A stretch of DNA of 64,000 nucleotides, from NCBI GenBank assembly GCA_964566925.1, contig CAZMIZ010000005.1:184-64183 (forward strand), given 5' to 3'. This document shows, in pieces, positions 1-64,000 of this stretch. A program made the position numbers and the translations under genes. Numbering within the stretch: the first letter of the stretch is position 1; the number at the start of each line of letters is the position of its first letter. The notes beneath the pieces are model-generated. The model had not been told where the DNA came from, made no database searches, and saw only the letters and a list, made by a program, of their open reading frames with translations. Source of the DNA: an uncultured Gammaproteobacteria bacterium. Lineage in GTDB: Bacteria; Patescibacteriota; Microgenomatia; PFEM01; DATLAM01.

Positions 1-51
1 TATCTAACCGGCGCTCTGATCTATGTAGACGGCGGCTGGTTATCAGCGTGA
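1..51 (+). CDS. 3' end of an upstream gene; the C-terminus (...LTGALIYVDGGWLSA*) resembles a short-chain dehydrogenase/reductase
   Basis: In-frame translation of bases 1-51 ends in VDGG-W, a typical SDR C-terminal motif, followed by TGA. Partial gene at the window edge. Confidence 0.3.
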   Translation, partial: YLTGALIYVDGGWLSA

Positions 52-61
52 ATGGTTCGGG

Positions 62-637
62 ATGATTTTTATGGAGAAAGGGAGAGTTGAGGACACCTTA
101 AAAAACAATGGCGTGGGGGTTTTACCCACGGATACCCTTTATGGACTGGTAGGTTCGGCTCTCTCAAAAAAAGCGGTTGGGAAGATTTATCAGCTAAAAA
201 AAAGAAACCCCCAAAAACCTCTAATTATTCTGATTAGCTCCTTATCCGATTTAGCTTTATTCAAAATTAAAGTCGACCAGAAAACAAAAAAGATATTAAA
301 TCAATGTTGGCCCGGAAAGGTGAGCGTTATTTTCCCTTGTCCTTCAAAAAAGTTTGCTTATCTTCATCGAGGAGGGGAGACTCTAGCCTTTCGGTTACCT
401 GATAAAAAGGATTTACGGTTTTTACTTAAAAAAACTGGGCCATTAGTGGCACCAACAGCCAATCCTGAAGGCCTGGAGCCAGCGAAAACGATTGAGGAAG
501 CTAAAGCCTATTTTAATGATCAGGTTGATTTTTATCTTGATCAAGGCAGGCTTGATTCTTTGCCTTCCACATTGATTAAGGTAGAAAGTGGGAGGGTTGA
601 GGTTTTAAGGCGGGGAGCGGTTAGAATTTCTTCTTGA
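62..637 (+). CDS. tsaC: L-threonylcarbamoyladenylate synthase (YrdC/TsaC family)
   Basis: 191 aa. The YrdC signature LPTDTLYGLVGSA and the short single-domain YrdC size are present. Confidence 0.75.
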   Translation: MIFMEKGRVEDTLKNNGVGVLPTDTLYGLVGSALSKKAVGKIYQLKKRNPQKPLIILISSLSDLALFKIKVDQKTKKILNQCWPGKVSVIFPCPSKKFAYLHRGGETLAFRLPDKKDLRFLLKKTGPLVAPTANPEGLEPAKTIEEAKAYFNDQVDFYLDQGRLDSLPSTLIKVESGRVEVLRRGAVRISS

Positions 638-654
638 AGTTTATTTTTTCCTAA

Positions 655-1005
655 TTGAAAATGGGATCGGTTTTGGGTAAGATAAAAAGGATGCTTGAAT
701 TAACTAATAAAAGCTTTCAAGAGGAGGTTTTGAAGGCTAAAGAGCCGGTTTTGGTTGATTTTTGGGCGCCTTGGTGCGGACCCTGTAGAATGGCTGGACC
801 GGTGATTGATGAGTTGGCCCAGGAATATGAGGGAAAAGTGAAGGTAGGCAAGCTCAACGTTGATGAGAATCCGAAGACGGCCGAGAAATATGGGGTAATG
901 AGTATCCCCACGGTAATAATCTTCAAAGAAGGTAAAGAAGCTAAAAGGCAGATAGGCTTTCCCGGCAAAGCGGGTTATGAGCAATTGATTAAGGGGGTGC
1001 TTTAG
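655..1005 (+). CDS. trxA: Thioredoxin
   Basis: 116 aa. Carries the WCGPC active-site motif and is adjacent to trxB. Confidence 0.85.
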   Translation: MKMGSVLGKIKRMLELTNKSFQEEVLKAKEPVLVDFWAPWCGPCRMAGPVIDELAQEYEGKVKVGKLNVDENPKTAEKYGVMSIPTVIIFKEGKEAKRQIGFPGKAGYEQLIKGVL

Positions 1006-1178
1006 TTCGGGGAAACATATTTTTCAAAGACGCGAGACGAGATTTAGAGGTAAATTGGAACCTTCTAGTCTCTCGCTAAGTGATCGTCAGCAGTGTTTCT
1101 TGAAAGTGAATGAATAACGCCATCTGACTGACGATCAAATTCTTTTCAAAACAGTTTCCCTTCACTCTAAAAGAAGAT

Positions 1179-2141
1179 ATGGAGGATCAGGCTTACGACC
1201 TCATCATTATTGGCTCTGGTCCAGCAGGCTTTACTGCCTCGATTTATGCGAGCCGATACAAGCTTTCCAACCTGGTTTTAGGTGAGAAGGTAGGGGGAAC
1301 GATTGGCTTAGCGAGTAAAGTCGAGAATTACCCTGGCTTTCATTCTATTTCAGGTTTGGATTTAATGGCTAAGATTGAGGAGCATGTTAAAGGTCTGGGT
1401 GCGGAAGTGGTCTATGATCCAGTCACCGGGGTAAAAAAAGAAGGAGAGAGTTTTGAGGTTTTAGTTCAATCAGGCAAAAATCTTCTGGCAAAAGCGATTA
1501 TCATTACCACCGGAACGGAGAGAAGAAGTCTTGGGGTTCCCGGCGAAAAAGAGTATCTTGGTCGAGGTGTAACTTATTGTACAACTTGCGACGCCCCGTT
1601 TTTTAGAGATAAAGTGGTGGCTTTAATTGGCGGGGCAGATAGCGCTGTTTCCGGTGCGATCCACACCGCCGAATTTGCCAAAAAAGTCTACATTATTTAT
1701 CGTAAAGACAAGTTCCGGGCTGAACCAATCTGGGTCGAGCAGGCTTTAAAAAATCCCAAGATTGAACCAATTTATAAGACTAATATTACGGAGATCCTGG
1801 GAGCTTCAGGGAAAGTTAGCGGAGTGGAGCTTAATAATCCCTATCAAGGCAAGAAAAGTCTACCTTTAGACGGAGTTTTTATCGAAATTGGGGGCGTGCC
1901 GGGAGTGGGGATTGCTTCCTCAATGGGGATTGAGCTGACTGAAGCCGGTTTTATTAAAGTGAACGAGCAGATGGAAACTAACTTAGCTGGGGTTTTCTCG
2001 GCTGGAGATTGTAATGATCGCTTGCCGAACTTTCAACAAATGATCACTGCTTGTGCTGAAGGGGCTTTAGCGGCGGCTTCTGCCTATAAATTTTTGAAAA
2101 AAGAGCAAGCGCCCCAGATATTAGGAGTTGGTTCTAAATAA
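1179..2141 (+). CDS. trxB: Thioredoxin-disulfide reductase
   Basis: 320 aa. Has an FAD-binding GSGPAG motif, a redox-active CTTCDAPFF (CxxC) motif and an NADPH-binding GGADSA motif. Confidence 0.85.
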   Translation: MEDQAYDLIIIGSGPAGFTASIYASRYKLSNLVLGEKVGGTIGLASKVENYPGFHSISGLDLMAKIEEHVKGLGAEVVYDPVTGVKKEGESFEVLVQSGKNLLAKAIIITTGTERRSLGVPGEKEYLGRGVTYCTTCDAPFFRDKVVALIGGADSAVSGAIHTAEFAKKVYIIYRKDKFRAEPIWVEQALKNPKIEPIYKTNITEILGASGKVSGVELNNPYQGKKSLPLDGVFIEIGGVPGVGIASSMGIELTEAGFIKVNEQMETNLAGVFSAGDCNDRLPNFQQMITACAEGALAAASAYKFLKKEQAPQILGVGSK

Positions 2142-2153
2142 AGATAAGATTTT

Positions 2154-2678
2154 ATGGCTTCCCGAAAAATCACTGACGATCAGCAGGAGATGTTTGTCAT
2201 CGTTGACAAAAACGATAAGGTTATTGGTCAGGCAACTAGGGGAGAATGTCATCGGAATAAAAAATTAATTCATCGCGGAGTAGTTATTTTAGTTTTTAAT
2301 GATCAAGGCGAGCTCTATTTGCAAAAAAGAAGTGCTACTAAAGATCTCTATCCTAGCTTATGGTCGCTTTCGGTTGGAGGCCATGTTGCCAGCGGGGAAA
2401 CCTATGATCAGGCGGCGAAAAAGGAAATGCGAGAAGAATTGGGAATTAACGTTCCTTTTAAGAAGATCGGCAAATTTTTCCATCAGAATGAACGCGAAAC
2501 AGAAATAAATATGGCTTACAAAGCAACCTATAAAGGCCCTTTTAAATTAAGTCCGGAAGAAATTGAGAAGGGAAGATTCTTTAACCCCGAGGCTTTAGCT
2601 AAGAAAGTCAGCTCAGGGGAAATTAAGTTGACACCCCGTGCAAGGCACGGTTTAAAATTTAGCGGAGTTTTAAAATGA
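2154..2678 (+). CDS. Nudix hydrolase
   Basis: 174 aa. Nudix box GGHVASGETYDQAAKKEMREELGI (Gx5Ex7REUxEExGU). Confidence 0.7.
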   Translation: MASRKITDDQQEMFVIVDKNDKVIGQATRGECHRNKKLIHRGVVILVFNDQGELYLQKRSATKDLYPSLWSLSVGGHVASGETYDQAAKKEMREELGINVPFKKIGKFFHQNERETEINMAYKATYKGPFKLSPEEIEKGRFFNPEALAKKVSSGEIKLTPRARHGLKFSGVLK

Positions 2679-3895
2679 ATCCTTTTCAAAACGCCATCCA
2701 ACAATTGGAAAGAGCCGCTGCCTACACCAAAGCGGGGCGGAGAGAGCTTGATAAATTAAAGTACCCAAATAGGCTTATTCGCAAGGAAATATCAATTAAA
2801 TTGGATAACGGAAAAACGGCTAAATTTAAGGCTTTTCGGATTCAATACAATAATGCTCGAGGTCCCTATAAAGGGGGAATCCGTTTTCATCCCCAGGTGA
2901 GTTTGGAGGAAGTCAAGGCTTTGGCTTTTTGGATGAGTATTAAGACCGCGGTCGTTGGTCTTCCTTTGGGAGGTGGTAAAGGTGGGGTGATTGTTGATCC
3001 CAAAGAACTTTCCCAAACGGAAATCGAGCGGCTTTCTCGAGTCTATGTCCGAGCGATTGCTCCTTACATTGGACCCAGGGTGGATGTGCCGGCCCCAGAC
3101 GTGAATACCAACGCTCAAATAATGGCCTGGATGATGGATGAATACGAAAAGATTGTTGGCAAGAAGGCATCAGCCACCTTTACTGGCAAGCCAATTAAAT
3201 TAGGGGGCAGTTTGGGTAGGGAAGCCGCCACTGGCCGCGGTGGACTTTATACTTTACAGGCTTTTCTTCAGGCTTCAAATCAAAACCTGCTTTCTATTGC
3301 CGTCCAAGGGTTTGGTAATGTCGGTTATTGGTTTGCTCAGTTAGCCCATGAGGTTGGTTTTAAAGTCGTGGCTGTTTCAGACAGTAAAGGCGGGATTCTA
3401 AGCCCGAGAGGGTTAAACCCTAAGAAGGTGATGGCCTACAAGAGAAAGACGGGGTCGGTGGTGGGTTTTCCGAGAACTAAAAAGATCACCAATAATCAAT
3501 TGCTAATTACTAAGACTGACATTCTGGCCCCCGCGGCTTTAGAAAACATTATTACCAAGGCGAATGCCGCCAAGATTAAGGCAAAAGTAATTATTGAGCT
3601 GGCTAACGGGCCGGTGACTCCAGGGGCGGATAAAATTTTGATTGAAAAAGGAATTATAGCCGTGCCTGATATTTTGGCTAATGCTGGCGGGGTGACCGTT
3701 TCCTATTTTGAATGGAAGCAGAATCTAACAGGGAAGAAATGGAGTGAAAGAGAGGTTAATCAAAGGCTTGAAAAGATCATGGTGAGGGCTTTTAATTCTA
3801 TTTGGAAAGCGAGTAAAAAATATCAGGTCGATTTACGGACGGCCGCCTATATCCTGGCGATTGAACGGATTGTCAAGGCAATGAAGAAAGATTGA
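2675..3895 (+). CDS. gdhA: Glutamate dehydrogenase (Glu/Leu/Phe/Val dehydrogenase family)
   Basis: 406 aa. Has the PLGGGKGG catalytic glycine-rich motif and a C-terminal Rossmann GFGNVG motif. Confidence 0.85.
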   Translation: MNPFQNAIQQLERAAAYTKAGRRELDKLKYPNRLIRKEISIKLDNGKTAKFKAFRIQYNNARGPYKGGIRFHPQVSLEEVKALAFWMSIKTAVVGLPLGGGKGGVIVDPKELSQTEIERLSRVYVRAIAPYIGPRVDVPAPDVNTNAQIMAWMMDEYEKIVGKKASATFTGKPIKLGGSLGREAATGRGGLYTLQAFLQASNQNLLSIAVQGFGNVGYWFAQLAHEVGFKVVAVSDSKGGILSPRGLNPKKVMAYKRKTGSVVGFPRTKKITNNQLLITKTDILAPAALENIITKANAAKIKAKVIIELANGPVTPGADKILIEKGIIAVPDILANAGGVTVSYFEWKQNLTGKKWSEREVNQRLEKIMVRAFNSIWKASKKYQVDLRTAAYILAIERIVKAMKKD

Positions 3896-3966
3896 CAGAG
3901 AACTATAGGGGATGATATAAGGAATTAACTGCCCGTTTCCAGGGCAGTTTTTAGAAGGAGATAATC

Positions 3967-4677
3967 ATGAGTCCGATTCCAGAAAGATTAGAAATAAAAG
4001 GGGATGATAGAGAGCGGTCTATAGGGAGTTATGTAAAGGTAATGGAAGCTTTAGTAGCCGACAGGGGAAATATTATTCCGTTGGCTGGAGAAGAGATAGA
4101 ATTTCCAGAATTGCCTTCCGCGCAGATTAAAAAGGGATTTAGAATCCCTTTTGACCACCTTTTACATAATCTTTTGCCTTCTAATAGCAACAAATTAGAT
4201 GGCCTCAGAAAATATTATAGGCAATTTGGAATCATGATTAGGGTGGACTGGGAAAGCAGAGTAGCTTTAGTGAAGTCAATTGGGGTCGGGAGAGAGGTGG
4301 AAGTCTATTTAGAAGGAGGGAAATATGCTAGTCGATGTTCAGAGGATGGTAGAACGGAAGGGATTACTTTAACACCTCCACACAGGGAAGTGGTTGGAGC
4401 GCTATTAATTTTAAGTCCCGAAGATTTTGTTTATGCCAGCGAGCATGGAATTTTAATTGGAGAAGAAGTCGGTGAAAAAAATCAAGTTGACCTGGTAGTT
4501 CTACCAGGGAGGCAGTTTAGAGAACTTAATTTGGAATTGCCAGTAAACGAAGAAAGTCTTAGGGAAGATCGAATGTATCCGATTAGCGACATGCGTTTTA
4601 ACCCGCTCGCATCAGTGTTTCGGATGGTAGAGAAGGAAATTGGTCCGCTGACCATCTTTTTTGAACCGACAAAATAG
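3967..4677 (+). CDS. Hypothetical protein
   Basis: 236-aa ORF on the coding strand of the operon. No recognisable motifs. Confidence 0.4.
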   Translation: MSPIPERLEIKGDDRERSIGSYVKVMEALVADRGNIIPLAGEEIEFPELPSAQIKKGFRIPFDHLLHNLLPSNSNKLDGLRKYYRQFGIMIRVDWESRVALVKSIGVGREVEVYLEGGKYASRCSEDGRTEGITLTPPHREVVGALLILSPEDFVYASEHGILIGEEVGEKNQVDLVVLPGRQFRELNLELPVNEESLREDRMYPISDMRFNPLASVFRMVEKEIGPLTIFFEPTK

Positions 4678-4716
4678 GGGGCTTGTCAGGATAGGGTTTT
4701 TAGACTAGAATAGGGC

Positions 4717-4905
4717 ATGATGAAGATCAAGATTGATAAAAACAAATGTATTGGTTGTGGGACGTGTAGGGCCTTAGCGCCCAAAAGCTTTAAATTAGGC
4801 AGTGACGGTAAGGCTCAACTGATTGAGCCGCCGGGTGATGATCAGGCAAAGATTAAGGAGGCCATTGACAGCTGCCCGGTCAATGCGATAAAATCGGCAG
4901 ACTGA
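4717..4905 (+). CDS. Small ferredoxin (single [3Fe-4S]/[4Fe-4S] cluster type)
   Basis: 62 aa. Contains CIGCGTC...CP (CxxCxxC...CP) typical of mini-ferredoxins. Confidence 0.6.
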   Translation: MMKIKIDKNKCIGCGTCRALAPKSFKLGSDGKAQLIEPPGDDQAKIKEAIDSCPVNAIKSAD

Positions 4906-4906
4906 A

Positions 4907-5491
4907 ATGGCTGAAGAAGAAAAAAGCAAAAGTTATACCACTCCCATCTTAATTATCCTGGTGGCCGCTGCTTTCTTTCTACTAGGGAATTATTGGGCCC
5001 AATCAAAAAAAACAGGCGAAAAGAGCGCTGAAGAGGTAGTCCAGGCGAATCCCACGCCAGAAGAAGAAGTTTTGGGCGGAGTAACTTGGAAAACCACCGG
5101 TCTAGGTAATTTTGTGACCTTGGAAGAGGAAGTCTGTTTAGAAGGGGGGAAGCCGGTTGTTTATTATTTTGGCAGAAGTTCTTGTCCTCATTGTTCTTGG
5201 GAACACCCCATTTTTGAAAAGGTGGTTAAAAAGTTTGCCAATTTAATTTCGGTTCATGACAGAATGGACCAAGAGGGAGACGAAGACGTTTTCAGCCAAT
5301 ACTCTCAGCTTAACAACAACGGGATTCCCTTTATGGTTTTAGGGTGTCAATATGCCCAGGTGGGAAGTGGCGAAAGCATTGGCGAGGAAGAAGAAGAGAC
5401 GGTTTTGACGACCTTGATTTGCCAACTGACTGGAGGAGAGCCTGAGAGTGTCTGTGCTAAAGTTCAGGATTTAACCGAAGAGGAAGAATAA
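4907..5491 (+). CDS. Membrane-anchored thioredoxin-fold thiol:disulfide oxidoreductase (CPHC active site)
   Basis: 194 aa. Has an N-terminal TM helix, a thioredoxin-fold motif VVYYFGRSSCPHCSWEHP, and an acidic C-terminal tail. Confidence 0.45.
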   Translation: MAEEEKSKSYTTPILIILVAAAFFLLGNYWAQSKKTGEKSAEEVVQANPTPEEEVLGGVTWKTTGLGNFVTLEEEVCLEGGKPVVYYFGRSSCPHCSWEHPIFEKVVKKFANLISVHDRMDQEGDEDVFSQYSQLNNNGIPFMVLGCQYAQVGSGESIGEEEEETVLTTLICQLTGGEPESVCAKVQDLTEEEE

Positions 5492-5547
5492 CTTCTTTTA
5501 TCTTTCCTTGTTGACATCTTTGGTTCAATGGTATAATTATTTTCAGG

Positions 5548-6195
5548 ATGAATATTTTCCAATTTTTAGTGGATCAGGCCATCTTAAGCGGGGTTTCTGA
5601 GGAGATAATTGTCCTCTTGCTCCTTTTACCCTTAGTGGCCTCGATCGTAGGCGCGGCCCGGCATTTGATTGGTTTTCGGGGTTTTGGTATTTTTATTCCC
5701 ACCGCCATTGCTGTTGCCTTTGTTAAAACCGGGATCGGCACCGGGATTTTGATTTTCTTGACAATTTTACTTTTAGCCAGCATTGGTCGCCAAGGGTTAA
5801 GAAAATTAAGACTTCATTATTTACCCCGAATGGCCCTGATGCTTTGGTTGGTCACCTTAGGGATTCTAGGCATGGTTTTGGCTTCCCCTTATCTAGGCTT
5901 GACTCAACTGACAGCCATTTCCATTTTTCCGATTGTAATTTTGATTCTTTTAGCCGAAGAGTTTATCGCTGTTCAGATAGGGAAATCTCTTCGGGAGGCA
6001 GCCCGGATGACCACCGAAACGATCATCATTGCCTTAATCGGTTACTTTATTTTTACCCTTAAAATCCTCCATAATTTAGCCCTGACTTACCCTCATTGGG
6101 TGGTTTTGACCCCCCTCTTTCTAAATCTTTTTATCGGCCGATTTACAGGTTTACGTCTCCTTGAATACAGACGTTTCAGAAGACTTTTAAAGTAA
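5548..6195 (+). CDS. 7-TM membrane protein (7TM family associated with ATP-grasp/aspartyl-protease systems)
   Basis: 215 aa. Seven hydrophobic helices can be read directly from the sequence. Sits immediately upstream of the ATP-grasp genes. Confidence 0.5.
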   Translation: MNIFQFLVDQAILSGVSEEIIVLLLLLPLVASIVGAARHLIGFRGFGIFIPTAIAVAFVKTGIGTGILIFLTILLLASIGRQGLRKLRLHYLPRMALMLWLVTLGILGMVLASPYLGLTQLTAISIFPIVILILLAEEFIAVQIGKSLREAARMTTETIIIALIGYFIFTLKILHNLALTYPHWVVLTPLFLNLFIGRFTGLRLLEYRRFRRLLK

Positions 6196-6222
6196 AATTT
6201 AGCGAATTTCCCTGAAGCGAAG

Positions 6223-7518
6223 ATGTTTGCTCAAGCTAGTCAAATTTTAGGTTTAAACGCTCGTAGCCTAAGTTACCTTAAGCCTTTAAATACCAAAAGA
6301 GGCCGCCGGATTGCCGATTCTAAGCTTTTAACTAAAAAATATTTAAGAAAGGCTGGTTTGCCCACGCCGAAGCTTCTTAAAGTGTTTAAAAGCCCTCAAG
6401 AGGTGGCAGAGTTTAATTGGTTAACTTTGCCCGACAACTTCGTTTTAAAGCCAGCTTCAGGCTATGCTGGCGGGGGAATTGTCATTGTCAAGAAGAGAGC
6501 TAAATGGGCCGGCGAATGGCGCTTGATGGACGATTCAATCACCAATGTTGCCGATTTTCGTTTGCGATCTTTGGATATCTTGGCTGGCCAGTATAGCCTT
6601 CATAATTTACCAGATTGGGCGATGGTCGAGGAGCGAATTAAAATTACCAAAGTTTTGCGCAAATATGCCTACCAGGGGACGCCTGACGTTCGAGTTTTGG
6701 TTTACAATAAAGTTCCGGTCATGGCCATGCTTCGCTTACCTGCTGCCGAATCAAAAGGAAAATCAAATCTTCACCAAGGAGCAATCGGGGTGGGGATTGA
6801 TATCGCTACCGGTATTACTACCTATGGGATCATCCGGGGCCAGTTTATAAAATATGTCCCAGGGACGAAGAGGAAAATCAACGGCATAAAGCTTCCCAGT
6901 TGGAATACTATTTTGACGCTGGCGGTTAAAGCTCAAGAGGCCGTGCCCTCTTTAGGTTTTGTGGGAGTAGATATTGTTTTTGATAAACAGCACGGTCCGG
7001 TAATCCTGGAACTGAATGCTCGTCCAGGCGTCGAAATTCAAAATGCCAATTTGTCTCCTTTAAAAAGGAGACTGGGGCGAGTTGAAGGTTTAGAGGTTAA
7101 AGACGCTGAACATGGAGTGAAAGTGGCGAAAACCCTTTTTGCCGCTCGGTTTGCTGACCGGGTAATGGTTGAGGAAGGGATAAAGATTCTAGAAGCGGTT
7201 GAGGAGGTTAAAATTCGGTCAGCTGACAAGAAAAAAATGGCCGTTCTCGCCCGAGTTGATAGTGGTGCCTTTCGTAGCTCAATTGATCGGGAATTAGCCA
7301 GAGAATTAGGCTTGTTAAAGAAAAAAAATATTCTCTGGAAAGATCGGTTTACTTACCGTTCAACTGTTGGGAGACAAACCCGGCCCGTGATTGGCCTAAC
7401 CTTTTGGCTGGCGGGAAGGAGAATTAGAACTTCGGCCTCGGTGGCTGATCGGTCAAAAATGAAAGTACCGATGATCATTGGCAGAAATGATCTAGGGGGC
7501 TTTTTAGTTAGGCCTTAA
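6223..7518 (+). CDS. RimK-like ATP-grasp amidoligase fused to a C-terminal retropepsin-like (DSGA) aspartyl-protease domain
   Basis: 431 aa. ATP-grasp motifs VLKPASGYAGGGIVIV, DVRVLVYN and VDIVFD..PVILELNARPG are present. The C-terminal LARVDSGAFRSSIDRELARELGL has the D-S-G-A retropepsin signature of RimK-associated 'zinc protease'-type domains. Confidence 0.6.
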   Translation: MFAQASQILGLNARSLSYLKPLNTKRGRRIADSKLLTKKYLRKAGLPTPKLLKVFKSPQEVAEFNWLTLPDNFVLKPASGYAGGGIVIVKKRAKWAGEWRLMDDSITNVADFRLRSLDILAGQYSLHNLPDWAMVEERIKITKVLRKYAYQGTPDVRVLVYNKVPVMAMLRLPAAESKGKSNLHQGAIGVGIDIATGITTYGIIRGQFIKYVPGTKRKINGIKLPSWNTILTLAVKAQEAVPSLGFVGVDIVFDKQHGPVILELNARPGVEIQNANLSPLKRRLGRVEGLEVKDAEHGVKVAKTLFAARFADRVMVEEGIKILEAVEEVKIRSADKKKMAVLARVDSGAFRSSIDRELARELGLLKKKNILWKDRFTYRSTVGRQTRPVIGLTFWLAGRRIRTSASVADRSKMKVPMIIGRNDLGGFLVRP

Positions 7519-7538
7519 GATTTACCTTACGAAACACA

Positions 7539-8972
7539 ATGAAAGACTTAATTTCCCCTTTGAAAAGGAATAAAGCCCCGATTATTGGTATTGGTGTAAC
7601 CGCTTTTAATCGAATTGGGCCAGCCTTTTTTTTGAACAACTTTGAAATTATTTGCTACAAAAACGGATCTGATTTACCTTCTCTTGAGAAGTTTTGCAAA
7701 ATAATTTCCATTCAGCGTGATCTCCGCGGAGAGAACCTTGAAAGGCTTAATAGCCTGGCCCTTTTAAAACACCGAGGCGTTTTCCATTATCTTAAGAGTA
7801 AAAAGGGGATTAAGATTTTTGTTTATCGTTCAACCGAGCGGATTGATAAGATCTGCGAAGAGAACGGCTGGCAGCTTTTGGCTAATAAAGCAAGAATTAG
7901 GGATGTTTATGAGGATAAAAAGCGGTTTCGCCAGATTGGAAAGAAGGCGAAAATCGGCCTAATTGAAGGAGAAACGCTCAGGATTGATAATCTAGATAGA
8001 GACCAACTCAGGCAGTTTCAGAAGAAGTACGGCCCAAACCTAGTTTTTCAATTAACTGACATTTCCCGGGGCGGTGGCCTAGGCACATTTTTCATCAATC
8101 AGGCTCAAGATTTTGAAAATTTTTGCCAGTTCGTTCGAAAAGAAAGAAGAGAGAGAGAACTAAAAAATGTCAATGTGACTAAACGGATTCAGGGAATTCC
8201 TGCCAGCATTACCGGTTGTGTTACTCACTCTGGCGTAATTTGTAGCCCGATCCAGACCCAGATTATAGATCAGCCAGAAGTGATGGGCCCCACTAAAAGC
8301 AAGGGTAGATTTTGTGGTCATGATTGGCAGTTTAGGCATTATCAAGGCAGACTTCAAAATCAAGCAGAGAGAATCGCTAGGAGGCTAGGAGAATATATGG
8401 GTGGCCAAGGTTATAAGGGTATTTTTGGTATCGATTTGATTATTGATGAGAGGGAGGGTCGAGTTCATCCAGTTGAGTGTAATCCCCGCTACACAGGCGC
8501 TTTTCCAGTCTACACAATGCTTCAGTTACAAGCAGAGGAAATCCCTTTTGAAGCTTTTCATCTTTTGGAGTTTTTAGGAATTCCCTACGAGGTTGATGTG
8601 GAGGCGATTAACCGTTCCTATCAAAGCAAGAAGAGAGGCTCTCACCTAGTCCTTTATAATCGTGATCGGAAAAATTGGGTTAAGGCCTGGGGAAATTTAC
8701 AAGCTGGAGTTTATCGATTAGAGAATGGAAAGCTAAAATTTTTACGGGAAGGGTTTTCAGTTTTTGATATTAAGAATCAATCAGAGTTTGTTTTGACTGA
8801 CGGGGTGCCTAAGAAAGGGGATTTGGTCAAGCCAGGACTTCGCTGCGGAAAGCTGATTTTTAACAAAAGCATCCTAGGGTCAAAGGGCAGATTAACTCCA
8901 GAAGTAAAGGAGATTATTAGGCTGGTTTACAAAAGTTTGGATTTAAGGAAGACGAAATTTAAGCAGATTTAG
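7539..8972 (+). CDS. Second ATP-grasp family ligase
   Basis: 477 aa. GIFGIDLIIDEREGRVHPVECNPRYTGAFP is an ATP-grasp catalytic-loop / Mg-binding motif. Confidence 0.5.
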   Translation: MKDLISPLKRNKAPIIGIGVTAFNRIGPAFFLNNFEIICYKNGSDLPSLEKFCKIISIQRDLRGENLERLNSLALLKHRGVFHYLKSKKGIKIFVYRSTERIDKICEENGWQLLANKARIRDVYEDKKRFRQIGKKAKIGLIEGETLRIDNLDRDQLRQFQKKYGPNLVFQLTDISRGGGLGTFFINQAQDFENFCQFVRKERRERELKNVNVTKRIQGIPASITGCVTHSGVICSPIQTQIIDQPEVMGPTKSKGRFCGHDWQFRHYQGRLQNQAERIARRLGEYMGGQGYKGIFGIDLIIDEREGRVHPVECNPRYTGAFPVYTMLQLQAEEIPFEAFHLLEFLGIPYEVDVEAINRSYQSKKRGSHLVLYNRDRKNWVKAWGNLQAGVYRLENGKLKFLREGFSVFDIKNQSEFVLTDGVPKKGDLVKPGLRCGKLIFNKSILGSKGRLTPEVKEIIRLVYKSLDLRKTKFKQI

Positions 8973-9645
8973 CCTTGGCTAGGTCAACGTAAATTAGATA
9001 GCCGACAACCATCCAAAGGGGAGAAAGAAAGAAGTTGACCAGGGAGCCGATAAAACTAAGCTTAACCAAAATTGATGCAAGGAGAATAGAAATGAGAAAG
9101 ATTAAGGCTAGCCTGCCTAGGACTCCCCAAAAATGACCTTCCACTAGCTGCTTACTTCTTTTTAAGGCTTGAACCGCCCCTGCTTTTTCAATGACGACGA
9201 CATAAGGGATAAAGAAGAACCAAACAGCCAGAATTATTCCAGGAATAATTAAGAGAATAAATCCAAGGATGATCAAAAAAGTTGAGAAGAGAGTAGCTAA
9301 GAAATAGGCTGGCCATTTCTTCCAGGCCAGCTGAAGTATCTTCTTAATAGAGAGAGGCTTTCCTTTTCCAGCCTGGTAAACCGCTTGATAGACTAGGGTT
9401 TGGGACCAAGAGCCAATGATTATCGAGAGAATGATGGAAACTAGGAAGAAAATGATCGCCAAGAAAATCATAAGGGCTTTTTGTTTGGCGAAGATGGCCC
9501 CTGCAGCAGCTGCGGCTGGGGGAATGAAGCCTAGAATAAGAGGAATAATTAAGGCAACGCTTATCAGAAGAGCTTTAGTTAGAAAAACCCAATTGTCTGC
9601 GTAAATCTGGAGGCTGTCTTTGATTAAATTATTGACTGATCGCAT
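8959..9645 (-). CDS. Polytopic membrane protein, hypothetical
   Basis: 228 aa and highly hydrophobic. A copy of the ~45-nt repeat element lies ~50 nt upstream of its start. Confidence 0.4.
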   Translation of the reverse strand: MRSVNNLIKDSLQIYADNWVFLTKALLISVALIIPLILGFIPPAAAAAGAIFAKQKALMIFLAIIFFLVSIILSIIIGSWSQTLVYQAVYQAGKGKPLSIKKILQLAWKKWPAYFLATLFSTFLIILGFILLIIPGIILAVWFFFIPYVVVIEKAGAVQALKRSKQLVEGHFWGVLGRLALIFLISILLASILVKLSFIGSLVNFFLSPLWMVVGYLIYVDLAKAKSA

Positions 9646-9695
9646 AGTTTAAGTATGACAGATAAATCTGACGGCGTCAACTTGGCCCGCCTGAA

Positions 9696-9738
9696 CTTAC
9701 TTTTCGCCTTTTGGGTTCTATTCGAACACGGCTCAAAG
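9696..9738 (-). repeat. Copy (a) of the ~45-nt dispersed element; a near-exact inverted copy of the rRNA-spacer copy at 44234-44276
   Basis: cttacttttcgccttttgggttctattcgaacacggctcaaag(agcg) compared with the reverse complement of 44231-44276 (ccgctctttgagccgttttcgaatagaacccaaaggcgaaaagtaagg). Confidence 0.5.
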
Positions 9739-11119
9739 AGCGTTTTCCGGCGGGTTTGCGCCCTGTATCGAACTTTGTTCTGGTTCAGGGCTTGACAAAA
9801 AATGTCTTTTAGGCTAAAAAAAGACTACTTCTGCCCATTTTCCCTGCCTAAAATTGAGTCATTTTTCGATTCCTGCCTGGAGAGGAGTAAGAAATGCTTT
9901 TATGGGGAGCTTTTACCTTAGGTTTTTGTGTTGGCTCCATTCTTTTTTTTCATATCTTTGGCCAGGAGTATGAATAGTGGAAATTTTATAGGATTGTAAG
10001 ATCTTTAAATAATTAAGACCTGTAGTATTTAACTTATTAAATTCTTCAAGCTTAAGACAAGGCTCTCGTTTTTCTCAACTTTCACTAGTTTTAGAGAATG
10101 TTTGTCTTAGAATATTGTTCCGAGAATATCGGATTAAAGATAAAGATTTAAAAAAATCAGCCAAAATTATAGAAAACCAAAAACTAGATATTTTAATTTA
10201 TCTTAAATCATTTTTTGATATAGATTGAATAGGTGATTTTGGTCAAATTTTATAAAACTTAAATTTTATTTTTATAGGATAACAACTTTGAGTTAATTTT
10301 AGTCGACGAAATTTTCTTAATTTTTCGAAAGAGGAAAAAATAGACTATCAATTTAGGTCAAAAAGAGAATTAATATCTCAAAAAATAAAATAATAGAGCA
10401 ATAAGATTTTTAACCAAAAAAATGGACAAATTTAGTCAGTTTATTTTTTTTATTAAAATTAACAATTTTCTAGAATTTAATCCCCTTAATTGTTACTAGA
10501 AGATCTTTTATTTTCTAAATACTAAAATAAGTTGCCGGATTAAAAAAATTGATCTAAAAAAGTCCATTTTCGCCAAAGAGAGAATAGACCAGGAAATTTT
10601 ATTAATGGGGGCCTATTTTTGAAGAGTTTAATTGTTCATAATTCATTTTTTTATGGAAATATTTAGTTTTTCGTAGGTCAATTAAAGTGGCAATTTTTTT
10701 CAAAAAACAGCCCAAATCGTTTTCAATAAGCTTTTTTTGCTGAAATTTTTAGTATCCTCAGTCGTTAGTTTTTTGATCTTCTGACAGCCAATTTTTAGCT
10801 CTTTTTCGGACTAAACAGTTGAAATTATAGGACTTTTAAATAAAAGAAAAAAGAGATTAAAAAAAGAAAATAGGAAAGGGGTTTTTATTTTTGAAGAGTT
10901 TTCGATTTGGTTGATATCTAGACATTTTCATTCCCTCCGAAGTGCCCTAAAAGCCCGCTAAAAAGCCCCAAAATCGATTAAATTTTGTTTTGGGAGCACT
11001 AAAAAACTGATCTAAATTTGGCTGAAATTGCCTCTTGACAGAGAGTACCCGAATGATGGTAACATAAAAATAAACCTATAAGTATCTAATTATAAACAAG
11101 CCTTGGAGGGGAGAGGTTT

Positions 11120-14100
11120 GTGGCTAAAAACCTGCCCAGAGCGAAAAAACTTTCAATTCTCCTTTCTTTTATTTGGAAAAACCCTTCTTTTGGTTTAGAC
11201 CGGATTTCAATTGAACTTTCAATTGAACTTTCTGATAAAAAGGGCAGAAAAGTCTTTTCAAGAAGCGGAATTCAGAAAGCTTTAACCAGGCTCGGGTTAA
11301 ATACGACTAAAAAGAGGCGAGCTTGGGCAAGAGGGATAACTACCGCCGAAGCCGCAAAGAAGTTTGCTGAGCTGGTGGCAACCAAGTTTTCAGGGAGATT
11401 GACGCCTGAAAAGCGGTTAGAGATGATCAGGCTGGTTGAACAAAAAGAAATGACCGCTAGCCGGGCTGCTCAGGCCTGTGGAGTTTCCCGAAAAAGTTTC
11501 TATAAATGGCAAAAGCGCTATTTGGCTTCAGCTCCAGGTAGGGAATATCAAGCAGTTTGTGATCAAAAACCGGCTATTGAAAAACGCTGGAATCAATTAA
11601 CGAATAAGCAGGAAGAGGCCATTCTTAAAATCGTTCGGGAGCATCCAGATTATTCCACCCATAAAGTTGCGCAAATATTGGCAGATATCGGCAATCACGG
11701 AGTTCAGAACGCTTTTGAGAGGTTAAATCTTAATACCTACGAAAAACGCTTAGCCTATGCTCAAGCCCCTCAACCAGTTATCACTCCTGTTACAAGAGTG
11801 CTGGGTTGGTTTAAGTCACTCCTGGATAGAATTCCAGCTATTTCTCCTCTTCCTCCTCCAATCAAACAAAAAATTGCCACTTTAACTCATCCTTTTGCTT
11901 TTAGCCTCTTTTTTTCAATTGTTTTCTCCACTTTTTTTCTTTTTTGGTTTGATCTCATCATTCGGGCGCCCACTCTGAGTGCTAAACTTGGCTTTATTTT
12001 TGCTTCAGCTTCATTATTGGTTGGCGGGTTTTTCTTTATCTACTCAATGAAATACTACCTGACTCTAGCGATTGTTCTTTCTTTTTCTCGCCAAACCCAA
12101 GAAGAAAGGGGAGGCTACACCTTTAGCCTGAAAGGGAGAATGAATGGCCCCACTTCGCCAGGGGCTACGCGGGGTAACGGCAATAGTGGATGGTTGTTAA
12201 GAATCTTTGGTTTAGGAAACGGGAATGGCCCTGAAGAAAAGGGAAAGATAGTTCAGGCTGGTGGTCTTCAGCCTTCTTTAGATCACATTAAACTGAAGCG
12301 GTATCCTTTTGTTTCAATTCATCTGCCCTTCTTTAATGAAAAGAAGGTGGCGGAGAGGATTCTTAAAGCCTGTACGGCCATGGATTATCCCAGAGAGAGT
12401 TACGAAATTATTGTTTGTGATGATTCCAATGATGAGACTATTAATATTGTGCAAAGGTACGTAAAGAAGCACAACCAAACTCACCCCAAAGGGCCGAAGA
12501 TTAAGGTTCTTCATCGGCCCACCAGAGAGGGTTTTAAAGGTGGCGCCCTTTCTTATGCTTTGAAGAGCATGGATAAAAAGACGGAGTTCTGTGTGGTCTT
12601 TGATGCTGACTTTATCCCTTACCCAGACACTCTGGAACTGTTTGTCAAGTATTTCAAGGTGAACAATGGTCAGTCTGAGAACTACACCAGGGGCAAGATT
12701 GCCGTGGTGGGAGGTTATCAATGGCATGTTTTAAACAAATCAGAGAACTGGATCACCCGAGGAGTGAGAACGGAGTATGCTGGGAGCTACGTCATTGAAA
12801 GGCCTGGCAGAGAGATCTTGGGATTGCTAAAACAGATCTCTGGCTCAGTCTATATGATTAGAAGTGATGTCATCAAAAAGGTAGGCTGGGGTACGAGTAT
12901 TACTGAAGACTTCCAGTTAACCCTCAAGCTCTATGAGCAGGGCTACAAGGTGATCTACACCCCCTATGTTCAAGCCCCAGCCGAATGTGTTTCTACCCTG
13001 AAAAGGCTTATTAGACAACGGATGAGATGGGCCGAGGGACACAGCAACAATATTAGGAGGATGTTTTTACGACTCCTGGTTTCTCCTAAGTTGACTCTCA
13101 CAGAGAAACTAGAGCTTTTTTATCTTTCCCCTTACTATCTCCAGGCCGCCTTCTTCTTAGTCGGTACTTCCTGCTGGCTTTTAGCTGAGGCTGTTTTTAG
13201 GGTTAAGTTGCCTTTTTGGACCTCTCTTTGGGGCTGGTCTTTGGTTTTAACTAACTTTTTCTGTTTGCCCTTGGTGAATGCCGTGGGTTTGTTCCTAGAA
13301 GAAAGTGAAGAAAGAGACTATCTTGGTTTACTCTCTTTTATTTTTCTCTCCTACGTTCTCGTTCCCTTCCAGGCCTATGCTTCGGTAAAAGGCTTTCTGG
13401 AAAAAGAAGAAGGTCCTTGGTTTCGGACACCCAAGACAGGGAGGATTACCGACATCTTTACCCGGGGAAGATTCTACCGCTGGATTGCCGGAATTCTTCC
13501 AGGGAGAGGAGCTACCCCTGCCTATGCTGAGGCGACAACAGGGAAACAGCCCCCCAACTCTTATCTGGCTTTAGCGACAGCCAACAGTCAGTTTAGCTCT
13601 TTTGAAATCACGCCCAAGAGAAACCGCTTATGGGGTAAATTGGCGCTTTTGTTGGTGGCGGGAATCAGTTCAAGCCTTTCCTATTTTGGTAATCGGATTC
13701 CTCAGGGTGTGATTGCCAACCTGCCTATTCAAGCCAGAGTCGAGGTGGCTGGTTCTCAGCCTAGTTTCATAATAGATCAAGCCATTTTTTCTCAAATCCT
13801 TAGTCTGTTTAAGCCAAAGCAGGCCTTAGCAGTCACCTCTGGACTCAAGGATGCCCTTTTGGCTGGACAGCCAGTTTCCCTGGAGAACTTCAAAGGCTTG
13901 GCGCTTTTCTTAACTCTTTTAAGCTTGAGCCTTTTGGTTTATTTGCTAAAAAGAAAGAGAAGATTTGTTAAAAAACTTTTACGACCGGCTTTTGTGACCA
14001 CTCTTGTCTTAATATGGCTTTTGACCAGCTTTCCCCCTGTTTGGTTTACCCCTCGCTTTCCACCGAAAATTAAAAAAGCTCTGGCCTACGACTATGACGA

Positions 14101-16339
14101 GACTTATAGCTTTGATACTCTGGCGGCCAATGAAAACGATTTTATCTGGGATGGTCCGGACGTAGATGTTTTATCAGTAGAGAACACTGACGGTTCTTGG
14201 TGTTGGACAGATGTTGGCTCAACTTCAAGTAGCACCGGGCCGCCATCAGGAGTGGCCTGTGTTTATACGGAAACCTCATCACCAGTAGCCGTCGATGACG
14301 AGTTTTATATGACTCTTGCCGAGGCGAATGAAGTTAGTGCTACTACCTATGGTATCTATGTGACCTTCGATACCTGTACCTATGGCAATACATCAGCCCA
14401 TTTATATTTTGAAGCCTGGAATGGCTCTGGTTGGCAACCGATAGATGATTGGGCCGGTAATTCAACCACGACCTTTACATCTAGGGGTCCTTATGATTTT
14501 ACGGCATATAGCAATTCAGATTTTAGTATCAGGTTTCGAACTGTGGTAGCTGGGACGACATACACGAACGACATGGCCGTTGATGAGGTTCGAATTTATG
14601 GGGATTCGGCTAATGCTTCTCCGGCCGCCCCGACACTTCATAACGTTCCTTTTCCTAATGAAATGGTCTATGATACTACCCCTAACTTCGAATTTACCGG
14701 TTCGGACCCTGACGGCACGGCGGATATCATTTATCACATTCAAGTAGACGATGATCAGGCGTTTGGCAGCGTGATAGTTGAATGTGAATCAGATACCTCT
14801 TGTGCCACCGGCGATGGTGGTTTTACTAATACGGTGACTGGAGGTGATACTAGCCCGTTTAATGAGGGAGAAAAGATTAGATTTACGCCGACGACGACCC
14901 TTGCTAGTGGGACAACTTACTGGTGGCGAGTCAGGGCCGAGGATGATTCAGGCGGGGGTGGTTCAGGAAATTATGGTGATTGGACAACAGCCATTAGTTT
15001 CACCCCAAACTCTGGCTCTAGTCCTTATTCTGAGTGGTTCCAGACCACCGATGAACAGTTTGCTACTGGAACGCTGTCAGGCACAACGATAAGTGGATCG
15101 GATTCAGTAGAATTAGGCACCGCGATTACGGCCACTGGTGGGACAACCAGCGAATCAGGCGGTTACAAATTCCATACTTTTACCAGTAGTGGAACGTTTG
15201 AAGTGACGGCCGGATCAGGCGATGTTGAGGTGCTGGTGGTTGGTGGTGGCGCAGGAGGGGGGACCGGGGGAACCGCTAGCCGAGGTGGAGGAGGTGCTGG
15301 TGGGATTGTCTATGATTCAGCTTATGCTGTCGTAGTAGATACTTATACCGTGACAGTAGGCGTGGGGAGTGCCGGAGCGTCAGGCACCTCAACGGCGTCA
15401 GATAATGGAGGAGATTCAGTATTTGATGATTTGACTGCATTAGGTGGAGGAGGAGCAGGAATACATTTAGGCGTAGGAAAGGATGGTGGTTCTGGTGGTG
15501 GTGGTAGTGGTTGGTCCAGTACTGCGGGCGGTTCAGGTCTCCAGCCGGGATCAGCATCTGGGGGTTATGGTAATGATGGTGGGACTGCTAATAGCAATAG
15601 CGCTGCTCCTGGTGGTTCTGGTGGGGGAGGTGGAGCAGGGGCTACTGGTAGTAATGGTGCAGATGGCACAGGCGTGGGGGGCGCCGGAGGAGCCGGATTA
15701 GAGTTTTCTCAATTTAGCAGTGTCGGTGGTTCACCGGCTGGCTGGTTCGGTGGCGGTGGCGGTGGCGGAGCAGCCTCTGGAGGAACAGCTGGATCTGGTG
15801 GACAGGGAGGTGGAGGGGCTGGAGGAGCTGGAACAACTGGCAGTAATGGTGTAGCTAATACCGGTGGGGGTGGTGGTGGTTCAACAAGCACTGGTGGGTC
15901 TGGGGGTTCGGGAATTGTTATTATTAGATATCCTACTTCTGGTGGTTCTTCGGGTACTATCCAGTCAACTCAAATTGACTTTGGTTGGTTTAGTGGTTCA
16001 CCCTCGGATTGGAACGAAGTATATGTGGGGGTAACAACGACCAACGGCAGTATCACCATCGATATCCTGGATGAAAACGAATCTGATACTGGTTTAGGCT
16101 GCACTATTAGCGGTGGGAGTAGTTCTTGTACGGTTGATATTTCGAGTTTAGATCCTGCGGGGGATGAGACCCAAATTTACATTTTGGCGACGCTTAATGA
16201 TGTGAGCGGGACACCCTATCTTAATGACTGGTTAGTGTCTGTTCCGGAAAATTTATGGCTATTTTTCGGCTTAGGCCTTTTTTTACCAGGCTTTATTAGA
16301 CGGAGAAAAAGGAAATTATTAGAAAGATTAATTAAGTAA
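11120..16339 (+). CDS. Giant multidomain membrane protein with five parts: IS-transposase-like HTH N-terminus, processive family-2 glycosyltransferase, multi-TM region, Gly-rich ectodomain, and a C-terminal VPEN-TM-RRRKRK sorting-signal-like tail
   Basis: 1739-aa continuous ORF with a GTG start and GGAGGGGAGAGG RBS. The HTH region is ...SRAAQACGVSRKSFYKWQKRY. GT2 motifs are VCDDSND (DD), VFDADF (DAD), SITEDFQ (TED) and QRMRWAEGH (QxxRW). The C-terminal Gly-rich region ends in GSGIVIIRY, and the final tail is SVPENLWLFFGLGLFLPGFIRRRKRK. Confidence 0.75.
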   Translation: MAKNLPRAKKLSILLSFIWKNPSFGLDRISIELSIELSDKKGRKVFSRSGIQKALTRLGLNTTKKRRAWARGITTAEAAKKFAELVATKFSGRLTPEKRLEMIRLVEQKEMTASRAAQACGVSRKSFYKWQKRYLASAPGREYQAVCDQKPAIEKRWNQLTNKQEEAILKIVREHPDYSTHKVAQILADIGNHGVQNAFERLNLNTYEKRLAYAQAPQPVITPVTRVLGWFKSLLDRIPAISPLPPPIKQKIATLTHPFAFSLFFSIVFSTFFLFWFDLIIRAPTLSAKLGFIFASASLLVGGFFFIYSMKYYLTLAIVLSFSRQTQEERGGYTFSLKGRMNGPTSPGATRGNGNSGWLLRIFGLGNGNGPEEKGKIVQAGGLQPSLDHIKLKRYPFVSIHLPFFNEKKVAERILKACTAMDYPRESYEIIVCDDSNDETINIVQRYVKKHNQTHPKGPKIKVLHRPTREGFKGGALSYALKSMDKKTEFCVVFDADFIPYPDTLELFVKYFKVNNGQSENYTRGKIAVVGGYQWHVLNKSENWITRGVRTEYAGSYVIERPGREILGLLKQISGSVYMIRSDVIKKVGWGTSITEDFQLTLKLYEQGYKVIYTPYVQAPAECVSTLKRLIRQRMRWAEGHSNNIRRMFLRLLVSPKLTLTEKLELFYLSPYYLQAAFFLVGTSCWLLAEAVFRVKLPFWTSLWGWSLVLTNFFCLPLVNAVGLFLEESEERDYLGLLSFIFLSYVLVPFQAYASVKGFLEKEEGPWFRTPKTGRITDIFTRGRFYRWIAGILPGRGATPAYAEATTGKQPPNSYLALATANSQFSSFEITPKRNRLWGKLALLLVAGISSSLSYFGNRIPQGVIANLPIQARVEVAGSQPSFIIDQAIFSQILSLFKPKQALAVTSGLKDALLAGQPVSLENFKGLALFLTLLSLSLLVYLLKRKRRFVKKLLRPAFVTTLVLIWLLTSFPPVWFTPRFPPKIKKALAYDYDETYSFDTLAANENDFIWDGPDVDVLSVENTDGSWCWTDVGSTSSSTGPPSGVACVYTETSSPVAVDDEFYMTLAEANEVSATTYGIYVTFDTCTYGNTSAHLYFEAWNGSGWQPIDDWAGNSTTTFTSRGPYDFTAYSNSDFSIRFRTVVAGTTYTNDMAVDEVRIYGDSANASPAAPTLHNVPFPNEMVYDTTPNFEFTGSDPDGTADIIYHIQVDDDQAFGSVIVECESDTSCATGDGGFTNTVTGGDTSPFNEGEKIRFTPTTTLASGTTYWWRVRAEDDSGGGGSGNYGDWTTAISFTPNSGSSPYSEWFQTTDEQFATGTLSGTTISGSDSVELGTAITATGGTTSESGGYKFHTFTSSGTFEVTAGSGDVEVLVVGGGAGGGTGGTASRGGGGAGGIVYDSAYAVVVDTYTVTVGVGSAGASGTSTASDNGGDSVFDDLTALGGGGAGIHLGVGKDGGSGGGGSGWSSTAGGSGLQPGSASGGYGNDGGTANSNSAAPGGSGGGGGAGATGSNGADGTGVGGAGGAGLEFSQFSSVGGSPAGWFGGGGGGGAASGGTAGSGGQGGGGAGGAGTTGSNGVANTGGGGGGSTSTGGSGGSGIVIIRYPTSGGSSGTIQSTQIDFGWFSGSPSDWNEVYVGVTTTNGSITIDILDENESDTGLGCTISGGSSSCTVDISSLDPAGDETQIYILATLNDVSGTPYLNDWLVSVPENLWLFFGLGLFLPGFIRRRKRKLLERLIK
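12317..13071 (+). repeat. 755-bp block 100% identical to 20509-21263, inside the GT2 domains of the two giant paralogs
   Basis: Base-by-base identity against an offset of 8192 bp. Flanking sequence is only ~75-85% identical. The antisense ORFs 12314-12727 and 20413-20919 encode identical peptides as a by-product. Confidence 0.8.
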
Positions 16340-16347
16340 TACGTTTC

Positions 16348-16959
16348 ATGGAGTCTATGGGAAGCTATAAAAAGAAGAAAGCCGACCGTGTCGGCCAAAA
16401 GCTTACTTTTAAATTGCTATTGGTGGGATTAAGCCTGATCTTAATGGCTTTGCCTCTGGTGGCGGCTGGTAGCTCTTTCTTAACTGATTTTTTAAACCAC
16501 GCCAACTGGTATCAACCAATCCAAAAATATATAGTTCCTTTTGAAGCCAAGTTAGTCGCCGCGGCTATCTATCCTCTAGGGATTAAAAGCAGAGTTAGTC
16601 CCAGTCAAACCACAGTTGCTTTTTATATGATCAAAGAAGATTCAGTGGTCCCGGTCGATTTGGCTTGGAATTGTTTGGGCTGGCAAAGCATGCTTTTGTT
16701 AATCGTTTCCTTAATAGCCGGATTAAGAGGTAATTTTACCAATATTTCAAGGCTGGAATGTATTGTCTTTGGTTTTTTTGGCACCCTTTTAATTAATGTT
16801 TTCCGGATGAGCCTGGTAGCGGCTGGAATTTATTATATCAACACCTTCTTTGCTATGATTGTCCATGATTATCTAATGGCTTTAATGGCCATTGCCTGGC
16901 TGATTTTCTTCTGGTGGTTTAGCTATGCCTTTATTCTGGAGGAGAAAGTAGATAGTTAG
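16348..16959 (+). CDS. Exosortase/archaeosortase-family-like polytopic membrane protein (candidate processing enzyme for the VPE-CTERM tails)
   Basis: 203 aa with multiple TM helices. The NCLGWQSM motif (compare exosortase CSGLRSL, the active-site Cys) and LINVFRMSL motif (compare the conserved N..R) are present. The gene lies 8 nt downstream of giant gene 1. Confidence 0.5.
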   Translation: MESMGSYKKKKADRVGQKLTFKLLLVGLSLILMALPLVAAGSSFLTDFLNHANWYQPIQKYIVPFEAKLVAAAIYPLGIKSRVSPSQTTVAFYMIKEDSVVPVDLAWNCLGWQSMLLLIVSLIAGLRGNFTNISRLECIVFGFFGTLLINVFRMSLVAAGIYYINTFFAMIVHDYLMALMAIAWLIFFWWFSYAFILEEKVDS

Positions 16960-16999
16960 GCAATAGGCAGTAGGCAGTAGATTGTAGTAGGATAAAGTT

Positions 17000-17368
17000 A
17001 TGAAGATTAAGACTTATAAAGATCTAACTGTTTGGCAGAAGTCTTTTAAGTTAGCTCTTGAGGTTTATAAAGTTACCAAAAAATTTCCTAGATCAGAGCT
17101 TTACGGCCTGACTTCTCAAATAAGAAGGGCCGCTTTTTCTATTCCGTCTAACATTGCCGAAGGATATGCCCGTCATCGTTTAGCCGAATATATTCAGTTT
17201 TTAAGAATTGCCTTTGCTTCAGGTGCCGAACTTGAAACACAGTTGTTAATTGCTAAAGAAACAAACTTATTGAGGGGTAAAGATTTTCAACGACTAAACA
17301 GCCTTTTAAGTGAAGTCATGAAGATGCTTAACGTGTTAATGAAAAAACTAAAAGAGGCAAAACATTAA
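17000..17368 (+). CDS. Four-helix-bundle protein (TIGR02436; the family named '23S rRNA-intervening-sequence protein')
   Basis: 122 aa. Has the hallmark motifs DLTVWQKS...L, PRSELYGLTSQIRRAA.SIPSNIAEGY and ..Ar.SGAELETQL. Confidence 0.75.
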   Translation: MKIKTYKDLTVWQKSFKLALEVYKVTKKFPRSELYGLTSQIRRAAFSIPSNIAEGYARHRLAEYIQFLRIAFASGAELETQLLIAKETNLLRGKDFQRLNSLLSEVMKMLNVLMKKLKEAKH

Positions 17369-17417
17369 TGCCTAATCACTATTGCCTAATTAACTATTAT
17401 CTAGTGCCTAAATTCTA

Positions 17418-18857
17418 ATGCCTATTTATCCCGCCCAGACATCAATGATGACCATCCAGATTGCCTTGGCCCGCTTTTTAGAGCAGGGGGGTGATATTCT
17501 GGGCAATTATCCTTACTGGTATTTAGGAACGACTCCTTATCGCTATTTAACCGGCCCGATTTTACCTTTTCTCCTGGCTGGCATTCACCAAGCTCTACCC
17601 CAGCTTTCATTATTTACTATTTTCTATTTACTAATTACTCTTACCTGGTTATTGGGTGCCGGAGGAGTTTACTTGTTAATCAGAGAACTGAGGGGAAAGC
17701 GTCTTAGCGCCGTTCTCGCGGCCCTTCTTTATCTTTTTGGCCCAGTTATACCCTTGACCTTCCGTTTCTCTAACGGCCTTTCTCTAATAGCCTTTTCTTT
17801 TTTACCTTTTATCCTGGCTCTTTATTCGCGTTTCCTAAAAGGGTGGAGTCGGAAGCTAACTGCTCTTTTATCTTTGGCGATTACTTTTCTTTTCCTTTTA
17901 GATTCCCTGGTTATCCCCACCATGGTTTTAGGGATGGCCGCTGTTTTCCTAAGCCAAGTTGGCTGGAAAAAACCCGAGGAGAAGATAAAAAGAACCCTAG
18001 TCCCTATTGCCTATTGCCTAATCCTTGCTACCCTCTGGTACACCCCTGGCTATTGGCTGGCTCTTTTAGGGGCGCCTTCTTTAGCCGGTAAAGGATTGGG
18101 TGAGGTGATGATTTGGTTAGGCAAACTTCTGCCCACGATAATTGCTTTTAGCGTTGCCCTTGTTTCGGTTAAATTTTTCAAAAAGAAAAACCAGCTACGC
18201 GATTTTTGTTTTTATTGGCTTTTGGTATTTCTTTGCCTATCTTTGCTTAGGTTTTTGGCAGACCCTGATTTTTGGTTAGACTGGATTGCTTATGGCACCG
18301 AGATCCAGTTTGGCCTGGCAATAGCTCTGGCTTTGATTGTCCCTGCGCTCTTCTCAAAACTATTCACTCTTCGCTATTCACTCTTCGCTATTATCTTTGC
18401 CTATTGCCTAATGCCTATTGCCTGGCTATTTCTCTTTAACCAATATGTTCTTAGCACTCTCCAAACAGACATTACCCAAACAGTAGAGTACCGAATTAGC
18501 AAACAATTATCAGAGACTGCTGACCCTGGCGAGCGAGTCTTCTTATCTGGAACCACTGCTTTCTGGTTAAATGCTTTTCCTGCCAGCTGGCGGATTCCCC
18601 AGGTCCGAGGTGGGGTTGATCAAGCGTCAATTGACCCCGAATGGCGAAGAGCGACTTGGGAAATAAGAGAGGGGGTTGATCTTGAGAAAACTCTTGAATG
18701 GCTAAAAAAGCTTAGGGTTGCCTATGTTGTGGTTCATACCCCAGATTCAGAAGAGTTTTATCATGATTTTGTTTATCCGGAGAAGTTTGAGGGAGGAGAA
18801 GGGTTAGAAAAGATTTACGATCAAAACGGAGATAGAATCTACCGGGTAATGAATTGA
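17418..18857 (+). CDS. Polytopic membrane protein with a soluble C-terminal domain, possibly a GT-C-type glycosyltransferase
   Basis: 479 aa with more than 10 hydrophobic helices. Lies in the context of the glycan locus. The coding sequence contains reiterated cctattgcc motifs. Confidence 0.45.
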   Translation: MPIYPAQTSMMTIQIALARFLEQGGDILGNYPYWYLGTTPYRYLTGPILPFLLAGIHQALPQLSLFTIFYLLITLTWLLGAGGVYLLIRELRGKRLSAVLAALLYLFGPVIPLTFRFSNGLSLIAFSFLPFILALYSRFLKGWSRKLTALLSLAITFLFLLDSLVIPTMVLGMAAVFLSQVGWKKPEEKIKRTLVPIAYCLILATLWYTPGYWLALLGAPSLAGKGLGEVMIWLGKLLPTIIAFSVALVSVKFFKKKNQLRDFCFYWLLVFLCLSLLRFLADPDFWLDWIAYGTEIQFGLAIALALIVPALFSKLFTLRYSLFAIIFAYCLMPIAWLFLFNQYVLSTLQTDITQTVEYRISKQLSETADPGERVFLSGTTAFWLNAFPASWRIPQVRGGVDQASIDPEWRRATWEIREGVDLEKTLEWLKKLRVAYVVVHTPDSEEFYHDFVYPEKFEGGEGLEKIYDQNGDRIYRVMN

Positions 18858-18859
18858 AA

Positions 18860-19162
18860 TCATTTAATCAATCCGAAGATAATGGCTGAGGCGATGAGAA
18901 CAGCTACTAAGGAACTGATAATTGCCGCAACAACTAACTGATTGGCAATCGCCGATAATCTCTTGGCAGGAGTTTCTTTAGCTCCTTTGCGGGCTCCCAT
19001 TATTTCGTTAAGTTGCTTTTTGGTGTAATAGCGACGATTAGTCGGGGAGCGAATCGCTTTTATTTTTCCTCTTTTTCCCCAGCGCCGGAGAGTGTCTCGA
19101 GAGACACCAAGATATTTAGCGGCTTCACCGATGGAGACCCATTGAGCTTTATCTTCAGCCAT
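18860..19162 (-). CDS. Membrane-tethered excisionase/MerR-type HTH DNA-binding protein
   Basis: 100 aa. The HTH_17-like region is SIGEAAKYLGVSRDTLRRWGKRGKIKAIRSPTNRRYYTKKQL, followed by a C-terminal TM helix LVVAAIISSLVAVLIASAIIFGLIK. Divergent from giant gene 2. Confidence 0.6.
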   Translation of the reverse strand: MAEDKAQWVSIGEAAKYLGVSRDTLRRWGKRGKIKAIRSPTNRRYYTKKQLNEIMGARKGAKETPAKRLSAIANQLVVAAIISSLVAVLIASAIIFGLIK

Positions 19163-19243
19163 AATTTCCTATTTTTGCCTAAATAAATTTTTAGAAATTA
19201 TTTAGCTTTGCCTATTTTTAAGGATAAGTTAAAAAATAGTCTT

Positions 19244-19269
19244 TGTCAAGGCGAAAATGACCCTTGACA
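19244..19269. promoter_or_regulatory. Perfect 8-bp inverted repeat TGTCAAGG-N10-CCTTGACA overlapping a TTGACA -35-like hexamer, between the HTH gene and giant gene 2
   Basis: tgtcaaggcgaaaatgacccttgaca. A candidate operator for the adjacent HTH protein. No clean -10 box could be found. Confidence 0.3.
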
Positions 19270-19395
19270 TTATATATCCAGGTAATGTTAACATGAGAAA
19301 ATAAGACTAGCAAAGATATGCAAAGGTCTTAAAGTGTTTACATTAAGCCTGCCCTGGGACTAGTCAGCCGAGTCAGGCAGGAATAGGGAAAGTCC

Positions 19396-22300
19396 GTGCC
19401 CGCCAAACTTAATAAGAAAGAAAGATTAAGACTCATTGAACGAGTAATCATTAAGGGCGAACCAGTTACTAAGGTTTGTCAAGAAGCTAAAATTTCTCGA
19501 ACTCTTTTTTATCGTTGGCTGAAACGCTACTCGGCTGAAGGAAAAGTTACTTCTAGAGCTCCAGGGAGGCCTATTAAAAAAACTCCTCCTAAAATCAAGA
19601 AAAAGATAACTCCATTTAAAAAACTTTCTCCTCAAAAAAAGCTAGAAATGGTGGAGCAGGTGGTCAAATACCATCAACCGGTTAGTAAGGTTTGTCTCGA
19701 TTTTCGTCTCTCCAGACCCAGCCTCTATAAATGGCTTAAACGCTATCATTTGGCCCAGAAAGATAAAAAACTTGAGGCCATGGAGGATAAGAAACCGCAA
19801 ATAAGTCGTTATTCCCGCCAAACTCCAGCAATGTATGAAAAAGTTGTTCTAGATGCGGTGGCTCAACACCCTCAACTTGGAGTTAAAAGAATTCTTGAAG
19901 TTTTACCAAGAATTGCCGATAAACCCATCATCGGCTATCATGGGGTACAAAACATCCTTCGTCGGCATGATTTAAACACCTTTCAAAAGCGATTAGATTA
20001 TGCTCAAACTCAAATCACGCCGGTAACTAGGCTTATCTCATTTTTTGAAGAACTTGGCGCTCGCTTCATTGTTTTGCCAGCTGAGACTCGAACTAAGACA
20101 ATTAGATTTGCGGCGATAGCTCTTTTGACTACTTTTTCGACCATTTTTGTTTTAGGGGTTCTAGGCCATTTTGCCATCATTGTCGGTGCCGCTCCAATTC
20201 CGTCCCGAATTGGGCTTTTTCTGGCGACAAGCGCCCTTTTAATTGGTTCTTTCTTTTTTGCTTATTCGATTAAATATTACTTGACCTTAGCGGTGGTTCT
20301 TTCTTTTTCCCGCCAAGCAGGAGAGGAGGGAATGGGAATTGGTTTGAAAACTGAAATTAAAAAGACTAGCCGCGATTTGCCAGCTAGCGGCTGGCTTCAA
20401 AAAATATTTGGGCTAGGGAATGGAGAAGAAAGGCAGGAAACGATTCAAGCTGGAGGTCTTCAGCCTTCTTTGGATCATATCAAGCTGAAGCGGTATCCCT
20501 TTGTTTCGATTCATCTGCCCTTCTTTAATGAAAAGAAGGTGGCGGAGAGGATTCTTAAAGCCTGTACGGCCATGGATTATCCCAGAGAGAGTTACGAAAT
20601 TATTGTTTGTGATGATTCCAATGATGAGACTATTAATATTGTGCAAAGGTACGTAAAGAAGCACAACCAAACTCACCCCAAAGGGCCGAAGATTAAGGTT
20701 CTTCATCGGCCCACCAGAGAGGGTTTTAAAGGTGGCGCCCTTTCTTATGCTTTGAAGAGCATGGATAAAAAGACGGAGTTCTGTGTGGTCTTTGATGCTG
20801 ACTTTATCCCTTACCCAGACACTCTGGAACTGTTTGTCAAGTATTTCAAGGTGAACAATGGTCAGTCTGAGAACTACACCAGGGGCAAGATTGCCGTGGT
20901 GGGAGGTTATCAATGGCATGTTTTAAACAAATCAGAGAACTGGATCACCCGAGGAGTGAGAACGGAGTATGCTGGGAGCTACGTCATTGAAAGGCCTGGC
21001 AGAGAGATCTTGGGATTGCTAAAACAGATCTCTGGCTCAGTCTATATGATTAGAAGTGATGTCATCAAAAAGGTAGGCTGGGGTACGAGTATTACTGAAG
21101 ACTTCCAGTTAACCCTCAAGCTCTATGAGCAGGGCTACAAGGTGATCTACACCCCCTATGTTCAAGCCCCAGCCGAATGTGTTTCTACCCTGAAAAGGCT
21201 TATTAGACAACGGATGAGATGGGCCGAGGGACACAGCAACAATATTAGGAGGATGTTTTTACGGTTAATGTTGGGAAGGGAAAAGAGAGATGGTCAAGGA
21301 CGGAAAACTGGTTGGATTCCCAGCCCTTTAACTTTAGGAGAGAAACTAGAGCTTCTTTATTTAACTCCTTATTATCTTCAGGCTTTTTTCTTTTTGGCGG
21401 GGACCCTCTCCTGGCTTTTAGCCGAAGCTGTTTTTAGGGTTAAGTTGCCTTTTTGGACCTCTCTTTGGGGGTGGTCTTTGGTTTTAACCAACTTCTTTTG
21501 TTTACCTCTGGTCAATGCGGTTGGTTTGTTCTTAGAAGAGAGCGAGGAAAGAGATTACTTAGGTATCTTTTCGTTTACCATTCTTTCTTACGTTTTAGTT
21601 CCTTTCCAGGCCTATGCCTCAGTTAAAGGTTTTCTAGAGAAGGAAGAAGGACCCTGGTTTCGGACGCCTAAAACGGGAAGAATTACCGATATCTTTACCC
21701 GAGGGAGATTTTATAGATGGATTGCCGGGATCTTGCCGGGGAGAGGAGCTGTCCCTGCCTATGCTGAGGCAACAACGGAGAAACATCTCTCTAACTCTTA
21801 TCTAGCCTTAGCAACCGCTAACCATCGCTTTAACTCTTTTGAGATTAGGCCCAAGAGAAACCGCTTTTGGGGTAAGTTGGCCCTTTTTTTGGTGGTAGCC
21901 ATCAATTCCCTTCTTTCTTTTTTTGGTAACCAGATTCCTCAGGGAGCAATCACCAATCTGCCTATCCAAGCGAGAGTGGAAGTGATTAGTTCCCAGCCTA
22001 GCCTACCAATCAATCAGGCTACTCTTTCCCAAATCCTTAGCCTGTTTAAACCAAGACAAGCCTTGGCGGCTACCTCTGGTCTTAAGGAGGCTCTTTTAGC
22101 TGGTGAGCCGGTTTCCTTGGAGAACTTCAAAGGCTTGGTTCTTTTCTCAACCCTTTTAAGCTTAAGTTTTTTGATTTATTTGGCCAGAAAGAAAAGAACC
22201 TTTGTCAAAAAACTTTTGCGGCCGATTTTTGTTTTTGTTTTGGTTGCCTCCTGGCTTCTAACCAGTTTTCCGGCTATTTGGTTTAACCCCCGTTTCCCTC

Positions 22301-24828
22301 CGAAAATTAAAGAAGTTGAAGCGACTGATTATGACGATGTAGTTTTAGCCACCAATGGGGGGCCTGATTACAGAATCCAATTTAACGGCAATATTACTGA
22401 AGAAATTAAGAGTCAAGGAACTTCAGGGGCCCCGGATAGTTACGTGACCAACATTATTCCCAACGATGATGGACAATGCGCAGATTATGCCGCTTCGGCA
22501 GAAACGGTTATTACTAATGCGAGCGATGTTAACAGTAGTACCACCACCAGAAAAACAGTTTCTTTTTGGGTGGAAATTGACACCTTTGGAACAGGTACAG
22601 GCTCTAATGCCAGAAACATCTGGGAAGAGGGAGGGGCAACAAATTGGTTCGGCGCCTACACGGCCAACAATGATGAACTTTATATCATTATCGGTGAGAG
22701 TGGTGCCAATAAAGGGTATTGTTATACTGACGGATTGTCAACCGGAACACTTTATCATGTGGTGATGCAATGGCAGGGGTCTGATGACGCGATGGAATTA
22801 TGGATCAACGGCTCTTTAGTTGATTCTACTACCGCCTCAATAGGTTCAGAGTTAAGTTCGCATACCGGAGACTGGGAAATTGGCGGCAATGCTGAGTCTT
22901 TCGACCACACCGACACTGACATCGGCCTACTATTTGACGGAAAAATAGCTGACTACTCTTACTGGGCGGAGGCAGCCGATTTTTTAACGGAAGCGGAAAT
23001 CGTGGCTATTTATGAAGCCGGGGCAGTGGTTGCCCCCTCCGCCCCGACTCTTTATAACGATGACGGCGGCTCCAATCAAATCGCTTTTAATAATATTAGG
23101 GAGAATGATACTTCCCCCATTATCCGGGCTTCAGCCACCCACGATACCACCTTTAATACTTTTTTCGTCGAATTTAACACTGCCTCAGATTTCAGCGGGA
23201 CGGCTTACACCGAAACCTTCTCTGGGACTTACTCATCAGGGACTGCCTACAATCTCCAAACCACTGGTTCTTTAAATTTGCCCTCAAACGACGGAGTGAC
23301 TTATTACGTTCGTGTTAAGGCTTCGGATGATGGGGGGACTGATTATGGTGATTGGTCAACGACTTTGGCCTGCTGTGGCACCTGGACTTATACGTATACT
23401 AGTTCAGCTGGAGATTCTGAGTGGCTTCAAACAACCGATGAGCAGTTCGACACAGGGACGATGGTATCGACGCAAACAAGCGGTTCTGATTCGGTGGAAA
23501 TAGTGGGAAGCGAGACGACTATTTATCTTACTTCTGGTACGACTTGGAATGTGCCAGCTGACTGGAATTCGTCTAATAATACTATTCGCGCAATCGGAGC
23601 AGGTGGAGACGGGGGTTTGTCTACTGCGAGTTCTAATTCTGGTGGCGGTGGGGGTGGTGGTGAATATCGGGCGGCAACCAACGTCACTCTGACACCTAGT
23701 TCAACGGTGGACATTAATATTCCCTCTGGTGGAGATGGCAGCTCTGCTGATGGTGCCTGGATCGAAAACAATAGCGATACTATTGTAGTTGAAGCTAAGA
23801 ATGGTGGTAATGCTTCAGGTACCACCGCTGGTAGTGGCGGAACAGGCGGAACCGGAACAGCCGCAAATTATGATGGCGGTGCTGGAGGTGCAGGTGCTTC
23901 TAATTCAACAGCGTCAGGCGGTGGGGGTGGCGGCTCGGCAGGACCGAGCGGAGCAGGTAAAGCAGGCGGCGATGGTGTTGGTTCTACTAACTATGGTGCT
24001 GGAGGAGGTGGCGGCAGTAATGGTGGATCTTCAACTGTCGGTGAAACACCAACCGGCCCTGACGGCGGGGATGGAGGTGTAGGTACTGGCGGCACTGGTG
24101 GAGGCGCTGGTGGAGTTGAACATACAAGTGGCGGCTCTAATGGAACTGATGGCGGCGGCGGTGGCGGCGGCGCTGATACTCAGTCAAGTACTCCTTCCCC
24201 AGGTGGTAATGGTGCTTGCGACACTGCTTGGGACTCAACTCATGGAGCCTGCGGCGGTGGTGGTGGCGGCGGTGGCGCCAGTGGAACTGCTGGCACTGCT
24301 GATAGAGACGGAGGAACAGGCGGAACTTATGGAGGCGGCGGTGGCGGCTGCGGCATATCAGGTTCCTTAGATACCGGAGAATGCGATGGCACTGGAGTAG
24401 GTGGTCAGGGGATTATCGTAATCACCTATACTCCTGATGCTTCAAGCGGCACGATTATGTCGCCGGAAATTGACTATGACTGGTTTGATGGGGCTTCAGC
24501 CTGGAATGATGTTTACTGGAGCGAGGATGAAACCCATGGAACGATTATGGTTCAGGTTTATTACAATGATTGCGGCACGATTATTCCTGATGAAGATTTA
24601 AGCGGCAATTCCAGTGGATTTACCACTGGTCCGATTGACATCTCCGGTCTTTCTACTTCGACTTATAATGAAATTTGCTTCAAAGCCACTTTAGCCGATT
24701 CCGGGGGGAGTCCCTATCTCGAAGATTGGGGGGTGAGTGTCCCAGAAAGCTTATGGCTGTTTTTTGGCTTGGGCCCTTTTTTACCATTTGTGTCCAGGTT
24801 AAAAAGAAAGAGAAGAAAAAAGTTGTGA
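19396..24828 (+). CDS. Second giant paralog: two transposase-like HTH repeats, a processive GT2, a multi-TM region, LamG/ConA-like plus Gly-rich ectodomains, and a VPES-TM-KRKRRKK tail
   Basis: 1810 aa with a GTG start. HTH repeats are ..ISRTLFYRWLKRY and ..LSRPSLYKWLKRY. The GT2 core is identical to paralog 1 over 755 bp. The LamG-like region is TVSFWVEID...MELWINGSLVDS. The Gly-rich region ends in GQGIIVITY, and the tail is SVPESLWLFFGLGPFLPFVSRLKRKRRKKL. Confidence 0.75.
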   Translation: MPAKLNKKERLRLIERVIIKGEPVTKVCQEAKISRTLFYRWLKRYSAEGKVTSRAPGRPIKKTPPKIKKKITPFKKLSPQKKLEMVEQVVKYHQPVSKVCLDFRLSRPSLYKWLKRYHLAQKDKKLEAMEDKKPQISRYSRQTPAMYEKVVLDAVAQHPQLGVKRILEVLPRIADKPIIGYHGVQNILRRHDLNTFQKRLDYAQTQITPVTRLISFFEELGARFIVLPAETRTKTIRFAAIALLTTFSTIFVLGVLGHFAIIVGAAPIPSRIGLFLATSALLIGSFFFAYSIKYYLTLAVVLSFSRQAGEEGMGIGLKTEIKKTSRDLPASGWLQKIFGLGNGEERQETIQAGGLQPSLDHIKLKRYPFVSIHLPFFNEKKVAERILKACTAMDYPRESYEIIVCDDSNDETINIVQRYVKKHNQTHPKGPKIKVLHRPTREGFKGGALSYALKSMDKKTEFCVVFDADFIPYPDTLELFVKYFKVNNGQSENYTRGKIAVVGGYQWHVLNKSENWITRGVRTEYAGSYVIERPGREILGLLKQISGSVYMIRSDVIKKVGWGTSITEDFQLTLKLYEQGYKVIYTPYVQAPAECVSTLKRLIRQRMRWAEGHSNNIRRMFLRLMLGREKRDGQGRKTGWIPSPLTLGEKLELLYLTPYYLQAFFFLAGTLSWLLAEAVFRVKLPFWTSLWGWSLVLTNFFCLPLVNAVGLFLEESEERDYLGIFSFTILSYVLVPFQAYASVKGFLEKEEGPWFRTPKTGRITDIFTRGRFYRWIAGILPGRGAVPAYAEATTEKHLSNSYLALATANHRFNSFEIRPKRNRFWGKLALFLVVAINSLLSFFGNQIPQGAITNLPIQARVEVISSQPSLPINQATLSQILSLFKPRQALAATSGLKEALLAGEPVSLENFKGLVLFSTLLSLSFLIYLARKKRTFVKKLLRPIFVFVLVASWLLTSFPAIWFNPRFPPKIKEVEATDYDDVVLATNGGPDYRIQFNGNITEEIKSQGTSGAPDSYVTNIIPNDDGQCADYAASAETVITNASDVNSSTTTRKTVSFWVEIDTFGTGTGSNARNIWEEGGATNWFGAYTANNDELYIIIGESGANKGYCYTDGLSTGTLYHVVMQWQGSDDAMELWINGSLVDSTTASIGSELSSHTGDWEIGGNAESFDHTDTDIGLLFDGKIADYSYWAEAADFLTEAEIVAIYEAGAVVAPSAPTLYNDDGGSNQIAFNNIRENDTSPIIRASATHDTTFNTFFVEFNTASDFSGTAYTETFSGTYSSGTAYNLQTTGSLNLPSNDGVTYYVRVKASDDGGTDYGDWSTTLACCGTWTYTYTSSAGDSEWLQTTDEQFDTGTMVSTQTSGSDSVEIVGSETTIYLTSGTTWNVPADWNSSNNTIRAIGAGGDGGLSTASSNSGGGGGGGEYRAATNVTLTPSSTVDINIPSGGDGSSADGAWIENNSDTIVVEAKNGGNASGTTAGSGGTGGTGTAANYDGGAGGAGASNSTASGGGGGGSAGPSGAGKAGGDGVGSTNYGAGGGGGSNGGSSTVGETPTGPDGGDGGVGTGGTGGGAGGVEHTSGGSNGTDGGGGGGGADTQSSTPSPGGNGACDTAWDSTHGACGGGGGGGGASGTAGTADRDGGTGGTYGGGGGGCGISGSLDTGECDGTGVGGQGIIVITYTPDASSGTIMSPEIDYDWFDGASAWNDVYWSEDETHGTIMVQVYYNDCGTIIPDEDLSGNSSGFTTGPIDISGLSTSTYNEICFKATLADSGGSPYLEDWGVSVPESLWLFFGLGPFLPFVSRLKRKRRKKL
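20509..21263 (+). repeat. Partner of the 755-bp identical block at 12317-13071
   Basis: See 12317-13071. Confidence 0.8.
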
Positions 24829-24843
24829 TATTATAGGAGGGCA

Positions 24844-26166
24844 ATGGCTATTAAAAAATCTTTTAATTATCCAGAGAAAGAGGAAACTCTGGCTATTAAG
24901 CAGGAAGAAAGAATTCGCCGGTTTTATCATCTTCGCCGGCGATTAGCAAAATTTTCGCCTCGAGGTTGGGTGGTCGTCTTAGAATTTGTCGGTTTGATCG
25001 GCCTATTTTTCACCAGCCTTTGGCTGCTCCTTCCTTTTTTTGGCCGGCCAGATCAGATTAATGTTTTTTCAGCTCCAGTGGTTCCGCTTTTGGTTAGTTT
25101 AACCGAAAAATTAATTCCCTTTTCGTACGGAGTGAGAATTTGGTTGCTGGCTTTTCTGGCCCTTTTCCCTCTTTCCTTTTATTACTTCGTCCGAGAGATT
25201 TCCAGTCGAAAATTGATTGGTTTTATCTCGAGCTTTATTGTGATTCTTCCTTTTGGAGTTTTTCTGCCTATCAGAGTTAATCTTAGTCTTTTAGCCCAAG
25301 ATGGTGCTCATATGACCTCGCTGGCTTTTACCCCCTTAGTTTGTCTTCTTTTAGTTCGCTTCTTACGTCAAGGCGGTTTTTGGACAGGGGTTCTCTCTGC
25401 TTTTGGAACGACTTTGGTAGCCCTTACTTCTCCAATTGGCTTCGTGGTTCTCGCTCTTTTTATGGGGGTGGTCACTTTTTCGGAGATGCTTTTGGGTCAA
25501 GGGAGATTAAAGATCTTGAGATTTTTGGTGGTTCTGATTTTGGCGGTTGGTTTTTCCGCTTTTTGGTATAATCCCCAATTCGCTCTTTTGACCTTACAAT
25601 CTCCTCAGGGTCAACTTTTAAAAAAAACACTTTCTAATCTTCTGCCGGTTTCTTTTTTCCTCTTACCCATTTTAGGTGTTTTTGGCTTTTTACTTTTTGA
25701 GAATCGGCCCCAGCTTCAACCGATGTTTATTGCTTTTTTCTTAACTATTGGCTTTGGCCTTTTTTCTATTGGGGCTGGCGTGGCCCATCCTTCACCATCG
25801 CGTTTTTTACCAGCCTTTGGTATTTCCCTGGCTTTTTTGCTGGGGATTTTAGTCACCGCTTTTTATGATTTTCTCCGGGCTTCGCCTAAACTTAAAAAAT
25901 TTAAAATCCCCACTTTTAGGCGGCAGTTAGCCGCTTTTGGTTTAATCTTCTTAGTTTTTACCTCTATTTTTATCATGATCACCGCTTTTAGCCAAAATCT
26001 CTGGGGGCTTGAAGAGTCTCGGGTTTTAGGCCTAACCGCGGAGCAAAAAGTGGGCGTTTGGGACATTAAAGAGAAAACTGGTTTAGTAGAAAGCGTTTTT
26101 GGCTACTTGATTACCAGTTTGACGGCCGCAGGCGTCATTATTTTAAAGTCAAGACTGGGAATTTAA
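24844..26166 (+). CDS. Polytopic membrane protein (~12 TM), possibly a GT-C-type glycosyltransferase or polymerase
   Basis: 440 aa and highly hydrophobic. First gene of the glycan locus. Confidence 0.45.
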   Translation: MAIKKSFNYPEKEETLAIKQEERIRRFYHLRRRLAKFSPRGWVVVLEFVGLIGLFFTSLWLLLPFFGRPDQINVFSAPVVPLLVSLTEKLIPFSYGVRIWLLAFLALFPLSFYYFVREISSRKLIGFISSFIVILPFGVFLPIRVNLSLLAQDGAHMTSLAFTPLVCLLLVRFLRQGGFWTGVLSAFGTTLVALTSPIGFVVLALFMGVVTFSEMLLGQGRLKILRFLVVLILAVGFSAFWYNPQFALLTLQSPQGQLLKKTLSNLLPVSFFLLPILGVFGFLLFENRPQLQPMFIAFFLTIGFGLFSIGAGVAHPSPSRFLPAFGISLAFLLGILVTAFYDFLRASPKLKKFKIPTFRRQLAAFGLIFLVFTSIFIMITAFSQNLWGLEESRVLGLTAEQKVGVWDIKEKTGLVESVFGYLITSLTAAGVIILKSRLGI

Positions 26167-27407
26167 TGACCAAAAAGAAACCCAGAATTGCCATCTTTCA
26201 CTGTGGTTTTACTTATTCTGGCGGGGGAGAGCGGATTGTTTTAGAACAGGCAAAGGGTTTGAAAAAAAGAGGTTATCAGGTCGTTGTTTACGCACCCACT
26301 GTTAACCCAGAAATCTCTTACTCGGATTTTTTGGAAGAGCTAGAGGTCAAAGCTTTCCTCCCTAATTTTACTGGGAAGTTTCCCTATCGCGACGCCTTAA
26401 GAATGGCCTTATCTAGCCTTTTAGCGCCGTTTCTGGTCTTTAAATTCAAAGATATCGATCTCTTTATGGGCGCCAACCAACCCGGGGCCTGGTTGGCTTA
26501 TTGGATGGCTAAAGTCTTAGGCAAGCCCTATTTAGTTTACCTCAATCAGCCTAATCGATTGGTTTATCCTCGGAAAATCGATAAACAGACTGGTTGGCCA
26601 ACCAAGAAAGACTATTATCTTCTTGCTAGCCTGATTAAGAAACTCAAACCCTTCGTTGTTTGGGCCGACAAGATTTCTTTTATTTCTGGTAAAGCAATGC
26701 TGGTTAATGGCGACTATATCAGTCGATCAATTAAAAAAATCTATCAGAAGCCAGTTATTTTGTGTCCTGGAGGAGCCCATCCTCAAACCTGGTCAAAACT
26801 AAAACTTAATCCCGAAAGCGCTTTTAAAGGAGGTTTTAAAATTAAAGGTAGTCAAATAACCAAGCCTTACGCTTTAATCACCAACCGTCATGAGCCTCAA
26901 AAGAAGTTTGATTATGTGATTAAGGCAATGAAACAGGTAAACCAAAAAGCTCCTCAGGCCTCTTTGGTCATCCCTGGCCCGTTTACTTCCCACACCACCA
27001 AACTAATTAATCTATCAAAACGTTTAAAACTAGATAGAAAGGTCTTATTTTTAGGTCAAATTTCTGAAGATGATTTGCAAAAATTATATTGGCAAGCGGC
27101 GGTTTATTGTTATCCTTCTCCCGACGAAGATTTCGGTTTAGGGCCTTTGGAGGCGGGGGCCTGGGGAGTGCCGACGGTGGCCTGGAATCACGGTGGGCCG
27201 ACGGTCACCATAATTCATGGAAAAACCGGCTATTTAGCTAAACCTTACCAAGTTGAGGATTATGCCCGGGGGATGATGTTCCTTCTCTCTGATGCTAAAA
27301 AGCGAGCCAAAATGGGAAAGGCTGCCTGGGAACGGGTCAAGAATGACTTTTCTTGGGATAAACACGTTGATATCTTGGAAGAAGAGGTTCTTAGAGCCCT
27401 TGGTTAG
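26166..27407 (+). CDS. Glycosyltransferase family 4 (GT-B)
   Basis: 413 aa. Has an N-terminal ..GGGERIV motif and a C-terminal EDFGLGPLEAGAWGVPTVAWNHGGP (E-x7-E) motif. Confidence 0.75.
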   Translation: MTKKKPRIAIFHCGFTYSGGGERIVLEQAKGLKKRGYQVVVYAPTVNPEISYSDFLEELEVKAFLPNFTGKFPYRDALRMALSSLLAPFLVFKFKDIDLFMGANQPGAWLAYWMAKVLGKPYLVYLNQPNRLVYPRKIDKQTGWPTKKDYYLLASLIKKLKPFVVWADKISFISGKAMLVNGDYISRSIKKIYQKPVILCPGGAHPQTWSKLKLNPESAFKGGFKIKGSQITKPYALITNRHEPQKKFDYVIKAMKQVNQKAPQASLVIPGPFTSHTTKLINLSKRLKLDRKVLFLGQISEDDLQKLYWQAAVYCYPSPDEDFGLGPLEAGAWGVPTVAWNHGGPTVTIIHGKTGYLAKPYQVEDYARGMMFLLSDAKKRAKMGKAAWERVKNDFSWDKHVDILEEEVLRALG

Positions 27408-27874
27408 TGGAGGGAACCTAGGAACGTTTTGAATAAACTGCCGGGTAGACTAGTTTGAAGTTCTATTTCCATCCTTTGTCTCCACGATGGCGGGCCTGGC
27501 CTGACGGCAAACCAATAAACCCTAAGTGATCTCTCGCCTTGTTTTCCTTTTTTTATCTCCATGAGTTCTACCTTATCCTCTTCTCTATTTTCTAGTTTTT
27601 GGAGAACTTCATATCTCAGGAATTGGTCCACGTGGCCGTAGTGCGTACGAGCCTGACCTCTTTGGGTTTCAATATAAGCAAACGGAGCATCGGTGAGAGG
27701 CATATACCAACAGAGCATTGTGAGGGGAGTCTTACCAGACCGTACCCTATCAACTTTATCCAAGAGGGCTTGTTGGATTTCTCCCCAAGTTACTTCTATT
27801 TTACCTTGTTTAGCTTCTTTTGACATCTTTGGTAGGCAGGAAAGCATTCTAACAAAAGGACGTCGTAATTTCAA
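27404..27874 (-). CDS. Hypothetical protein
   Basis: 156-aa ORF on the opposite strand between GT genes. No motifs recognised. Confidence 0.3.
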   Translation of the reverse strand: MKLRRPFVRMLSCLPKMSKEAKQGKIEVTWGEIQQALLDKVDRVRSGKTPLTMLCWYMPLTDAPFAYIETQRGQARTHYGHVDQFLRYEVLQKLENREEDKVELMEIKKGKQGERSLRVYWFAVRPGPPSWRQRMEIELQTSLPGSLFKTFLGSLH

Positions 27875-27899
27875 GAGACTTTGTGCTAAAATTAAAAAG

Positions 27900-28676
27900 A
27901 TGGGTAAGCTGAAAATTTGTGTTTCTGATCGCTGTTTTTTCCCAAAATCGGCTTTAATGAGCTCAAAATCAGTAGTCGATTTAGCCCAAAGCTTAGGCTA
28001 TGAACAGGTAGAGTTTCACCCTACTTGGCGGGTTTGGTGGGAAGTTTTTACCAGGGGAAAGCTGAGTTGTTTGGCCAGAGACGTTTGCTCCTTTCATATC
28101 AACTGGCGGGAGGATAGAAGAAAGGCGGGTTATGGTTTTATCCGGGCAAATTTCTTAGTTAAACATAGCTGGCTTTTTGCCTTTGAGTCAATGGGGATTT
28201 GGGCTTTACAGAAGTTGGAAAAGAAATACAAAAAGCCGGTGGTCGTTCATTGGCCAGAAGATTTTGATCGTTATCGTACGCCTTTGCTGGAACTTCATTG
28301 TTCTTTAGGGATGACCCGCGTCCAGATAGAGAAGGCGCTGAAGAAAAAAGAAATTGGAGGGGTTTTGATTGACACCGATAAATTTACTGGCTGGCTGGAG
28401 GCTGAAGACGAAAGAGATAATCAGGCTTTGCGAAGACTTTTTCCTTTTATTAAAGAGGTTCATTTTCGTTTTGGCCATCAGGAGAATATTGGCCTACGTT
28501 TCATCAAGGGAAGGACTAAGTCAGCCAAAGTGATGAAGAAGCTAGTAGAGATGGGCTATCGAGGGAGAGTGGTGGTGGAAATGGGCTGGCCAGACCCCGG
28601 GTCAATTAAAGTTTTACGCCAGGAGGGCTTGATAAAGGTTCATCAAAGAATTATCCAGTTTCTAAAAAATCTTTAA
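27900..28676 (+). CDS. Hypothetical protein, possibly a TIM-barrel (xylose-isomerase-like) fold
   Basis: The ORF-track ORF 27693-28676 was trimmed to the first ATG (MGKLKICV...) that avoids overlap with the minus-strand gene. No firm motifs. Confidence 0.35.
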   Translation: MGKLKICVSDRCFFPKSALMSSKSVVDLAQSLGYEQVEFHPTWRVWWEVFTRGKLSCLARDVCSFHINWREDRRKAGYGFIRANFLVKHSWLFAFESMGIWALQKLEKKYKKPVVVHWPEDFDRYRTPLLELHCSLGMTRVQIEKALKKKEIGGVLIDTDKFTGWLEAEDERDNQALRRLFPFIKEVHFRFGHQENIGLRFIKGRTKSAKVMKKLVEMGYRGRVVVEMGWPDPGSIKVLRQEGLIKVHQRIIQFLKNL

Positions 28677-28697
28677 ACTCATTAATTCTGGAAGCTT

Positions 28698-29504
28698 ATG
28701 ATCCAGTTTGATTATGAATCAAAAATCTGGGGCGGGACAAAAGTCAGGGCTTCTCCTTTTTACCTGGGCGCCTCTCGGCTGGAGTTTGGTTTAGCGGAGT
28801 TAAAGCATATTCAGGGCAGAGTTTTGGAGGTCGGTTGTGGAGCCGGGGGAATGGCCAAGGCGATTAAGTTTTATCGTCCTGACCTTGCTGTTTTCGGGAT
28901 TGATATCTCTAAAAAGGCGATTTCTAAGGCGAAGCAAAATCCCCAAGGGGTCAAATTTTCTCAGGCTGACGCTTACCAGCTACCCTTTAAAGAAAAAAGT
29001 CTTGAGGCGGTTTTAATGTTTGACTTCTTGGAGCACTTAGACGACCCTCAGAAGGCCCTTGTTGAAGCCCGCCGCGTTCTAAAACCAAAAGGAATTCTGA
29101 TCGCCTTTATTCCTCTTGAAGGCAGTCTGTTTTCTATCCACGGCCTAGCGAGGAAATTTTTCCATTTTAGCCCTAAAATGAAGTATGCGGGCCATGTCCA
29201 GGCCTATACGTTTTCAGAGTTTGAGACTCTTCTAAGGAAAGCTGGGCTTAAGCTTTTAAGAAAGCGCTATTTTGGCCATCTCTTCAACCAATTGGTGGAT
29301 TTTGGTTACTTCACTTTTCTTTCTTTCCGAGGGAGGGGTTTGCCTTATTCGGTAGAAGAATATCTAGCCCGAGAGCAAGGGTGGAAAAGGAATTTGGTGG
29401 CCCTAACGAAGTCAATGATTGCCGCTCTTAGCTATTTTGAATCAAGGCTTTTCTGGTTTTTCCCTGGTTCCGGGGTTCACCTCACGGCTGGAAGATCTCT
29501 TTAG
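28698..29504 (+). CDS. Class I SAM-dependent methyltransferase
   Basis: 268 aa. Motif I is VLEVGCGAGG and the post-I motif is VLKPKGILI. Confidence 0.7.
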   Translation: MIQFDYESKIWGGTKVRASPFYLGASRLEFGLAELKHIQGRVLEVGCGAGGMAKAIKFYRPDLAVFGIDISKKAISKAKQNPQGVKFSQADAYQLPFKEKSLEAVLMFDFLEHLDDPQKALVEARRVLKPKGILIAFIPLEGSLFSIHGLARKFFHFSPKMKYAGHVQAYTFSEFETLLRKAGLKLLRKRYFGHLFNQLVDFGYFTFLSFRGRGLPYSVEEYLAREQGWKRNLVALTKSMIAALSYFESRLFWFFPGSGVHLTAGRSL

Positions 29505-29543
29505 GTTATGATAGGATGATCATAAACTTACTCTGGCCCTCTG

Positions 29544-31118
29544 TTGATTGAAAAAATGAAAGAAAAACTAAAAAAACGCTTTTGGCTTAGCCTTTTGGTT
29601 TTTCTTTTGGCGTTGACCGCCCGACTGGTATTTCTTTTCTTCTTTGCCGAGGCAGATAAACCTCCGATTGGGGATGTTTGGCATCATTGGCAGATTGCCT
29701 ATTTGTCCAAAACAATTGGTTTCAAGCATGGTTTTCTGCGACTCTGGGATTTCAAGGGAATGGAATATTATTGGGGCCTACTTCACCCTTTGGTTTTGAT
29801 TATTGCCTTTACCCTTTCGCGGTCGGTTAGCATTGTTATCCCCCGAATCGTCTCGACTCTCTTTGGTTCGGGGGTAGTGGCCCTGATCTTTTTGATCGTG
29901 AGTCGTTATTTTAATAAAAAAACGGCTTTGGCCGCTGCAGTTTTTCTTAGTTTAATGCCGATTACCTTATTTCATGATGCTTTTGGTTTACAAGAGCCCT
30001 TGGGGCTTTTCTTCCTCCTTCTAGGAATTTATTTCTATCCCCGTCATTCTTTTATGGCTGGTTTTTCTTTAATGTTGGCCGGCATGGCCAGAGCTGAGTA
30101 TTGGCTTTTTGGGGCTGGTTTAGTCTTGGCGGTTCTTTTAAGAGAAAGAAATTTTGATCGGAAGATAACCCTTCTTTTTGGCTACAGCCTTCCTTGCCTT
30201 TTTTATCTGAAGTACATGCTTGACTATACCGGGAATCCGATCTATCCCGTTTATTGGAATTTCTTAGGTGTCGGTGCGGGCGAGTGGGCGCCTAAAAATG
30301 GAGAACTAACCGCCAGCCTTCAGATGACCAGGACCATTTGCCGGGTTTTAACCATTTCCTTTTTGGTCAGCGGCTTAGTGGTTCTCTGGAAAAGGCTTAA
30401 ACCCTACCTGTTTTTGCTTCTTGGTTTAGCCAACCTGACCTTGGTTTTCTCAATTTTTGGGTTTAGCACCTACCTTTATGGCTATAACCGGGTGGCGAGC
30501 TACCCAGGCTTAATTGATAAAATTTGGATCGGCAAACTGTTGGCTTTTCCCTGGGGGTTTTTAGGCGTTTTGGCGATCATCTTTTTGATTTATTTTCTGC
30601 CTAAAAAAAGAGGCCGGTTAGGCGCCCTGGTAGGGGTTTCCATTTTCTTAGTTGGATTGGGAGCCAGCCAATTCGTTTGGCCTTCCATCATCAAGCATTA
30701 CTCACCGGAAAAATCAGTGATAGAGCCCAGCCAAAAGGCGGCCGCTGTGATTGCCAGTCAAGACCCTGGTCAAGGGACAATTCTCCTACCCTCCCAATCA
30801 GAGTACCTCACTTATTTTCTGGCCCACGACGAAAATATTGCCGGGGAAAGATTGGCTTCTTCATTCTATGACCCTTTTTATTATTACCAAGGAGAAGACC
30901 CTTTTTCGGAGTGGTCAACTTTCAGAGAGAAGTTGATTAAGTGGCTTCAAGAAAATGACGCCAGCCTTTTAGTGGTTTCCGAACACGAGATTATATTAGG
31001 GAAAAAGCGAATCAGGAATTACGGTCGAATGTTGGAATTAGAGGAAGGGAAACTCTTTAAGTTGGTGGCCAATGAATATATCTACCGGGTCTACCAGGTC
31101 AAAATTAACGAAGAGTAA
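29544..31118 (+). CDS. Polytopic membrane protein with a C-terminal soluble domain (GT-C / PMT-ArnT-like glycosyltransferase candidate)
   Basis: 524 aa with more than 10 TM helices followed by a ~140-aa soluble tail. Confidence 0.45.
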   Translation: MIEKMKEKLKKRFWLSLLVFLLALTARLVFLFFFAEADKPPIGDVWHHWQIAYLSKTIGFKHGFLRLWDFKGMEYYWGLLHPLVLIIAFTLSRSVSIVIPRIVSTLFGSGVVALIFLIVSRYFNKKTALAAAVFLSLMPITLFHDAFGLQEPLGLFFLLLGIYFYPRHSFMAGFSLMLAGMARAEYWLFGAGLVLAVLLRERNFDRKITLLFGYSLPCLFYLKYMLDYTGNPIYPVYWNFLGVGAGEWAPKNGELTASLQMTRTICRVLTISFLVSGLVVLWKRLKPYLFLLLGLANLTLVFSIFGFSTYLYGYNRVASYPGLIDKIWIGKLLAFPWGFLGVLAIIFLIYFLPKKRGRLGALVGVSIFLVGLGASQFVWPSIIKHYSPEKSVIEPSQKAAAVIASQDPGQGTILLPSQSEYLTYFLAHDENIAGERLASSFYDPFYYYQGEDPFSEWSTFREKLIKWLQENDASLLVVSEHEIILGKKRIRNYGRMLELEEGKLFKLVANEYIYRVYQVKINEE

Positions 31119-32028
31119 GCAGAGCTTGTTTCCTCGCAAAATCAGAAATAAGCAAAGCTTCTTTCCTCAAAAACTCGGAAAGAAGCAATATCAAAAAAAA
31201 TTTTTTGATGAACACCCCGGACTTTACCCCTGGCCGAGTCTTTTGGTGGCAATGGGGTTCGCTAAAAGCCATAAGCTCAGAGACCTAAAGTTTAAAAAAT
31301 ATCTCGACCTCCTGGGAATTAAAAAAAAGGAAAAAGTTCTAGATGTGGGTTGTGGCCAGGGAATTTTCTTAGCGCGGGTAGTTAAAACTTATGGGGCGAA
31401 GGGGATTGGTATTGATATTTCAAAGAGGTCAATTGGTACGGCCAACCATTGGCCATCATCCCAATTGAGCTTCCAAGTGGCTGATGCCACCCATCTTCCA
31501 TTCCCAGATAAGAGCTTTGACCACGTTTTAAGTTTTGATCTTTTAGAGCACGTTGAAAATCAAAAAAAAGCTCTCGCTGAAATGGTTCGGGTTTTGAAGC
31601 CCGGCGGATCACTATTGGCTTATACGATCAATAGCCATCAGGGTTATACCTGGAACTTTTTATTAGACAAGATCGGTGTAGACGTTTATCAAAATGTGGC
31701 CCATGACCCGCGCCTTTTTCTTGATCCTGGATGGGTTAAGAAAAAATTAGAGGGGCTGGGAATTAAGACCGAGCGAGTAGAATTATTTGGTTCCTTCTTT
31801 ACTTTGGCTATCGATGAAGCAATAATGATTCTTTTCCTGGTTTTTAAAAAACTAAATCTGTTTGATTCTTCTTCCCGCCCTAAATTAATCTTAGGGAAAG
31901 TTTTTTTAAACTTAATCAATCTTTTCTCGCACCTTTTTTTAGTTCCTCTGGAAGTTTTAGAGCTTCCTTGGAAGAAAGCTGGTTATTCTAATAGCTTTTT
32001 TATTTTAGGGAGGAAAGAGAGAAGATGA
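31072..32028 (+). CDS. Class I SAM-dependent methyltransferase
   Basis: 318 aa. Motif I is VLDVGCGQG and the post-I motif is VLKPGGSLL. Taking the ORF-track start overlaps the previous gene by 47 nt and encodes a tandem KQSLFPRKIRNKQSFFPQKLGKKQ repeat. The true start may be the ATG at ~31249. Confidence 0.6.
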   Translation: MNISTGSTRSKLTKSKQSLFPRKIRNKQSFFPQKLGKKQYQKKFFDEHPGLYPWPSLLVAMGFAKSHKLRDLKFKKYLDLLGIKKKEKVLDVGCGQGIFLARVVKTYGAKGIGIDISKRSIGTANHWPSSQLSFQVADATHLPFPDKSFDHVLSFDLLEHVENQKKALAEMVRVLKPGGSLLAYTINSHQGYTWNFLLDKIGVDVYQNVAHDPRLFLDPGWVKKKLEGLGIKTERVELFGSFFTLAIDEAIMILFLVFKKLNLFDSSSRPKLILGKVFLNLINLFSHLFLVPLEVLELPWKKAGYSNSFFILGRKERR

Positions 32029-32834
32029 GATCCGTCCCAGCCAAACTTTACACCAAAAAATATTACCTAAGTTCCTGTCGAGGTTTTGAGGAATTTCTTA
32101 AAGGCGGCATCTCCGAAAGATTACTTTATGCCTTTTCACTCGCGGACCTTAAAAAAGGGGCCCAGGTCTTGGATATTGGTTCGGGTCGAGGAGAATTATT
32201 GATTAAATGTGCCCAAGCAGGAGCGATCGCCAAGGGGATCGACTACAGTCAAGCCGCGGTTGGAATCGCTAAAGGGAATCTGAGTCGAGTTGATAAAAAG
32301 GTGGCGAGAAGAGTTTCGATTAAAAGGATGAATGCCAAAAAAATTCTTTATCCCGCCAAGTTTTTTGATGTGGTTTTTATGATTGATGTGGTTGAACATC
32401 TTTATCCTAAGGAATTGAGGCAAGTCTTTTTAGAGGTTAAAAGAGTTCTTAAGCCTGGAGGGAAGGTAATCATTCATACCCCTAATGCCTGGCTGATTAG
32501 ATTAGTTAATTTTTTAGCCAAAAGCTTTTTAAAATGGGAAGAACACCCAGGGCACGTCAATGAACAAAGTTTTTTTAGTTTGCGCCGAGAACTCAGACCA
32601 TTTAAAGGTCAGCAAAAGCTTTATTTTAAGTCCAGGAAAAGGTGTTTCTCGGAGATGGTTCAGAACGTTAAAAACTTGCCCTTTTGGACAATTCGTTTAG
32701 CGAACTTTCTGGACCAGCTTTGGGAGAATCGAGTTTTTTCCTTTTTCGTCTACCATCAGCCTTTGGTTTTTTTCTTGGGAACTGATCTTTGGGCGGTAAT
32801 TAGGGTGCCTGGAAAAGAGAGGCGGTCAAAATAA
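32025..32834 (+). CDS. Class I SAM-dependent methyltransferase
   Basis: 269 aa. Motifs VLDIGSGRGEL and VLKPGGKVIIHTPN. Confidence 0.7.
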   Translation: MRSVPAKLYTKKYYLSSCRGFEEFLKGGISERLLYAFSLADLKKGAQVLDIGSGRGELLIKCAQAGAIAKGIDYSQAAVGIAKGNLSRVDKKVARRVSIKRMNAKKILYPAKFFDVVFMIDVVEHLYPKELRQVFLEVKRVLKPGGKVIIHTPNAWLIRLVNFLAKSFLKWEEHPGHVNEQSFFSLRRELRPFKGQQKLYFKSRKRCFSEMVQNVKNLPFWTIRLANFLDQLWENRVFSFFVYHQPLVFFLGTDLWAVIRVPGKERRSK

Positions 32835-32890
32835 AAATAGCCATTTTCCATTTAGCCTTTATTTATTCTGGTGGGGGTGAGAAACTGGTT

Positions 32891-34054
32891 TTGGAAGAGG
32901 CTAAGGGTTTAGCCAAGAAAGGCCATCAGGTAACCATTTTCTCGCCGGTAGTTGACAGGAAGAGCTGTTTCCCGGACCTGATTAATCAAGCTGATATTAA
33001 AACAATTGTTCCCAATTTACCCACCACTATCCCTGAATGGGGAGCTTTTCAAGTTCTCCTGGCTTGTTTTTTAGCGCCGCTTCTGGCCAGCCGCTTTAGA
33101 AATTTTGATGTCATTTTGGCCGCCAATCAACCTAGCCTCTGGTTAGCCCTTTGGGTTAAAAAATTTTTTGGTATTCCTTACGTTGCTTATTTGGCCCAAC
33201 CAACCCGATTTTTACATCCAAGAAAAATTGATTTAGAAACAGGCCTTATTTTCACTGGTAAGAGGCGGTTTTTACCAGCCACTTATTTAATGAAGCTCGC
33301 GAAACCCCTGGGCAACTGGATTGATAAAGCCAGTATTAAAGAGGCGAACCTGATTCTAGCTAATGGTCCCCACGCCAAAAAGGTTTTAGAGAGGACATAT
33401 GGGATCAGAGTGATTTCTTGCCCAGCTGGGGCTTATCCTTTGGCTGGAAAAAGGAATAAGGTTGATCGGTATCGAGGGAAATTAAAAATCAATGGCCGGA
33501 CCATGGCTAAACCCTACCTGCTTCTGACTAATCGTCATTTTCCTCAGAAGCGCTTTGAATACGCGGTGATGGCCCTCCCGGCGATCTTGAAAAAGTTTTC
33601 TAGCCTTCCTTTGGTAATAACTGGTGAGGAGACAGATTACACTCAGGATTTGAAGAATTTGGTAAAAAAGTTATCATTAAGGAAGCAGGTGATTTTTTTA
33701 GGCTTAGTCAAGGAAAAAGATTTGAAAAAGCTTTATTCAAACGCCGCTGTTTATGTTTATACTGCTCCGGAAGAAGATTTTGGGATGGGCATGGTGGAGG
33801 CGATGGCTCACGGCACGCCGGTGGTGGCCTGGAAGAACGGCGGACCCACCGGGATCGTGGTTGATGGAGAAACTGGTTTCTTGGCGACGCCTTTTAATCT
33901 GGTTGATTTTACTGACAAAATTACCCGGCTGCTCAACGACAAAAAGCTGGCTGGGCGAATGGGAAAATCAGGCTTAAAAAGGGTTAGAAAAGGGCTTAGC
34001 TGGGAAAATCATTGCCGGTCATTAGAAAAGAAGTTATTTGAGGTTTTGAGATGA
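32891..34054 (+). CDS. Glycosyltransferase family 4
   Basis: 387 aa from the TTG at 32891. The conserved GT4 N-terminus (KIAIFHLAFIYSGGGEKLVL) is encoded in frame upstream, so the true start is near 32840 with a non-canonical start or an annotation problem. The C-terminus has EDFGMGMVEAMAHGTPVVAWKNGGP. Confidence 0.65.
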   Translation: MEEAKGLAKKGHQVTIFSPVVDRKSCFPDLINQADIKTIVPNLPTTIPEWGAFQVLLACFLAPLLASRFRNFDVILAANQPSLWLALWVKKFFGIPYVAYLAQPTRFLHPRKIDLETGLIFTGKRRFLPATYLMKLAKPLGNWIDKASIKEANLILANGPHAKKVLERTYGIRVISCPAGAYPLAGKRNKVDRYRGKLKINGRTMAKPYLLLTNRHFPQKRFEYAVMALPAILKKFSSLPLVITGEETDYTQDLKNLVKKLSLRKQVIFLGLVKEKDLKKLYSNAAVYVYTAPEEDFGMGMVEAMAHGTPVVAWKNGGPTGIVVDGETGFLATPFNLVDFTDKITRLLNDKKLAGRMGKSGLKRVRKGLSWENHCRSLEKKLFEVLR

Positions 34055-36951
34055 AGAAACTATCTAATTGGATTATCAAAGGCTCGGTGAGCATCTTCAG
34101 GATTCTTTATTTGTTCTTAGGGGTAGGGGTAATTCTGGCACTGGCCTATATTTTAGGAGGTCGGGCTTTTCTAATGGAAGGAAGGTGGGGAAGCGACATG
34201 GGGAGCGCCCTTTCCGTCGCCGCCTGGGTAGATAAGTATTTTCCTCATGTTCCTTTCTGGTATCCCTTGGCCGGCGGCGGGGTTTCGATTACCCATTCTT
34301 ATCCGGTTTTTTCCTTTTACCTGGTCGCTCTTTTGAAAAGATTAACGAACTTGGACTTAGTTCAGGCCTTTAGAGTCTTAGGTTTTTCTTCTGTTCCTTT
34401 GATGGCCCTGGGAATCTATGCCTTTGTTGCCTTACGTTTTTCCGCCAAGGGCCAAAGAAGCCAAACCGCGGCCCTGATTGCTTCTATTCTTTACCTTGTT
34501 TCGCCGCTTGCCTGGGTTTGGTTGTTCGATTGGGGTTTTTATGCTGAATGTATTTCTCATATTTTTGTTATGCCGGCCGTTATTTTCTGGGATCTTTTCT
34601 TCACTTCTTTCCTTGAAAAGATTGAGGGGATTAAGAATCGGGTTTACCTTGTCTTGGCCGTGGTTTTTCTCTCATTGGCTCTACTAGCCCATTTCTATAC
34701 CGGCCTGGGCTTGATGATGCTTTTTGGTTTTTATCTGATTGGCTATGTGATTAAAGCCAAGGAAAAAAGAAAAGTCTTCATTCGAGGAGTTTTAGCTTTA
34801 AGCTTAGTGGTTTTATTAACTTTTGGGCTAACTATCTCGACAACCTTTCCATTCTATCGTTACGCCAAAATTACGGCGGAGGCAGGGGTGGCCGGAAAAA
34901 GCTATCAATATTTTAGGGACAGCAAGATGACGGTGGATCACATCTTAGGTTTTCGCCCTTTAACTGAAGAATATCGGGCGGCTCGGAATATTTCCTTTCC
35001 GGCGGTGGTTTCTGGACTAGCTATCTTAGGCATCTTTCTTTCTCTTTGGGAGGCCAGGTCATTTACTCTGGCTCTCTTTACCATTGTGGCTTTGGTTTTG
35101 TTCTTTAATCCGGATTTTCTTTTTTGGATTTCGAGTCGAGCTCCTCAGGTTCTAGCAGAAACCCTGAATAGACGACCACCTCTTGTTCTTTTAAGATTTA
35201 TTTTACCGACTTTAGCTGGTTTGGGAGTCATCAGGCTCTTTAAAATTCCCTTCTTTTGGGTTAAAGGGCGCTTAGGAAATTTTGCTAAAGGCGTTTTTGC
35301 CTCCTTAGGAGGATTGGTTTTAGTAATCGGAGCTCTTTATTGGTTTGGTTCTCTTCCGAATTGGGAAAACAGACGAATGATAATCGCCGACTGGCCGAAA
35401 TTAGAAGTCACCCAGAGCTTATATGATCCGTCTGGGAAAATTGGCCAGCTGAAGGAAACCCTAAATAGAGTTTCTAGCGAGAACTCCCTGGCAAGATTAG
35501 ATTTTTCTGTTTATCTTGGCCAACTGGGAATGTCGGCTCCTTATTTTAACCGCGACCGAAGCCTTTCCCAGACTTATATTTACGTCAATACAGCCAGTTT
35601 GATCCGTCAGTTTTGGAATCAGCTAATTAATGGTTTCTACTCCGAGAATTTTGTCTCCAATGGAAGTGCTAACCTGGTAAATAATTTAGCCCGCTGGTTT
35701 GGAGTAAACTATGTTTTCTTTAATGGAGAAACTGATTCTCGATCATTCCAAGAAGCAGGCTGGGAGGTTTGGGAGGGGAGCTGGGAGAAGGGAATTTTAA
35801 AATTTCCGGAAGAAAACTCATTGGCTAACTTAACAACGAAACCAACCGTTTTAGTTATTGGCCAAAAGAAAGTCGATGTTTATTACCAGGTTTTTCAGCT
35901 AGCCGCTTATGGCGTTCTTCCTTATCCGGATTATTTAATTGTCTGGGGTAGGGGGGCAATTGATGATTATCATCCTGAGGAACTGGCAAACTTTGACCTT
36001 CTTTTGCTTCACGGTTATACCTATAAAAATCGCCAAGAAGCGAATGAACTGCTGGCGGACTACGTCAAAGGCGGGGGAAATGTTTTTATTGATACCGGCT
36101 GGCAGTATACCACTCCCGATTGGGAAACCAAATCGGGCTTAGAAACGCTGGCTATTATCCCTTTTAACCAACTCCTCTGGAAGAATTTGGGGAAGACCGA
36201 TGATTTTGTTTTCGAAGAAAGTGAACTTAGCAACGGGGTGGACCTTTCTCAGTTCGCGCCTCTGATTTATGAAGATCAGCCCTGGGGTGTTTCTACCAAT
36301 AAAAAAACCGAACTTAAAAATTGGCCAAAGGTGGTCCTTAGCGTTCAAGATTATCCCCTGATTGTTGCCGGTGAGCTGGGTGAGGGGAAAGTTGTTTGGT
36401 CGGGGATGAACATTTTTCCTCATCTTAGACAAAAAGAAGAGGTTAACTACGAAGAGGTTAAGTTTTTAGCCAATCTTTTCTCTTGGCTGACTAACGGAAA
36501 CTCAAGGGAAGATTTGCCTGTCACTTATCGAAGAGAAAATCCAGACAGACTGGAATTCACGGTTGAGGAAGACGTATCCAGTCCTAGTTTTCTCCTTTGG
36601 AAAGAGGCGTTTCACCCCGATTTCCGGGCTACGTTGGCCTCTGATCAGGGATCAGCCACCCAAAGTCTGGATGTTTATCGAGCTGGACCTAACTTAGCCC
36701 TGATTAGTCTCCCTGAAATTAAAAAAGGAGCCAAAATCATTTATGAATATCGTCAGCCTTTTTCTGAAAAGGCCCTTTCTCTTTTATCGTGGCTGATTTT
36801 TCTTTTCTTGCCAGCGATGGTAATTGAAGGAGTTTGGTTGAAAGAGAAGAGTCTTTTCTGGCGATTAATTAAATTTCAAGAAAAAAAGCTCGATTATCTG
36901 ATTTTTGAACTCTGGAAGAAACCGGTTGATTGGTGGAGAAGGGAAGAATAA
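34051..36951 (+). CDS. Large polytopic membrane protein (N-terminal ~440-aa multi-TM, C-terminal ~500-aa extracytoplasmic domain)
   Basis: 966 aa. A glycan polymerase or GT-C-like role is inferred only from its context. Confidence 0.45.
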   Translation: MKKLSNWIIKGSVSIFRILYLFLGVGVILALAYILGGRAFLMEGRWGSDMGSALSVAAWVDKYFPHVPFWYPLAGGGVSITHSYPVFSFYLVALLKRLTNLDLVQAFRVLGFSSVPLMALGIYAFVALRFSAKGQRSQTAALIASILYLVSPLAWVWLFDWGFYAECISHIFVMPAVIFWDLFFTSFLEKIEGIKNRVYLVLAVVFLSLALLAHFYTGLGLMMLFGFYLIGYVIKAKEKRKVFIRGVLALSLVVLLTFGLTISTTFPFYRYAKITAEAGVAGKSYQYFRDSKMTVDHILGFRPLTEEYRAARNISFPAVVSGLAILGIFLSLWEARSFTLALFTIVALVLFFNPDFLFWISSRAPQVLAETLNRRPPLVLLRFILPTLAGLGVIRLFKIPFFWVKGRLGNFAKGVFASLGGLVLVIGALYWFGSLPNWENRRMIIADWPKLEVTQSLYDPSGKIGQLKETLNRVSSENSLARLDFSVYLGQLGMSAPYFNRDRSLSQTYIYVNTASLIRQFWNQLINGFYSENFVSNGSANLVNNLARWFGVNYVFFNGETDSRSFQEAGWEVWEGSWEKGILKFPEENSLANLTTKPTVLVIGQKKVDVYYQVFQLAAYGVLPYPDYLIVWGRGAIDDYHPEELANFDLLLLHGYTYKNRQEANELLADYVKGGGNVFIDTGWQYTTPDWETKSGLETLAIIPFNQLLWKNLGKTDDFVFEESELSNGVDLSQFAPLIYEDQPWGVSTNKKTELKNWPKVVLSVQDYPLIVAGELGEGKVVWSGMNIFPHLRQKEEVNYEEVKFLANLFSWLTNGNSREDLPVTYRRENPDRLEFTVEEDVSSPSFLLWKEAFHPDFRATLASDQGSATQSLDVYRAGPNLALISLPEIKKGAKIIYEYRQPFSEKALSLLSWLIFLFLPAMVIEGVWLKEKSLFWRLIKFQEKKLDYLIFELWKKPVDWWRREE

Positions 36952-36964
36952 AGAGTTAAGCCAG

Positions 36965-38452
36965 TTAAACCTTCTTGAGCCTAATCAGATATCTTCCTGG
37001 AGGGATAAATTTAGCCAGCCAAAGATCCACTTTATAAACTAAAGGAAACCAATTCCTTGCCAGTCTAAATGGGAAAAAATTAAGCCAAAGAGGAGCAAGC
37101 GTATCTAGGGGGAGCCTTTCTTCTATTTTTAAGTTAAATTTTTGACATAAATCAGTAAACTCTTCCCATGCAAAGAAATATTCATTGGGATAACGGTCGC
37201 GATAGATCTTTGGCCAACGTTTTTTGTTGGTGATATCCAGGATAATAAAATCTGTAGCCACCCTGGCTAGCTCAGCAAACATCTGAAGAGCGTCTTTTCT
37301 AGGGAGATGCCAGATAACCCGCAAGGAAAAGACAATTGGAAAGGAATTGTCTGGAAAGGGAAGTTGGGTGGCGCTAGCTAGTCTTGGTTTGGGTAACCCG
37401 GGTTTTTGCTGATATTGGTTGAGCATCGCCTGAGAGCTATCAATCGGGGAAACTGGATAACCTTTTTTAATTAATTCGGCGGTGATCCTTCCGGTTCCGC
37501 AACCTACTTCCAAAATTTTTCCATCTTTTTTAGGAAACAATTTAAAAAGAGATTTCAACTCGGCAAAATGTTTATAGCGGCCATAGTTATTGCCGAGCCG
37601 TTTTTGATCATATTCTTTGGCAGTGGCCACCAGGGCATAGCGGTTTTTAGGGTTAAGAGGATGAAGGGTCCCCCAAAAGAAGGATAAGATATCGCCTACC
37701 TTTAGAAAAAAAAGACTCAAAGTAATCAGCGGGTATCTAATTAGCTCCCTCCAGTTTCTAAAATAATCCTCAAACCGTTGTTGAGGACTTAAATGAGGGA
37801 CATGGGAATATTTCGCTTTAAGAGCGGGGTAAATCCTTCCCATCTCATATTTCCTTTTTAAGGCCCTCTTAAGGCTGGTAGTTTCTTTAGCGAATACCGT
37901 TGGCTGAATGCTTTTGGTTTTTACTCCCATTTTTCTTAAAGTAAGATGTAAGTTCCAGTCATCCGCCGGATCCAAGGCTTCATCATAGCCGCCGGCTTTT
38001 TCAAAGAGGCTTTTTTTAAGAAAAAGAGGCGCAATGACCGCCCGACTACCGCGAAGAATTCGCCTTTCAAGGGCTCGGCATTGGCTGATAAGATGAGTTT
38101 GTGGTGCCTCGACCTCGGGGATGATGATCGCCTCTGCCCCTTCTTTAGCTTTTTGGAAACAGGCTGATAAAACCTGAGGTGTGGGGGTCATGTCCACGTC
38201 AAGGTGGTAAAGATATTTCCCTTTTGCCTTTTGAGCAGCAAAGTTGCGGGCCGCACCCTTACTTAGATCTTTCTTAAAAACCTTGGCAAAGGGGTATTCT
38301 TTGACAATTTGGGAGATTTTTTTAGCCAAAACACCTGAAGTGACGATTAAAACCTCAAAGTCTTTGTAAGTTTGTTCGGCCAGTGATTTCAGGCATTGAT
38401 TAACTATTTTCGGATCTTCTCTGTTTGAGATGGGGACTAGGATAGAAATCAT
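36965..38452 (-). CDS. Bifunctional GT2 glycosyltransferase / SAM-dependent methyltransferase fusion
   Basis: 495 aa. The N-terminal MISILVPISNRE...FEVLIVTSG is GT2-like. The C-terminal ILEVGCGTGRITAELIKKGY is methyltransferase motif I. Confidence 0.65.
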   Translation of the reverse strand: MISILVPISNREDPKIVNQCLKSLAEQTYKDFEVLIVTSGVLAKKISQIVKEYPFAKVFKKDLSKGAARNFAAQKAKGKYLYHLDVDMTPTPQVLSACFQKAKEGAEAIIIPEVEAPQTHLISQCRALERRILRGSRAVIAPLFLKKSLFEKAGGYDEALDPADDWNLHLTLRKMGVKTKSIQPTVFAKETTSLKRALKRKYEMGRIYPALKAKYSHVPHLSPQQRFEDYFRNWRELIRYPLITLSLFFLKVGDILSFFWGTLHPLNPKNRYALVATAKEYDQKRLGNNYGRYKHFAELKSLFKLFPKKDGKILEVGCGTGRITAELIKKGYPVSPIDSSQAMLNQYQQKPGLPKPRLASATQLPFPDNSFPIVFSLRVIWHLPRKDALQMFAELARVATDFIILDITNKKRWPKIYRDRYPNEYFFAWEEFTDLCQKFNLKIEERLPLDTLAPLWLNFFPFRLARNWFPLVYKVDLWLAKFIPPGRYLIRLKKV

Positions 38453-38516
38453 CGGCTTAATGATAACATAAACCTTTTAGAATTTAGGCCTTGATTTCCG
38501 CTTGATTCCTTGACTG

Positions 38517-39638
38517 GTGGTTTTTAAAGGTGTTAGGATGAACAAAGTGAGGAAAAAACTAAACATCAACAACTTAAAGTTTTGCCATTTTCCCTGGATT
38601 TTAGCGTTAGTTTTGATTTTTCTTTTAACCGCCGGTGTAGTCATTTATTGGCAAGCGACTAGCTGGACAGAAAAAGTAGTTGTTGGTCGGGTAGAGACTG
38701 AAAAGTTGACCCTCGCTCGCTCCGGCGCCCTTTCGATTTCTCAATTTCTCCGTGAGAGAGAGACAGAGCTTTTGTTGCTTAGTGAAATAGAGTCAATCAA
38801 AAGCTTGAGAGAGGAAGAAGGAAGGGAGAAAATGGAGGTTTTAATTGACCGGATAAAAGATGCTCCTTTAGCCGACGTTGTTCGGGTCGGCAGTGACGGG
38901 ACAGCTCTTTGGGTTACCAATGTAGAAGATAATAGAGAAGGGGAAGGGGTTTCTCTGGCCGATCGAGATTATTTTATCTGGGCAAAAGATCAAAGCGGGC
39001 CAGGGCAAGTTTTTGTTGGGAAACCAGTGATTTCCAGGGGAGGGATTGTAGAAGGAAAATGGGTGGCGGTGATGGCTACTCCAGTTTTTTATCAAGACAG
39101 ATTTAATGGCTTGGTTTTTGTCTCTTTTCCCCTCGAGGGTTTGACCGAAAAATTTATCACCCCACTTGTTTCTCTGCCCGCGACTCAGGCTCTTCTTATT
39201 ACCCAGGATGGATTTGTGGTTGCCTCAACTATACCCCAGATAACCGGAGAAAATGTTTTAGAATATGGCCAACAGGAAGACTGGCCAAGACGTGAAGAAT
39301 ACTTGGCGATAACCAAGAAGGCACTTGAAGGGGAGGAAGGAAGCGCGGTCCATGATTATCTTCTGGTGGCCAATAAAAAGTTAATTAAAACGGTCACTGC
39401 TTATGCGCCAATAAGAGTTGATAGCCAAACTTGGTCTCTATGGATCACCGCTCCTTATAAAGAAGGGGTCAAATTTGCCTCACCAATTAGTATCGCCCAA
39501 AGCTTAGGCCTTGTTTTTGGTTTAATCGGGGCGTCAATTTTGATTTTAACTTTTATTTTAGGGATTAGGGTAGCCCAGAGGGACGCTTTTGTTGATGGCT
39601 TTCGGGATGGACGTGATGGAATTAAAAAGAAGAACTAG
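38517..39638 (+). CDS. Membrane protein with a Cache-like extracytoplasmic sensor domain flanked by two TM helices; no output domain
   Basis: 373 aa. Has an N-terminal TM, a ~280-aa extracytoplasmic domain and a C-terminal TM. Confidence 0.35.
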   Translation: MVFKGVRMNKVRKKLNINNLKFCHFPWILALVLIFLLTAGVVIYWQATSWTEKVVVGRVETEKLTLARSGALSISQFLRERETELLLLSEIESIKSLREEEGREKMEVLIDRIKDAPLADVVRVGSDGTALWVTNVEDNREGEGVSLADRDYFIWAKDQSGPGQVFVGKPVISRGGIVEGKWVAVMATPVFYQDRFNGLVFVSFPLEGLTEKFITPLVSLPATQALLITQDGFVVASTIPQITGENVLEYGQQEDWPRREEYLAITKKALEGEEGSAVHDYLLVANKKLIKTVTAYAPIRVDSQTWSLWITAPYKEGVKFASPISIAQSLGLVFGLIGASILILTFILGIRVAQRDAFVDGFRDGRDGIKKKN

Positions 39639-39991
39639 CCTCCTTCTGTTTTTGTTTTTTTAGCCATCTTTCTGGCGCATTCACCACAGATTTTTTCTTT
39701 TCGCCAAGATGCCGCTAGGGTGGGCTTACCACAGACCGAGCAGGAAAGGAGATGGAGGCTGTCACGACCAACTTTTCCTCGAATAATTTCGTCAAAAGTA
39801 AAGATTAAAAAGATAATTCCGATTTGGGCTGCGGGGAGGCCTAAAAAAAGGCTCCAGCCCGGAATCCGCAGGGTAAGGATCCAGATTCCTCCCAAAAAAA
39901 GAATTAAAGAGAGAATAATTGCCGGGACCGTTTTGGTAACGAAGATTAAGAAAAGTTGTTTAGCGCTACTGGTTAACTTGGCAGGCATCAC
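39635..39991 (-). CDS. Small membrane protein with an N-terminal CxxC...CxxC zinc ribbon
   Basis: 118 aa. CSVCGKP...CGECARK followed by two TM helices. Confidence 0.4.
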   Translation of the reverse strand: MMPAKLTSSAKQLFLIFVTKTVPAIILSLILFLGGIWILTLRIPGWSLFLGLPAAQIGIIFLIFTFDEIIRGKVGRDSLHLLSCSVCGKPTLAASWRKEKICGECARKMAKKTKTEGG

Positions 39992-40035
39992 GGAGTAATT
40001 GTAGCATTTCTCTTCAAAATGGTAAAATCGAGCTC

Positions 40036-41298
40036 ATGAAAGGTAAGAAGATTGCGGTGGCCATGAGTGGAGGAGTTGATTCCGGGGTGGCGGCCGCTTT
40101 GGTGGTCAAGGCTGGATTTCAGGCGGCTGGGTTTCATCTGCAGCTTTGGTCGGAGCCAGCGTCTGGGAGCCAGCGCCGAGCACCTAGTTTTGAGAACAAA
40201 TGTTGTAGCTCCGAATCATTGGAAGCGGCCAGGAAAACGGCTCACCAATTAGGAATGCCTTTTTATACCATTAATCTTGAGAAGATTTTTAAAAAAAGAG
40301 TGGTTGACTATTTTTTAAAAGAATATGGTTTAGGTCAGACGCCAAATCCTTGTGTGATGTGTAACCGCTTCGTTAAATTCGGCGAACTCTTAGATTATGT
40401 TAGAAAGTTGGGTTATGATTATTTAGCGACTGGTCATTATGCGAGAATTATGGAAGGCACTGAGGTCGCCCACCGAAATTTTGATGTCGGCTTCAGTTTC
40501 TCTCGCGAAAAGACGCACGTTGTTGAAAAAACTCATCGGCGCTCGCAAAGTGAAGCCTCACAAAATTTGATGGGCTCCCCGCGTTTTCTCCGTCTCTTAA
40601 TGGGAAAGGATAGGGTTAAGGATCAGTCTTATTTTCTCTACAGTCTCACTCAAAAACAATTAGCTCAAGTAATGTTTCCAGTGGGGAATTATCTTAAAAA
40701 AGAGGTGAGGGCGATGGCGAAGAAATGGAAATTGCCAGTGGCGGAGCGGCCTGAATCCCAAGAGATTTGTTTTTTTCCGGAGGCGGATTACCGACCTTTT
40801 TTAAAGCGCCAAATTCCTAAAAAAATTGTTCCGGGTGAAGTGGTGGACGTTAAAGGAAAGGTGATTGGGAGACATCAAGGGATACCATTATATACTGTTG
40901 GTCAGCGCCACGGTTTTGCGATTACCGATAGGAAGGTGATTGGGCCCCTGTATGTGATTGGCAAGGACAGTAAGAAAAATCAGCTAATAGTTGGTTTTGG
41001 AAAAGAAGCGGAAATTAATGAATTTTGGGTAAAAAATGTGAACTGGCTTGTCCGCCGAAGTCTTGGCAAAGGCGGAATGGAATGTAAGGTTAGAATCCGG
41101 CATCAAGGAGAGCTTTTGGACGCTAAGATATTAAGATATAAGAACACTAGGAGAGTAAAAGTGGAGCTGGTTGAAGGGGAGCGGGGCGTTTCTCCTGGCC
41201 AAGCAGCCGTATTTTACTTGCCCAGTGAAGTTTCGACGAAGTTGGGCCAGAAAAAAACTTATGAAGTCCTCGGTGGAGGAATAATCACTAATTATTGA
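40036..41298 (+). CDS. mnmA: tRNA-specific 2-thiouridylase MnmA
   Basis: 420 aa. The PP-loop is AVAMSGGVDSGVAA. NPCVMCNRFVKFGEL and DQSYFLY are present. There are two lineage-specific insertions, one Cys-rich (KCCSSESLE). Confidence 0.85.
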   Translation: MKGKKIAVAMSGGVDSGVAAALVVKAGFQAAGFHLQLWSEPASGSQRRAPSFENKCCSSESLEAARKTAHQLGMPFYTINLEKIFKKRVVDYFLKEYGLGQTPNPCVMCNRFVKFGELLDYVRKLGYDYLATGHYARIMEGTEVAHRNFDVGFSFSREKTHVVEKTHRRSQSEASQNLMGSPRFLRLLMGKDRVKDQSYFLYSLTQKQLAQVMFPVGNYLKKEVRAMAKKWKLPVAERPESQEICFFPEADYRPFLKRQIPKKIVPGEVVDVKGKVIGRHQGIPLYTVGQRHGFAITDRKVIGPLYVIGKDSKKNQLIVGFGKEAEINEFWVKNVNWLVRRSLGKGGMECKVRIRHQGELLDAKILRYKNTRRVKVELVEGERGVSPGQAAVFYLPSEVSTKLGQKKTYEVLGGGIITNY

Positions 41299-41402
41299 CT
41301 ATTCTTTTCGCGACAGCAATTTATAGTTGATGGCTCGTTGGTTTTTGATTTAATGGTCTATAATTTATTTGTTGCCCAAGAGCTGCTCTTCTAAAGATAA
41401 AT

Positions 41403-42026
41403 ATGAGAACTCCAGAGCGTTTAGCGAATGTCGTTAGCCGTCTTCCCTTGCCTAAATATGAATGGGATGAAATTGAAAGTACCTTCGAGAGGATTTTTAA
41501 ATACTTTCTTTCCGAACCATGGACCAGGGGTCATCCAAGACTTAATGTTAAGACAATTATTAAACTTATGAATATGACTGATCGAGGGATCTTAATTCCA
41601 GTGAAAGCAACAAGGCGTTTACTCCCAGCTTTAACTAAAGAGCGGTTCAAAGAGATAGTTAAAAGAGAAGTGGTTGAGCGCGGCGGGAGGGTTTCAAAGA
41701 TTGACGCTTTTTTGATAGGAACTGGAGTGGAGAATGAGGGTCATTTGATTCAGACCGTTATAGGAGGAAGCCCCGAATTGGTAATTGAGGCAGGAAGCCT
41801 TGGCGTAATTGAAGGAGTAGACCATGATTATCTCCCGACAAGATTATTTGTCTGTTGGGAAGGGTTTCGTGCTGATGGAAGATTTAATTCCAATGGAAGG
41901 AGATCGGGAATTCCATCAATTTCTTTGCAACCCGGAGACGATTTTGATCTCCAGATTCTTTGGGATTATTCACTTGAGGATTTAGGAATAGGATCAATCA
42001 GAAGAGAGATTAAGAGATTTAATTGA
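41403..42026 (+). CDS. Hypothetical protein
   Basis: 207-aa ORF followed by a hairpin and T-run. Confidence 0.4.
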   Translation: MRTPERLANVVSRLPLPKYEWDEIESTFERIFKYFLSEPWTRGHPRLNVKTIIKLMNMTDRGILIPVKATRRLLPALTKERFKEIVKREVVERGGRVSKIDAFLIGTGVENEGHLIQTVIGGSPELVIEAGSLGVIEGVDHDYLPTRLFVCWEGFRADGRFNSNGRRSGIPSISLQPGDDFDLQILWDYSLEDLGIGSIRREIKRFN

Positions 42027-42089
42027 CAAGGAAGAATAATTTTGTTATTATCGAACCAGACATGACTTGAAATCTTTGACCAGGTCGGG

Positions 42090-42105
42090 TCCGCCAACTG
42101 GCGGA
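42090..42105 (+). repeat. Hairpin-family copy 1 (TCCGCC-aact-GGCGGA)
   Basis: tccgccaactggcgga. One of four copies of the same stem, all next to stable-RNA genes. Confidence 0.5.
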
Positions 42106-42126
42106 GGCCCACTATAGCATGTTGAT

Positions 42127-42148
42127 CCCGACTCTGGTCGGGATTTTT
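42127..42148 (+). terminator. Intrinsic-terminator-like hairpin and T-run downstream of the 41403-42026 gene
   Basis: cccgactctggtcggg followed by atttttg. Confidence 0.4.
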
Positions 42149-42267
42149 GATTGACATTAATAATTCATAAATAGCCAATCACCCGCCGAAGCTTTAGCGA
42201 AGGTGGGTAGACAAGCACCTTGAAAACTAAATAGATCTCGTCAAATCACATCTTTGATCCCGTATAA

Positions 42268-42309
42268 CCTTACCGTTCGCCTTTTCAATTCTATTCGAAT
42301 ACGGCTTAC
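42268..42309 (-). repeat. Copy (b) of the ~45-nt element, in the 16S leader and complementary to the copies after 16S (candidate 16S processing stem)
   Basis: ccttaccgttcgccttttcaattctattcgaatacggcttac is near-complementary to 44012-44051. Confidence 0.5.
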
Positions 42310-42380
42310 GGAGCGGTTTAACGGGACTGAGTGCTATTTATTTTTTTAAAGGTATTCAGCAATCAGGATGTGGTAGGAAA

Positions 42381-43849
<1,469 letters not shown>

Positions 43850-44011
43850 AGGAGTTGTTCGGCCCCGCGGAGCTTTATGCGAAGTGGGGGAAACACCCCG
43901 AGATTTTGTTAATTTTGCTCGCTAACTAAAATTGACATCTTCCTACCACTTCCTGGTTGTTGAGAACTGTAGTTAATTTACAAATAGTTCGAAATCCTGC
44001 CAAAATTGCTC

Positions 44012-44051
44012 CTTGAGCCGTTTTCGAATAGAACCCAAAGGCGAAAGGTAA
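44012..44051 (+). repeat. Copy (c) of the ~45-nt element
   Basis: cttgagccgttttcgaatagaacccaaaggcgaaaggtaa. Confidence 0.5.
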
Positions 44052-44078
44052 AATTAGTAGGATCAAGAGAACAAAGAG

Positions 44079-44100
44079 TCCGCCACATGGCGGATTTTTT
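44079..44100 (+). terminator. Hairpin-family copy 2 plus T-run (terminator- or processing-like) between 16S and tRNA-Ile
   Basis: tccgccacatggcgga followed by tttttt. Confidence 0.35.
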
Positions 44101-44127
44101 GTATTTATGATAAAATTAAGGTGATCT

Positions 44128-44199
44128 GGGCACGTAGTTCACTGGTAGAACGCTTACCTGATAAGTAAGAAGTAGATGGTTCGATTCCATCCGTGCCCA
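44128..44199 (+). tRNA. tRNA-Ile (anticodon GAT)
   Basis: The cloverleaf was folded by hand: acceptor GGGCACG/CGTGCCC, D-stem GTTC/GAAC, anticodon stem CTTAC/GTAAG with loop CTGATAA, and T-arm GATGG-TTCGATT-CCATC. Confidence 0.8.
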
Positions 44200-44233
44200 C
44201 AAGGAGGTCTCAGGCCTGCCCCGTCAAACCGCT

Positions 44234-44276
44234 CTTTGAGCCGTTTTCGAATAGAACCCAAAGGCGAAAAGTAAGG
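44234..44276 (+). repeat. Copy (d) of the ~45-nt element, followed by a tRNA-3'-half-like fragment ending in CCA (44277-44309)
   Basis: ctttgagccgttttcgaatagaacccaaaggcgaaaagtaagg followed by ...acggggttcgaatcctgaacggcccacca. Confidence 0.5.
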
Positions 44277-44407
44277 TTATACGGGGTTCGAATCCTGAAC
44301 GGCCCACCATTGAGATAAGGTAGGACGTGGCAAATTAGGCACTTTTTGAAAGAAAGACCAAGAAAACTTCTTGTAACTTTTTAAAAAGGGGAGTATAATT
44401 TAATCAA

Positions 44408-45148
44408 ATGAGTTTAGTGGTTGCTACTTACGTACCGGAAGGCATTGTTATGGCGTCGGATAGCCGCCAGTCTGTTACCGTGGGAGGTAGAACCCCGGAA
44501 GGGAAGAAACTCCCACCAGTGCAAACTGTTAATTCCGACGCCGTTTATAAGACATTCCTGATTAAAATTGGCAGCAAGGAGGGTAAAACAAACATTGGTA
44601 TCAGTACTTTTGGGGAAGGAATACTGGGTGGAATCCAGACGGCCGGGCATATTAAAAAGTTTCAAGAGAAGGTATTAGCTAAAGATGACGACATTGAGAG
44701 TGTAGTCAAGAAGATTGTCCGTTTTTTCCATAAAGATTTTCCGAAAGCAAAGACTGGTTTCCATGTGGCGGGTTATAAGAAAGAAGGAAAATTGAGTACT
44801 CCTTATGTTTTTTATTGCCATGTGGGCGATAACAAAATAATGAGAAGAAACCAGAAACCTGATGGGGCTGTTGCGTACGGCGCTACATGGTCAGGGCAGA
44901 TTGATATTGTCTCGAGTATTTTAAATCCTGCCCCAAATCAGCCTCCAAAAGCGCCAATTATTTGGGATGCAATGACCCTTCAAGATGCTATCGATTTCTC
45001 GGTTTATGCTATCCGAACGACAATTGATACTATTAGGTTCCAAGCAAGACCTAAAAATGTGGGCGGACCAATTGATGTTTTACTGCTAACTCCAGAGAAA
45101 GCTCGTTGGGTTCAAAAAAAAGAATTAAAAGGAGGAGAAGAGTTTTAG
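44408..45148 (+). CDS. Proteasome-type (T1/Ntn-hydrolase, HslV/Anbu-like) protein encoded inside the 16S-23S spacer
   Basis: 246 aa. The N-terminal VVATYVPEGIVMASDSRQS resembles the proteasome beta/HslV signature (TTIVG..GIVLGADTRAT). Upstream there are a GGGAG RBS and a TATAAT. Confidence 0.4.
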   Translation: MSLVVATYVPEGIVMASDSRQSVTVGGRTPEGKKLPPVQTVNSDAVYKTFLIKIGSKEGKTNIGISTFGEGILGGIQTAGHIKKFQEKVLAKDDDIESVVKKIVRFFHKDFPKAKTGFHVAGYKKEGKLSTPYVFYCHVGDNKIMRRNQKPDGAVAYGATWSGQIDIVSSILNPAPNQPPKAPIIWDAMTLQDAIDFSVYAIRTTIDTIRFQARPKNVGGPIDVLLLTPEKARWVQKKELKGGEEF

Positions 45149-45250
45149 GCTAGGCACTCTCGCTCTTTCCTTCAGTAAGTTTTTCATTATAATAGTAAGT
45201 TTCAACAGCGATTGAAAGACTGGGCGATTTTTAGTAAAATTATCTGAGAG

Positions 45251-45742
45251 ATGAAAGCCGACAAAACCAATTCAGAGACAAGTCTTAATACCGGAACTAT
45301 TTTGATCGATAGTTGCGTTGATGGATTAAGTAAATCTTTTTCCGAAGCAAGACTTCCTGAGGGATGGAGGGTAAAACGAGCTAAAAATAGTTTTTCGGAA
45401 ACTGACGAAATGTGCTTTATGCCCAACTTCCTAAAACAACAAGAAAGAGTATTAGTCGTTACTTCTGATAAGAATGATTTCAATTCGTTTGTTTCACCAA
45501 AGTGTTGCGTTGTTACTTTCTCCAATGGGAACATAGAGGCTCCGTTACAGGAAGATTTAATAAAACGGCTTTTTACAAACAAGCCATTTAGGAGCCTGAA
45601 TAATCTTTTTAGTATTGGACGAATTGTAATAGAGAAATGCGGACGAGTAAATTATAAGCGCTTTGGCAGACCGATAAGTAAGATTTTGCGCTCCCCACAT
45701 CTCCACAACCATAAACCTTTTACTTTAGTAATAAAGAAGTAG
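45251..45742 (+). CDS. Hypothetical protein inside the 16S-23S spacer
   Basis: 163-aa ORF on the same strand as the rRNA operon. No motifs recognised. An alternative minus-strand ORF 45202-45582 overlaps it. Confidence 0.3.
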   Translation: MKADKTNSETSLNTGTILIDSCVDGLSKSFSEARLPEGWRVKRAKNSFSETDEMCFMPNFLKQQERVLVVTSDKNDFNSFVSPKCCVVTFSNGNIEAPLQEDLIKRLFTNKPFRSLNNLFSIGRIVIEKCGRVNYKRFGRPISKILRSPHLHNHKPFTLVIKK

Positions 45743-45781
45743 AAAAGAGAGCGATTTCTTAGGGGTTTATTTTAACTTTGC

Positions 45782-45810
45782 TTGACACTTCTTTACAAGC
45801 TTGTTATAAT
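45782..45810 (+). promoter_or_regulatory. Consensus sigma70 promoter (TTGACA-17-TATAAT) inside the rRNA spacer
   Basis: ttgaca(45782-87), a 17-nt spacer, and tataat(45805-10). Confidence 0.5.
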
Positions 45811-45816
45811 GAGCCT

Positions 45817-45947
45817 ACTTAGGAGACAGTCCTAAGAAGTTTTTATGAGAAGCCTGCAAAAAATAATTCAAACTTTGGTGGTCTTTTTGCGTGGTGATTG
45901 AGGCTTCTTGGTAAACTTCCAAGACTGGCTCCGCAAGGAGCCTTTTT
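45817..45947 (+). ncRNA. Candidate ~130-nt leader or small RNA between the consensus promoter and a GC hairpin/T-run (boxB/boxA-like?)
   Basis: Local hairpins cttagga..tcctaag and cttgg..ccaag are present. The final ggctccgcaaggagcc+tttttt is followed by TTGTCCTTTAAAAAA, which resembles rrn boxA (TGCTCTTTAACAA). It could also encode an 18-aa peptide (MRSLQKIIQTLVVFLRGD). Confidence 0.25.
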
Positions 45948-46000
45948 TAATTGTCCTTTAAAAAATATATAAATAGCCAATTACCCACCAAAGACCGCTC

Positions 46001-46042
46001 CCTGAGCCGTATACGAATAGTATCTAAAGGCGAAGGGTAAGG
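46001..46042 (+). repeat. Copy (e) of the ~45-nt element, immediately upstream of tRNA-Ala/23S
   Basis: ctgagccgtatacgaatagtatctaaaggcgaagggtaagg. It shares the extra accgctc 5' flank with copy (d). Confidence 0.5.
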
Positions 46043-46060
46043 TCGGGCGGGTAGGATTCC

Positions 46061-46136
46061 GGGCCGATAGCTCAGTTGGCAGAGCGTCGCTTTTGCATAG
46101 CGAAGGTCAGCGGTTCGAACCCGCTTCGGTCCACCA
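46061..46136 (+). tRNA. tRNA-Ala (anticodon TGC), with encoded CCA
   Basis: Acceptor GGGCCGA/TCGGTCC with a G3:U70 pair, anticodon loop TTTGCAT, and T-arm AGCGG-TTCGAAC-CCGCT. Confidence 0.85.
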
Positions 46137-46173
46137 AGGATTTATCCTTAATTGACAAATCAATGATAGGGTT

Positions 46174-46189
46174 TCCGCCTTTGGCGGAA
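46174..46189 (+). repeat. Hairpin-family copy 3 (TCCGCC-ttt-GGCGGA) between tRNA-Ala and 23S
   Basis: ttccgcctttggcggaa. Confidence 0.5.
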
Positions 46190-46392
46190 AGCACCTTCCC
46201 GCCCAGTCTTAGCACTCGGCTTCAGGTACTATTCGTACACGCCTCGTGCTGCGACTTTTGGCGGGTGCGTCGCTAAATTTGCGGCGCAAATTTAGCTCCT
46301 TGAAAAGTAAATAGAAAGAAACCCAGCCCCTCGCGAAGGGCTGGGAAAACCGATCTTTCAGCCAAAGGCTGATCATCTTATGGATGATAGAA

Positions 46393-49443
<3,051 letters not shown>

Positions 49444-49508
49444 TAATCATCCAAAGGGGTGATCAGTCTTTGATTGAAAAGATCGGTCTTATTGAAAATT
49501 AAAAAATT

Positions 49509-49625
49509 TGCTGGTGCTTTGAGCGATACGGCCCCACCTCTTCCCATTCCGAACAGAGAAGTGAAACGTATCAGCGCCGACGATAGTATATCTTCTCAGA
49601 TATGCGAAAATAGGTCAGTGCCAGC
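49509..49625 (+). rRNA. rrf: 5S ribosomal RNA
   Basis: GCTGGTG...CCCATTCCGAACAGAGAAGTGAAAC...GCCAGC followed by a T7 run. Confidence 0.85.
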
Positions 49626-49636
49626 TTTTTTTGTGG

Positions 49637-49665
49637 TTGCCAAGAAGACCAAAATGTAATATAAT
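49637..49665 (+). promoter_or_regulatory. Promoter for rpsA (TTGCCA-17-TATAAT)
   Basis: ttgcca(49637-42), a 17-nt spacer, and tataat(49660-65), directly after the 5S T-run. Confidence 0.45.
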
Positions 49666-49702
49666 ATCAACAAGATTCCTAGAGAAAGGTGGTTTATGAA
49701 AA

Positions 49703-50884
49703 GTGGTCAAAAAGGTAAAAAAACCTGCCATGCCTGCCGGCAGGCAGGCCAAAAAGAAAGCCTCGACTAAAACTTCAGTTAAGAAAGTTTCCAAAAAGTC
49801 AAAGGTAAAGAAACAGCCCCAGACAATGGACGAGTTATTAGCTCAAACCGGTTACCAACCCCGGGGCTTGTCTCGTGGAGAAACAATTGAGGGAACGGTT
49901 ACCGAAAAAACAAAACGAGCCCTTTTTATTGATTTTGGAGGTAAATCAGAAGGGATTGTTGTTGAAAAGGAGCTTAAGTTAGCTCAGGATCTAATAGAGA
50001 AGATTGAAGTTGGCGATAAGGTTAAGGCGGTTGTTTACCAAGCAGAAAATGATCAAGGCCAGATTTTACTTTCTTTAAGAAAAGAAGCTTTAGAAAAACG
50101 TTGGCGGGATTTTGAAGAGAAACTTAAAACCGGCGAAACGGTTAAGGTGGTCGGCCACGACGTTAACCGCGGCGGTTTGGTGGTTGAAGTCAGCGGTACC
50201 CAGGGATTTATTCCGGCTTCTCAGTTTGGTTCAAAATTTGCCGACAAAATAGAAGAGCTGATTGGGAAGACTCTTAAAGTTAAGCCGATTGAGGTCAACC
50301 GGGAGAAAAACCGGTTGATTTTTTCGGAAAAAGAGGTTTCAGAGGCCAAGATAATGGCCGCCCAGTCAAAAGCCCTAAAAGGAATTAAGATCGGTGACAG
50401 CTTTGATGGAGTGGTAACCGGAGTAATGCCTTTTGGCCTTTTTGTCAAGATAAAAACAAAAGACGATACCGAACTAGAAGGCTTGGTCCATATCTCAGAA
50501 ATCTCCTGGGAGAAAGTAGATAATCCGGCTGATCATTACAAGGAAAAGGATAAGGTTAAAGTTAAAGTTTTAGCGATTGACAAGAAGAGTGGGCGACTCA
50601 ATCTTTCTATTAAACAATTGACCGACGATCCTTGGGCGGGAGTTAAGAAGAAATATAAAGTTGAGGCCAGGGTTAAGGGCAAGGTGGTTCGCCTGGCTCC
50701 TTTTGGCGCTTTTGTTAACCTGGAACCAGGGATTGACGGCCTGATTCATATCAGTAAAATTCCGGCTGAAAAATCTTTGAAAGTTGGGGATCAAGTTAAC
50801 TGCTACATTGAATCGATTGATCCCGAAGCCAAAAGAATGAGTTTAGGCCTAGTTCTTAAAGAGAAACCAGTGGGGTACAAGTAA
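49703..50884 (+). CDS. rpsA: 30S ribosomal protein S1 (four S1 domains, with a Lys-rich N-terminal extension)
   Basis: 393 aa with repeated S1-domain motifs (G.V..v...GlfV.i..g..GlvHiSei). The GTG start at 49703 could instead be the ATG at 49730. Confidence 0.8.
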   Translation: MVKKVKKPAMPAGRQAKKKASTKTSVKKVSKKSKVKKQPQTMDELLAQTGYQPRGLSRGETIEGTVTEKTKRALFIDFGGKSEGIVVEKELKLAQDLIEKIEVGDKVKAVVYQAENDQGQILLSLRKEALEKRWRDFEEKLKTGETVKVVGHDVNRGGLVVEVSGTQGFIPASQFGSKFADKIEELIGKTLKVKPIEVNREKNRLIFSEKEVSEAKIMAAQSKALKGIKIGDSFDGVVTGVMPFGLFVKIKTKDDTELEGLVHISEISWEKVDNPADHYKEKDKVKVKVLAIDKKSGRLNLSIKQLTDDPWAGVKKKYKVEARVKGKVVRLAPFGAFVNLEPGIDGLIHISKIPAEKSLKVGDQVNCYIESIDPEAKRMSLGLVLKEKPVGYK

Positions 50885-50971
50885 CCCTTTTTTTGATCTT
50901 TTCCTCAGAATCTTGAATTGATTTATGATGCTATAATATTTTTGCTGCCTGAAAGGGGAGTTATTTGTTAA

Positions 50972-51499
50972 ATGACGGCCGAAAGAAGAGCTTCTTTAAG
51001 AGAAACGATCGGCATGACTAAAGGTGCAATAAGGTTTGCCTTAGAACAGAGAGAAAGGGCTTTATACAATAACGACATGTTTATGTTTCCTTGGGAGAGG
51101 GCTGCTTTTCTTGTTTCAATCCTTAAACCGGCAGAGTTGAGAAGGCGGATAAACATTTATAGTTCATTTCTTTATGGTTGCTCGATTTTTGATCAGGTTT
51201 TTCCTAAATACGATAACCCCGACCCTTTTCATTCCACAGAAGCTGCGGTTTGTCTTGATGATAACCCTATCCAGGTAATGGGTTGGGCAGAACAGGAAGA
51301 ATTGGTTCAACAGGGAGTAAAAGAAGGTTTTCAAGAGGACTGGATTATTGTCGGTTTTGAAGAAAGAGCAGGAGAAAGAGGGATTGATTTGGAATGGCAT
51401 TTTTCCGAACATCCAACAGAAAAGCCAACCAGTTTGATTCAAGAACTGGAAGAGAGGCCACAACCAGGAAGATCTTTACCCGCGCCTACTAATTCCTGA
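50972..51499 (+). CDS. Hypothetical protein
   Basis: 175-aa ORF. Chosen over the overlapping minus-strand ORF on the grounds of operon strand. Confidence 0.35.
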   Translation: MTAERRASLRETIGMTKGAIRFALEQRERALYNNDMFMFPWERAAFLVSILKPAELRRRINIYSSFLYGCSIFDQVFPKYDNPDPFHSTEAAVCLDDNPIQVMGWAEQEELVQQGVKEGFQEDWIIVGFEERAGERGIDLEWHFSEHPTEKPTSLIQELEERPQPGRSLPAPTNS

Positions 51500-51573
51500 A
51501 TTTTTAAAAGAATCTATTCAGTTAAAATCCTGTCTCTAGAAAAAATTATTGATTTTGGTAAAATAAGAGAAAG

Positions 51574-52281
51574 ATGAAGCTTAAAGATAAGGTTACTGTT
51601 ATCACTGGTGCTAGCGAGGGAATAGGGGAACAGATTGCCCTGAAACTAGCTCCAGCAGGCGTTGACCTCGCCCTTATTGCTAGAAGCAAAAACAATCTTC
51701 ATCGGGTTAAACAAAAAGCTTCGAAATTAGGCTCAGGCAAAGTCGAGATTTACCCCTGCGATATCCGGATCACTAAAAACCTAGAAAAAACAATCAAAAA
51801 GATCGCTTCAGATTTTAAAAAGATTGACATTCTTATTAATGTTGCCGGCATCTGGCAGAAAATGATGCCCGTAGAAAAAACTAAGAAAGAAGTGGTTGAC
51901 GATGTTATCCAAACCAATTTAACCGCCCTGGTTCACTCCACCCGTTTAGTTCTTCCTTATCTTAAAAAACAAAAAGAGGCGGCGATTATCAATGTGATTT
52001 CGAAATCAGGTGTTGTTGCTCAAGAAGGCCAATCGGTTTATACAGCCAGCAAATATGGGGCCCATGGTTTTACCGAGGTGCTTAAAGCCGACTTAAAAAG
52101 TTCGAATATCCGAGTGGCCGGTCTTTATCAAAGCGGAACAGCCACCAAGATGTTTGCCAAAACCGGAGAAAAAGTTCCTTTAGAGAACTTCACTAATCCG
52201 GCTGACTTGGCTGAAGTTGTCCTTTTTATGCTTTCCCAGCCGCCAAAGATCTGGCTCCACGAAGTTCAGGTTGAGTATTAA
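51574..52281 (+). CDS. SDR-family oxidoreductase
   Basis: 235 aa. TGASEGIG is the Rossmann motif, and the catalytic YTASKYG (YxxxK) is present. Confidence 0.75.
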   Translation: MKLKDKVTVITGASEGIGEQIALKLAPAGVDLALIARSKNNLHRVKQKASKLGSGKVEIYPCDIRITKNLEKTIKKIASDFKKIDILINVAGIWQKMMPVEKTKKEVVDDVIQTNLTALVHSTRLVLPYLKKQKEAAIINVISKSGVVAQEGQSVYTASKYGAHGFTEVLKADLKSSNIRVAGLYQSGTATKMFAKTGEKVPLENFTNPADLAEVVLFMLSQPPKIWLHEVQVEY

Positions 52282-52327
52282 AACTTTTCCCACTAGCATA
52301 GCCAAGCCCAACTTGATATAATTACTC

Positions 52328-53548
52328 TTGATGGATGAACTAGAGGTGGTTGTTGACAAAAACTTCAAAGAACAAACTGCCTTTCTTCAGAAGCTTGTCC
52401 AAACCAAAAGCGCCAACCCCTTTACTCCGGAGCAATCCGACCCTAAAGCACCAATTGAACTTGAAGTAGCTAAGGTAATTGAGAAAAAATTGAAAAAATT
52501 CCGCTTTAAACCTCGAAGAGTGGCTCTCTATCCGCAAAAACGACCCAATTTAGTGGCGAGAATCAAAGGTCAGAAAAAGGGCAAGACACTTGTTTTTTAT
52601 GGCCATATGGACACGGTTATGCCAGCTTTAAACTGTTCTTTTGATCCTTATTCCGGAAAAATTAAGAAAAACCGATTATATGGATTAGGGGCAGCTGATA
52701 TGAAGGCTTCTTTGTCTTGTTTGGTCTTTATGGTTAAAGCTTTGAAAGACCTCAAAATTAAACTTTTAGGTGATCTGATCTTAACTTTCGTAATCGACGA
52801 AGAGCCAGGAGCAGTTTCTCCTTATGGTGCCGCCTACCTTTTGAAAAAAGGCTTAAAAGCTGATGCGGTGGTTATTACTGAACCAATGACAGACAAAATT
52901 GCCGTCGGTTGTCGAGGAGGCTATCGATTCAAGGTTACCACCTTTGGCGAGGCGGCCCATACCGGCATGAAGGATTGGGAGAAGGGAACTAAAGGAAGGA
53001 ACGCTGTTCAAGATATGGTAACGGTTATTACTCAGCTGCGAAGCCTTTCCATTCCTTTTAAGCCGTCGCCTCTCTTTCCGGATGTTAGGCCGGTTTTTTC
53101 TTTTCCCACCAAAATTTCAGGCGGAACAGCGATTAATATTGTACCTGAAAAGTGTGAAGCTTATGGCGATACCCGGATTTTACCTTCGAATACGCCTAAC
53201 CAGATCAAAAGATTAATTCTCAAGAAGGTAGAGCCTCTTAGGAAGAAGATTAGATTTGAAGTCGAAGATTTAGTTAAAATCCCGGCCACAGAAACCAGTC
53301 CTCAAGAAAAGATTGTCAAAGTTTTAAAAAAGCAGGCCCGAAAGGTTTTAAAAAAGAAGTCAGAAATTGGTGGCTCCCGACCCTGGAGTGATCGTTGGAT
53401 GTTTGCCGAGAAGAAAATTCCTAGCGTTTCTTTTGGTCCGGATGGCGCGGGTATTCATGGCAAAGATGAGTATGTGGAGTTGGAGAGCGTTAAAAAGGTG
53501 ACCGAAGTCTTCACCCGGGTAGCGATTGAATTTTTGGGAAAAGCCTAG
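52328..53548 (+). CDS. M20-family metallopeptidase (ArgE/DapE-like deacylase)
   Basis: 406 aa. HMDTV, GAADMK and the E..E metal ligands are present. Confidence 0.7.
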   Translation: MMDELEVVVDKNFKEQTAFLQKLVQTKSANPFTPEQSDPKAPIELEVAKVIEKKLKKFRFKPRRVALYPQKRPNLVARIKGQKKGKTLVFYGHMDTVMPALNCSFDPYSGKIKKNRLYGLGAADMKASLSCLVFMVKALKDLKIKLLGDLILTFVIDEEPGAVSPYGAAYLLKKGLKADAVVITEPMTDKIAVGCRGGYRFKVTTFGEAAHTGMKDWEKGTKGRNAVQDMVTVITQLRSLSIPFKPSPLFPDVRPVFSFPTKISGGTAINIVPEKCEAYGDTRILPSNTPNQIKRLILKKVEPLRKKIRFEVEDLVKIPATETSPQEKIVKVLKKQARKVLKKKSEIGGSRPWSDRWMFAEKKIPSVSFGPDGAGIHGKDEYVELESVKKVTEVFTRVAIEFLGKA

Positions 53549-53573
53549 CCCTCAGCTGATATAATAACCTCTA

Positions 53574-54899
53574 ATGGCAAAAACCAAAACAGTTTTTGTG
53601 TGCCAACAATGCGGAGCGGAGAGTCCAAAATGGATGGGAAAGTGCCCGAGTTGTGGAGAGTGGGGCAGTTTAGTGGAAATGATTTTAAAGAAAGGGAAAG
53701 AAGAGGGGAGAATAAGAAAGAGGAGGGAAATTAAACCCCAAAAACTTGCCCAGATTGCTTCAACGAGATTAAAAAGGCTTTCTTCAAAAATTTCAGAGCT
53801 TGATCGAGTTTTAGGCAGTCCTTCGACAGGCTCAGGACGGGCGGGGATTGTTCCCGGGTCAGTGGTTTTGGTGGCGGGTGAGCCAGGGATTGGTAAATCA
53901 ACCCTTTTACTCCAGCTGGTGGCTAAAGTAGGCGGCCTTTATATTTCTGGTGAAGAATCTTTAGAGCAACTGAAGATCCGAGCGGAAAGACTGAAAATTA
54001 AAGCTCCCAAAGCCCAATTTCTAGCTGAAACCGATCTGGATTCCTGCCTGGTTCAAATAGCAACCCTGAAACCAAAAATAGTAATTGTTGATTCGATCCA
54101 GGCCTTAACCATGCCTGATCTTGAAGGCGCTGCTGGTTCAGTAGGCCAGGTAAGAGAGTGTACCTCTCGCCTGGTTAGGTTAGCCAAAAGAGAAAAAATC
54201 CCGATTTTTCTGGTTGGTCACGTGACTAAAGAAGGGGCGATTGCCGGCCCCAAAGTCTTAGAACATATGGTGGATACGGTGATTGCTCTTGAGGGTGAAC
54301 GTTTCGGCCAGTTTCGCTTGATTCGAGCCACCAAGAATCGTTTTGGGGCGACTGATGAGGTTGGCGTTTTTGAAATGATTGATTCCGGCCTTAAAGAGGT
54401 TGCTAATCCTTCTCGTTTGTTTATCAAGGAGAGAGTAAAGAGAGTGCCTGGTTCGGTGGTGGTGGTAACCATGGAAGGGACTCGGCCGGTTTTGGCTGAG
54501 ATTCAGGCTTTGGTGGCTCCCACTCAGCTAGCCGTCCCGCGCCGGGTAGGGCAGGGAGTCGGTTATTATCGTCTCCAGTTGATTAGCGCTGTTTTAACTA
54601 AAAGGTTGGGTTTGCCCTTGGCTACTCAGGACATTTACGTTAACGTGGTTGGGGGATTAAAAATCCAAGAGCCGGCCGCTGATCTAGGCATTGCTTTAGC
54701 CATAATTTCCTCTTTTAAAAACATTCCCCTTGATCCGAAAACGGCTGTTTTTGGCGAAATTGGACTTTTGGGCGAGATCAGAAAGGTGGGCCAGGCTGAA
54801 CAAAGGAGAAGAGAAGCTAAAAGGTTGGGCTTTACGAAGATTATTTCTCCGGAAACAGCCACCTCAATTAATCAAATTGTCAAAACTCTTCTAAAGTAG
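53574..54899 (+). CDS. radA: DNA repair protein RadA
   Basis: 441 aa. Has the zinc finger CQQCGAESPKWMGKCPSCGEW, Walker A GEPGIGKST, KNRFG (ATKNRFGATDE), and a Lon-like C-terminal domain. Confidence 0.9.
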   Translation: MAKTKTVFVCQQCGAESPKWMGKCPSCGEWGSLVEMILKKGKEEGRIRKRREIKPQKLAQIASTRLKRLSSKISELDRVLGSPSTGSGRAGIVPGSVVLVAGEPGIGKSTLLLQLVAKVGGLYISGEESLEQLKIRAERLKIKAPKAQFLAETDLDSCLVQIATLKPKIVIVDSIQALTMPDLEGAAGSVGQVRECTSRLVRLAKREKIPIFLVGHVTKEGAIAGPKVLEHMVDTVIALEGERFGQFRLIRATKNRFGATDEVGVFEMIDSGLKEVANPSRLFIKERVKRVPGSVVVVTMEGTRPVLAEIQALVAPTQLAVPRRVGQGVGYYRLQLISAVLTKRLGLPLATQDIYVNVVGGLKIQEPAADLGIALAIISSFKNIPLDPKTAVFGEIGLLGEIRKVGQAEQRRREAKRLGFTKIISPETATSINQIVKTLLK

Positions 54900-55247
54900 A
54901 CTGATCCCTTTTCCCAAGTTATCCACAATAACCATTTTTTTCTTAAGAACCGCTATTTCCGTGCCTATATTATTAATAGTATATTTTATAGGTCTACCGA
55001 TTTTTATTATTAGTCTTTCTATAGGCTTGACAAGCTAATGGAAATGTGATAAAAGTTGAAACAGCTTAACATAACCTTAAAAAGAAAGAGCATTACTATC
55101 GCTGGACAGGTCCACGAATAGTAATGCCCTTAATAGCGGTTTACAAGTTAGGACAGGTAACTTGTCGACCTATCAGACAGACTAGCACAAGAAATTTTTC
55201 TTGTCAAGAGATCTTATAAGTCTAATAAGCTTAAAGAAAGGCTTTAA

Positions 55248-56357
55248 ATGACTGCCTCTCCAGAATCAGGAAAACCTAGAGTGAGTAGAAAATTATTCCT
55301 TGTAGGTGCGGTAGGAGGAGCAGCATCTCTTTTGGCGGGCGGAACTGGTTATTGGTTGGGAGGGAGAAGAGAAGAGGAGCCGAATCGCCAAGAGCCTGAA
55401 GCAGCACCTTCGGCAACTCTCGATTTGGAAGTTCACTCGCTTCCTGTTCCTGTAGAGCAGCCCCCAGGAACGCTCGCATTAGCCTTGATGCTGAATGCTT
55501 CTAGTTTTGCAGGAACAGCGGTTTCCACCGAAACTCCGACTGCCACCTCTACCGCTACACCCAGACCAACTGAAACGGCAACTTCGACGATGATGGCCAT
55601 TCTTACTCCCACTCCGGATTTAAGACCGAATCTTTGTGCCCCAGGATCCTTTGTTATTCCTCAGACCAGATGGAAAGACCAAGTAAAGGTTGGAGACGTG
55701 ATTTCTTTTTTTCAAGAACAAACCCCTGCCCGGACTGCTTTATTTGAGTATTTAGAGAACCCAGGCATGGGGAATTACTCGGGGATTAGATTAAGACCAG
55801 AAACAGTTAAACCTCTGGATATTCCTCCTGAAGGTGATGACCAGCTAGTCGATTTAGTAAATAATCTACGCTCGCTTTTGATTATGACTGAAGAAGTTTA
55901 TGGCCAAGCGACTCAAAATCAGTTAAGAATTGAAAACGGCGATTTACAAGCCTTACAGAGCATGCTTTACCGGAAGAGAGAGGAAAATGCTGCCGGACAA
56001 ATTGTAGTAAAGATTGTCGCTAATCAGCAAGAGATTGAGGTTACAAGACAATTACTTGATGACTGTCATGGGCGCTGGGATGGTTCGCCAATCGCTGTGG
56101 TGGAAGGACTTGACGAAGACAGCAGTCGGTTAATTTTTGCTTTTGATGGTTTGTGTGGCAATCTCTTCTTAGCGATAAAACTTCCACCGTCGCCCACGCC
56201 TACAGCGACCGCCACCCCACCCCAAGAAAGAGACGGTAACGGAGGGAAGAGACCACCAACAGCAACAGCCCATCCACCCCAGCCACCAGTTAAAAAACCA
56301 ACAGCGACCGCTGTGCCGCCACAGGGACCAGTTGAACCACCAAAGGAGAATAATTGA
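55248..56357 (+). CDS. Membrane-anchored surface protein with Thr/Pro-rich linkers
   Basis: 369 aa. Has an N-terminal TM helix and the linkers [19 protein letters not shown] and [13 protein letters not shown]. Confidence 0.45.
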
Positions 56358-57802
56358 TGAAACTTAAAAAACTTTTACCACTCGTTTTACTCTCGATCCC
56401 TCTTATTCTGGGAGTGGTAAGAATTGCTTTGGCTGATCCCGGAGCCGCCTTTTTATCAGGTAACATTTTTAAGGCTTACAATAACACCAAACAGGATACT
56501 CCTTCTTGGGTTGATCCTCTTAACAATGTTGATCCAGGCAACGTGGTTGAGTATCATACCCGAGTCCGAAACGTGGGTGATGAGGCGGCCACCGGAGTTA
56601 AGGTCAAAGCTGACCTTCCCGGGAGTTATGGAACTCAGCAAATTGCGACAATTCATTTAACTGCTAATAATGCCAATGAGGTGACTGATACAGCCACAGT
56701 TAATCTGACTGGGAGTGCCAAGATTGAATACCTTTCCGGACACGCTCGTTATGTCGATGGTTCGGGCGAGCATTCTCTACCAGAAACAATTACTACGAGT
56801 GGGGTAAGTTTGCCCAATCTTGATCCTGGTAACGAATACGAAATCCAAGTGATGTTTAAAGCTTGGGCCAGGCCTGAACCATCACCAACACCCACTCCAA
56901 CTTGTACGCCTTCGCCCACACCGACACCCACTTGTACACCGACACCGACCTGCACACCTTCACCAACACCCACACCAACAGCAACCCCAACACCGACTTC
57001 TACCCCGACGCCGACAATAACCCCAACGCCCACCGAAACACCAACGCCGACGCCAACACCGACACCCTGCTGGTCAAAGTTTAAAATTCATAAATACAAC
57101 GATGAAAATGGCGATGGCGACCAGGATTCGGGTGAAGATGGGCTTTCCTGGGACTTTGAATACCGGATTAATGGTGGCGACTGGTATGATTACAGCACCC
57201 GTTGGTGGCGGAGTGGCTGGGGTGGCGAAGTCGAAGTGGAGTGCGATGATCGGGTAGAGGTTAAAGAAGTGGCTAAAGAAGATTGGGCGCCAACGACCTC
57301 AACTAGAGTAGAATTCAATGCGCTTGACAATGAAACCCGGGAAGTCCATTTTGGTAACCGAGAATGGGAAGGACCGACACCCACTCCCTCGCCCCACGAA
57401 TCTTGGTGTGTTAGTCTTTCCGTTAGCCCGACCAGTGGTGAGGCCCCCTTAGCAGTTGTTTTTAATGGCAGCGGCTACGATTCTGAGGGTGATATCCGAG
57501 AATACGAATTTGATTTCGGTGATGGCGAGATCCTCACCCAAAGTGACTCTCGGGTGGAGCATGTTTATCAGGATCCAGGCACTTATTGGGCTTCATTGAA
57601 AGTTAAGGATACTCATGATAATTGGCAAAATGGCAGTGATGATTGTCGGCAAGAAATTAGTGTCGGCCGAGAACCTGAAGTTTTAGCGGCCGAAGCACCA
57701 GCGGTTCAACCACCGACTGGAGCCAACACGACGTTAACCCTGGGCTTGATTGTGGCTGGTATAGCAGGCTTGCTTTTGCGAGTTTTGCCAATCCTGCTCT
57801 AA
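56354..57802 (+). CDS. Secreted surface protein (DUF11-like domain, long TP-rich linker, PKD domain) with a C-terminal sortase-type sorting signal
   Basis: 482 aa. Has a signal peptide, [27 protein letters not shown] (DUF11-like), (TPTPTC/SPTP)n, and the PKD signature [30 protein letters not shown]. The C-terminus is QPPTGAN followed by a hydrophobic helix and [10 protein letters not shown]. Confidence 0.6.
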
Positions 57803-58563
57803 TGGAAAAAAACGGTCTTATTTTTGATGCTTCTTGGCTAGGGAAAGAAGAGAGAGCTTCTTTTTCGGAGCGGGGAGCAGTGTGTAGGGCAGGCGCACTG
57901 CTTCCCACTTCGGGGAAGAAGCTTTTTTCTTTTCGCTCCCAATCTTTCCGTTGGCTGGCCAACAGCCTCATTTTAATTTCTTTAGTCGGTCTTTTTCTTA
58001 CTTTTGGTCCAGTTTTGAGGGTAGAACTTTCTTATCGGGTTAAAAAGGCTTTAGAGAGGCTACCAGAGGCTCAACGAACTACTTTTGGCGATCTCTTAAA
58101 ATTACCGGCTCCCAATCAGGCTTTAGCGGCTCCGAATGCCTCTTTTTCCCTGGTGATTCCCGAAATTGAGGCCCGAGCCCCGATTTTGGCCAATGTTGAT
58201 GCCGGCAATCCAGGCGAATTCAATCAGGCTCTTTCTCAAGGAGTGGCTCATGCTAAAGGAACTTACTTTCCGGGAATGGGGGAGATAATTTATCTTTTTG
58301 CCCACTCAACCGATTCACCTTTTAATATTGCCCGCTATAATGCGGTTTTCTTCCTTTTACGAGAACTCGAGCCTGGAGACGAAATCATTGTTTTTTTTCA
58401 AGGAAAGAGGTTTGCTTATCGAGTGGCTGAAAAAATGATTACCGCCGCTAATAACACCCGTTTTTTTGAGCCTCAAGGAGAAGAAATTCTTGTTCTCCAG
58501 ACCTGTTGGCCGCCAGGAACAACCTTAAGACGCCTTTTAGTCTTAGCCAAACCCGCTGGATAA
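57802..58563 (+). CDS. Sortase-family transpeptidase
   Basis: 253 aa. Has an N-terminal TM helix, the conserved His (YLFAHST), the catalytic TLxTC-like LVLQTCWPPG, and the conserved Arg (RRLLVLAKP). Confidence 0.75.
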   Translation: MEKNGLIFDASWLGKEERASFSERGAVCRAGALLPTSGKKLFSFRSQSFRWLANSLILISLVGLFLTFGPVLRVELSYRVKKALERLPEAQRTTFGDLLKLPAPNQALAAPNASFSLVIPEIEARAPILANVDAGNPGEFNQALSQGVAHAKGTYFPGMGEIIYLFAHSTDSPFNIARYNAVFFLLRELEPGDEIIVFFQGKRFAYRVAEKMITAANNTRFFEPQGEEILVLQTCWPPGTTLRRLLVLAKPAG

Positions 58564-58597
58564 CCTCTTTTCTGTGATATAATTTGAATTAACCTTC

Positions 58598-59182
58598 ATG
58601 GTCAAGATTATCTTAGCCACCACTTCTCCTTACCGCCGGGAAGCTTTTAAGTTTCTTGGCTTGAATTTTGTGGTTGAAGAGAGTGGGGTGGAGGAATATT
58701 TCAAAGGAAGACCAAAGAGGCCCGAAGCCCTCGTTAAGCAATTAGCCAAACTTAAGGCCGAATCCGTGGCTAAAAATCATTCAAAGGGGATTGTCATTGG
58801 TTTTGATTCAGTATGTTGGTTTAAGAACAGAATTTTTGAGAAACCGAAGTCAAGAAAAGAGGCTTTTCAACGCCTAAAATCTCTATCTGGCAAGAACCAC
58901 CAATTTTATACCGGGATTTATTTGATTGATCTTGCCACTGGCCAAAAACTTTCCAGGGTGGTCAGCACAGACGTCTGGTTTAGAGAGTTAACCGTGAGAG
59001 AGATTAACAAATACCTTAATCAAGACCCAAGCTATAAAACTTGTGCTTTAGGCTATGACACTTTGGGACACTATAGTTCATCCTTTGCCCGAAGGATTGA
59101 GGGTAGCTATAATAATCTCTTAAGAGGGATTCCCTTAGAGACAATTATTGAGATGCTCAAGGATTTGGGGTATAAAATTTAA
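58598..59182 (+). CDS. maf: Maf-like nucleoside-triphosphate pyrophosphatase
   Basis: 194 aa. N-terminal KIILATTSPYRRE and the central Maf fold motifs are present. Confidence 0.75.
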   Translation: MVKIILATTSPYRREAFKFLGLNFVVEESGVEEYFKGRPKRPEALVKQLAKLKAESVAKNHSKGIVIGFDSVCWFKNRIFEKPKSRKEAFQRLKSLSGKNHQFYTGIYLIDLATGQKLSRVVSTDVWFRELTVREINKYLNQDPSYKTCALGYDTLGHYSSSFARRIEGSYNNLLRGIPLETIIEMLKDLGYKI

Positions 59183-59362
59183 ATACCTATTGACAAAGGT
59201 TAATTTACCTGTTAAACTAATTAGCGAGTTGGAATTTCCCCTTAATTTTTCCGAAAAAGAGCATTATTAATGGGAACCTCAGTCGATTTCCTATTTAAAT
59301 AGATGTTTTTAGACATAATTGATGATTTTTAATTCATAGTTTAGCTAACTTCTGAAGGTTTT

Positions 59363-60664
59363 ATGCCCAAAGCACCCAAGAAAATTCAAGCTAATTCACC
59401 CGCCGGTCCACCCACCAACGACCTTCCTTCAGCTGATGATTTGGCTGAGATTATGGAAGGTAAGAAACCACCCGCCCCTTCTAAGCCGGTTGAGACGAAA
59501 AAGGAAGGTAGGCGGTTTGATGGTTTAGTTGACGATCGGGTTATTCCTGATGCCGGCGTCCCCACTCAATTTAAAGAAGGGGTTTTAGATGTGGCTAACG
59601 AAGGCCATGGTTATCTGCGACCAAAATTTTCGCCTTCCGATCAGGATGTTTATATTTCCGCCTCTCAAATTCGCCGTTTCTCTCTGCGACCAGGTGACAT
59701 GGTGGGGGGGCAGGTTCGCGCTCCTAAAGACAACGAAAGATATTTTGGTCTCTTAAAAGTAGAGAAGGTTAACGGTGAACCAATCTCTAAGCTTGGAAGG
59801 CGGGCTAACTTTTCTGATTTAGTCCCCATTTATCCAGACGAGCAGATCAAATTAGAAACCGGAAAAGCGCCTTTATCGACCCGGATGATTGATTTAATTT
59901 CCCCGATTGGGCGAGGCCAGCGAGGCCTGATTGTTTCCCCTCCTAAGGCGGGTAAAACCTGGCTTTTGAAAGATATTGCCAATGGGGTGACGGCTAACTA
60001 TAAAAATATTCACCTCATGGCGGTCCTAGTAGGCGAGAGGCCTGAAGAAGTAACTGATATTTCTCGAAGCATCAAAGGCGAGGTGATTGCCTCTAACTTT
60101 GATGAGCCGCCGGAGCACCAAACAAGGGTGGCGGAAATCGCTTTAGACAGGGCTAAACGTTTAGTAGAAAGAGGGATAGATGTTTTTATTCTTCTGGATT
60201 CTATCACTCGGTTGGCTCGAGCTTATAACCTTTGTATCCCTACTTCGGGGCGGACTTTAACTGGAGGTTTTGATCCAGCCGCTCTTTATCCACCCAAACG
60301 ATTTTTCGGCGCCGCTCGGAATATTGAGAAAGGTGGCTCCTTGACGATCATTGGCACCTGTTTGGTTGAGACTGGTTCGAAAATGGACGATTTGATTTAT
60401 GAGGAGTTTAAGGGAACCGGAAACATGGAGCTTCATTTGGTTCGAGTCTTGGCTGAACGCCGAGTTTATCCGGCGATTGATATTCAGCGTTCAGGCACTC
60501 GCCAGGAAGAGCTCTTGTATGAGAAAAAAGTTTATCCGAAAATCATTACCATGCGAAAGATGGTTGATATGTTGGGGGCGGATGAACGAACTGAACTTTT
60601 TATAGAAAGGTTAGTCAAAACTAAGTCAAACGCGGAGTTTCTAAAGACGCTTAATAAAGGCTAA
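59363..60664 (+). CDS. rho: Transcription termination factor Rho
   Basis: 433 aa. Has an OB/CSD-like RNA-binding region, Walker [13 protein letters not shown], and Q/R-loop sequences. Confidence 0.9.
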
Positions 60665-60733
60665 TTTTTCTCCTCCTAGGCTTCGAAATTAATGCTTGTA
60701 TTCCCTTAGGAGTTATGCTAGGCTAATCCCGTT

Positions 60734-61837
60734 ATGGATAATCTTCCTTTAAGGTCTTTAAAAGAAGACTTAAGGGCCTATTTTTTTTGTCTTGGTCGTT
60801 GGTTGGGACAGAAAATTATCAAAGTTTTTGGACGCTTTGAAAAGACTAAGTCGACCTTAGCGGTAAAACTTTACCGTCAAAGGGGCCGCTGGGCGCGACC
60901 CTTCATCCATTCGGGAATGGCCCTTTTAATTATTGGCGGAATTACTTTGGGGCCGACCTTGGTGGCCGAGAACTTTCCTGGTTTTGCCGCTGATCCCTGG
61001 CAAGAACTTCCTTCTTCTTCAGTTCTTTCTGCAGCCACCGCCGCGGAAATTGAGACAACGACCTTGATTTCCAATAAGCCTCGAGCGGAGATTGTTGAAT
61101 ATCTGGTCCAGCCGGGGGATACGGTTTCCACGATTGCCGAAAAATTTGGCATTTCGACTGATACAATCCGCTGGGAAAACAATTTAGCCACGATTGAGTC
61201 AATTAAGCCTGGTCAAACCTTAAGAATTTTACCGGTGACCGGCGTGGCTCATAAAGTTAGCCATGGGGAAACCATTTATTCAATTGCTAAGCGTTATGAT
61301 GTTGGCCCCCAAGGGGTTGTTGACTGGCCTTATAATTCTTTCGCTAATGATGAGACTTTTGCTCTCGCGGTTGGCCAAGTGCTGATGGTTCCAGACGGAG
61401 TGATGCCTAAGGCTCAACCCTGGCAGCCAAGAGAGTACTTAGTCGAAGTGCCCCAAGCAGGAGCAGTTACCGGTACCGGCCAATTCGTTTGGCCAACTGC
61501 CGGCAACATTTCCCAAGGCTTTCGTTGGTATCATCAGGGAATTGATATCTCTAATAGATCCGCTCCTGGGATCGTAGCGGCTGATGGCGGAACGGTGGTG
61601 ACCGCTGGTTGGCCTAGTCCTTGGGCTTACGGTAATCGGGTTTTGATTGATCATGGGAACGGCTTTGCTACTCTTTATGCCCATCTTTCTCGAATTTATG
61701 TTTCCGTAGGTCAAAAAGTGGGTCAGGGTGCCGTTATTGGCCAAATGGGATCCACCGGTCGTTCCACCGGGACTCACCTTCACTTTGAAATCAGGAAAGG
61801 TGGAGTTGCGGTTAACCCATTAAACTATTTAAGATAA
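60734..61837 (+). CDS. LysM-domain M23 peptidoglycan endopeptidase
   Basis: 367 aa. Has an N-terminal TM helix, two LysM repeats (YLVQPGDTVSTIAEKFGIS and HKVSHGETIYSIAKRYDV), and the M23 motifs HQGIDI and GSTGRSTGTHLHFEI. Confidence 0.8.
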   Translation: MDNLPLRSLKEDLRAYFFCLGRWLGQKIIKVFGRFEKTKSTLAVKLYRQRGRWARPFIHSGMALLIIGGITLGPTLVAENFPGFAADPWQELPSSSVLSAATAAEIETTTLISNKPRAEIVEYLVQPGDTVSTIAEKFGISTDTIRWENNLATIESIKPGQTLRILPVTGVAHKVSHGETIYSIAKRYDVGPQGVVDWPYNSFANDETFALAVGQVLMVPDGVMPKAQPWQPREYLVEVPQAGAVTGTGQFVWPTAGNISQGFRWYHQGIDISNRSAPGIVAADGGTVVTAGWPSPWAYGNRVLIDHGNGFATLYAHLSRIYVSVGQKVGQGAVIGQMGSTGRSTGTHLHFEIRKGGVAVNPLNYLR

Positions 61838-61872
61838 GGTTTGCTAACCGTTATTGAAAGGATAATTGAAGC

Positions 61873-61897
61873 CGCCTCTCGGCGGTTTTTTAGTGGA
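61873..61897 (+). terminator. Intrinsic terminator after the M23 peptidase gene
   Basis: gccgcctctcggcgg followed by tttttta. Confidence 0.45.
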
Positions 61898-61928
61898 GTC
61901 GATGGGACTTGTCGTGTCAGAGGCAGAT

Positions 61929-61944
61929 CCGCCTTTGGCGGAAA
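61929..61944 (+). repeat. Hairpin-family copy 4 (TCCGCC-ttt-GGCGGA) next to the minus-strand tRNA-Ala pair
   Basis: atccgcctttggcggaaac. Confidence 0.5.
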
Positions 61945-61971
61945 CGCACAACCTCCCCCTCTAAATTTCTG

Positions 61972-62044
61972 TGGACCCGAGGGGTCTCGAACCCCTGACC
62001 TTCTACGTGCCACGCAGACGCTCTACCAACTGAGCTACGGGCCC
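61972..62044 (-). tRNA. tRNA-Ala (anticodon GGC)
   Basis: Reverse complement is GGGCCCG-TA-GCTCAGTTGGTAGAGC-G-TCTGC-GTGGCAC-GTAGA-AGGTC-AGGGG-TTCGAGA-CCCCT-CGGGTCC-A, with G3:U70. Confidence 0.8.
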
Positions 62045-62119
62045 TGGTGGACTGGGAGGGAGTCGAACCCTCAACCTCTTCGATGCGAGCGAAGCGTTCT
62101 ACCGCTGAACTACCAGCCC
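62045..62119 (-). tRNA. tRNA-Ala (anticodon CGC), CCA encoded
   Basis: Reverse complement is GGGCTGG-TA-GTTCAGCGGTAGAAC-G-CTTCG-CTCGCAT-CGAAG-AGGTT-GAGGG-TTCGACT-CCCTC-CCAGTCC-A-CCA, with G3:U70. Confidence 0.8.
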
Positions 62120-62165
62120 AAACACACTAATATTTTATCATGATTAAAGATTGATTTCCAACCTG

Positions 62166-63998
62166 TTAAGGAGTGGGAGTAGGGCTTGGGGCAGGACTGA
62201 TCTCTGGCCCCGCTTCTTCTGGTAATTCAATTGGGGGTTTAACGGCTGATGTTGGCAGAGGTTGCGGTTCGGTGAGCACTTCTTCTGTTTCGGTTGGCGC
62301 CTGCTGGGCACTGGGGGTAGCTTCTGGCGGCAGGAGTTTCGCTAATTCATCCAGTTCATTTTTGACTTTTTGATAGTCAGCCGAGTCAATTGGAATTAAA
62401 CTTGCCGCTGCTTGCATAGATAGATAAGCTTCTTGGTACATTTTTCGCTCTCGATAAGCGGCGGCTAAGTTATAATAGCCATTGGCATAATCCGGCTTGA
62501 GATTAACTGAGTTTTCGAACTGTCGGGTGGCGGCTTCATAATCTTGAAGAGTGTAAAAAAGTCCGCCTAAATTGAGGCGAATCCGGGGATTGATCGGATC
62601 AGCGGTAATCGCCTGGCGATAGGCAGCAGTGGCCCATTCGTCCGCTCCTTCAGCGAAGTTGATCAAATTACGGTAAATCTGAGCTAAATTTTCCCAATTG
62701 GCGGCATCAGAGGGGTTGAGATTGGCGGCAATTTTTGCTTCTCTAATGGCTTGTTGAATAAGCTGGGTGATATTGGTCCGATCTTGATCAGAAAGCTCTC
62801 CTTGGCTGGCGATCGAATTAGCCAAAGCAAAGTTCGTTTGTGAGTAAGTCCGGTGAGAGAGAGAGGAATAGGGATTGTAGTTAATCGCCTTGATTTGATA
62901 ACTATAAACCTGGCCGCCCTGATTTTGAGTAAGGGCATTAAGCGATTTTCTGAAATAGAAATCAGCGGCGTAAGCCCGCCCCCAAACGTAGAAAACCACG
63001 ATTACTAACCCAGTCACTAGTCCTAACACAATCAGGCTGAGATTTTTTGAGGGTAGAGAAATAACTTCCTCTTTTGCCTGATCAAGAGCCAAAAGAGCTA
63101 AAAAGAGGAAGGTTAAGGTTAAGATCAGGAAGTTGGGGGGAAGGAGTAATTGGATTATTAATAAGGTAACCATTCCCATTAAAAGAGCTAAAAAGAGGTG
63201 ATCGTTCTTTTTTTGGAGATAGGTTTTTAGCCAGACTCGAGCAGTTTTAAGGAGTAAGAGGAAATAGGCACCTAGACTAACAACACCGCCAATTGTTAGC
63301 AGCTCCAAAGGTAAATTAGAGGCATTACTAAAACGATTGTTCCAAAATTCATATTCATTAAAAGTCACCGGCCGGAAACGGTTAAAAGCAGAAAGGTAAT
63401 TGCCTGGCCCGACGCCAAAAAAGGGATTTTGTTTAAAGGCTTCAACGGCAATGGCCCAGCCATCTCGATAGGGAAGAATAGCCAGGCTGTTTTCTTTTCC
63501 GGGAAGAATTTGATAAACAGTAAAGCCAAGACCAAGAGCGATTAGGACGGTGGGAATTAAGTATAAAATACTTGACAACCACTCCTCCTGGCCGAATTTT
63601 TTAATAAAAAGATTAATGCTTAAAGCGAAACTGACAACTAGGTAGCTGATAAGGATCAAGGGTCCACCGGCAGGAGTGAAGAGGAGATTTTTCAGCCAAG
63701 AAACAGAGGTTAGACTTTCGCCAAGGCCAAGGAATTGATAAAGACTAATAAGACCCAGTAAAGAGGCGCTGGCAATGAGAGCCGAGAGCGAAGAGCGAAG
63801 AGCCCCTGATTTCGAGTTATTAGTAATCACAAAGTAAAAAGCAGTTAAGGCGAGAATGGTTCCTACCGAAGTTGGGCCCAGGATGGCTTCAACCTTATTC
63901 GGTGAAACGATGATGGTAGTCAAGATAAAAGCGAGGGCAAAGATGACAATTGGTAAATCCAAAGAAGTTTTTTTAAAGACCAATCTTTTTTGAACCAC
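62166..63998 (-). CDS. O-antigen-ligase (Wzy_C)-like polytopic membrane protein with C-terminal TPR repeats
   Basis: 610 aa. Has ~10 TM helices and a C-terminal TPR region (..AAYRQAITADPINPRIRLNLGGLFYTLQDYEAATRQFENSVNLKPDYANGYYNLAAAY..) followed by a Pro-rich tail. Confidence 0.6.
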   Translation of the reverse strand: MVQKRLVFKKTSLDLPIVIFALAFILTTIIVSPNKVEAILGPTSVGTILALTAFYFVITNNSKSGALRSSLSALIASASLLGLISLYQFLGLGESLTSVSWLKNLLFTPAGGPLILISYLVVSFALSINLFIKKFGQEEWLSSILYLIPTVLIALGLGFTVYQILPGKENSLAILPYRDGWAIAVEAFKQNPFFGVGPGNYLSAFNRFRPVTFNEYEFWNNRFSNASNLPLELLTIGGVVSLGAYFLLLLKTARVWLKTYLQKKNDHLFLALLMGMVTLLIIQLLLPPNFLILTLTFLFLALLALDQAKEEVISLPSKNLSLIVLGLVTGLVIVVFYVWGRAYAADFYFRKSLNALTQNQGGQVYSYQIKAINYNPYSSLSHRTYSQTNFALANSIASQGELSDQDRTNITQLIQQAIREAKIAANLNPSDAANWENLAQIYRNLINFAEGADEWATAAYRQAITADPINPRIRLNLGGLFYTLQDYEAATRQFENSVNLKPDYANGYYNLAAAYRERKMYQEAYLSMQAAASLIPIDSADYQKVKNELDELAKLLPPEATPSAQQAPTETEEVLTEPQPLPTSAVKPPIELPEEAGPEISPAPSPTPTP

Positions 63999-64000
63999 CA

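What the first reader, a model, noticed from the sequence alone, without database searches (positions are those of the whole stretch)
5548..8972. 7TM + RimK-like ATP-grasp/retropepsin fusion + second ATP-grasp: a compact peptide-ligase/protease system
A 215-aa protein with seven clear TM helices is followed by an ATP-grasp ligase whose C-terminus carries a retropepsin-type D-S-G-A domain (LARVDSGAFRSSID), and then by a second ATP-grasp (..ECNPRYTGAFP). Comparative-genomics work has predicted three-component 7TM / ATP-grasp / aspartyl-peptidase systems that make or trim peptide tags on surface molecules. Here the ligase and peptidase are fused into one polypeptide and a second ligase is added, which is a distinctive variant. 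Its substrate is unknown and could be surface proteins or teichoic-acid-like polymers.
Basis: partly seen in the sequence, partly recalled or inferred. Interest (0 to 1): 0.7.

Follow-up and report, generated by a model that had tools for sequence, protein, structure and literature searches.

The report
Membrane-coupled peptide ligase–protease operon
Three adjacent genes in a candidate-phyla (Microgenomates) bacterium encode a seven-helix membrane protein, a peptide ligase fused to a retrovirus-type protease, and a second ligase; this is a compact, widely conserved relative of the Pseudomonas Rlo stress-tolerance operon, and its product is still unknown.

Summary
ORF 5548-6195 is a 7TM_transglut protein with no transglutaminase domain. 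ORF 6223-7518 is an RloC-type ATP-grasp ligase (PF14397) joined by a disordered linker to a compact retropepsin domain with an invariant D-T/S-G-A motif. ORF 7539-8972 is a biotin-carboxylase-fold ATP-grasp (AG2).

About 250 species-level genomes, nearly all Microgenomates, encode the fusion. The 7TM gene lies directly upstream in 77 of 78 informative loci. A further ATP-grasp ligase follows within three genes in 68 of 75. That extra ligase is usually RimK-type; AG2-type is the rarer alternative, and it was found next to the pair in every case examined.

Elsewhere the three modules occur fused in nearly every combination, which argues that they work together. Those fusions place the ligase inside the cell. 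The protease is therefore cytoplasmic here, whereas RloA is secreted.

Most likely function: membrane-associated, template-independent synthesis and trimming of an acidic (polyglutamate-like) peptide. Closest known systems are RloABC and the RimB-RimK hybrid. I rate it a new variant of a known kind.

The parts
5548..6195 (+). 7TM membrane protein (215 aa). It is the RloB-type seven-helix module with neither the N-terminal inactive-transglutaminase domain nor the signal/low-complexity extension that most relatives carry.
   Evidence: PF14402 at E=2.3e-27, covering profile positions 54-247 of 248. The RloB model matches only its 7TM part, positions 314-507 of 508. Seven hydrophobic peaks are present, and the basic C-terminal tail EYRRFRRLLK fits a cytoplasmic C-terminus. 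The gene lies directly upstream of the fusion gene in 77 of 78 loci.
6223..7518 (+). Fusion protein (431 aa): an RloC-type ATP-grasp ligase, a linker and a retropepsin domain. It has no signal peptide and no hydrophobic segment.
   Evidence: The AlphaFold model has mean pLDDT 84, with two confident domains joined by a disordered linker at residues 309-319.
6262..7086 (+). ATP-grasp ligase domain (residues 14-288).
   Evidence: PF14397 at 206.8 bits and TIGR02291 at E=1.3e-74. Invariant residues are K76, the G80/G83/G85 loop, E136, D250, E263 and N265. The closest solved folds are RimK 5zct, ArgX/LysX, cyanophycin synthetase and Ddl.
7183..7515 (+). Compact retropepsin-like aspartic peptidase domain (residues 321-431).
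   Evidence: The domain profile hits 9g59, 9g58 and 2pma at E=5e-8 to 3e-5. The model is all-beta here. The domain is about 27 residues shorter than RloA between the DTGA and RPVI motifs.
7258..7269 (+). Catalytic motif D346-S-G-A349.
   Evidence: D, G and A are invariant in 81 of 81 homologues; position 347 is T in 78 and S in 3.
7474..7494 (+). Second retropepsin hallmark, I-I-G420-R421-N-D423-L.
   Evidence: G is conserved in 81 of 81, R in 76 of 81 and D in 70 of 81. It aligns with the LLIG/LLGR motif of the RloA-type structures.
7539..8972 (+). AG2: a second ATP-grasp enzyme (477 aa) with three-domain biotin-carboxylase/PurK-type architecture. It is an accessory ligase dedicated to this module.

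Best explanation
This is a membrane-associated, ribosome-independent module that makes and trims a peptide. It is a streamlined Microgenomates version of the 7TM / ATP-grasp / retropepsin (Rlo-type) system.

Inferred mechanism:
- The cytoplasmic ATP-grasp domain of the fusion uses ATP to add amino acids, most likely glutamate, one by one. The acceptor is a growing acidic peptide or the carboxyl end of a target molecule.
- The C-terminal retropepsin domain pairs with that of a second fusion molecule to form the two-aspartate active site. It cuts the acidic chain on the cytoplasmic side, which sets chain length or releases the product, as RimB does for RimK.
- The 7TM protein has its N-terminus outside and its C-terminus inside. 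It docks the ligase at the membrane and either passes the product outward or presents a membrane-bound acceptor.
- AG2 occupies the slot held by one to three RimK-type ligases in most relatives. It adds a different residue or linkage, or makes the primer.

Shown here: domain identities, intact catalytic residues, conserved gene order, recurrent domain fusions, and the topology deduced from those fusions.

Inferred only: the amino acid used, the acceptor, export of the product, and the role of AG2.
For: Both active sites look intact. The ligase keeps K76, the glycine-rich loop, D250, E263 and N265 as invariant residues. The protease keeps D346, G348, G420 and R421.

The residues that RloA needs for polyglutamate cleavage are K46, R114 and R137 (PMC11957051, section 8). 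In chain 9g58 they have the same spacing from the catalytic Asp. They align with window R344 (always K or R), R387 (invariant, motif RPVI) and R410 (invariant, motif DRS).

The 7TM gene is directly upstream in 77 of 78 loci, with a median gap of 6 nt, and 68 of 75 loci have another ATP-grasp gene within three genes downstream.

AG2 homologues sit next to the pair in 4 of 4 sampled lineages.

Domain fusions found elsewhere: signal peptide-retropepsin-7TM, two retropepsins-7TM, signal anchor-retropepsin-7TM-ATPgrasp_ST in one chain (P0370), and ATPgrasp_ST-retropepsin-MATCAP carboxypeptidase.

Experimental precedent: RimK makes poly-alpha-glutamate, RimB cleaves it and stimulates RimK, and a RimB-RimK hybrid is an active protease (PMC11957791). 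Loss of the RloA proteases is rescued by deleting rloB or rloC, as expected if the ligase and 7TM protein make something the protease must remove (PMC11957051).

Glutamate-related neighbours give weak support: glutamate dehydrogenase in the window, L002 and L083, and a Peptidase_C26/GATase gene after the ligases in L001 and L086.
Against: No product or substrate is known for any member of this system, including RloABC.

Glutamate specificity rests on homology and on three conserved basic residues, not on an assay.

The protease lies on the opposite side of the membrane from RloA and from the retropepsin-7TM fusions, so its role may differ from theirs.

The compact domain has a shorter flap region than RloA, and the window sequence alone falls below the Pfam threshold for PF05618.

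Dimerisation of the protease domain, contact between the 7TM protein and the ligase, and transport by the 7TM protein were not tested.

AG2's nearest folds include carboxylases as well as amide ligases, so its chemistry is open.

Neighbours in some relatives (undecaprenyl-diphosphate synthase, glycosyltransferases, a YdjC fusion) point to a glycan or lipid-linked acceptor rather than a free peptide.
Confidence: 0.55

Rival explanations
1. The module modifies an envelope glycan or a lipid-linked precursor. The ligases attach amino acids or short peptides to a sugar acid or a lipid-linked cell-wall or surface-polymer precursor held by the 7TM protein, and the protease edits those peptide stems.
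For: Pfam calls PF14397 'sugar-transfer associated'. Undecaprenyl-diphosphate synthase lies upstream in 14 loci. Three glycosyltransferase genes adjoin the module in L084 and L085. An ATPgrasp_ST-retropepsin-YdjC (sugar deacetylase family) fusion exists. The rlo mutant phenotypes concern cell shape, wall-targeting antibiotics and osmotic lysis (PMC11957051), and disrupting the Shewanella homologue of the 7TM protein alters vesicle production (PMC12096838).
Against: These neighbours occur in a minority of loci and are common genes in small genomes. The closest solved folds are ligases that act on peptide or protein carboxyl ends (RimK, LysX/ArgX). The basic residues used by RloA to bind polyglutamate are conserved. 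A cytoplasmic endopeptidase fits editing of a peptide chain better than editing of a glycan.
Confidence: 0.2
2. The module is a RimK/RimB-like cytoplasmic protein-tailing system. The ligases add glutamates to the C-terminus of a soluble protein such as ribosomal protein S6, the fused protease removes them, and the 7TM protein is only an anchor or sensor that regulates activity.
For: The ligase and protease are both cytoplasmic, as RimK and RimB are. True RimK-type paralogues follow the fusion gene in 67 of 75 loci. The ribosomal genes rplJ and rplL are frequent convergent neighbours. RimB-RimK hybrids exist (PMC11957791).
Against: The 7TM partner is obligatory (77 of 78 loci) and is even fused to the ligase or the protease in other lineages, with the protease outside the cell. 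That makes no sense for a purely ribosomal target. The ligase is RloC-type, not RimK-type. In Pseudomonas, rimB and the rloA genes do not interact genetically (PMC11957051). No conserved protein with a glutamate-rich C-terminus lies in the locus.
Confidence: 0.15
3. AG2 is an unrelated metabolic enzyme (a carboxylase of the biotin-carboxylase/PurK type) that merely happens to lie next to a two-gene 7TM + fusion module.
For: The top Foldseek hits are biotin carboxylases, and the best NCBIfam model is named 'biotin carboxylase'. AG2 is absent from most loci that carry the fusion.
Against: The NCBIfam score is 179 bits against a cut-off of 684. AG2 homologues of only 40-49% identity occupy the same position after the pair in four separate lineages, and also in L001 and L009. 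No biotin-carrier or carboxyltransferase gene is nearby. The highest structural identities (16%) are to the amide-forming ligases BesA and 8ynd. AG2 occupies exactly the slot held by RimK-type ligases in relatives, including the closest one, L003.
Confidence: 0.05

Closest known systems
RloABC operon of Pseudomonas aeruginosa (Lormand et al. 2025, PMC11957051)
   Same: It has the same three modules: a PF14402 7TM protein, a PF14397/TIGR02291-type cytoplasmic ATP-grasp, and a PF05618-type retropepsin with DTGA and the basic residues used for polyglutamate recognition. The genes are co-directional and adjacent.
   Different: The protease here is fused to the C-terminus of the ligase, has no signal peptide and is therefore cytoplasmic, whereas RloA is secreted. 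The membrane protein lacks the inactive transglutaminase domain. The protease domain is about 27 residues shorter. One or more extra ATP-grasp ligases belong to the operon. The host is a Patescibacteria lineage, not a Gammaproteobacterium.
RimK-RimB and the RimBK hybrid (Desulfotalea DP2392; PMC11957791)
   Same: A cytoplasmic ATP-grasp peptide ligase is physically coupled to a retropepsin that cleaves the ligase's polyglutamate product. A single-chain fusion of the two is known and is proteolytically active.
   Different: In RimBK the protease is N-terminal and the ligase is RimK-type (PF08443). Here the order is reversed and the ligase is RloC-type, so this is an independent fusion event. 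RimK/RimB have no membrane partner, and their known target is ribosomal protein S6.
The three-component 7TM / ATP-grasp / aspartyl-peptidase systems predicted by comparative genomics (Iyer et al. 2009, Mol Biosyst 5:1636; cited in PMC11957051 and PMC12096838; I could not read the text itself)
   Same: The gene triad is the same, and so is the idea of peptide tagging or trimming at the membrane.
   Different: I could not check whether that paper lists the ligase-protease fusion or the multi-ligase operons of candidate-phyla bacteria.
Biotin-carboxylase/PurK/L-amino-acid-ligase branch of ATP-grasp enzymes (for AG2)
   Different: Identity is only 11-16%. AG2 scores far below the PRK06524 cut-off, has no carboxylase partner genes, and its gene context is a peptide-ligase operon.

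Membership tests
RloABC system | ATP-grasp of the RloC / alpha-L-glutamate-ligase-like type (PF14397, TIGR02291) | tested here: met
   PF14397 scores 206.8 bits against a cut-off of 31.4. TIGR02291 gives E=1.3e-74 but 251 bits, below its equivalog cut-off of 314. The protein is therefore in the family but is not an equivalog.
RloABC system | Seven-helix membrane module of RloB (PF14402) | tested here: met
   96.5 bits against a cut-off of 25, with seven hydrophobic peaks.
RloABC system | Inactive transglutaminase domain N-terminal to the 7TM module | tested here: not met
   The protein is only 215 aa. The RloB model matches positions 314-507 of 508 only, at 67 bits against a cut-off of 900. 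Longer relatives add a signal-like helix and a low-complexity stretch, not a transglutaminase domain.
RloABC system | Separate, secreted retropepsin (RloA) with an N-terminal signal peptide | tested here: not met
   The domain forms residues 321-431 of the ligase polypeptide. The polypeptide has no hydrophobic segment.
RloABC system | Basic residues lining the protease channel that are needed for polyglutamate cleavage (RloA K46, R114, R137) | tested here: met
   The aligned positions are R344 (K or R in 81 of 81), R387 and R410 (both invariant). The residue mapping relies on identical spacing in chain 9g58.
RloABC system | Role in hypo-osmotic tolerance; protease loss rescued by loss of the ligase or the 7TM protein | not testable with these tools
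   This needs genetics. The host is uncultured.
RimBK hybrid / RimK-RimB | Ligase of the RimK family (PF08443, TIGR00768) | tested here: not met
   PF08443 scores 34.5 bits over profile positions 133-172 only. TIGR00768 scores 56.9 bits against a cut-off of 143.4.
RimBK hybrid / RimK-RimB | Protease domain N-terminal to the ligase | tested here: not met
   The order here is ligase then protease. RimBK has RimB at residues 1-163 (PMC11957791).
Retropepsin-like peptidases (PF05618 type, clan AA) | Catalytic D-T/S-G-A and the G-R-D/N motif on a beta-rich fold of about 100-140 residues | tested here: met
   Both motifs are invariant or nearly so. The model is all-beta in this region. The domain profile hits 9g59 at E=5e-8, and also ApRick, DDI1 and a retroviral protease.
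Retropepsin-like peptidases (PF05618 type, clan AA) | Score above Pfam's gathering threshold | tested here: not met
   The window sequence scores 22.7 bits against 27. Many close homologues do carry the precomputed PF05618 hit.
Retropepsin-like peptidases (PF05618 type, clan AA) | Homodimer forming one active site from two aspartates | not testable with these tools
   No multimer prediction was available. Tandem-duplicated versions of the domain do exist (P0243 and P0252).
Biotin carboxylase (PRK06524) - for AG2 | Score above the model's cut-off, and carboxylase partner genes nearby | tested here: not met
   179 bits against a cut-off of 684. No biotin-carrier or carboxyltransferase gene appears in the window locus or in L083-L086.

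The most novel reading that the evidence does not exclude
The operon is an assembly line built from ATP-grasp enzymes rather than ribosomes or NRPS. Two to four different ligases docked on a seven-helix membrane protein build a defined hetero-peptide polymer, not just polyglutamate. The fused retropepsin acts as the chain-length ruler or release factor, and the 7TM protein threads the product to the cell surface. There it forms part of the unusual envelope or attachment apparatus of these ultra-small episymbiotic bacteria.
Probability: 0.2. Interest if true: 0.75.

Novelty: new variant of a known kind. Interest (0 to 1): 0.5.

Why it matters
The Rlo-type 7TM/ATP-grasp/retropepsin system affects osmotic tolerance, biofilm formation and antibiotic sensitivity in Pseudomonas, yet its product and substrate are unknown.

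The Microgenomates version is a minimal form of it. It has no transglutaminase domain, and the ligase and protease share one soluble polypeptide. It is retained in about 250 species with tiny genomes, which argues that it is important to them.

The fusions found here fix the topology: ligase inside, N-terminus of the 7TM protein outside. They also show that the same protease clade works on either side of the membrane. This narrows the possible models for all such systems. The fused enzyme is also a convenient single protein for biochemical work on what the ligase makes and what the protease cuts.

The variable set of extra ligases hints at products more complex than polyglutamate.

Tried and rejected
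(1) Glutamate tail as substrate mark. The thioredoxin-like protein just upstream (4907-5491) ends in EEEE and has an internal EEEEE run. It is the only such ORF in the window. I considered it as a RimK-style substrate. Its closest homologues (L001, L008) lack the tail, and the domain is predicted to lie outside the cell, so I rejected it.

(2) A 7TM-ligase-protease mega-protein in L081. It is an artefact of a masked run of N joining two genes.

(3) Promoter and terminator scan of 3800-11200. The counts are at chance level and uninformative.

(4) Anti-phage defence. There are no PADLOC hits for any of the three proteins.

(5) Sequence search of the ligase domain against solved structures. Only one marginal hit appeared (2qk4, PurD, E=9e-4), so no structure of this ligase family is available.

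(7) A further RimK-type ligase, 7TM or retropepsin gene elsewhere in the 64-kb window. None was found.

(8) Literature. Iyer et al. 2009 is not held in the library. No paper mentions PF14397 or PF14402 by name or describes this system in candidate-phyla bacteria.

(9) Looking up the window's own protein in the contig index returned nothing.
Full report
**1. Observation.**
The gaps between them are 27 and 20 nt. A convergent membrane-protein gene (8959-9645, minus strand) overlaps the end of the third ORF.

- The first protein matches PF14402 7TM_transglut (E=2.3e-27), but only its helical part. It has seven hydrophobic peaks.
- The second matches PF14397 ATPgrasp_ST over residues 14-288 (E=5e-61) and TIGR02291 'alpha-L-glutamate ligase-like' (E=1.3e-74). 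Its match to RimK proper is weak and partial.
- The third matches only the generic PF02655 model and, far below cut-off, the 'biotin carboxylase' model PRK06524 (179 bits against 684).

**2. The retropepsin claim.**
Taken alone, the C-terminal ~110 residues score just under Pfam's threshold (PF05618 22.7 bits against 27) and give E=5e-7 on the RloA3 model. Three further tests settle the matter.

- In 81 homologous fusion proteins, D346, G348 and A349 are invariant (consensus D-T-G-A; this window has S). The second retropepsin hallmark, h-h-G420-R421-x-D423-L, is nearly invariant.
- A profile of the domain from 31 homologues hits the two RloA crystal structures 9g59 and 9g58 (E=5e-8 and 1e-6). 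It then hits Legionella 2pma, Rickettsia ApRick, DDI1 and a retroviral protease, across both halves of the fold.
- The AlphaFold model (mean pLDDT 84) shows an ATP-grasp body, a disordered linker at residues 309-319, and a confident all-beta domain at 321-431.

The domain is about 27 residues shorter than RloA between the DTGA and RPVI motifs, which is the flap region.

**3. How common the arrangement is, and what belongs to it.**
The fusion protein has more than 100 near-full-length homologues at 62-85% identity. The sources that name them call them Woesebacteria, Shapirobacteria or Microgenomates. A scan of one genome per species found 252 loci, and the 80 I kept are nearly all Microgenomates. 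Counts across those loci:

| Feature | Count |
|---|---|
| 7TM gene directly upstream, same strand (median gap 6 nt) | 77 of 78 |
| At least one further ATP-grasp gene within three genes downstream | 68 of 75 |
| RimK-type ligase (PF08443) downstream | 67 loci |
| AG2-type ligase downstream | 2 loci |

The single exception for the 7TM gene (L081) is a masked stretch of N, not a real difference. The RimK-type ligases come in one to three copies and are sometimes fused in tandem.

The closest relative (L003, 81% identity) has a RimK-type gene where the window has AG2, followed by the same convergent membrane-protein gene. The window lineage therefore swapped the accessory ligase. No RimK-type gene occurs elsewhere in the 64-kb window.

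AG2 is nevertheless not a chance neighbour. Its family was found only in Patescibacteria. Four homologues of 40-49% identity, from Beckwithbacteria, Chisholmbacteria and two unnamed lineages, all lie immediately after a 7TM + ATPgrasp_ST pair.

The core module is thus 7TM + ligase-protease fusion, with a variable set of accessory ligases. Less frequent additions are a methyltransferase, a conserved 202-aa protein of unknown family, and a Peptidase_C26/GATase gene.

**4. Fusions elsewhere, and topology.**
An exhaustive HMMER search with the 114-residue protease domain found 473 cluster representatives at E<=1e-3. Their architectures are:

- the ligase-protease fusion;
- stand-alone and tandem-duplicated domains;
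- signal peptide-retropepsin-7TM;
- two retropepsins-7TM;
- signal anchor-retropepsin-7TM-ATPgrasp_ST in a single 657-aa chain (P0370);
- ATPgrasp_ST-retropepsin followed by a MATCAP-type carboxypeptidase or a YdjC domain.

Because the three modules fuse in almost every combination, they very probably act as one machine. P0370 also fixes the topology: the N-terminus of the 7TM module is outside the cell and its C-terminus, carrying the ligase, is inside. This agrees with the basic C-terminal tail of the window's 7TM protein.

In those relatives the protease is outside, like secreted RloA. In the window it is tied to the ATP-dependent ligase, and the polypeptide has no hydrophobic segment. It must therefore act in the cytoplasm, like RimB.

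**5. Mechanism.**
What is known experimentally:

- RimK polymerises glutamate. RimB is a dimeric retropepsin that cuts polyglutamate and stimulates RimK. A natural RimB-RimK hybrid is an active protease (PMC11957791).
- RloA cleaves runs of eight or more glutamates and needs K46, R114 and R137 to do so. The lethal effects of losing all RloA proteases are suppressed by deleting rloB (7TM) or rloC (ligase) (PMC11957051).

In the window's family, the aligned positions R344 (always K or R), R387 and R410 (both invariant) are conserved. This mapping relies on identical spacing in chain 9g58. The ligase keeps its ATP- and Mg-binding residues. Its nearest solved folds are RimK, LysX/ArgX, cyanophycin synthetase and Ddl.

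I therefore propose the following, all of it inferred rather than shown:

- the membrane-docked ligase builds an acidic, glutamate-rich peptide;
- the fused protease, paired in a dimer, trims or releases it on the cytoplasmic face;
- the accessory ligases (here AG2) add other residues or linkages;
- the 7TM protein hands the product or its acceptor across the membrane.

**6. Rivals.**
- Glycan or lipid-linked acceptor. This is suggested by the Pfam family name, by undecaprenyl-diphosphate synthase and glycosyltransferase neighbours in some loci, by the YdjC fusion, and by the envelope phenotypes of rlo mutants.
- Purely cytoplasmic RimK-like protein tailing. This fits the location of the enzymes. 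It does not fit the obligatory 7TM partner or the relatives with an extracellular protease.
- AG2 as an unrelated carboxylase. This is unlikely given its conserved position.

**7. Comparison and novelty.**
The system works like RloABC and RimK/RimB, but it fails defining features of each.

- Against RloABC: there is no transglutaminase domain and no secreted stand-alone protease.
- Against RimBK: the ligase is not RimK-type and the domain order is reversed.

It is best described as a new variant of a known kind. It represents an independent ligase-protease fusion coupled to a bare 7TM protein and a variable set of ligases, and it is characteristic of Microgenomates. I found no description of it in the searchable literature. 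I could not read Iyer et al. 2009, which may mention such architectures.

Interest is moderate. The finding is a sound and useful lead on a system whose product is unknown, not a new class of system.

Noticed in passing
window 4907-5491 (+): This is a membrane-anchored thioredoxin-like protein with a CPHC motif and one N-terminal helix. It ends in ...DLTEEEE and has an internal EEEEE run. It is the only ORF in the window with either feature, and it sits directly upstream of a putative glutamate-ligase operon. Its homologues in L001 and L008 lack the tail.
   Followed up: yes
window 655-3895 (+); also L001, L002, L004-L006, L008, L054, L077, L083, L086: A block of thioredoxin, thioredoxin reductase, (Nudix), glutamate dehydrogenase and a small ferredoxin, followed by a DsbA/thioredoxin-like gene, precedes the 7TM gene in the window's nearest relatives. 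In L001 the thioredoxin reductase carries an intein with a LAGLIDADG endonuclease (701 aa).
   Followed up: partly
window 9650-11120: A stretch of about 1.4 kb has no ORF of 50 aa or more, and its GC content falls to 26-32% against about 43% around it. It has no Rfam match at E<=0.1.
   Followed up: partly
window 11120-16339 (+): A very large ORF (1739 aa) has several hydrophobic stretches and a long glycine-rich C-terminal part ending in a hydrophobic helix and a basic tail. It looks like a giant envelope protein. No domain search was run on it.
   Followed up: no
window 8959-9645 (-): A 228-aa multi-pass membrane protein has weak similarity to the YciC/UPF0259/GPDPase_memb families. It converges on AG2 and overlaps its last 14 nt. 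The same gene follows the operon in the closest relative, L003.
   Followed up: partly
L010-L082 (many loci): Three neighbours recur in more distant relatives. The ribosomal genes rplJ-rplL lie convergent downstream in about 25 loci. Undecaprenyl-diphosphate synthase lies upstream in 14 loci. Arrays of four small T4SS-pilin-like genes lie upstream in 9 loci (L066, L072-L076, L079, L080, L082).
   Followed up: partly
L003, L005, L006, L008, L010 and others (record titles): Many contigs carrying this typically Microgenomates locus are titled 'uncultured Gammaproteobacteria/Pseudomonadales', 'Bathyarchaeia archaeon' or 'Nevskiaceae'. These are probably mislabelled or contaminated bins.
   Followed up: no
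P0343, P0381 (about 800 aa): Some relatives extend the ligase-retropepsin fusion with a MATCAP-type (tubulin tyrosine carboxypeptidase family) metallopeptidase domain. One chain then holds a ligase, an endopeptidase and a carboxypeptidase.
   Followed up: partly
window 6545-6850 (+): A 101-aa ORF lies in another frame inside the fusion gene. It is almost certainly spurious.
   Followed up: no

Follow-up and report, generated by a model that had tools for sequence, protein, structure and literature searches.

To our knowledge, exosortases are widespread and always found near polysaccharide genes, and both the attachment point of their substrates and the reason for the accompanying glycan synthesis are unsolved. 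Archaeosortase A/PGF-CTERM of Haloferax volcanii and archaeosortase C constitute the sole branch of the family that has been studied experimentally: archaeosortase A depends on Cys, Arg and His, removes the C-terminal TM helix of its substrates and adds a lipid anchor. The same three residues form the putative catalytic triad of the exosortase/archaeosortase family (10.1101/2023.06.07.544157; PMC6098224). The closest known analogue of the locus described here is the XrtG/Firmicu-CTERM system of Firmicutes (TIGR03110, TIGR03111). In that system, the gene for a CTERM-tailed protein adjoins the enzyme gene and genes for GT2 glycosyltransferases (PMC12854382).

The present locus lies in a 64-kb stretch of DNA, hereafter the window, all of which was analysed. 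It encodes two giant proteins that share a C-terminal tail and, directly behind the first of them, a small exosortase-like protein. The same pairing of enzyme and tail is met repeatedly in the Microgenomates, a large uncultured bacterial group. A literature search yielded no paper on the pairing, none linking an exosortase with Patescibacteria, none among the papers listed that did so for Microgenomates or Woesebacteria, and none of relevance for "candidate phyla radiation". The reading given by the first-pass annotation of this DNA is, on the whole, supported, with the corrections noted below. It had considered the architecture of the presumed substrates undescribed. This holds for the union of synthase and tailed substrate in one chain, for which the literature searched offered no precedent, whereas the XrtG/Firmicu-CTERM system, with its separate glycosyltransferases, is a close analogue.

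The locus and its giant proteins

The reading frames originally assigned to giant 1, the small gene and giant 2 were recovered at the same coordinates (Table 1).

Table 1. Features of the cassette and of the adjoining glycan/envelope locus (positions in the window)
Feature	Position	Strand	Remarks
Giant 1	11120..16339	+	1739 aa
Giant 1 tail, VSVPEN-LWLFFGLGLFLPGFI-RRRKRKLLERLIK	16235..16336	+	putative sorting/cleavage signal
Exosortase/archaeosortase-family protein	16348..16959	+	203 aa; starts 8 nt past giant 1
Codons of invariant residues in the exosortase-like gene	Cys109 16672-16674; Arg153 16804-16806; His173 16864-16866	+	
TIGR02436/PF05635 four-helix-bundle protein	17000..17368	+	homologues in 7/68 related loci
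Polytopic membrane protein, conserved neighbour	17418..18857	+	479 aa; homologues in 32/68 related loci
MerR-type HTH protein with C-terminal TM anchor	18860..19162	-	divergent from giant 2; homologues in 12/68 related loci
Giant 2	19396..24828	+	1810 aa; layout as giant 1, two HTH modules, ectodomain differs
Giant 2 tail, VSVPES-LWLFFGLGPFLPFVS-RLKRKRRKKL	24733..24825	+	
Polytopic membrane protein, conserved neighbour	24844..26166	+	440 aa; homologues in 24/68 related loci
Remaining glycan/envelope locus	26166..38452	.	two GT4 genes and three SAM methyltransferases; 524-aa membrane protein, weakly GT-C-like; 966-aa PF10131 PTPS_related membrane protein; GT2-methyltransferase on the minus strand

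Giant 1 begins with transposase-type HTH domains and two TM helices, continues with a BcsA/PgaC-like processive GT2 and a TM channel region, and passes through an FRTPKTG loop, a TM helix and an extra TM hairpin into an ectodomain of ~720 aa, which is followed by the VPEN-TM-RRRKRK tail. The combination of a membrane synthase and DNA-binding domains of transposase type is odd by itself. The ectodomain of giant 1 consists of Ig-like and Gly_rich_2 (PF21722, E 4.5e-15) parts; the label "LamG-like" previously given to the ectodomains was not borne out, its sole hint being a sub-threshold Pentaxin match (E 0.027) in giant 2, and the term "adhesin" is likewise unconfirmed.

The proposal that the presumed substrates are processive GT2 synthase fusions fared well. 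In the giants, a GT-A domain placed between TM helices is matched by the Pfam GT2 models PF13641, PF00535 and PF13632, and DDS, DAD, TED and QRMRW motifs are present in both proteins. Giant 1 aligns to BcsA (7lby) across the catalytic motifs, including QRxRW. The best PDB folds retrieved with an AF2 model of the GT2 core are BcsA and hyaluronan synthases—BcsA first, at E 3e-14, but with a TM-score of 0.37 and a mean pLDDT of only 66. None of the NCBIfam equivalog cut-offs for cellulose, PNAG, hyaluronan or chitin synthase is reached by the giants: the PgaC model scores 85.5 bits against a cut-off of 422, CelA 74 against 699, and NodC 23 against 550. No PilZ domain was detected in the giants by Pfam search.

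The HTH-GT2-ectodomain-tail layout is found as a single ORF in dozens of independent assemblies, and at least 1463 synthase homologues as well as 483 enzyme clusters at 50% identity were found. Judging from these sequences, the BcsA-like GT2 synthase fusion is standard throughout the giant family and not special to the window; the length of the ectodomain varies between 300 and 2000 aa within the family. These homologues bear on the question of whether the giants are mis-assembled or read-through fusions whose tails resemble each other as a by-product of recent gene duplication. The window does come from a metagenome assembly, and the two giants are 85% identical in nucleotides over 1.9 kb of the GT2 core, so that their like tails alone prove little. 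However, the recurrence of the architecture in independent assemblies, together with the retention of the tail where ectodomains are unrelated, refutes such an artefact for practical purposes and leaves it hardly credible.

The surrounding genes differ in how closely they accompany the cassette. The TIGR02436 four-helix-bundle gene is located where the first-pass annotation had placed it, but it is not a conserved member of the system: it occurs in few related loci, its position varies among these, and in the window inverted repeats of the TGCCTAT type lie on either side of it. On these grounds it was ruled out as a system component and is probably an inserted passenger. The 479-aa membrane protein had been described as GT-C-like; the gene is there, and its sole family match is a sub-threshold one to PF10131 (E 0.023), a search of NCBIfam having returned nothing. 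By sequence, the protein may be GT-C/PTPS-related-like. A membrane-tethered HTH regulator had likewise been announced and was found in the form of a MerR-type HTH protein that ends in a TM helix. Its gene has the same divergent placement upstream of giants in other loci (L069-L071), and the protein probably regulates the giant gene. The 440-aa membrane protein has no family match in NCBIfam or Pfam; its homologue lies directly behind the sortase gene in several loci (e.g., L006 and L063). Further downstream, three members of the glycan locus each recur in 14-17 related loci: the GT4 gene that comes first (26166-27407), a methyltransferase (28698-29504) and the 524-aa protein.

The small exosortase-family enzyme

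A profile search had been proposed for the small gene at 16348-16959. TIGR04178 matches its 203-aa product with 24.8 bits (E 2e-5; model positions 2-91 of 97), which exceeds the curated NCBIfam cut-off of 23 bits by 1.8 bits, and the same model is matched by all 75 of 75 relatives of the protein (best E 6.7e-11). The Pfam model PF09721 (Exosortase_EpsH) gave no match with the window protein and matched 9 of the 75 relatives (best E 1.8e-8), so that family membership rests on TIGR04178 and on the relatives. The NCBI and JGI pipelines already label the enzyme "exosortase/archaeosortase family protein". By these profile matches, the 203-aa gene product is a member of the exosortase/archaeosortase family.

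The TIGR04178-matched stretch, residues 104-191, contains Cys109, Arg153 and His173, which are invariant in the alignment columns of the 75 relatives (35-77% identity), as is N150. The NCLGWQSM and LINVFRMSL motifs first noticed in the protein are both present. Of the Cys/Arg/Asn triad that had been suggested, Cys and Arg were borne out by this invariance, but the triad described in the literature is completed by His instead of Asn. Nor is a minimal exosortase of 203 aa unusual, as had been thought, since the XrtG and XrtX models comprise 187 and 168 positions, respectively.

In an AF2 model of the 203-aa protein (pLDDT 84.5), four long hydrophobic helices are accompanied by an outer helix and a three-stranded sheet. 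The fusion proteins described below and the positive-inside rule suggest that the enzyme has four TM helices with both termini inside (N-in/C-in), and that Cys and His face outward. A sequence search of the PDB with the enzyme family profile retrieved nothing, and a Foldseek search of the PDB with the AF2 model gave no match below E 0.2. These empty searches agree with the state of the field, in which no exosortase structure is known to have been solved.

The C-terminal tail and its link to the enzyme

Both giants indeed end in the same tripartite tail, composed of VSVPE[NS], a hydrophobic helix and a basic cluster, as the first-pass annotation had it. The consensus of the two ends is VSVPE[NS]LWLFFGLG..FLP..-basic, and a six-frame scan of the 64-kb window revealed two such tails, on giants 1 and 2 only. 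A logo of 151 non-redundant tails has V or I at position -1 in 89% of cases, and a P-F-[IL]-P element is conserved within the tail helix (P at +11 and +14). The P and E of the motif are also at least 90% conserved in 42 giants with ectodomains too variable for a consensus. When isolated tails were compared with the NCBIfam CTERM models, none matched significantly; the best CTERM matches of the giant 1 tail lay at the C-termini of three families of PEP-CTERM proteins (E 0.1-0.3), and the giant 2 tail matched nothing. An internal "PVSLENF-TM-KRKRR" element of the giants was considered as a second cleavage site and rejected: it is without Pro and confined to the clade of the window, and its Glu is absent in one locus (L004).

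The side of the membrane on which the tail motif lies had been raised as a point on which the proposal could fail. Hydropathy, the positive-inside rule, the fusions and homology suggest that VPE faces outward and that the basic cluster lies inside. In roughly one giant out of five, a cytoplasmic extension of ~40 aa continues past the basic cluster, which is atypical of such signals. In 3 of 3 loci with sufficient flank, a sortase gene was found 5.6-8 kb downstream of these extended giants, and the idea that they are enzyme-less was rejected on this basis; two other loci had flanks too short to be informative. ArtA, too, acts on a tripartite signal behind which another domain follows (PMC6098224).

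Gene linkage was examined in 68 related Microgenomates loci. Tails are borne by 25 of the 71 ORFs directly upstream of a sortase-like gene and by 13 of 975 other ORFs (odds ratio 40, Fisher p = 2e-22). In loci with a readable upstream ORF, the ORF ending at the sortase start is clearly tailed in 39 of 60, or in 43 of 60 if variants are included, and nearly all C-terminally complete giants possess the tail and have the sortase gene behind them. In addition, enzyme and tail are joined in natural fusions of both orders, which come from several independent assemblies: synthase-ectodomain-VPEN-TM-basic-sortase (P0300 and P0344), and sortase-TM-ectodomain-VV[PSD]E-TM-basic (P0270, P0280, P0281, P0288, P0313 and P0334). 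The search of related genomes that had been recommended thus shows tail and enzyme together, most often as neighbouring genes and in some cases as one fused protein. The two fusion orders imply that the N- and C-termini of the enzyme are cytoplasmic and the tail motif outside, and the sortase-ectodomain-tail fusions, which have no GT2, link the enzyme directly to the tail.

The GT2-less fusions also weigh against the idea that the exosortase-like protein acts on some other target—the nascent glycan, a lipid carrier or a protein elsewhere in the genome—and that its adjacency to the giants reflects a shared pathway only. Such a target would suit the position of the gene in a large glycan locus and the presence of one enzyme gene in a locus with two giants. 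Yet the tail is tripartite, as in every characterised relative, and the 64-kb window has no further tail-bearing ORF; a target other than the tail is therefore very unlikely.

A different question is whether the tail is cleaved. All tail carriers in the related loci belong to the same synthase family or are sortase fusions, and no unrelated proteins with the tail were seen; the tail could thus be a structural feature of one family instead of a portable sorting signal. The small protein might then be a non-proteolytic partner, either a stable subunit or an assembly factor of the synthase complex, that attaches to the last TM helix of the giant, with the VPE...PFxP helix serving as docking element and permanent anchor. 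Helix-internal prolines at +11 and +14, as in a helix-helix interface, would be in keeping with this role, as would the extended cytoplasmic tails of some giants, and single-chain fusions of enzyme and tail are also compatible with stable partners. By contrast, a full Cys/Arg/His set invariant in 75 sequences of 35-77% identity would be unexpected in a purely structural subunit. Helix-internal conservation has, moreover, been reported for signals that are cleaved within the membrane (JDVT-CTERM; 10.1101/2023.06.07.544157), and the motif abuts the helix just as in PEP-CTERM and PGF-CTERM. On balance, a purely structural partnership seems unlikely.

The interpretation that we consider probable is that the cassette is a dedicated exosortase/archaeosortase-type system for processing the tails of the giants. 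The HTH domains and the BcsA-like GT2 catalytic domain of the giant would reside in the cytoplasm, with the TM channel region next; a cytoplasmic FRTPKTG loop and one TM helix would then lead to the large variable ectodomain outside the cell. The far end of the ectodomain would be held by the last TM helix, with [VI]PE before it and the cytoplasmic Lys/Arg cluster after it. Cys109, Arg153 and His173 of the enzyme are predicted to sit in the outer half of the membrane. The enzyme would recognise the VPE-TM-basic tail, cut at or near VPE and, by analogy with sortase and ArtA, probably pass the newly formed C-terminal end of the ectodomain on to an acceptor, which may be lipid, wall or glycan. 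In the window, a single enzyme would serve two paralogous giants; giant 2 has no sortase gene directly downstream, and the window holds a single sortase-like ORF. Since the ectodomain would remain attached to the synthase by its N-terminal side, the product would be a remodelled or re-anchored surface domain and not a released protein, and the gain from processing a domain that stays tethered is not obvious.

More speculatively, the mini-exosortase might be a transpeptidase that links the ectodomain, by its freed C-terminus, to the glycan extruded by its own synthase, or to the cell wall. This would create a covalent protein-polysaccharide fibre rooted in the synthase, with self-processing in cis in the fused forms. 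We regard it as quite unlikely that the enzyme works in this way. If it did, the long-noted association of exosortases with polysaccharide loci would acquire a direct mechanistic reason, and a major CPR lineage would possess a cell-surface organelle of a kind not recognised before, which the N-terminal HTH domains might couple to DNA.

Irrespective of the acceptor, the presumed substrate of the enzyme is the same molecule as a processive glycan synthase, and enzyme-substrate fusions exist in both orders. With its single enzyme of ~200 aa, its one defined tail and a reporter already built in, the cassette would be unusually clean and compact as a system for reconstitution. It is also a conserved envelope feature of the Microgenomates, a large lineage, still uncultured, with a barely explored surface biology and mode of host attachment.

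Comparison with known systems

With BcsA, PgaC and hyaluronan synthases, the giants share the DDS, DAD, TED and QRMRW motifs, and these enzymes provide their best sequence and fold matches. The FRTPKTG loop of the giants resembles the FxVTxK gating loop of BcsA. The giants differ from these synthases by the addition of N-terminal transposase-type HTH domains, a variable ectodomain of 300-2000 aa and a sorting-type tail.

The PEP-CTERM/XrtA (EpsH) system employs an enzyme of the same superfamily (TIGR04178/PF09721), its "PE" abuts a TM helix followed by a basic cluster, and it, too, is associated with an exopolysaccharide-type gene cluster. Despite this likeness, several differences exist. The third motif residue is N, K or Y here instead of P; each enzyme is accompanied by one or two substrates rather than many; and the substrates are polytopic synthases, whereas those of XrtA are secreted and bear an N-terminal signal peptide. 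Among the hallmarks of PEP-CTERM proteins, the arrangement of motif, TM helix and Arg/Lys cluster at the C-terminus is found in the giants. Their isolated tails do not match the PEP-CTERM domain model, and in place of many unrelated carriers per genome, the 64-kb window has two tails, on paralogous giants. Microgenomates hosts are thought to be without an outer membrane, in contrast to the Gram-negative hosts of PEP-CTERM/XrtA.

Archaeosortase A differs from the present system in its motif (PGF or PEF), in acting on S-layer and other secreted substrates, and in serving many substrates per enzyme. The ArtC model draws weak matches from 43 of the 75 relatives of the window enzyme, and the scores with all archaeosortase models are far below their cut-offs. 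The enzymes described here also differ in size, at ~200 aa compared with 274 positions in the ArtC model and 278 in the CrtC model.

The likeness to XrtG is closer. The XrtG enzyme is small as well (187 model positions), and relatives of the window protein align to its model end to end, as P0079 does with residues 47-182 on positions 46-181. The XrtG model is matched at E < 0.01 by 44 of the 75 relatives, those listed individually scoring no more than 26.4 bits (cut-off 102.75), and gives no match with the 203-aa window protein at E <= 0.1. The XrtG-associated GT2 model TIGR03111 matches the giants weakly (33.8 bits, E 1.5e-8; cut-off 363.95). The two systems further resemble each other in having a monoderm host. 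A tailed protein, a small exosortase and a GT2 are components of both cassettes (PMC12854382). They differ in lineage (Microgenomates, CPR, here; Firmicutes for XrtG) and in the tail, the [VI]PE...PFxP form of which fits no curated CTERM model. Above all, the tailed protein and the GT2, which are separate in the XrtG system, constitute one polypeptide here, with N-terminal HTH domains in addition. While the enzyme family and an XrtG/Firmicu-CTERM-like cassette were known before, the occurrence of a synthase and a presumed sorting substrate in one polypeptide appears, from the literature searched, to be new.

The small exosortase/archaeosortase-family protein

The 203-aa protein encoded directly downstream of giant 1 matches TIGR04178, the NCBIfam exosortase/archaeosortase signature, over residues 104–191 (24.8 bits, curated cut-off 23, E 2e-5) and has no direct match to Pfam PF09721. 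A search of ~5.8 billion proteins returned 106 homologues of ~190 aa each, many of which—the named ones originating from Microgenomates-type CPR bacteria—already bear the JGI or NCBI name ‘exosortase/archaeosortase family protein’, a generic name given by annotation pipelines. TIGR04178 is matched by 75/75 aligned relatives (35–77% identity to the window protein) and PF09721 by 9/75. Invariant across these 75 sequences are W-N-C109-x-G-W-Q, N150-x-x-R153, and H173-D-Y, which include the cysteine and arginine that the first-pass annotation had likened to exosortase residues. A Cys/Arg/His triad has been proposed for the family (10.1101/2023.06.07.544157), and ArtA mutagenesis supports it (PMC6098224). 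Weak subfamily-model matches occur among the relatives (XrtG, 44; ArtC, 43; CrtC, 23; XrtX, 10); no named subfamily model is reached. By the curated model, the enzyme is a member of the exosortase/archaeosortase superfamily but lies outside every named subfamily. Its size, at first considered unusually small, turned out to be ordinary, because the XrtG and XrtX models are similarly short (187 and 168 positions) and its relatives align nearly end to end with XrtG. When 1.84 billion representatives were searched exhaustively with a profile, 483 clusters passed E ≤ 1e-3, and 71 passed E ≤ 1e-30. The AF2 model (pLDDT 84.5, pTM 0.74) consists of a long N-terminal helix, a second helix plus a three-stranded sheet, a short Cys-bearing helix, and three more helices; neither sequence nor fold searches found a similar solved structure.

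Features of the window and recurrence of cassette-associated genes in related loci
Feature	Position	Remarks	Related loci
AT-rich stretch	9646-11119	1.45 kb, 5′ of giant 1; no ORF ≥50 aa; GC ~33% in 10-12 kb bin	
Giant 1	11120-16339	1739 aa	
HTH region, giant 1	11120-11840	IS481/IS630/IS3-like, cytoplasmic	
Internal tail-like element, giant 1	~13860-13970		
Gly-rich region, giant 1	15170-15950	PF21722	
Small exosortase-like gene	16348-16959	203 aa; start 8 nt past giant 1	
Heptamer-rich inverted repeats	16952-16980, 17361-17390	flank four-helix-bundle gene	
Four-helix-bundle gene	17000-17368	TIGR02436	7/68
Membrane protein	17418-18857	479 aa	32/68
Further heptamer-rich repeats	17993-18022, 18390-18429	within gene after four-helix-bundle gene	
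MerR-type HTH gene	18860-19162	100 aa; minus strand, convergent; TM-anchored	12/68
Giant 2	19396-24828	1810 aa	
HTH region, giant 2	19396-20100	IS481/IS630/IS3-like, cytoplasmic	
Internal tail-like element, giant 2	~22100-22210		
Gly-rich region, giant 2	23900-24400		
Glycan locus	24.8-38.4 kb	includes PF10131 PTPS_related membrane protein	
Membrane protein	24844-26166	440 aa	24/68
Methyltransferase gene	28698-29504		17/68
GT4			17/68
Weakly GT-C-like protein		524 aa	14/68
rRNA operon	42381-49626	16S, tRNA-Ile, tRNA-Ala, 23S, 5S	
Spacer ORF	44408-45148	246 aa	
Spacer ORF	45251-45742	163 aa	

The ORFs lie where the first-pass annotation had placed them, all of its motifs (NCLGWQSM, LINVFRMSL, DDS, DAD, TED, QRMRW) were recovered, and the regulator it had called membrane-tethered, the MerR-type protein, has a C-terminal TM helix. 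A divergent TM-anchored MerR gene occupies the equivalent upstream position in giant 2 and several related giants, unlike in giant 1. Elsewhere in the window, the tRNA-Ile/tRNA-Ala spacer of the rRNA operon, which contains both spacer ORFs, is unusually long (1.86 kb), and the 23S match extends over 3052 nt, the model itself having 2925 positions.

Giant synthases and the VPE tail

Pfam and NCBIfam assign N-terminal transposase-type HTH domains (a single module in giant 1, a pair in giant 2) and GT2 domains to both giants, and a Gly_rich_2 domain to giant 1. E. coli BcsA aligns with the GT2 part across the catalytic motifs, and the best PDB folds for an AF2 model of giant residues 241–1010 (mean pLDDT 66, GT2 part >90) are BcsA (E 3e-14) and hyaluronan synthases. 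All scores against equivalog models are far under their cut-offs and assign no polymer. The HTH–GT2 fusion is typical of the homologues, which number at least 1463 and go by the JGI name ‘cellulose synthase.../transposase’; for a membrane glycan synthase, DNA-binding domains are an odd feature. The Gly-rich regions, encoded by imperfect GGN-rich repeats, are 39% identical between the giants, the remaining ectodomain being dissimilar.

As initially reported, both giants end in the same tail, VSVPE[NS]LWLFFGLG..FLP.. and then a Lys/Arg cluster; no further VSVPE-type tail turned up in any of the six reading frames of the 64-kb window. Since the GT2 cores of the two giants are 85% identical at the nucleotide level over ~1.9 kb (their ectodomains differ), similar tails alone prove little, and the weight rests on other genomes. 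With each species represented by a single genome, 68 loci encoding relatives of the small protein were identified, with multiple copies in several genomes; all informatively titled loci are from Woese-, Curtiss-, Chisholm- or Levybacteria or other Patescibacteria. Among 60 loci whose upstream ORF could be read, a [VIL]PE–hydrophobic–basic tail on the same-strand ORF ending at the sortase start is clear in 39, and in 43 when variants are included. A strict tail pattern is found in 25 of 71 adjacent ORFs versus 13 of 975 others (odds ratio 40, p = 2e-22), and those 13 are mostly real tails one gene off. That the finding is an artefact is hardly credible.

Segment-wise phmmer comparison detected the HTH, TM–GT2, and post-GT2 segments in nearly all upstream giants, with ectodomain matches limited to the closest relative; nearly every C-terminally complete giant bears the tail. 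The P and E of this tail reach at least 90% conservation across 42 aligned giants, whose ectodomains are too variable for a consensus, and a logo of 151 non-redundant tails reads [VI]-P-E-[NK]-φ-φ-L-L-L-x-x-A-P-F-I-P-x-φ-V...K-K-R. No curated CTERM model matches the giants' tails, which form a distinct class. Among the best 120 of at least 1463 synthases, 67 terminate with the short tail, and ~22 continue past VPE[IF]P–TM–basic with a conserved cytoplasmic extension of ~40 aa that closes with LDELPV; most others are truncated. The sortase gene of extended-tail giants is non-adjacent: in 3/3 loci with enough flank, it belongs to the same cluster but lies 5.6–8 kb downstream. In this subclass (e.g., P0116, P0127, P0158, P0225; loci L069–L073), the giant gene is followed first by a gene for a ~620-aa membrane/TPR protein, next by one for a YfhO-family protein, and only further on by the sortase gene. 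Many MAG records with the Patescibacteria-type cassette (L001, L002, L006, L010, and others), derived from binchicken/TPA assemblies, bear the title ‘uncultured Gammaproteobacteria’ or ‘Pseudomonadales’, probably in error.

Enzyme–tail fusions and predicted processing

The exhaustive profile search also returned longer proteins in which enzyme and tail are fused in both orders. P0300 (946 aa) and P0344 (1227 aa; recurrent in two collections) comprise GT2 synthase, ectodomain, ‘IEVPEN’, TM, basic linker, and sortase domain in one ORF. In P0270, P0280, P0281, P0288, P0313, and P0334 (~430–470 aa), the sortase domain comes first, followed by a basic stretch, a TM, a ~250-aa ectodomain, and a ‘VV[PSD]E’-TM-basic tail. 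The P0280 cluster has nine members (NCBI, ENA, JGI, and Logan assemblies), one labelled Bathyarchaeota. Within the P-E pair of the fusions, only the Glu never varies. The fusions tie the enzyme to the tail without reliance on the GT2 domain; that its substrate is something other than the giant's tail is accordingly improbable.

Beyond the channel helices, the giants possess an invariant FRTPKTG loop that resembles the cytosolic FxVTxK gating loop of BcsA. In 45 family members, a single TM helix lies 60–110 residues beyond it and the ectodomain comes next; an extra TM hairpin in the window's own clade leaves sidedness unaffected. From this layout and the positive-inside rule, the ectodomain and the VPE motif are predicted to lie outside the cell, and the basic cluster at the end in the cytoplasm. 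Giants 1 and 2 also contain an internal element that looks like the tail, in which 19 hydrophobic residues separate PVSLENF from KRKRR and after which another TM helix comes; its predicted orientation is that of the real tail. This element is confined to the window's own clade (L001–L003), and L004 lacks its Glu. The fusions, in turn, would require both enzyme ends to be cytoplasmic, which would bring Cys109 (predicted at the TM2 start), His173 (outer TM4), and Arg153 (TM3, outer half) close to the outer leaflet, where VPE is predicted to sit.

The cassette is probably a dedicated exosortase-type system. The enzyme would recognize the VPE–TM–basic tail, cut at VPE or close to it on the outer side of the membrane, and, by analogy with ArtA and sortase, pass the new C-terminus of the giant to an acceptor, leaving the ectodomain joined to the synthase through its N-terminal side. 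Neither extended tails nor fusions conflict with cleavage, as ArtA processes a signal that precedes a further domain (PMC6098224). The small protein might instead bind the tail helix as a partner without proteolysis, a reading that also accommodates the fusions; given a triad invariant in 75 sequences, it is considered unlikely, if somewhat less so than a different substrate.

Glycan locus and comparison with known systems

The cassette adjoins a glycan locus, several genes of which recur in related loci. The four-helix-bundle gene does sit beside the system, as first noted; its flanking inverted repeats (TGCCTAT/TGCCTAA-type, as are the further copies) and scarce occurrence suggest a small inserted or mobile passenger.

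The cassette would overturn nothing; it is a conserved part of the envelope in a large uncultured lineage and offers a compact system in which a connection of exosortases with glycan synthesis can be tested. A literature search found no paper on a tailed-synthase/exosortase cassette, in line with the initial impression of a novel architecture. PEP-CTERM/exosortase and PGF-CTERM/archaeosortase systems probably share its working principle, and the window enzyme belongs to the same superfamily. The nearest described system is the XrtG system of Firmicutes, in which a small exosortase is accompanied by a Firmicu-CTERM protein and by two associated glycosyltransferases (PMC12854382). In contrast to XrtG, tailed substrate and GT2 synthase here reside on one polypeptide with added HTH domains, and the lineage is CPR rather than Firmicutes.

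Follow-up and report, generated by a model that had tools for sequence, protein, structure and literature searches.

Two giant open reading frames in the window, by which we mean the whole 64,000-nucleotide stretch of DNA analysed, ORF A (11,120–16,339; 1739 aa) and ORF B (19,396–24,828; 1810 aa), each combine, without a break in the reading frame, an IS481/IS3-type array of helix-turn-helix (HTH) domains with a membrane hairpin of two helices and a processive GT2 polysaccharide synthase resembling BcsA and HAS, and are members of a large, undescribed family of Microgenomates-group (Patescibacteria/CPR) genomes. Covariation between the recognition helices of this N-terminal HTH head and bases of a conserved element upstream suggests, in the absence of binding data, that the head reads the promoter of its own gene. 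Both ORFs start with GTG and, like all genes and promoter elements below unless stated otherwise, lie on the plus strand. ORF A comprises, in order, the HTH head, the membrane hairpin, the GT2 synthase with more membrane helices, an extracytoplasmic region of ~760 aa that includes a Gly_rich_2 domain, and, at the C-terminus, a tail consisting of VPE, a hydrophobic stretch and RRRKRK; ORF B has the same layout, except that its head is made up of HTH_28, HTH_28 and a winged HTH. A Shine-Dalgarno-like GGAGGGG, read from the sequence, lies 8 nt 5' of the GTG of A (11,105–11,111), and the DNA upstream of A is AT-rich and non-coding.

The initial annotation had placed IS3/IS630-like HTH modules at the N-termini of both ORFs. 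Pfam and NCBIfam HTH profiles indeed match there above their cut-offs, and the motifs it quoted were located (GVSRKSFYKWQKRY in A, ISRTLFYRWLKRY and LSRPSLYKWLKRY in B), as was a second HTH motif, HGVQN...LNTY/F.KRL.YAQ, in both proteins; the transposase type of the HTH stands, but IS481 is the nearest family and the matches to IS3 and IS630 are weaker. In A, an HTH_28/HTH_Tnp_1-type HTH (aa 93–141; 11,396–11,542), matched by HTH_23, HTH_28, HTH_29 and HTH_Tnp_1 above the Pfam cut-off and with SRKSFY (aa 123–128; 11,486–11,503; containing K125) as its recognition helix, is followed by a winged, HTH_32-like HTH (aa 162–215; 11,603–11,764; recognition helix HGVQNAF with Q196). A third, distal winged-HTH remnant at the N-terminus of A (aa 13–71; 11,156–11,332; H32-like, ...SGIQKALTRLGLNTTKKRRAWA) aligns to aa 150–205 of B, in a layout common to some relatives. 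The head of B contains a first HTH_28-type HTH (aa 6–50; 19,411–19,545; helix SRTLFY, aa 34–39), a second of HTH_28/HTH_Tnp_1 type (aa 76–132; 19,621–19,791; helix SRPSLY, aa 106–111) and a winged HTH (aa 145–205; 19,828–20,010; helix HGVQNIL with Q185). Among the Pfam families proposed earlier, HTH_Tnp_1 and HTH_28 scored above cut-off, but HTH_32 remained below it in both A (aa 127–189) and B (aa 110–187). The top NCBIfam transposase match is IS481 (NF033577; 54.9 bits for A, 85.2 for B) over profile positions 1–112 of 284, the DNA-binding part of the transposase; the match ends there, and whole-protein IS481 scores are far under the cut-off of 224. Pfam matched no rve/DDE domain in A or B, in agreement with the initial annotation.

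With a pI of 10.3–10.4 and a net charge of +24 to +32, and with the recognition helices as its most conserved segment, the head looks like a DNA-binding module, for which binding data are lacking. Its AF2 model (pLDDT 92.6) points the same way, the best structural matches being DNA-bound bipartite domains, namely Pax5/Pax6 paired domains (probability 0.98–0.99; ~120 columns, 3.6–4.8 Å rmsd), TnsB, Mu, SETMAR and Tc3, all with weak E-values. As in the Pax paired domain and in Tc3, Mos1 and SETMAR, two linked HTH subdomains would each occupy a major groove, the two grooves being separated by about a helical turn; identity to Pax/Tc1-mariner proteins is only 11–16%, and the likeness is one of fold and binding mode, not of family membership. 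The hydrophobic anchor followed by a GT2 domain in the initial annotation corresponds to a membrane hairpin of two hydrophobic helices in A (aa 257–306; 11,888–12,037; from hydropathy) and of two long membrane helices in B (aa 229–305; 20,080–20,310; from hydropathy and AF2). Since two membrane helices lie between them, head and GT domain should be on the same, cytoplasmic side, a predicted topology that allows the head access to DNA; as the last HTH is only ~10–20 residues from the membrane helices, the DNA would need to reach the membrane.

The GT2 catalytic domains (A, aa 398–709, 12,311–13,246, with DDS, DAD, TED and QRMRW motifs; B, aa 370–675, 20,503–21,420, by Pfam/NCBIfam) score above cut-offs for Pfam GT2 families, and both proteins contain CDDSND, FDADF, SITEDF and QRMRW, the GT2 motifs being invariant in 71 relatives. 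They are flanked by membrane helices (from hydropathy) and resemble solved synthases in fold: for the AF2 model of B (pLDDT 82.4), Foldseek returned BcsA at the top (E 2e-16), then hyaluronan synthases, and also PcManGT. No named equivalog was reached (NCBIfam PgaC_IcaA, 85 bits against a cut-off of 422; CelA, 74 against 699; NodC, 23 against 550), and with all these scores so far under the family cut-offs the polymer remains unassigned. An 820-bp block in A (12,252–13,071) is 99% identical to 20,444–21,263 in B, with flanks only 79% identical, and these sequences suggest that gene conversion between the two paralogs has affected the GT core; the histories of head and GT body differ.

The fusion is real and under selection. 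A search at E ≤ 1e-10 recovered 530 relatives, 269 loci were confirmed in genomes of GTDB species, and HTH and GT2 Pfam families occur in one protein in ~110 of the best 120 protein clusters. In the 76 loci fetched, 76 of 88 GT ORFs carry the HTH within the same ORF, in line with the earlier argument against an artefact; the exceptions are truncations at contig ends and one small head-less group (L067, L070, L072 and L074), whose five genes are the only head-less ones sampled. Directly upstream of three of these (in L067, in L072 and for one of the two in L074) lies a small excisionase-type HTH gene of another type than the head. When a profile of one HTH unit was run against 1.84 billion representatives, 256 clusters (50% identity) were obtained at E ≤ 1e-30. 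Among 123 proteins checked of the 150 listed, which were those new relative to earlier searches, all 76 of at least 400 aa have a GT domain and the 47 without one are all shorter than 400 aa; among the matches listed, and judged by sequence, the HTH clade is dedicated to the synthase fusion. A word-indexed search with the HTH unit alone had found one protein and is superseded by this exhaustive profile search. In-frame stops were sought in L001, L002, L004, L008 and L010 and ruled out, these genes starting with CTG after a perfect AAGGAGG. Databases call family members just 'glycosyltransferase' or 'helix-turn-helix domain-containing protein', and no description of the HTH-synthase fusion was found in the literature searched. 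Informatively named records are almost all from the Microgenomates group, and many MAG records bear other or generic labels.

Comparison of the 76 loci brought out an operator-like element, TTGACA-N5-T(A/T)CCCA-N5-7-G(G/T)TAACA, which precedes A, B and most relatives. The putative promoter/operator of A (11,035–11,065) consists of TTGACA (11,035–11,040), TACCC (11,046–11,050) and GGTAACA (11,058–11,064), and that of B (19,264–19,294) of TTGACA (19,264–19,269), TATCC (19,275–19,279) and TGTTAACA (19,286–19,293); in each, the last block overlaps a -10-like TAACAT at a spacing of 19 nt. A second element, TGTTTACA, is found in the leader of B (19,335–19,342), 42 nt downstream of the first, and ~11 related loci have one at a comparable spacing (40–45 nt). 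The window contains two matches to the element, one before each of A and B, against 0.09 expected. It is kept upstream of 51 of 75 related HTH ORFs. On both strands of 1.67 Mb of loci there are 59 matches, 51 of which fall within 400 nt upstream of an HTH-bearing ORF; a strict match is absent from the other 24 HTH ORFs, many of which have degenerate versions, and from all five head-less relatives, which form one group. The window's other promoters have the canonical form TTGACA-N17-TATAAT, a difference that, together with the placement of the 51 matches, rules out the element as a general promoter of these genomes. Neither the A site nor the B site is picked up by a standard promoter scan, words common to the regions upstream of A and B are only AT-rich low-complexity matches, and no Rfam family was detected in the leaders at gathering thresholds. 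The element varies in length from 27 to 30 nt across the family, corresponding to spacers of ~16–19 nt. Because the heptamer overlaps the -10 read by sigma factor, part of its conservation reflects promoter function.

Bases of the element covary with residues of the head. In the best 80 of at least 269 loci, residue 3 of the HTH_28 recognition helix is Lys or Arg in all 24 genes with G at heptamer base 2 and another residue in all 40 with T or C, without exception; K125 of A is, by this covariation, the partner of G in GGTAACA. The pattern requires ~8 changes on a head tree built with the helices masked, albeit a crude UPGMA from identity-based clustering. In the winged-HTH helix it is residue 4 that varies with the spacer block, Gln accompanying TA(C/T)CC (n = 35), Tyr or Phe TTCCC (n = 7) and Trp TTAGNA (n = 3); the TACCC-like block is absent in 8 of 43 Q-type genes, and none of 10,000 permutations within HTH_28 class reached the observed match. 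The two helix classes are freely combined, each DNA block tracking its own helix, and the winged-HTH covariation is independent of that of HTH_28. These pairings fit the usual contact preferences, in which Lys and Arg go with G, Gln with A and aromatic residues with the methyl of T. Promoter and head-coding DNA are adjacent and co-inherited, so shared descent could explain part of the covariation. Conserved element and recognition-helix covariation nonetheless strengthen the idea, raised in the initial annotation, of a one-component DNA-binding enzyme, DNA binding itself being inferred.

The reading we favour, with somewhat better than even confidence, is that the head of A/B-type synthases is a membrane-tethered autoregulator of its own promoter, with DNA binding, the sign of regulation and action in cis all inferred from sequence. 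The cytoplasmic N-terminus is, on this reading, a domesticated, DDE-less IS481/IS3-type transposase DNA-binding array. Its repeat unit is 'paired-like' and has two parts, with a winged HTH_32 coming after an HTH_28. Kept at the membrane by the synthase, the head would bind its own gene's promoter: the T(A/T)CCCA block in the spacer would be recognised by the winged HTH and, at a distance of one helical turn, the -10-overlapping heptamer G(G/T)TAACA by HTH_28. Proteins with a further HTH_28, B among them, have a further TGTTWACA in the leader. As the predicted sites cover both spacer and -10, negative autoregulation is most likely, and the head is probably a repressor, the direction of regulation being undetermined. 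It is synthesised first, during ongoing transcription and translation of a very long membrane protein, and hence could act in cis on its source gene, in the way that the N-terminus of a transposase acts on its own ends.

A small excisionase/MerR-type HTH protein (100 aa, with a C-terminal membrane helix; TIGR01764, 37.1 bits against a cut-off of 28.8) is encoded divergently from B (18,860–19,162, minus strand) with a canonical promoter of its own (19,249–19,221, minus strand), and in at least 13 of the 76 loci, mostly divergent from the synthase gene; it is a second candidate binder and a counterpoint to autoregulation. It is conceivable, if unlikely, that such a protein or an alternative sigma factor reads the conserved promoter, leaving to the fused head some other DNA role such as nucleoid tethering, synthase positioning or binding to distant sites. 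Besides its position beside B and in 13 loci, the occurrence of its kind directly upstream of head-less GT genes links these proteins to the synthase family, and the 19-nt spacer of A and B resembles promoters needing a spacer-binding activator, which MerR-type promoters require. However, the gene is present in only 13 of 76 loci, compared to an element that precedes at least 51 genes, and the covariation of the two promoter bases is with the fused head's residues and not with a separate protein. The varying spacers (16 to 19 nt) rule out a MerR-type 19-nt-spacer mechanism as a general rule.

The absence of terminal inverted repeats, asserted earlier, holds for B, where no inverted repeat of 14 nt or more was found, but is not fully right for A, whose promoter and entire head are enclosed by an 18-nt perfect inverted repeat with a left arm, TTAAAGTGGCAATTTTTT, at 10,682–10,699 and a right arm at 11,868–11,885, inside codons 250–255. 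Repeats in 300 shuffles reached 15 nt at most. For A alone, the segment between the arms might be an invertible or mobile cassette that switches the gene, or the trace of a recent head replacement, which we regard as improbable; it is compatible with the autoregulation explanation and not opposed to it. The exact bracketing of promoter and head fits, as do the different histories of head and GT body, and by analogy surface polysaccharide loci elsewhere, such as Bacteroides capsule loci, are under invertible promoters flanked by inverted repeats. Yet nothing comparable exists in B or in 66 relatives, which rules out head-bracketing repeats as a family feature; no recombinase gene adjoining the repeat was identified, the opposite strand has no alternative coding head for A, and there are no read data showing both orientations.

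That the head has lost DNA binding and become a protein-protein module for oligomerisation or synthase gating, comparable to the PilZ domain of BcsA, is a very improbable alternative. HTH domains are at times reused for protein contacts, weak matches to an IS481 leucine-zipper family (E 0.01) were seen, and a position very near the membrane would suit a protein-contact module; the strongly basic charge, however, speaks against a role in protein contacts only, and the conservation of the recognition helices above the rest of the head, nearest structures that are all DNA-bound and the covariation of the helices with promoter bases against a loss of DNA binding. An artefact (misassembly, frameshift, recent IS insertion or pseudogene), with which the transposase type of the HTH and the AT-rich non-coding DNA upstream of A would be in keeping, is refuted by the retention of the fusion in two diverged paralogs, each one frame from HTH to GT2 without stop or frameshift despite their differing heads (as initially annotated), and in hundreds of independent assemblies, by the lack of a DDE domain, and by the Shine-Dalgarno sequence and promoter directly 5' of the head.

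An autoregulatory head would combine features of transmembrane regulators, trigger enzymes and domesticated transposase domains, an inference made without binding data. A survey of transmembrane transcription regulators (ToxR, CadC, TcpP, VtrA; PMC10269533) makes no mention of glycosyl, transposase or Patescibacteria. Like these regulators, A and B unite in one polypeptide transmembrane helices and an N-terminal DNA-binding domain in the cytoplasm, with a proposed action on promoters from the membrane; unlike them, the DNA-binding part is a transposase-type bipartite HTH_28/HTH_32 array instead of an OmpR-type winged helix, and the remainder, in place of a periplasmic sensor, is a polytopic enzyme in proteins of 1,000–3,600 aa. 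As in BcsA, PgaC/IcaA, hyaluronan synthase and NodC, the GT2 fold carries DDS/DxD/TED/QxxRW motifs and flanking membrane helices, but the appendage is an N-terminal DNA-binding head and not a C-terminal c-di-GMP-binding PilZ domain as in BcsA, and A and B differ from BcsA-type synthases in their very large extracytoplasmic C-terminal region and sorting-signal-like tail. PutA is a trigger enzyme in which an enzyme and a DNA-binding domain are joined and which represses its own operon; this peripheral membrane protein, whose DNA-binding domain is a ribbon-helix-helix, alternates between DNA and membrane. A and B share with it an enzyme and a proposed repressor of its own gene in one polypeptide, and a membrane that is part of the logic, but are permanently integral and have a transposase-derived DNA-binding domain.

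Like the N-termini of IS481/IS3 transposases, the head contains an HTH_28/HTH_Tnp_1 plus HTH_32 unit; unlike in those, there is no DDE/rve domain and no clear transposon ends are seen, the unit is often duplicated and, among the matches listed, its clade occurs only on synthases. IS1 InsA and IS911 OrfA bind an IS end that overlaps the transposase promoter, and here too the proposed site overlaps the promoter of its own gene and action in cis is possible. Tentatively, and with more doubt than belief, promoter and head may be a domesticated IS left end, the former terminal repeat serving as an operator bound co-translationally in cis by the fused transposase N-terminus. Each gene copy would then shut off once one protein is being made, so that surface-polymer synthases would be under self-limiting control specific to each paralog, in bacteria with very few conventional regulators; the K/R–G, Q–A, Y/F–T and W–TTAG pairings would be a small recognition code, combinatorially diversified against cross-talk between paralogs, while GT bodies would meanwhile be homogenised by gene conversion. 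Patescibacteria/CPR are uncultured, with tiny genomes and few recognisable regulators, and interact with hosts through the cell surface. The family offers a concrete, testable circuit of a synthase with a DNA-binding head, a predicted operator and predicted specificity residues, and, as tests require only the 215-aa domain in purified form plus short DNA fragments, no culture is involved. If borne out, it would clearly exemplify, in bacteria, the domestication of a transposase's DNA-binding domain, perhaps along with its site, as a gene-specific regulator, and would extend the short list of membrane-tethered transcription regulators by a polytopic enzyme.

The C-terminal tails read VPENLWLFFGLGLFLPGFIRRRKRK in A and VPESLWLFFGLGPFLPFVSRLKRKRRKK in B, with a family consensus VPE...PFIP, and no match to a PEP-CTERM model was obtained for them. 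Directly 3' of A lies an ORF for a polytopic membrane protein of the exosortase/archaeosortase family (16,348–16,959; 203 aa; TIGR04178, 24.8 bits against a cut-off of 23), likely the partner of the VPE tail of A, and homologs of it adjoin the synthase in 39 of the 76 loci.

The two long ORFs A (11120-16339, 1739 aa) and B (19396-24828, 1810 aa), separated by ~3 kb on the plus strand and each with a GTG start (GGAGGGG lies 8 nt 5' of that of A), had been proposed in the initial annotation to carry a transposase-type HTH head fused in frame to a GT2 synthase, and Pfam bore this out by finding both within single ORFs. In A, HTH_23, HTH_28, HTH_29 and HTH_Tnp_1 all exceeded their cut-offs at aa 93-141, followed by a sub-cut-off HTH_32 match (aa 127-189) and GT2 families (aa 398-709), and aa 13-71 are the N-terminal remnant of an additional winged HTH. 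B matched HTH_28/HTH_Tnp_1 twice (aa 6-50 and 76-132), HTH_32 below cut-off (aa 110-187) and GT2 families (aa 370-675). Every motif cited earlier was found in A/B, and the reported lack of a DDE transposase domain held, since Pfam detected none in A or B and the NCBIfam match of the head covers positions 1-112 of the 284-position IS481 transposase model, the DNA-binding part only. The GT domain has the motifs DDS, DAD, TED and QRMRW, and its top NCBIfam scores (PgaC/IcaA and CelA) were far under the cut-offs. Modelled with AF2 (pLDDT 82.4), B aa 1-800 is closest in structure to BcsA, hyaluronan synthases and PcManGT. The model shows three small helical domains and two long membrane helices, after which come the GT domain and more membrane helices; with two helices separating them, head and GT are both cytoplasmic. 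A and B combine an IS481/IS3-type DNA-binding region lacking the catalytic domain with a BcsA/HAS-like synthase of unknown product, and fall outside the IS families and every named synthase equivalog.

The fusion is real and conserved. With B aa 1-800 as query, a search found 530 proteins at E<=1e-10, and HTH and GT2 families occur together in ~110 of the best 120 clusters. Scanning a single genome from each GTDB species yielded 269 confirmed loci, frequently with two or three paralogs per genome, at times in tandem like A and B. Nearly all informatively named records among these are from the Microgenomates group (Woese-, Davies-, Gottesman-, Chisholm- and Curtissbacteria, CPR3); this statement makes no use of the other or generic labels borne by many MAG records. 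In 76 related loci that we fetched (L001, L002 and so on), the HTH lay inside the same ORF in 76 of 88 GT ORFs, confirming the initial observation, and conservation across relatives refutes an artefact. The GT ORFs without HTH were cut by contig ends, except for a small head-less group (L067, L070, L072, L074); a small excisionase-type HTH gene, of a different type, lies immediately upstream of three head-less GT genes (in L067, in L072 and, at L074 9829-10014, for one of the two there). Head layouts found were (HTH_28-HTH_32)x2, HTH_28-HTH_28-HTH_32 (B), remnant-HTH_28-HTH_32 (A) and a single unit. A one-HTH-unit profile run against 1.84 billion representative proteins yielded 256 clusters at E<=1e-30. 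When 123 of 150 listed proteins, those not returned by the earlier searches, were checked for GT, the domain was present in all 76 of at least 400 aa. The 47 without it were all shorter than 400 aa; they are probably fragments or, rarely, heads that stand alone. We therefore assign this HTH clade to the synthase rather than to active transposons. One such stand-alone head (L041 4411-5493) has two HTH units and one membrane helix but lacks a GT; it is preceded by a GTTAACA promoter element of its own, and a full-length synthase gene lies just downstream. No description of an HTH-synthase fusion was found in the literature searched, and family members are labelled in databases as 'glycosyltransferase' or 'helix-turn-helix domain-containing protein'.

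Alignment of the regions upstream of 74 genes revealed a common element, cTTGACA-N5-TACCCA-N5-7-G(G/T)TAACA(T), which matches the window exactly twice (0.09 expected), on the plus strand before A (11035-11064) and before B (19264-19293). Searching both strands of 1.67 Mb of loci gave 59 matches, of which 51 are upstream of an HTH-bearing ORF at a distance of <=400 nt, and most others precede neighbouring cluster genes, such as a 23S-IVS-protein gene lying between element and synthase gene in L005, or the L008 homolog of the ORF at 17418-18857, which has its own copy. The remaining promoters in the window are canonical TTGACA-N17-TATAAT; a standard sigma-70 scan of the window passed over the A and B sites owing to the 19 nt that separate TAACAT from TTGACA there. 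The sequence TGTTWACA occurs only three times in the entire window, twice in the promoter and leader of B (19286, 19335), and in ~11 loci a second copy lies 40-45 nt beyond the first.

Head and element covary. In the HTH_28 recognition helix (S-R-x), residue 3 pairs without exception with base 2 of the heptamer: K/R with G (GGTAACA) in 24/24 genes, and T, V, P, N, F or A with T/C (GTTAACA and variants) in 40/40, as in A (SRKSFY with GGTAACA) and B (SRTLFY/SRPSLY with TGTTAACA). In the winged HTH, residue 4 of the helix (H-G-V-x-N) covaries with the spacer block 11-12 nt upstream, Q occurring with TA(C/T)CC (35 genes), Y/F with TTCCC (7 genes) and W with TTAGNA (3 genes), a match that none of 10,000 permutations within HTH_28 class equalled. 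The two helix classes are found in every combination, with each DNA block tracking its own helix. These pairs agree with common contact preferences (Lys/Arg for G, Gln for A, aromatic residues for the T methyl). With the helices masked, a head tree requires ~8 changes for the K/R state and ~8 for the G state, and some clusters contain both states with matching operators (L054_10480, for example, has SRF and TCTAACA amid SRK/GGTAACA genes). The tree is crude, head and promoter are adjacent and co-inherited, and the TACCC-like block is absent in 8 of 43 Q-type genes, so caveats remain. A less likely rival is that another factor reads the promoter, the head having some other DNA role.

The head itself resembles a DNA-binding domain. 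With a pI of 10.3-10.4 it is strongly basic, and the solved structures nearest to an AF2 model of B aa 1-225 (pLDDT 92.6) are the DNA-bound bipartite domains of Pax5/Pax6 (paired), TnsB, Mu transposase, SETMAR and Tc3 (Foldseek probabilities up to 0.99, with weak E-values). The best-conserved residues of the head lie in the recognition helices, S-R-x-x-F-Y-K-W-x-K-R-Y and H-G-V-Q-N. A head that is now a protein-contact module is a further, unlikely rival. We favour a membrane-tethered head that would bind the promoter of its own gene, its winged HTH reading the spacer block and its HTH_28 the heptamer that overlaps the -10, the two sites being spaced by one helical turn, in a manner resembling bipartite paired-like domains; where a further HTH_28 is present, the additional TGTTWACA of the leader may be its site. 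With spacer and -10 occupied, the simplest outcome would be repression. Action in cis on the parent gene, known for transposase N-termini, is plausible because the head leaves the ribosome first, while synthesis and insertion of the 1,700-3,600-aa protein are still under way. All three elements of this model, namely DNA binding, the sign of regulation and action in cis, are inferred. A and B would then act like a transmembrane transcription regulator or trigger enzyme, outside the ToxR family. We consider the initial interpretation supported; specialists would be surprised by the architecture, above all by how readably head and operator match, and the proposal can be tested in vitro without culturing the organism.

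Heads and bodies have had different histories. An 820-bp GT-core block (A 12252-13071, B 20444-21263) has 99% DNA identity, with 8 differences and identical protein, compared to 79% in its flanks, and looks like gene conversion between the paralogs. Their heads are only ~36-40% identical, and the two head types are interleaved when genes are clustered by GT domain. These sequence comparisons suggest that GT bodies become uniform within a lineage and that promoter and head are kept together as a matched unit. In A, an 18-nt perfect inverted repeat, TTAAAGTGGCAATTTTTT (10682-10699/11868-11885; longest in 300 shuffles, 15 nt), encloses the promoter and entire HTH head, its right arm falling in codons 250-255. 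It may be an inversion switch or recombination scar, and the segment between its arms could be an invertible or replaced cassette, an explanation confined to A since the repeat was not found in B or 66 related genes.

Upstream of A, 9646-11119 is a 1.47-kb AT-rich stretch (~33% GC) with no ORF of at least 60 aa, unusually long for a small genome, and two ATP-grasp genes (6223-8972), one 'sugar-transfer associated' (PF14397, E 5e-61), precede the cluster. After A comes a 203-aa exosortase/archaeosortase-family membrane protein (16348-16959), with homologs adjoining the synthase in 39/76 loci. The C-termini of A (~16232-16336) and B (~24718-24825) have a VPE, hydrophobic helix and Arg/Lys cluster that together resemble a PEP-CTERM sorting signal, and the synthase may itself be an exosortase substrate. 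Between A and B lies a '23S rRNA intervening sequence protein' gene (17000-17368; PF05635, E 1e-39), with homologs adjoining the synthase in L005 and L056. Two polytopic membrane proteins without a match in Pfam or NCBIfam show synteny with the synthase, one of 479 aa (17418-18857) in 32 loci and one of 440 aa (24844-26166) in 9. A small HTH protein of the excisionase/MerR type, with a membrane helix at its C-terminus, is encoded divergently from B on the minus strand (18860-19162) and recurs in 13 loci. Five close homologs have apparent CTG starts 5-6 nt 3' of a perfect AAGGAGG (L001 3303, L002 2336, L004 1697, L008 6001, L010 6001); non-ATG starts seem common in the family and may keep translation low. 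At or shortly past the start codons of synthase genes in many loci, CTGCC(C/A) shows a 6- to 11-fold enrichment, in varied reading frames (L-P, S-A, T-A, P-A), which suggests a nucleotide-level signal. CCTGCCC occurs in A at ~11141-11147, and the B leader has a CCTGCC...GGCAGG hairpin (CCTGCC, 19348-19353; AGGCAGG, 19378-19384). In the rRNA operon (16S, tRNA-Ile, tRNA-Ala, 23S, 5S; 42381-49626), ORFs of 246 aa (44408-45148) and 163 aa (45251-45742) lie between the tRNA genes, and the 23S, matching over 3052 nt against a 2925-position model, may hold an insertion.

Follow-up and report, generated by a model that had tools for sequence, protein, structure and literature searches.

Partial concerted evolution of the catalytic core in tandem giant glycosyltransferase genes of a Patescibacteria lineage, probably by recent gene conversion

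Results

Two giant glycosyltransferase genes in tandem

The window analysed here, i.e. the whole stretch of 64,000 nucleotides, originates from an uncultured member of the Patescibacteria of Microgenomates type; it contains no N and harbors a complete rRNA operon. Two giant paralogous genes, named A and B in the following, lie in tandem on its forward strand together with three smaller genes:

11120–16339, + strand: giant gene A, 1739 aa (ORF list, translation, Pfam, NCBIfam)
16348–16959, + strand: 203-aa ORF with an exosortase/archaeosortase family signature (TIGR04178, 24.8 bits against a cut-off of 23)
17418–18857, + strand: 479-aa membrane protein 3′ of A, without Pfam or NCBIfam match
19396–24828, + strand: giant gene B, 1810 aa, tandem paralog of A (ORF list, translation, Pfam, NCBIfam)
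24844–26166, + strand: 440-aa membrane protein 3′ of B, distant paralog of the product of 17418–18857

In A, N-terminal transposase-type HTH domains are followed by transmembrane (TM) segments and a processive-type GT2 core, after which come further TM segments, a large extracellular region that includes Gly_rich_2, and a hydrophobic and basic C-terminal tail; B has the same overall architecture. The Pfam models Glyco_tranf_2_3, Glycos_transf_2 and Glyco_trans_2_3 match above their cut-offs, and the GT2 fold, with its D, DxD, TED and QxxRW motifs, is flanked by TM helices. In translation, both C-termini read VPE[NS]LWLFFGLG.FLP with a basic cluster behind it, and the tails are 76.5% identical at the nucleotide level (16208–16288 versus 24706–24786, blastn). 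No curated C-terminal sorting-signal model matched. The ORF with the exosortase-type signature is located between A and B, within the 8192-nt repeat unit described below. In sorting systems of exosortase/PEP-CTERM type, an exosortase-family protein neighbors proteins whose C-termini consist of a short motif, a TM helix and a basic cluster, and the gene pair may lie in such a context. The 479-aa and 440-aa membrane proteins share 24% identity, which implies that the duplicated module is old.

An identical block within a diverged gene pair

The first-pass annotation had reported a stretch of 100% identity over 755 bp between the two genes, covering the catalytic core with the DAD, TED and QRMRW motifs. 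Both statements hold exactly: in the assembled sequence, positions 12317–13071 and 20509–21263 are identical over 755 nt with 0 mismatches, and the run is maximal in that one more base on either side breaks the match. The block is in frame in both ORFs and encodes residues 400–651 of A, that is, the GT2 catalytic core, whose DD, DAD, TED and QRMRW motifs appear in the translation as VCDDSND, FDADF, ITEDF and QRMRW. The block and its surroundings can be divided as follows:

12221–14078, + strand: putative older homogenised segment in A, partner 20416–22315 in B (blastn, codon profile, Nei-Gojobori, NJ bootstrap)
12254–12316, + strand: left shoulder of the tract, partner 20446–20508 at an offset of 8192 (codon alignment)
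12317–13071, + strand: block copy 1, putative recent conversion tract (exact identity, dS=0, permutation P<5e-5)
20509–21263, + strand: block copy 2, in gene B (exact identity)
21271–21315, + strand: 45-nt (15-codon) insertion in B relative to A (codon alignment at 13076/21268)

The two block copies are spaced by 8192 nt. As this number equals 2^13, a data-handling artefact was considered as its source and rejected: the shoulder at 12221–12316 keeps the same offset while carrying genuine substitutions, so that 8192 is the natural homologous spacing and the number is coincidental. An antisense ORF (20413–20919, corresponding to 12314–12727 in A) was likewise considered as a possible reason for the nucleotide conservation and discarded as spurious, since only 28 of 117 homologs have the frame open and stops interrupt its extension in A.

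Outside the block, the GT2-TM regions had been estimated to be only ~75–85% identical and the terminal parts to be highly diverged. Our alignments agree on both counts. Within the alignable core (12221–14078 versus 20416–22315), 249 differences were counted at the 1096 sites outside the block, corresponding to 77.3% identity, and the drop from 100% to the level of the flanks is abrupt at the block edge in the codon alignment. In the N- and C-terminal parts most 30-codon windows show 33–50% nucleotide identity, and these parts of A and B are essentially unalignable at the nucleotide level.

Synonymous sites display the same contrast (Nei-Gojobori estimates). None of the 158 synonymous sites in the block differs (dS 0), whereas pS is 0.51–0.63 in the sequence adjoining it, and positions 13088–14100 have a dS of 1.06–1.25 with a dN of 0.09–0.16; pS is saturated at 0.74–0.80 and dN reaches 0.56–0.73 in the N-terminal part, the TM region upstream of the core and the C-terminal part. 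Since synonymous sites are identical within the block and diverged outside of it, selection at the protein level cannot explain the identity. Over the 21 codons of the left shoulder (12254–12316), A and B show 8 synonymous differences but no non-synonymous one (pS 0.51, dS 0.86, dN 0), which places the left end of the tract inside older homology, of which 60–95 nt remain beyond it. At the opposite side, the 45-nt insertion in B begins 7 nt past the right tract end. The 755-nt tract is nested at the 5′ side of an older homogenised segment of ~1.86 kb (12221–14078), a nesting that argues for repeated concerted evolution rather than a single event.

A run of 755 consecutive matches at the 77.3% identity of the flanks has a probability of ~1e-84. 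The GENECONV-type check proposed in the first-pass annotation was run as a Sawyer-type permutation: when the 249 differences were redistributed over the 1851 aligned sites in 20000 permutations, the longest run averaged 42 and never exceeded 108, against the 755 observed, a highly significant excess (P<5e-5). Taken together, the two figures exclude chance.

Phylogenetic position of the segments and nearest relatives

In neighbor-joining trees, a clade uniting A and B receives a bootstrap support of 0% upstream of the block, but of 100% both for the block itself and for the region downstream of it (A residues 657–830). Upstream, A is nearest to L002, L041 and L042 (56–66% aa identity) and B to L001 and L040 (51–54%), while A and B share only 42–47% and rank 21–30 among each other's homologs; from the block onward, each ranks first for the other. 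Judged by the upstream region, the two genes fall into separate old clades, one uniting A with L002/L042, the other B with L001/L040. For the block, the nearest relative is L001 at 86% aa identity, by a small margin over other homologs that have conversions of their own (82% for L041/L042, 81% for L040 and L039, 80% for L002).

The gene family is very abundant, a search of 5.8 billion proteins giving 1400 relatives or more at E<=1e-50, and across it the core is 70–86% identical while the extracellular C-terminal parts are hypervariable; the C-terminal 740 aa of A had no match in any relative examined. Close relatives of the pair were sought in several ways. Scans of genome and metagenome contigs yielded nothing closer than 80% aa identity over the best-matching segment, the 5.8-billion-protein search nothing closer than 76%, and exact look-ups of A and B (also with M for the GTG-encoded first residue) and of the 479-aa neighbor retrieved no identical protein.

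Recurrence in related loci

The same mosaic is found in related loci, where a comparison suggested at the outset shows that tandem partners are mutually closest in the GT2 core alone. For the tandem pairs of L055, L004 and L007, the bootstrap support for a sister relationship is 100% in the block but 0–10% upstream. Block pS forms a graded series, from 0.00 in the window through 0.12 (L055), 0.33 (L007) and 0.43 (L018) to 0.53 (L009), and the remaining tandem pairs have values of 0.55–0.83; by this comparison of pS, homogenisation is absent in the pairs of L003, L008, L079, L087 and L048. In L055, an exact run of 452 nt, matching window positions 12443–12841, is located within one contig. Two contigs of one MEGAHIT k141 MAG, L033 and L037, share an identical 141-nt end inside the homologous gene and diverge thereafter; such a shared end of k-mer length is the trace that an exact repeat in two paralogs leaves in an assembly. 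Many contigs end inside this gene, but only L033/L037 are used as evidence here, there being no null model for the others. These comparisons indicate concerted evolution of the catalytic core alongside divergence of both ends, and that this has occurred independently in several Patescibacteria lineages.

Discussion

Identity of the block, the dS pattern, phylogenetic incongruence and recurrence elsewhere are direct observations, and together with the permutation test they lend good support to the recent intragenomic recombination or gene conversion that the first-pass annotation had put forward. It is highly probable that the catalytic core of one copy was recently pasted over that of the other by gene conversion. 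Under this scenario, an ancient tandem duplication of a two-gene module, encoding a giant membrane protein of HTH-GT2 type and a multi-pass membrane protein, would have given rise to A and B, after which homologous recombination between the direct copies would have repeatedly overwritten the GT2/TM core of one gene with that of the other. The transfer would be a non-reciprocal conversion, presumably through RecA-dependent repair of a break or gap templated by the other copy. An older event may have homogenised ~1.86 kb (12221–14078) and a very recent one the 755 nt at 12317–13071. A divergent linker and the 45-nt indel lie beside the right tract end; extension of the heteroduplex may have been blocked there, and this heterology is probably what stopped the tract. 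Purifying selection would hold the catalytic core similar enough to recombine, whereas the N-terminal HTH and C-terminal extracellular parts would be too diverged for pairing, so that conversion would strike the same region again and produce a mosaic gene pair.

Other explanations have to be weighed. Assembly collapse had been named as the alternative in the first-pass annotation. An assembly or polishing artefact, in which a collapsed repeat, a popped bubble, gap filling or polishing with multi-mapped reads wrote one sequence twice, appears unlikely. A collapsed repeat placed twice by the scaffolder would likewise give exact identity over 755 nt, and the assemblies of relatives do break in the homologous gene. 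However, collapse and cross-polishing require near-identical copies, and with adjoining homology of 77% the reads are too diverged to cross-map; the switch from 100% to the flank level is, moreover, abrupt, independent contigs hold partly homogenised cores of varied age including the 452-nt exact run, and the window is long, contiguous, free of N and provided with a complete rRNA operon. Assembly or polishing could at most have inflated near-identity to exact identity, masking a few differences. Since no such artefact can homogenise copies that are ~77% identical, both readings call for a recent conversion tract. Alternatively, the duplication itself might be young and the ends might have diverged very fast under positive or relaxed selection, the block being the part that is still unchanged. 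The unusual architecture and similar C-terminal tail (76.5% nt) shared by A and B would fit this, as would the C-terminal extracellular parts, which look fast-evolving and of which the last 740 aa of A are without match. Selection on the protein cannot, however, produce the contrast between a block pS of zero and values of 0.74–0.80 in the ends; upstream of the block, A and B are each closer to homologs from other genomes than to one another, and the adjoining duplicated membrane-protein genes are only 24% identical, all of which makes a young duplication extremely improbable.

A different proposal is that the identity is itself functional, the core serving as a recombination handle by which the variable N- and C-terminal surface parts are swapped or deleted through crossover, be it as a shuffling of cassettes resembling antigenic variation or as phase variation in which the 8.2-kb unit is deleted or amplified. 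Direct repeats of 755 nt at a distance of 8192 nt are an efficient substrate for unequal crossover, hypervariable extracellular C-termini stand beside a core that is 70–86% identical, and homogenised cores occur in several lineages. We nevertheless regard this as very unlikely: neither reciprocal exchange nor alternative junctions were seen, nothing points to specific sites or to a recombinase dedicated to the process, the antisense ORF of the block is unconserved, and the pairs of L003, L008, L079, L087 and L048 are unhomogenised, as expected of a passive and sporadic process. That homogenisation of the core is exploited, in that the repeats yield chimeric giant surface glycosyltransferases (e.g. 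with the N-terminus of A and the C-terminus of B) or the deletion or amplification of the 8.2-kb unit with its exosortase-like gene, is an idea to which we assign a low probability. If true, it would mean that envelope diversity resembling phase or antigenic variation is generated in a tiny-genome lineage of episymbiotic type.

With gene conversion as the preferred reading, A and B represent a clean case of partial concerted evolution, in which multidomain genes of ~1,750 aa would have their catalytic core alone kept identical, leaving a regulatory-looking N-terminus and an extracellular C-terminus free to diverge. There are practical consequences as well. Trees based on the GT2 domain will falsely imply recent, lineage-specific duplications. 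MAG contigs break in the giant GT2 gene because of the repeat, and the block defies the placement of short reads; variants with deletions or amplifications are to be expected there.

Comparison with known systems

The GT2 domain in the block resembles those of BcsA, PgaC/IcaA and NodC in its D, DxD, TED and QxxRW motifs and flanking TM helices. Among solved structures BcsA is the best match of the core (7lby_A, E 3.6e-9), PgaC_IcaA and CelA score highest among the NCBIfam models, and relatives carry the JGI name ‘cellulose synthase/poly-beta-1,6-N-acetylglucosamine synthase-like glycosyltransferase/transposase’. The NCBIfam scores are nevertheless far below the curated equivalog-level cut-offs (85.5 versus 422 bits for PgaC_IcaA, 74 versus 699 for CelA, 23 versus 550 for NodC), and the giant GT2 protein is therefore no equivalog of PgaC, CelA or NodC. 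Unlike these synthases, A and B are fused to N-terminal transposase-type HTH domains and carry a glycine-rich extracellular C-terminal part of 700–800 aa.

Recombination through conserved handles is known to vary surface and toxin genes, as in Neisseria pilE/pilS, Borrelia vlsE and the orphan tips of Rhs/CdiA. A and B resemble these systems in that neighboring copies share a conserved segment while other parts, probably surface-exposed, are highly variable. In contrast to them, however, both copies are full-length, the analysis gave no sign of programmed or frequent switching, and the homogenised part is a catalytic core instead of a handle beside silent cassettes.

The closest parallel is provided by gene conversion and concerted evolution between bacterial paralogs, of which tufA/tufB in Salmonella are an example. 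Further examples of such ectopic conversion are the rRNA operons of E. coli (PMC8022953; review PMC6002687) and the PE_PGRS and other repeat-family genes of Mycobacterium tuberculosis (PMC1762029, PMC12046097, PMC13061034). A search of titles and abstracts returned nothing on gene conversion in Patescibacteria or in the HTH-GT2 family. A and B share with the known cases a tract of several hundred bases homogenised, presumably without reciprocity, between paralogs of one genome, sharp tract edges, the erasure of synonymous differences, a tract tree that conflicts with the flank tree, recurrence in related lineages, and the difficulties caused for short-read assembly and mapping. They differ in that homogenisation is restricted to an internal catalytic segment with both ends saturated, and in that the host belongs to an uncultured, small-genome Patescibacteria lineage. 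The mechanism is known, being ordinary recombination, and A and B are a new instance of it rather than a new mechanism.

The identical block and its genes

The first-pass annotation, made from the sequence alone, described a 755-bp block of 100% identity between two giant membrane glycosyltransferase genes, A and B. All 755 positions do match (12317-13071 against 20509-21263, same strand), and the identity extends not one base further on either side; the window contains no N. The genes concerned and their neighbors are:

11120-16339, gene A, 1739 aa, holding block copy 1 in frame
16348-16959, ORF of 203 aa directly after A, exosortase/archaeosortase signature TIGR04178 (24.8 bits, cut-off 23)
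17418-18857, multi-pass membrane-protein gene after A, no Pfam or NCBIfam match
19396-24828, gene B, 1810 aa, holding block copy 2 in frame
24844-26166, multi-pass membrane-protein gene after B, no Pfam or NCBIfam match

The block encodes residues 400-651 of A, and its translation carries the catalytic motifs that had been placed there (VCDDSND, FDADF, ITEDF and QRMRW, of processive GT2 type). The surrounding GT2-TM core, said to be ~75-85% identical, is 77.3% identical outside the block (249 differences at 1096 sites; alignable core 12221-14078 against 20416-22315). The strong divergence reported for the terminal parts was also recovered in a protein-guided codon alignment, the N-terminal third and the C-terminal 40% showing 33-50% nucleotide identity over most intervals and being in effect unalignable. 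The block copies lie 8192 nt apart. That this equals 2^13 was judged a coincidence, as the diverged shoulder beside the block keeps this offset while carrying genuine substitutions; the distance is best taken as natural gene spacing.

Pfam places transposase-type HTH domains (HTH_23, HTH_28, HTH_Tnp_1) at the N-terminus of A and B, followed by a GT2 domain (Glyco_tranf_2_3, Glycos_transf_2, Glyco_trans_2_3), with Gly_rich_2 at the C-terminus of A. Among solved structures, cellulose synthase BcsA (7lby_A, E 3.6e-9) is closest in sequence, and the best NCBIfam models, PgaC/IcaA and CelA, score far under their cut-offs. A and B are predicted to be processive-type GT2 synthases outside any characterised equivalog. 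Both end in VPE[NS]LWLFFGLG.FLP and a basic cluster, and the tails (16208-16288 and 24706-24786) share 76.5% of their nucleotides; together with the 203-aa ORF, they look like a candidate PEP-CTERM-type sorting signal with its putative sortase. The family with this architecture (HTH-GT2) numbers at least 1400 proteins at E<=1e-50, many named 'cellulose synthase/PNAG synthase-like glycosyltransferase/transposase' at JGI. Taxon labels, where present, mostly read Patescibacteria, Microgenomates, Woesebacteria, Gottesmanbacteria or Daviesbacteria. Some homologous loci from other contigs (L001, L007, L027 and many CA* loci) were deposited as Bathyarchaeia, Nitrosopolaris, 'uncultured Gammaproteobacteria', Chloroflexi or Dormiibacterota MAGs, which suggests mis-binning or default taxonomic labels.

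Divergence and phylogeny of A and B

Divergence between A and B falls into three tiers.

Divergence of A versus B by region (Nei-Gojobori)
N-terminal and upstream TM parts: pS ~0.79 (saturated), dN 0.56-0.73
Left shoulder 12254-12316, 21 codons: 8 synonymous differences (pS 0.51), 0 non-synonymous
Block 12317-13071: 0 differences at 158 synonymous and 595 non-synonymous sites
Downstream core 13088-14100: dS 1.06-1.25, dN 0.09-0.16
C-terminal part: pS 0.74, dN 0.68

The lack of any synonymous change across 755 nt implies recent common ancestry of both block copies; from 0/158 sites, block dS is at most ~2%, less than ~1/50 of what the adjacent core shows. In a GENECONV-like permutation, in which the 249 differences were placed randomly over 1851 ungapped core sites in 20000 trials, the longest identical run averaged 42 nt and never exceeded 108, against 755 observed (P<5e-5). 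The chance of 755 consecutive matches at flank identity is ~1e-84.

The relationships of the two genes change along their length. Upstream of the block, A is nearest to L002, L041 and L042 (56% over 160 aa, rising to 66% in the 85 most conserved residues) and B to L001 and L040 (51-54%), whereas A and B share 42-47% and rank 21st to 30th for each other among about 80-113 homologs. In the block they are mutually nearest (100%; best other sequence 86%), as they are over the next 170 residues (88% against 83%). Accordingly, an A+B clade has 100% support both in the block and downstream of it, but 0% upstream (neighbor-joining, 200 bootstraps). The products of the membrane-protein genes that follow A and B are distant paralogs (24% identity, E 1e-7), indicating ancient duplication of a module of several genes. 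A recent duplication with fast divergence of the ends was considered and is ruled out by the dS pattern, the upstream relatives and trees, and these 24% neighbor paralogs. The dS tiers, segment trees and old module fit conversion of the core, and the recent gene conversion originally proposed is supported by block dS of 0, the permutation and the tree conflict.

Recurrence in related loci

Comparison with related genomes, which the first-pass annotation had suggested, showed the same mosaic in other tandem pairs, which are common for this gene (L003, L004, L007, L008, L009, L018, L026, L048, L055, L079, L087, L095). The L055, L004 and L007 pairs are sisters in the block with 100% bootstrap; upstream, their members divide between the two old clades that also separate A and B, and pair support is 0-10%. 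Block divergence forms a graded series; N-terminal pS is 0.68-0.91 in all measurable pairs except L095 (0.58).

Block-region pS of tandem pairs
A/B (window): 0.00
L055: 0.12
L007: 0.33
L018: 0.43
L009: 0.53
L095, L026, L004: 0.55-0.62
L003, L008, L087, L048, L079: 0.68-0.83

In L055, an independent JGI metagenome contig, the copies share exact runs of 452, 95, 40, 110 and 95 nt, the longest corresponding to window 12443-12841. An exact repeat between paralogs leaves a shared contig end of length k in a de Bruijn assembly. In the groundwater Microgenomates MAG JACQLA01 (MEGAHIT, k=141), positions 1-141 of L033 and L037 (JACQLA010000008.1 and JACQLA010000007.1) are identical inside the HTH-GT2 gene and then diverge, which indicates that such a repeat broke the assembly. 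Taken together, the recurrence in L055, L004 and L007, the graded pS, the exact runs and the shared contig end imply that conversion of the GT2/TM core is recurrent and lineage-independent in this family, with A/B as its most recent example.

In one sample, L040 (Ga0111213 contig 107) has a B-type copy and L042 (Ga0111213 contig 101) an A-type copy. The trees of the block and of the downstream part make these two copies sisters, and a further concerted pair may here be divided between contigs.

Mechanism and alternative explanations

Within an older homogenised segment of ~1.86 kb, the 755-nt tract sits towards the 5' side. On the right it stops (13071/13072) 7 nt short of a 45-nt insertion in B (21271-21315) and a divergent linker; on the left it begins 60-95 nt inside the remaining homology, the genes being unalignable upstream of ~12221. 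Such ends fit homologous-recombination repair, in which one copy would serve as template and heteroduplex extension would halt at heterology. From general knowledge of bacterial recombination, RecA would be involved and the 45-nt indel would act as tract terminator. Purifying selection on the catalytic core keeps identity sufficient for recombination to start there repeatedly, while the diverged ends are unable to pair, so that the same region can be converted in different lineages with no special function needed.

Assembly or polishing may have wiped out the last few differences between the block copies. Collapse or cross-polishing requires near-identical copies, however, and homologous sequence next to the block reaches just 77% identity, with an abrupt transition, so that even an artefact would presuppose a recent conversion tract. 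The idea that nucleotide-level functional constraint keeps the block identical is unsupported: the frame of an antisense ORF within the block is uninterrupted in just 28/117 homologs, and the block differs from its nearest relatives at 25-29% of nucleotides. Nor does protein-level constraint hold nucleotides identical in A and B, since stretches of 100% amino acid identity outside the block have third positions just 40-70% identical. Shuffling of the variable ends, or deletion or amplification of the 8.2-kb unit, could also use the identical core as a handle. No positive evidence favors this, and at least five tandem pairs lack any homogenisation, as a sporadic, passive process predicts. The observation is confirmed and gene conversion is the supported reading.

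Other features of the window

9646-11119, AT-rich stretch upstream of A, 1.47 kb, no ORF of at least 50 aa, GC 22-30% against about 42-46% around
9710-9757, inverted copy of a ~50-nt repeat, within that AT-rich stretch
42381-49626, complete rRNA operon (16S, tRNA-Ile, tRNA-Ala, 23S, 5S)
44003-44056, 44226-44279 and 45992-46045, ~50-nt repeats, 74-89% identity

The repeats flank tRNA-Ile and precede tRNA-Ala in the operon spacer, where an unusual 1.86-kb gap with a 246-aa ORF (44408-45148) separates the two tRNAs. The match to the 23S model covers 3052 nt although the model has 2925 positions, so the 23S may carry an insertion.

Comparison with known systems

Neither the HTH-GT2 family nor gene conversion in Patescibacteria was described in the titles and abstracts that literature searches brought up. 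The A/B pair is a clean example of gene conversion and concerted evolution, urges caution with phylogenies of this GT2 family and accounts for assembly breaks in this gene. The mechanism is already known, tufA/tufB being a classical case, and A/B is a fresh instance of it. Ectopic gene conversion and concerted evolution are also described for rRNA operons (PMC8022953, PMC6002687) and for PE_PGRS and other repeat genes of M. tuberculosis (PMC1762029, PMC12046097, PMC13061034). While A and B share this mechanism with all of these systems, they differ in that conversion is confined to the catalytic segment inside giant multidomain genes, and their family in that it recurs across Patescibacteria lineages.
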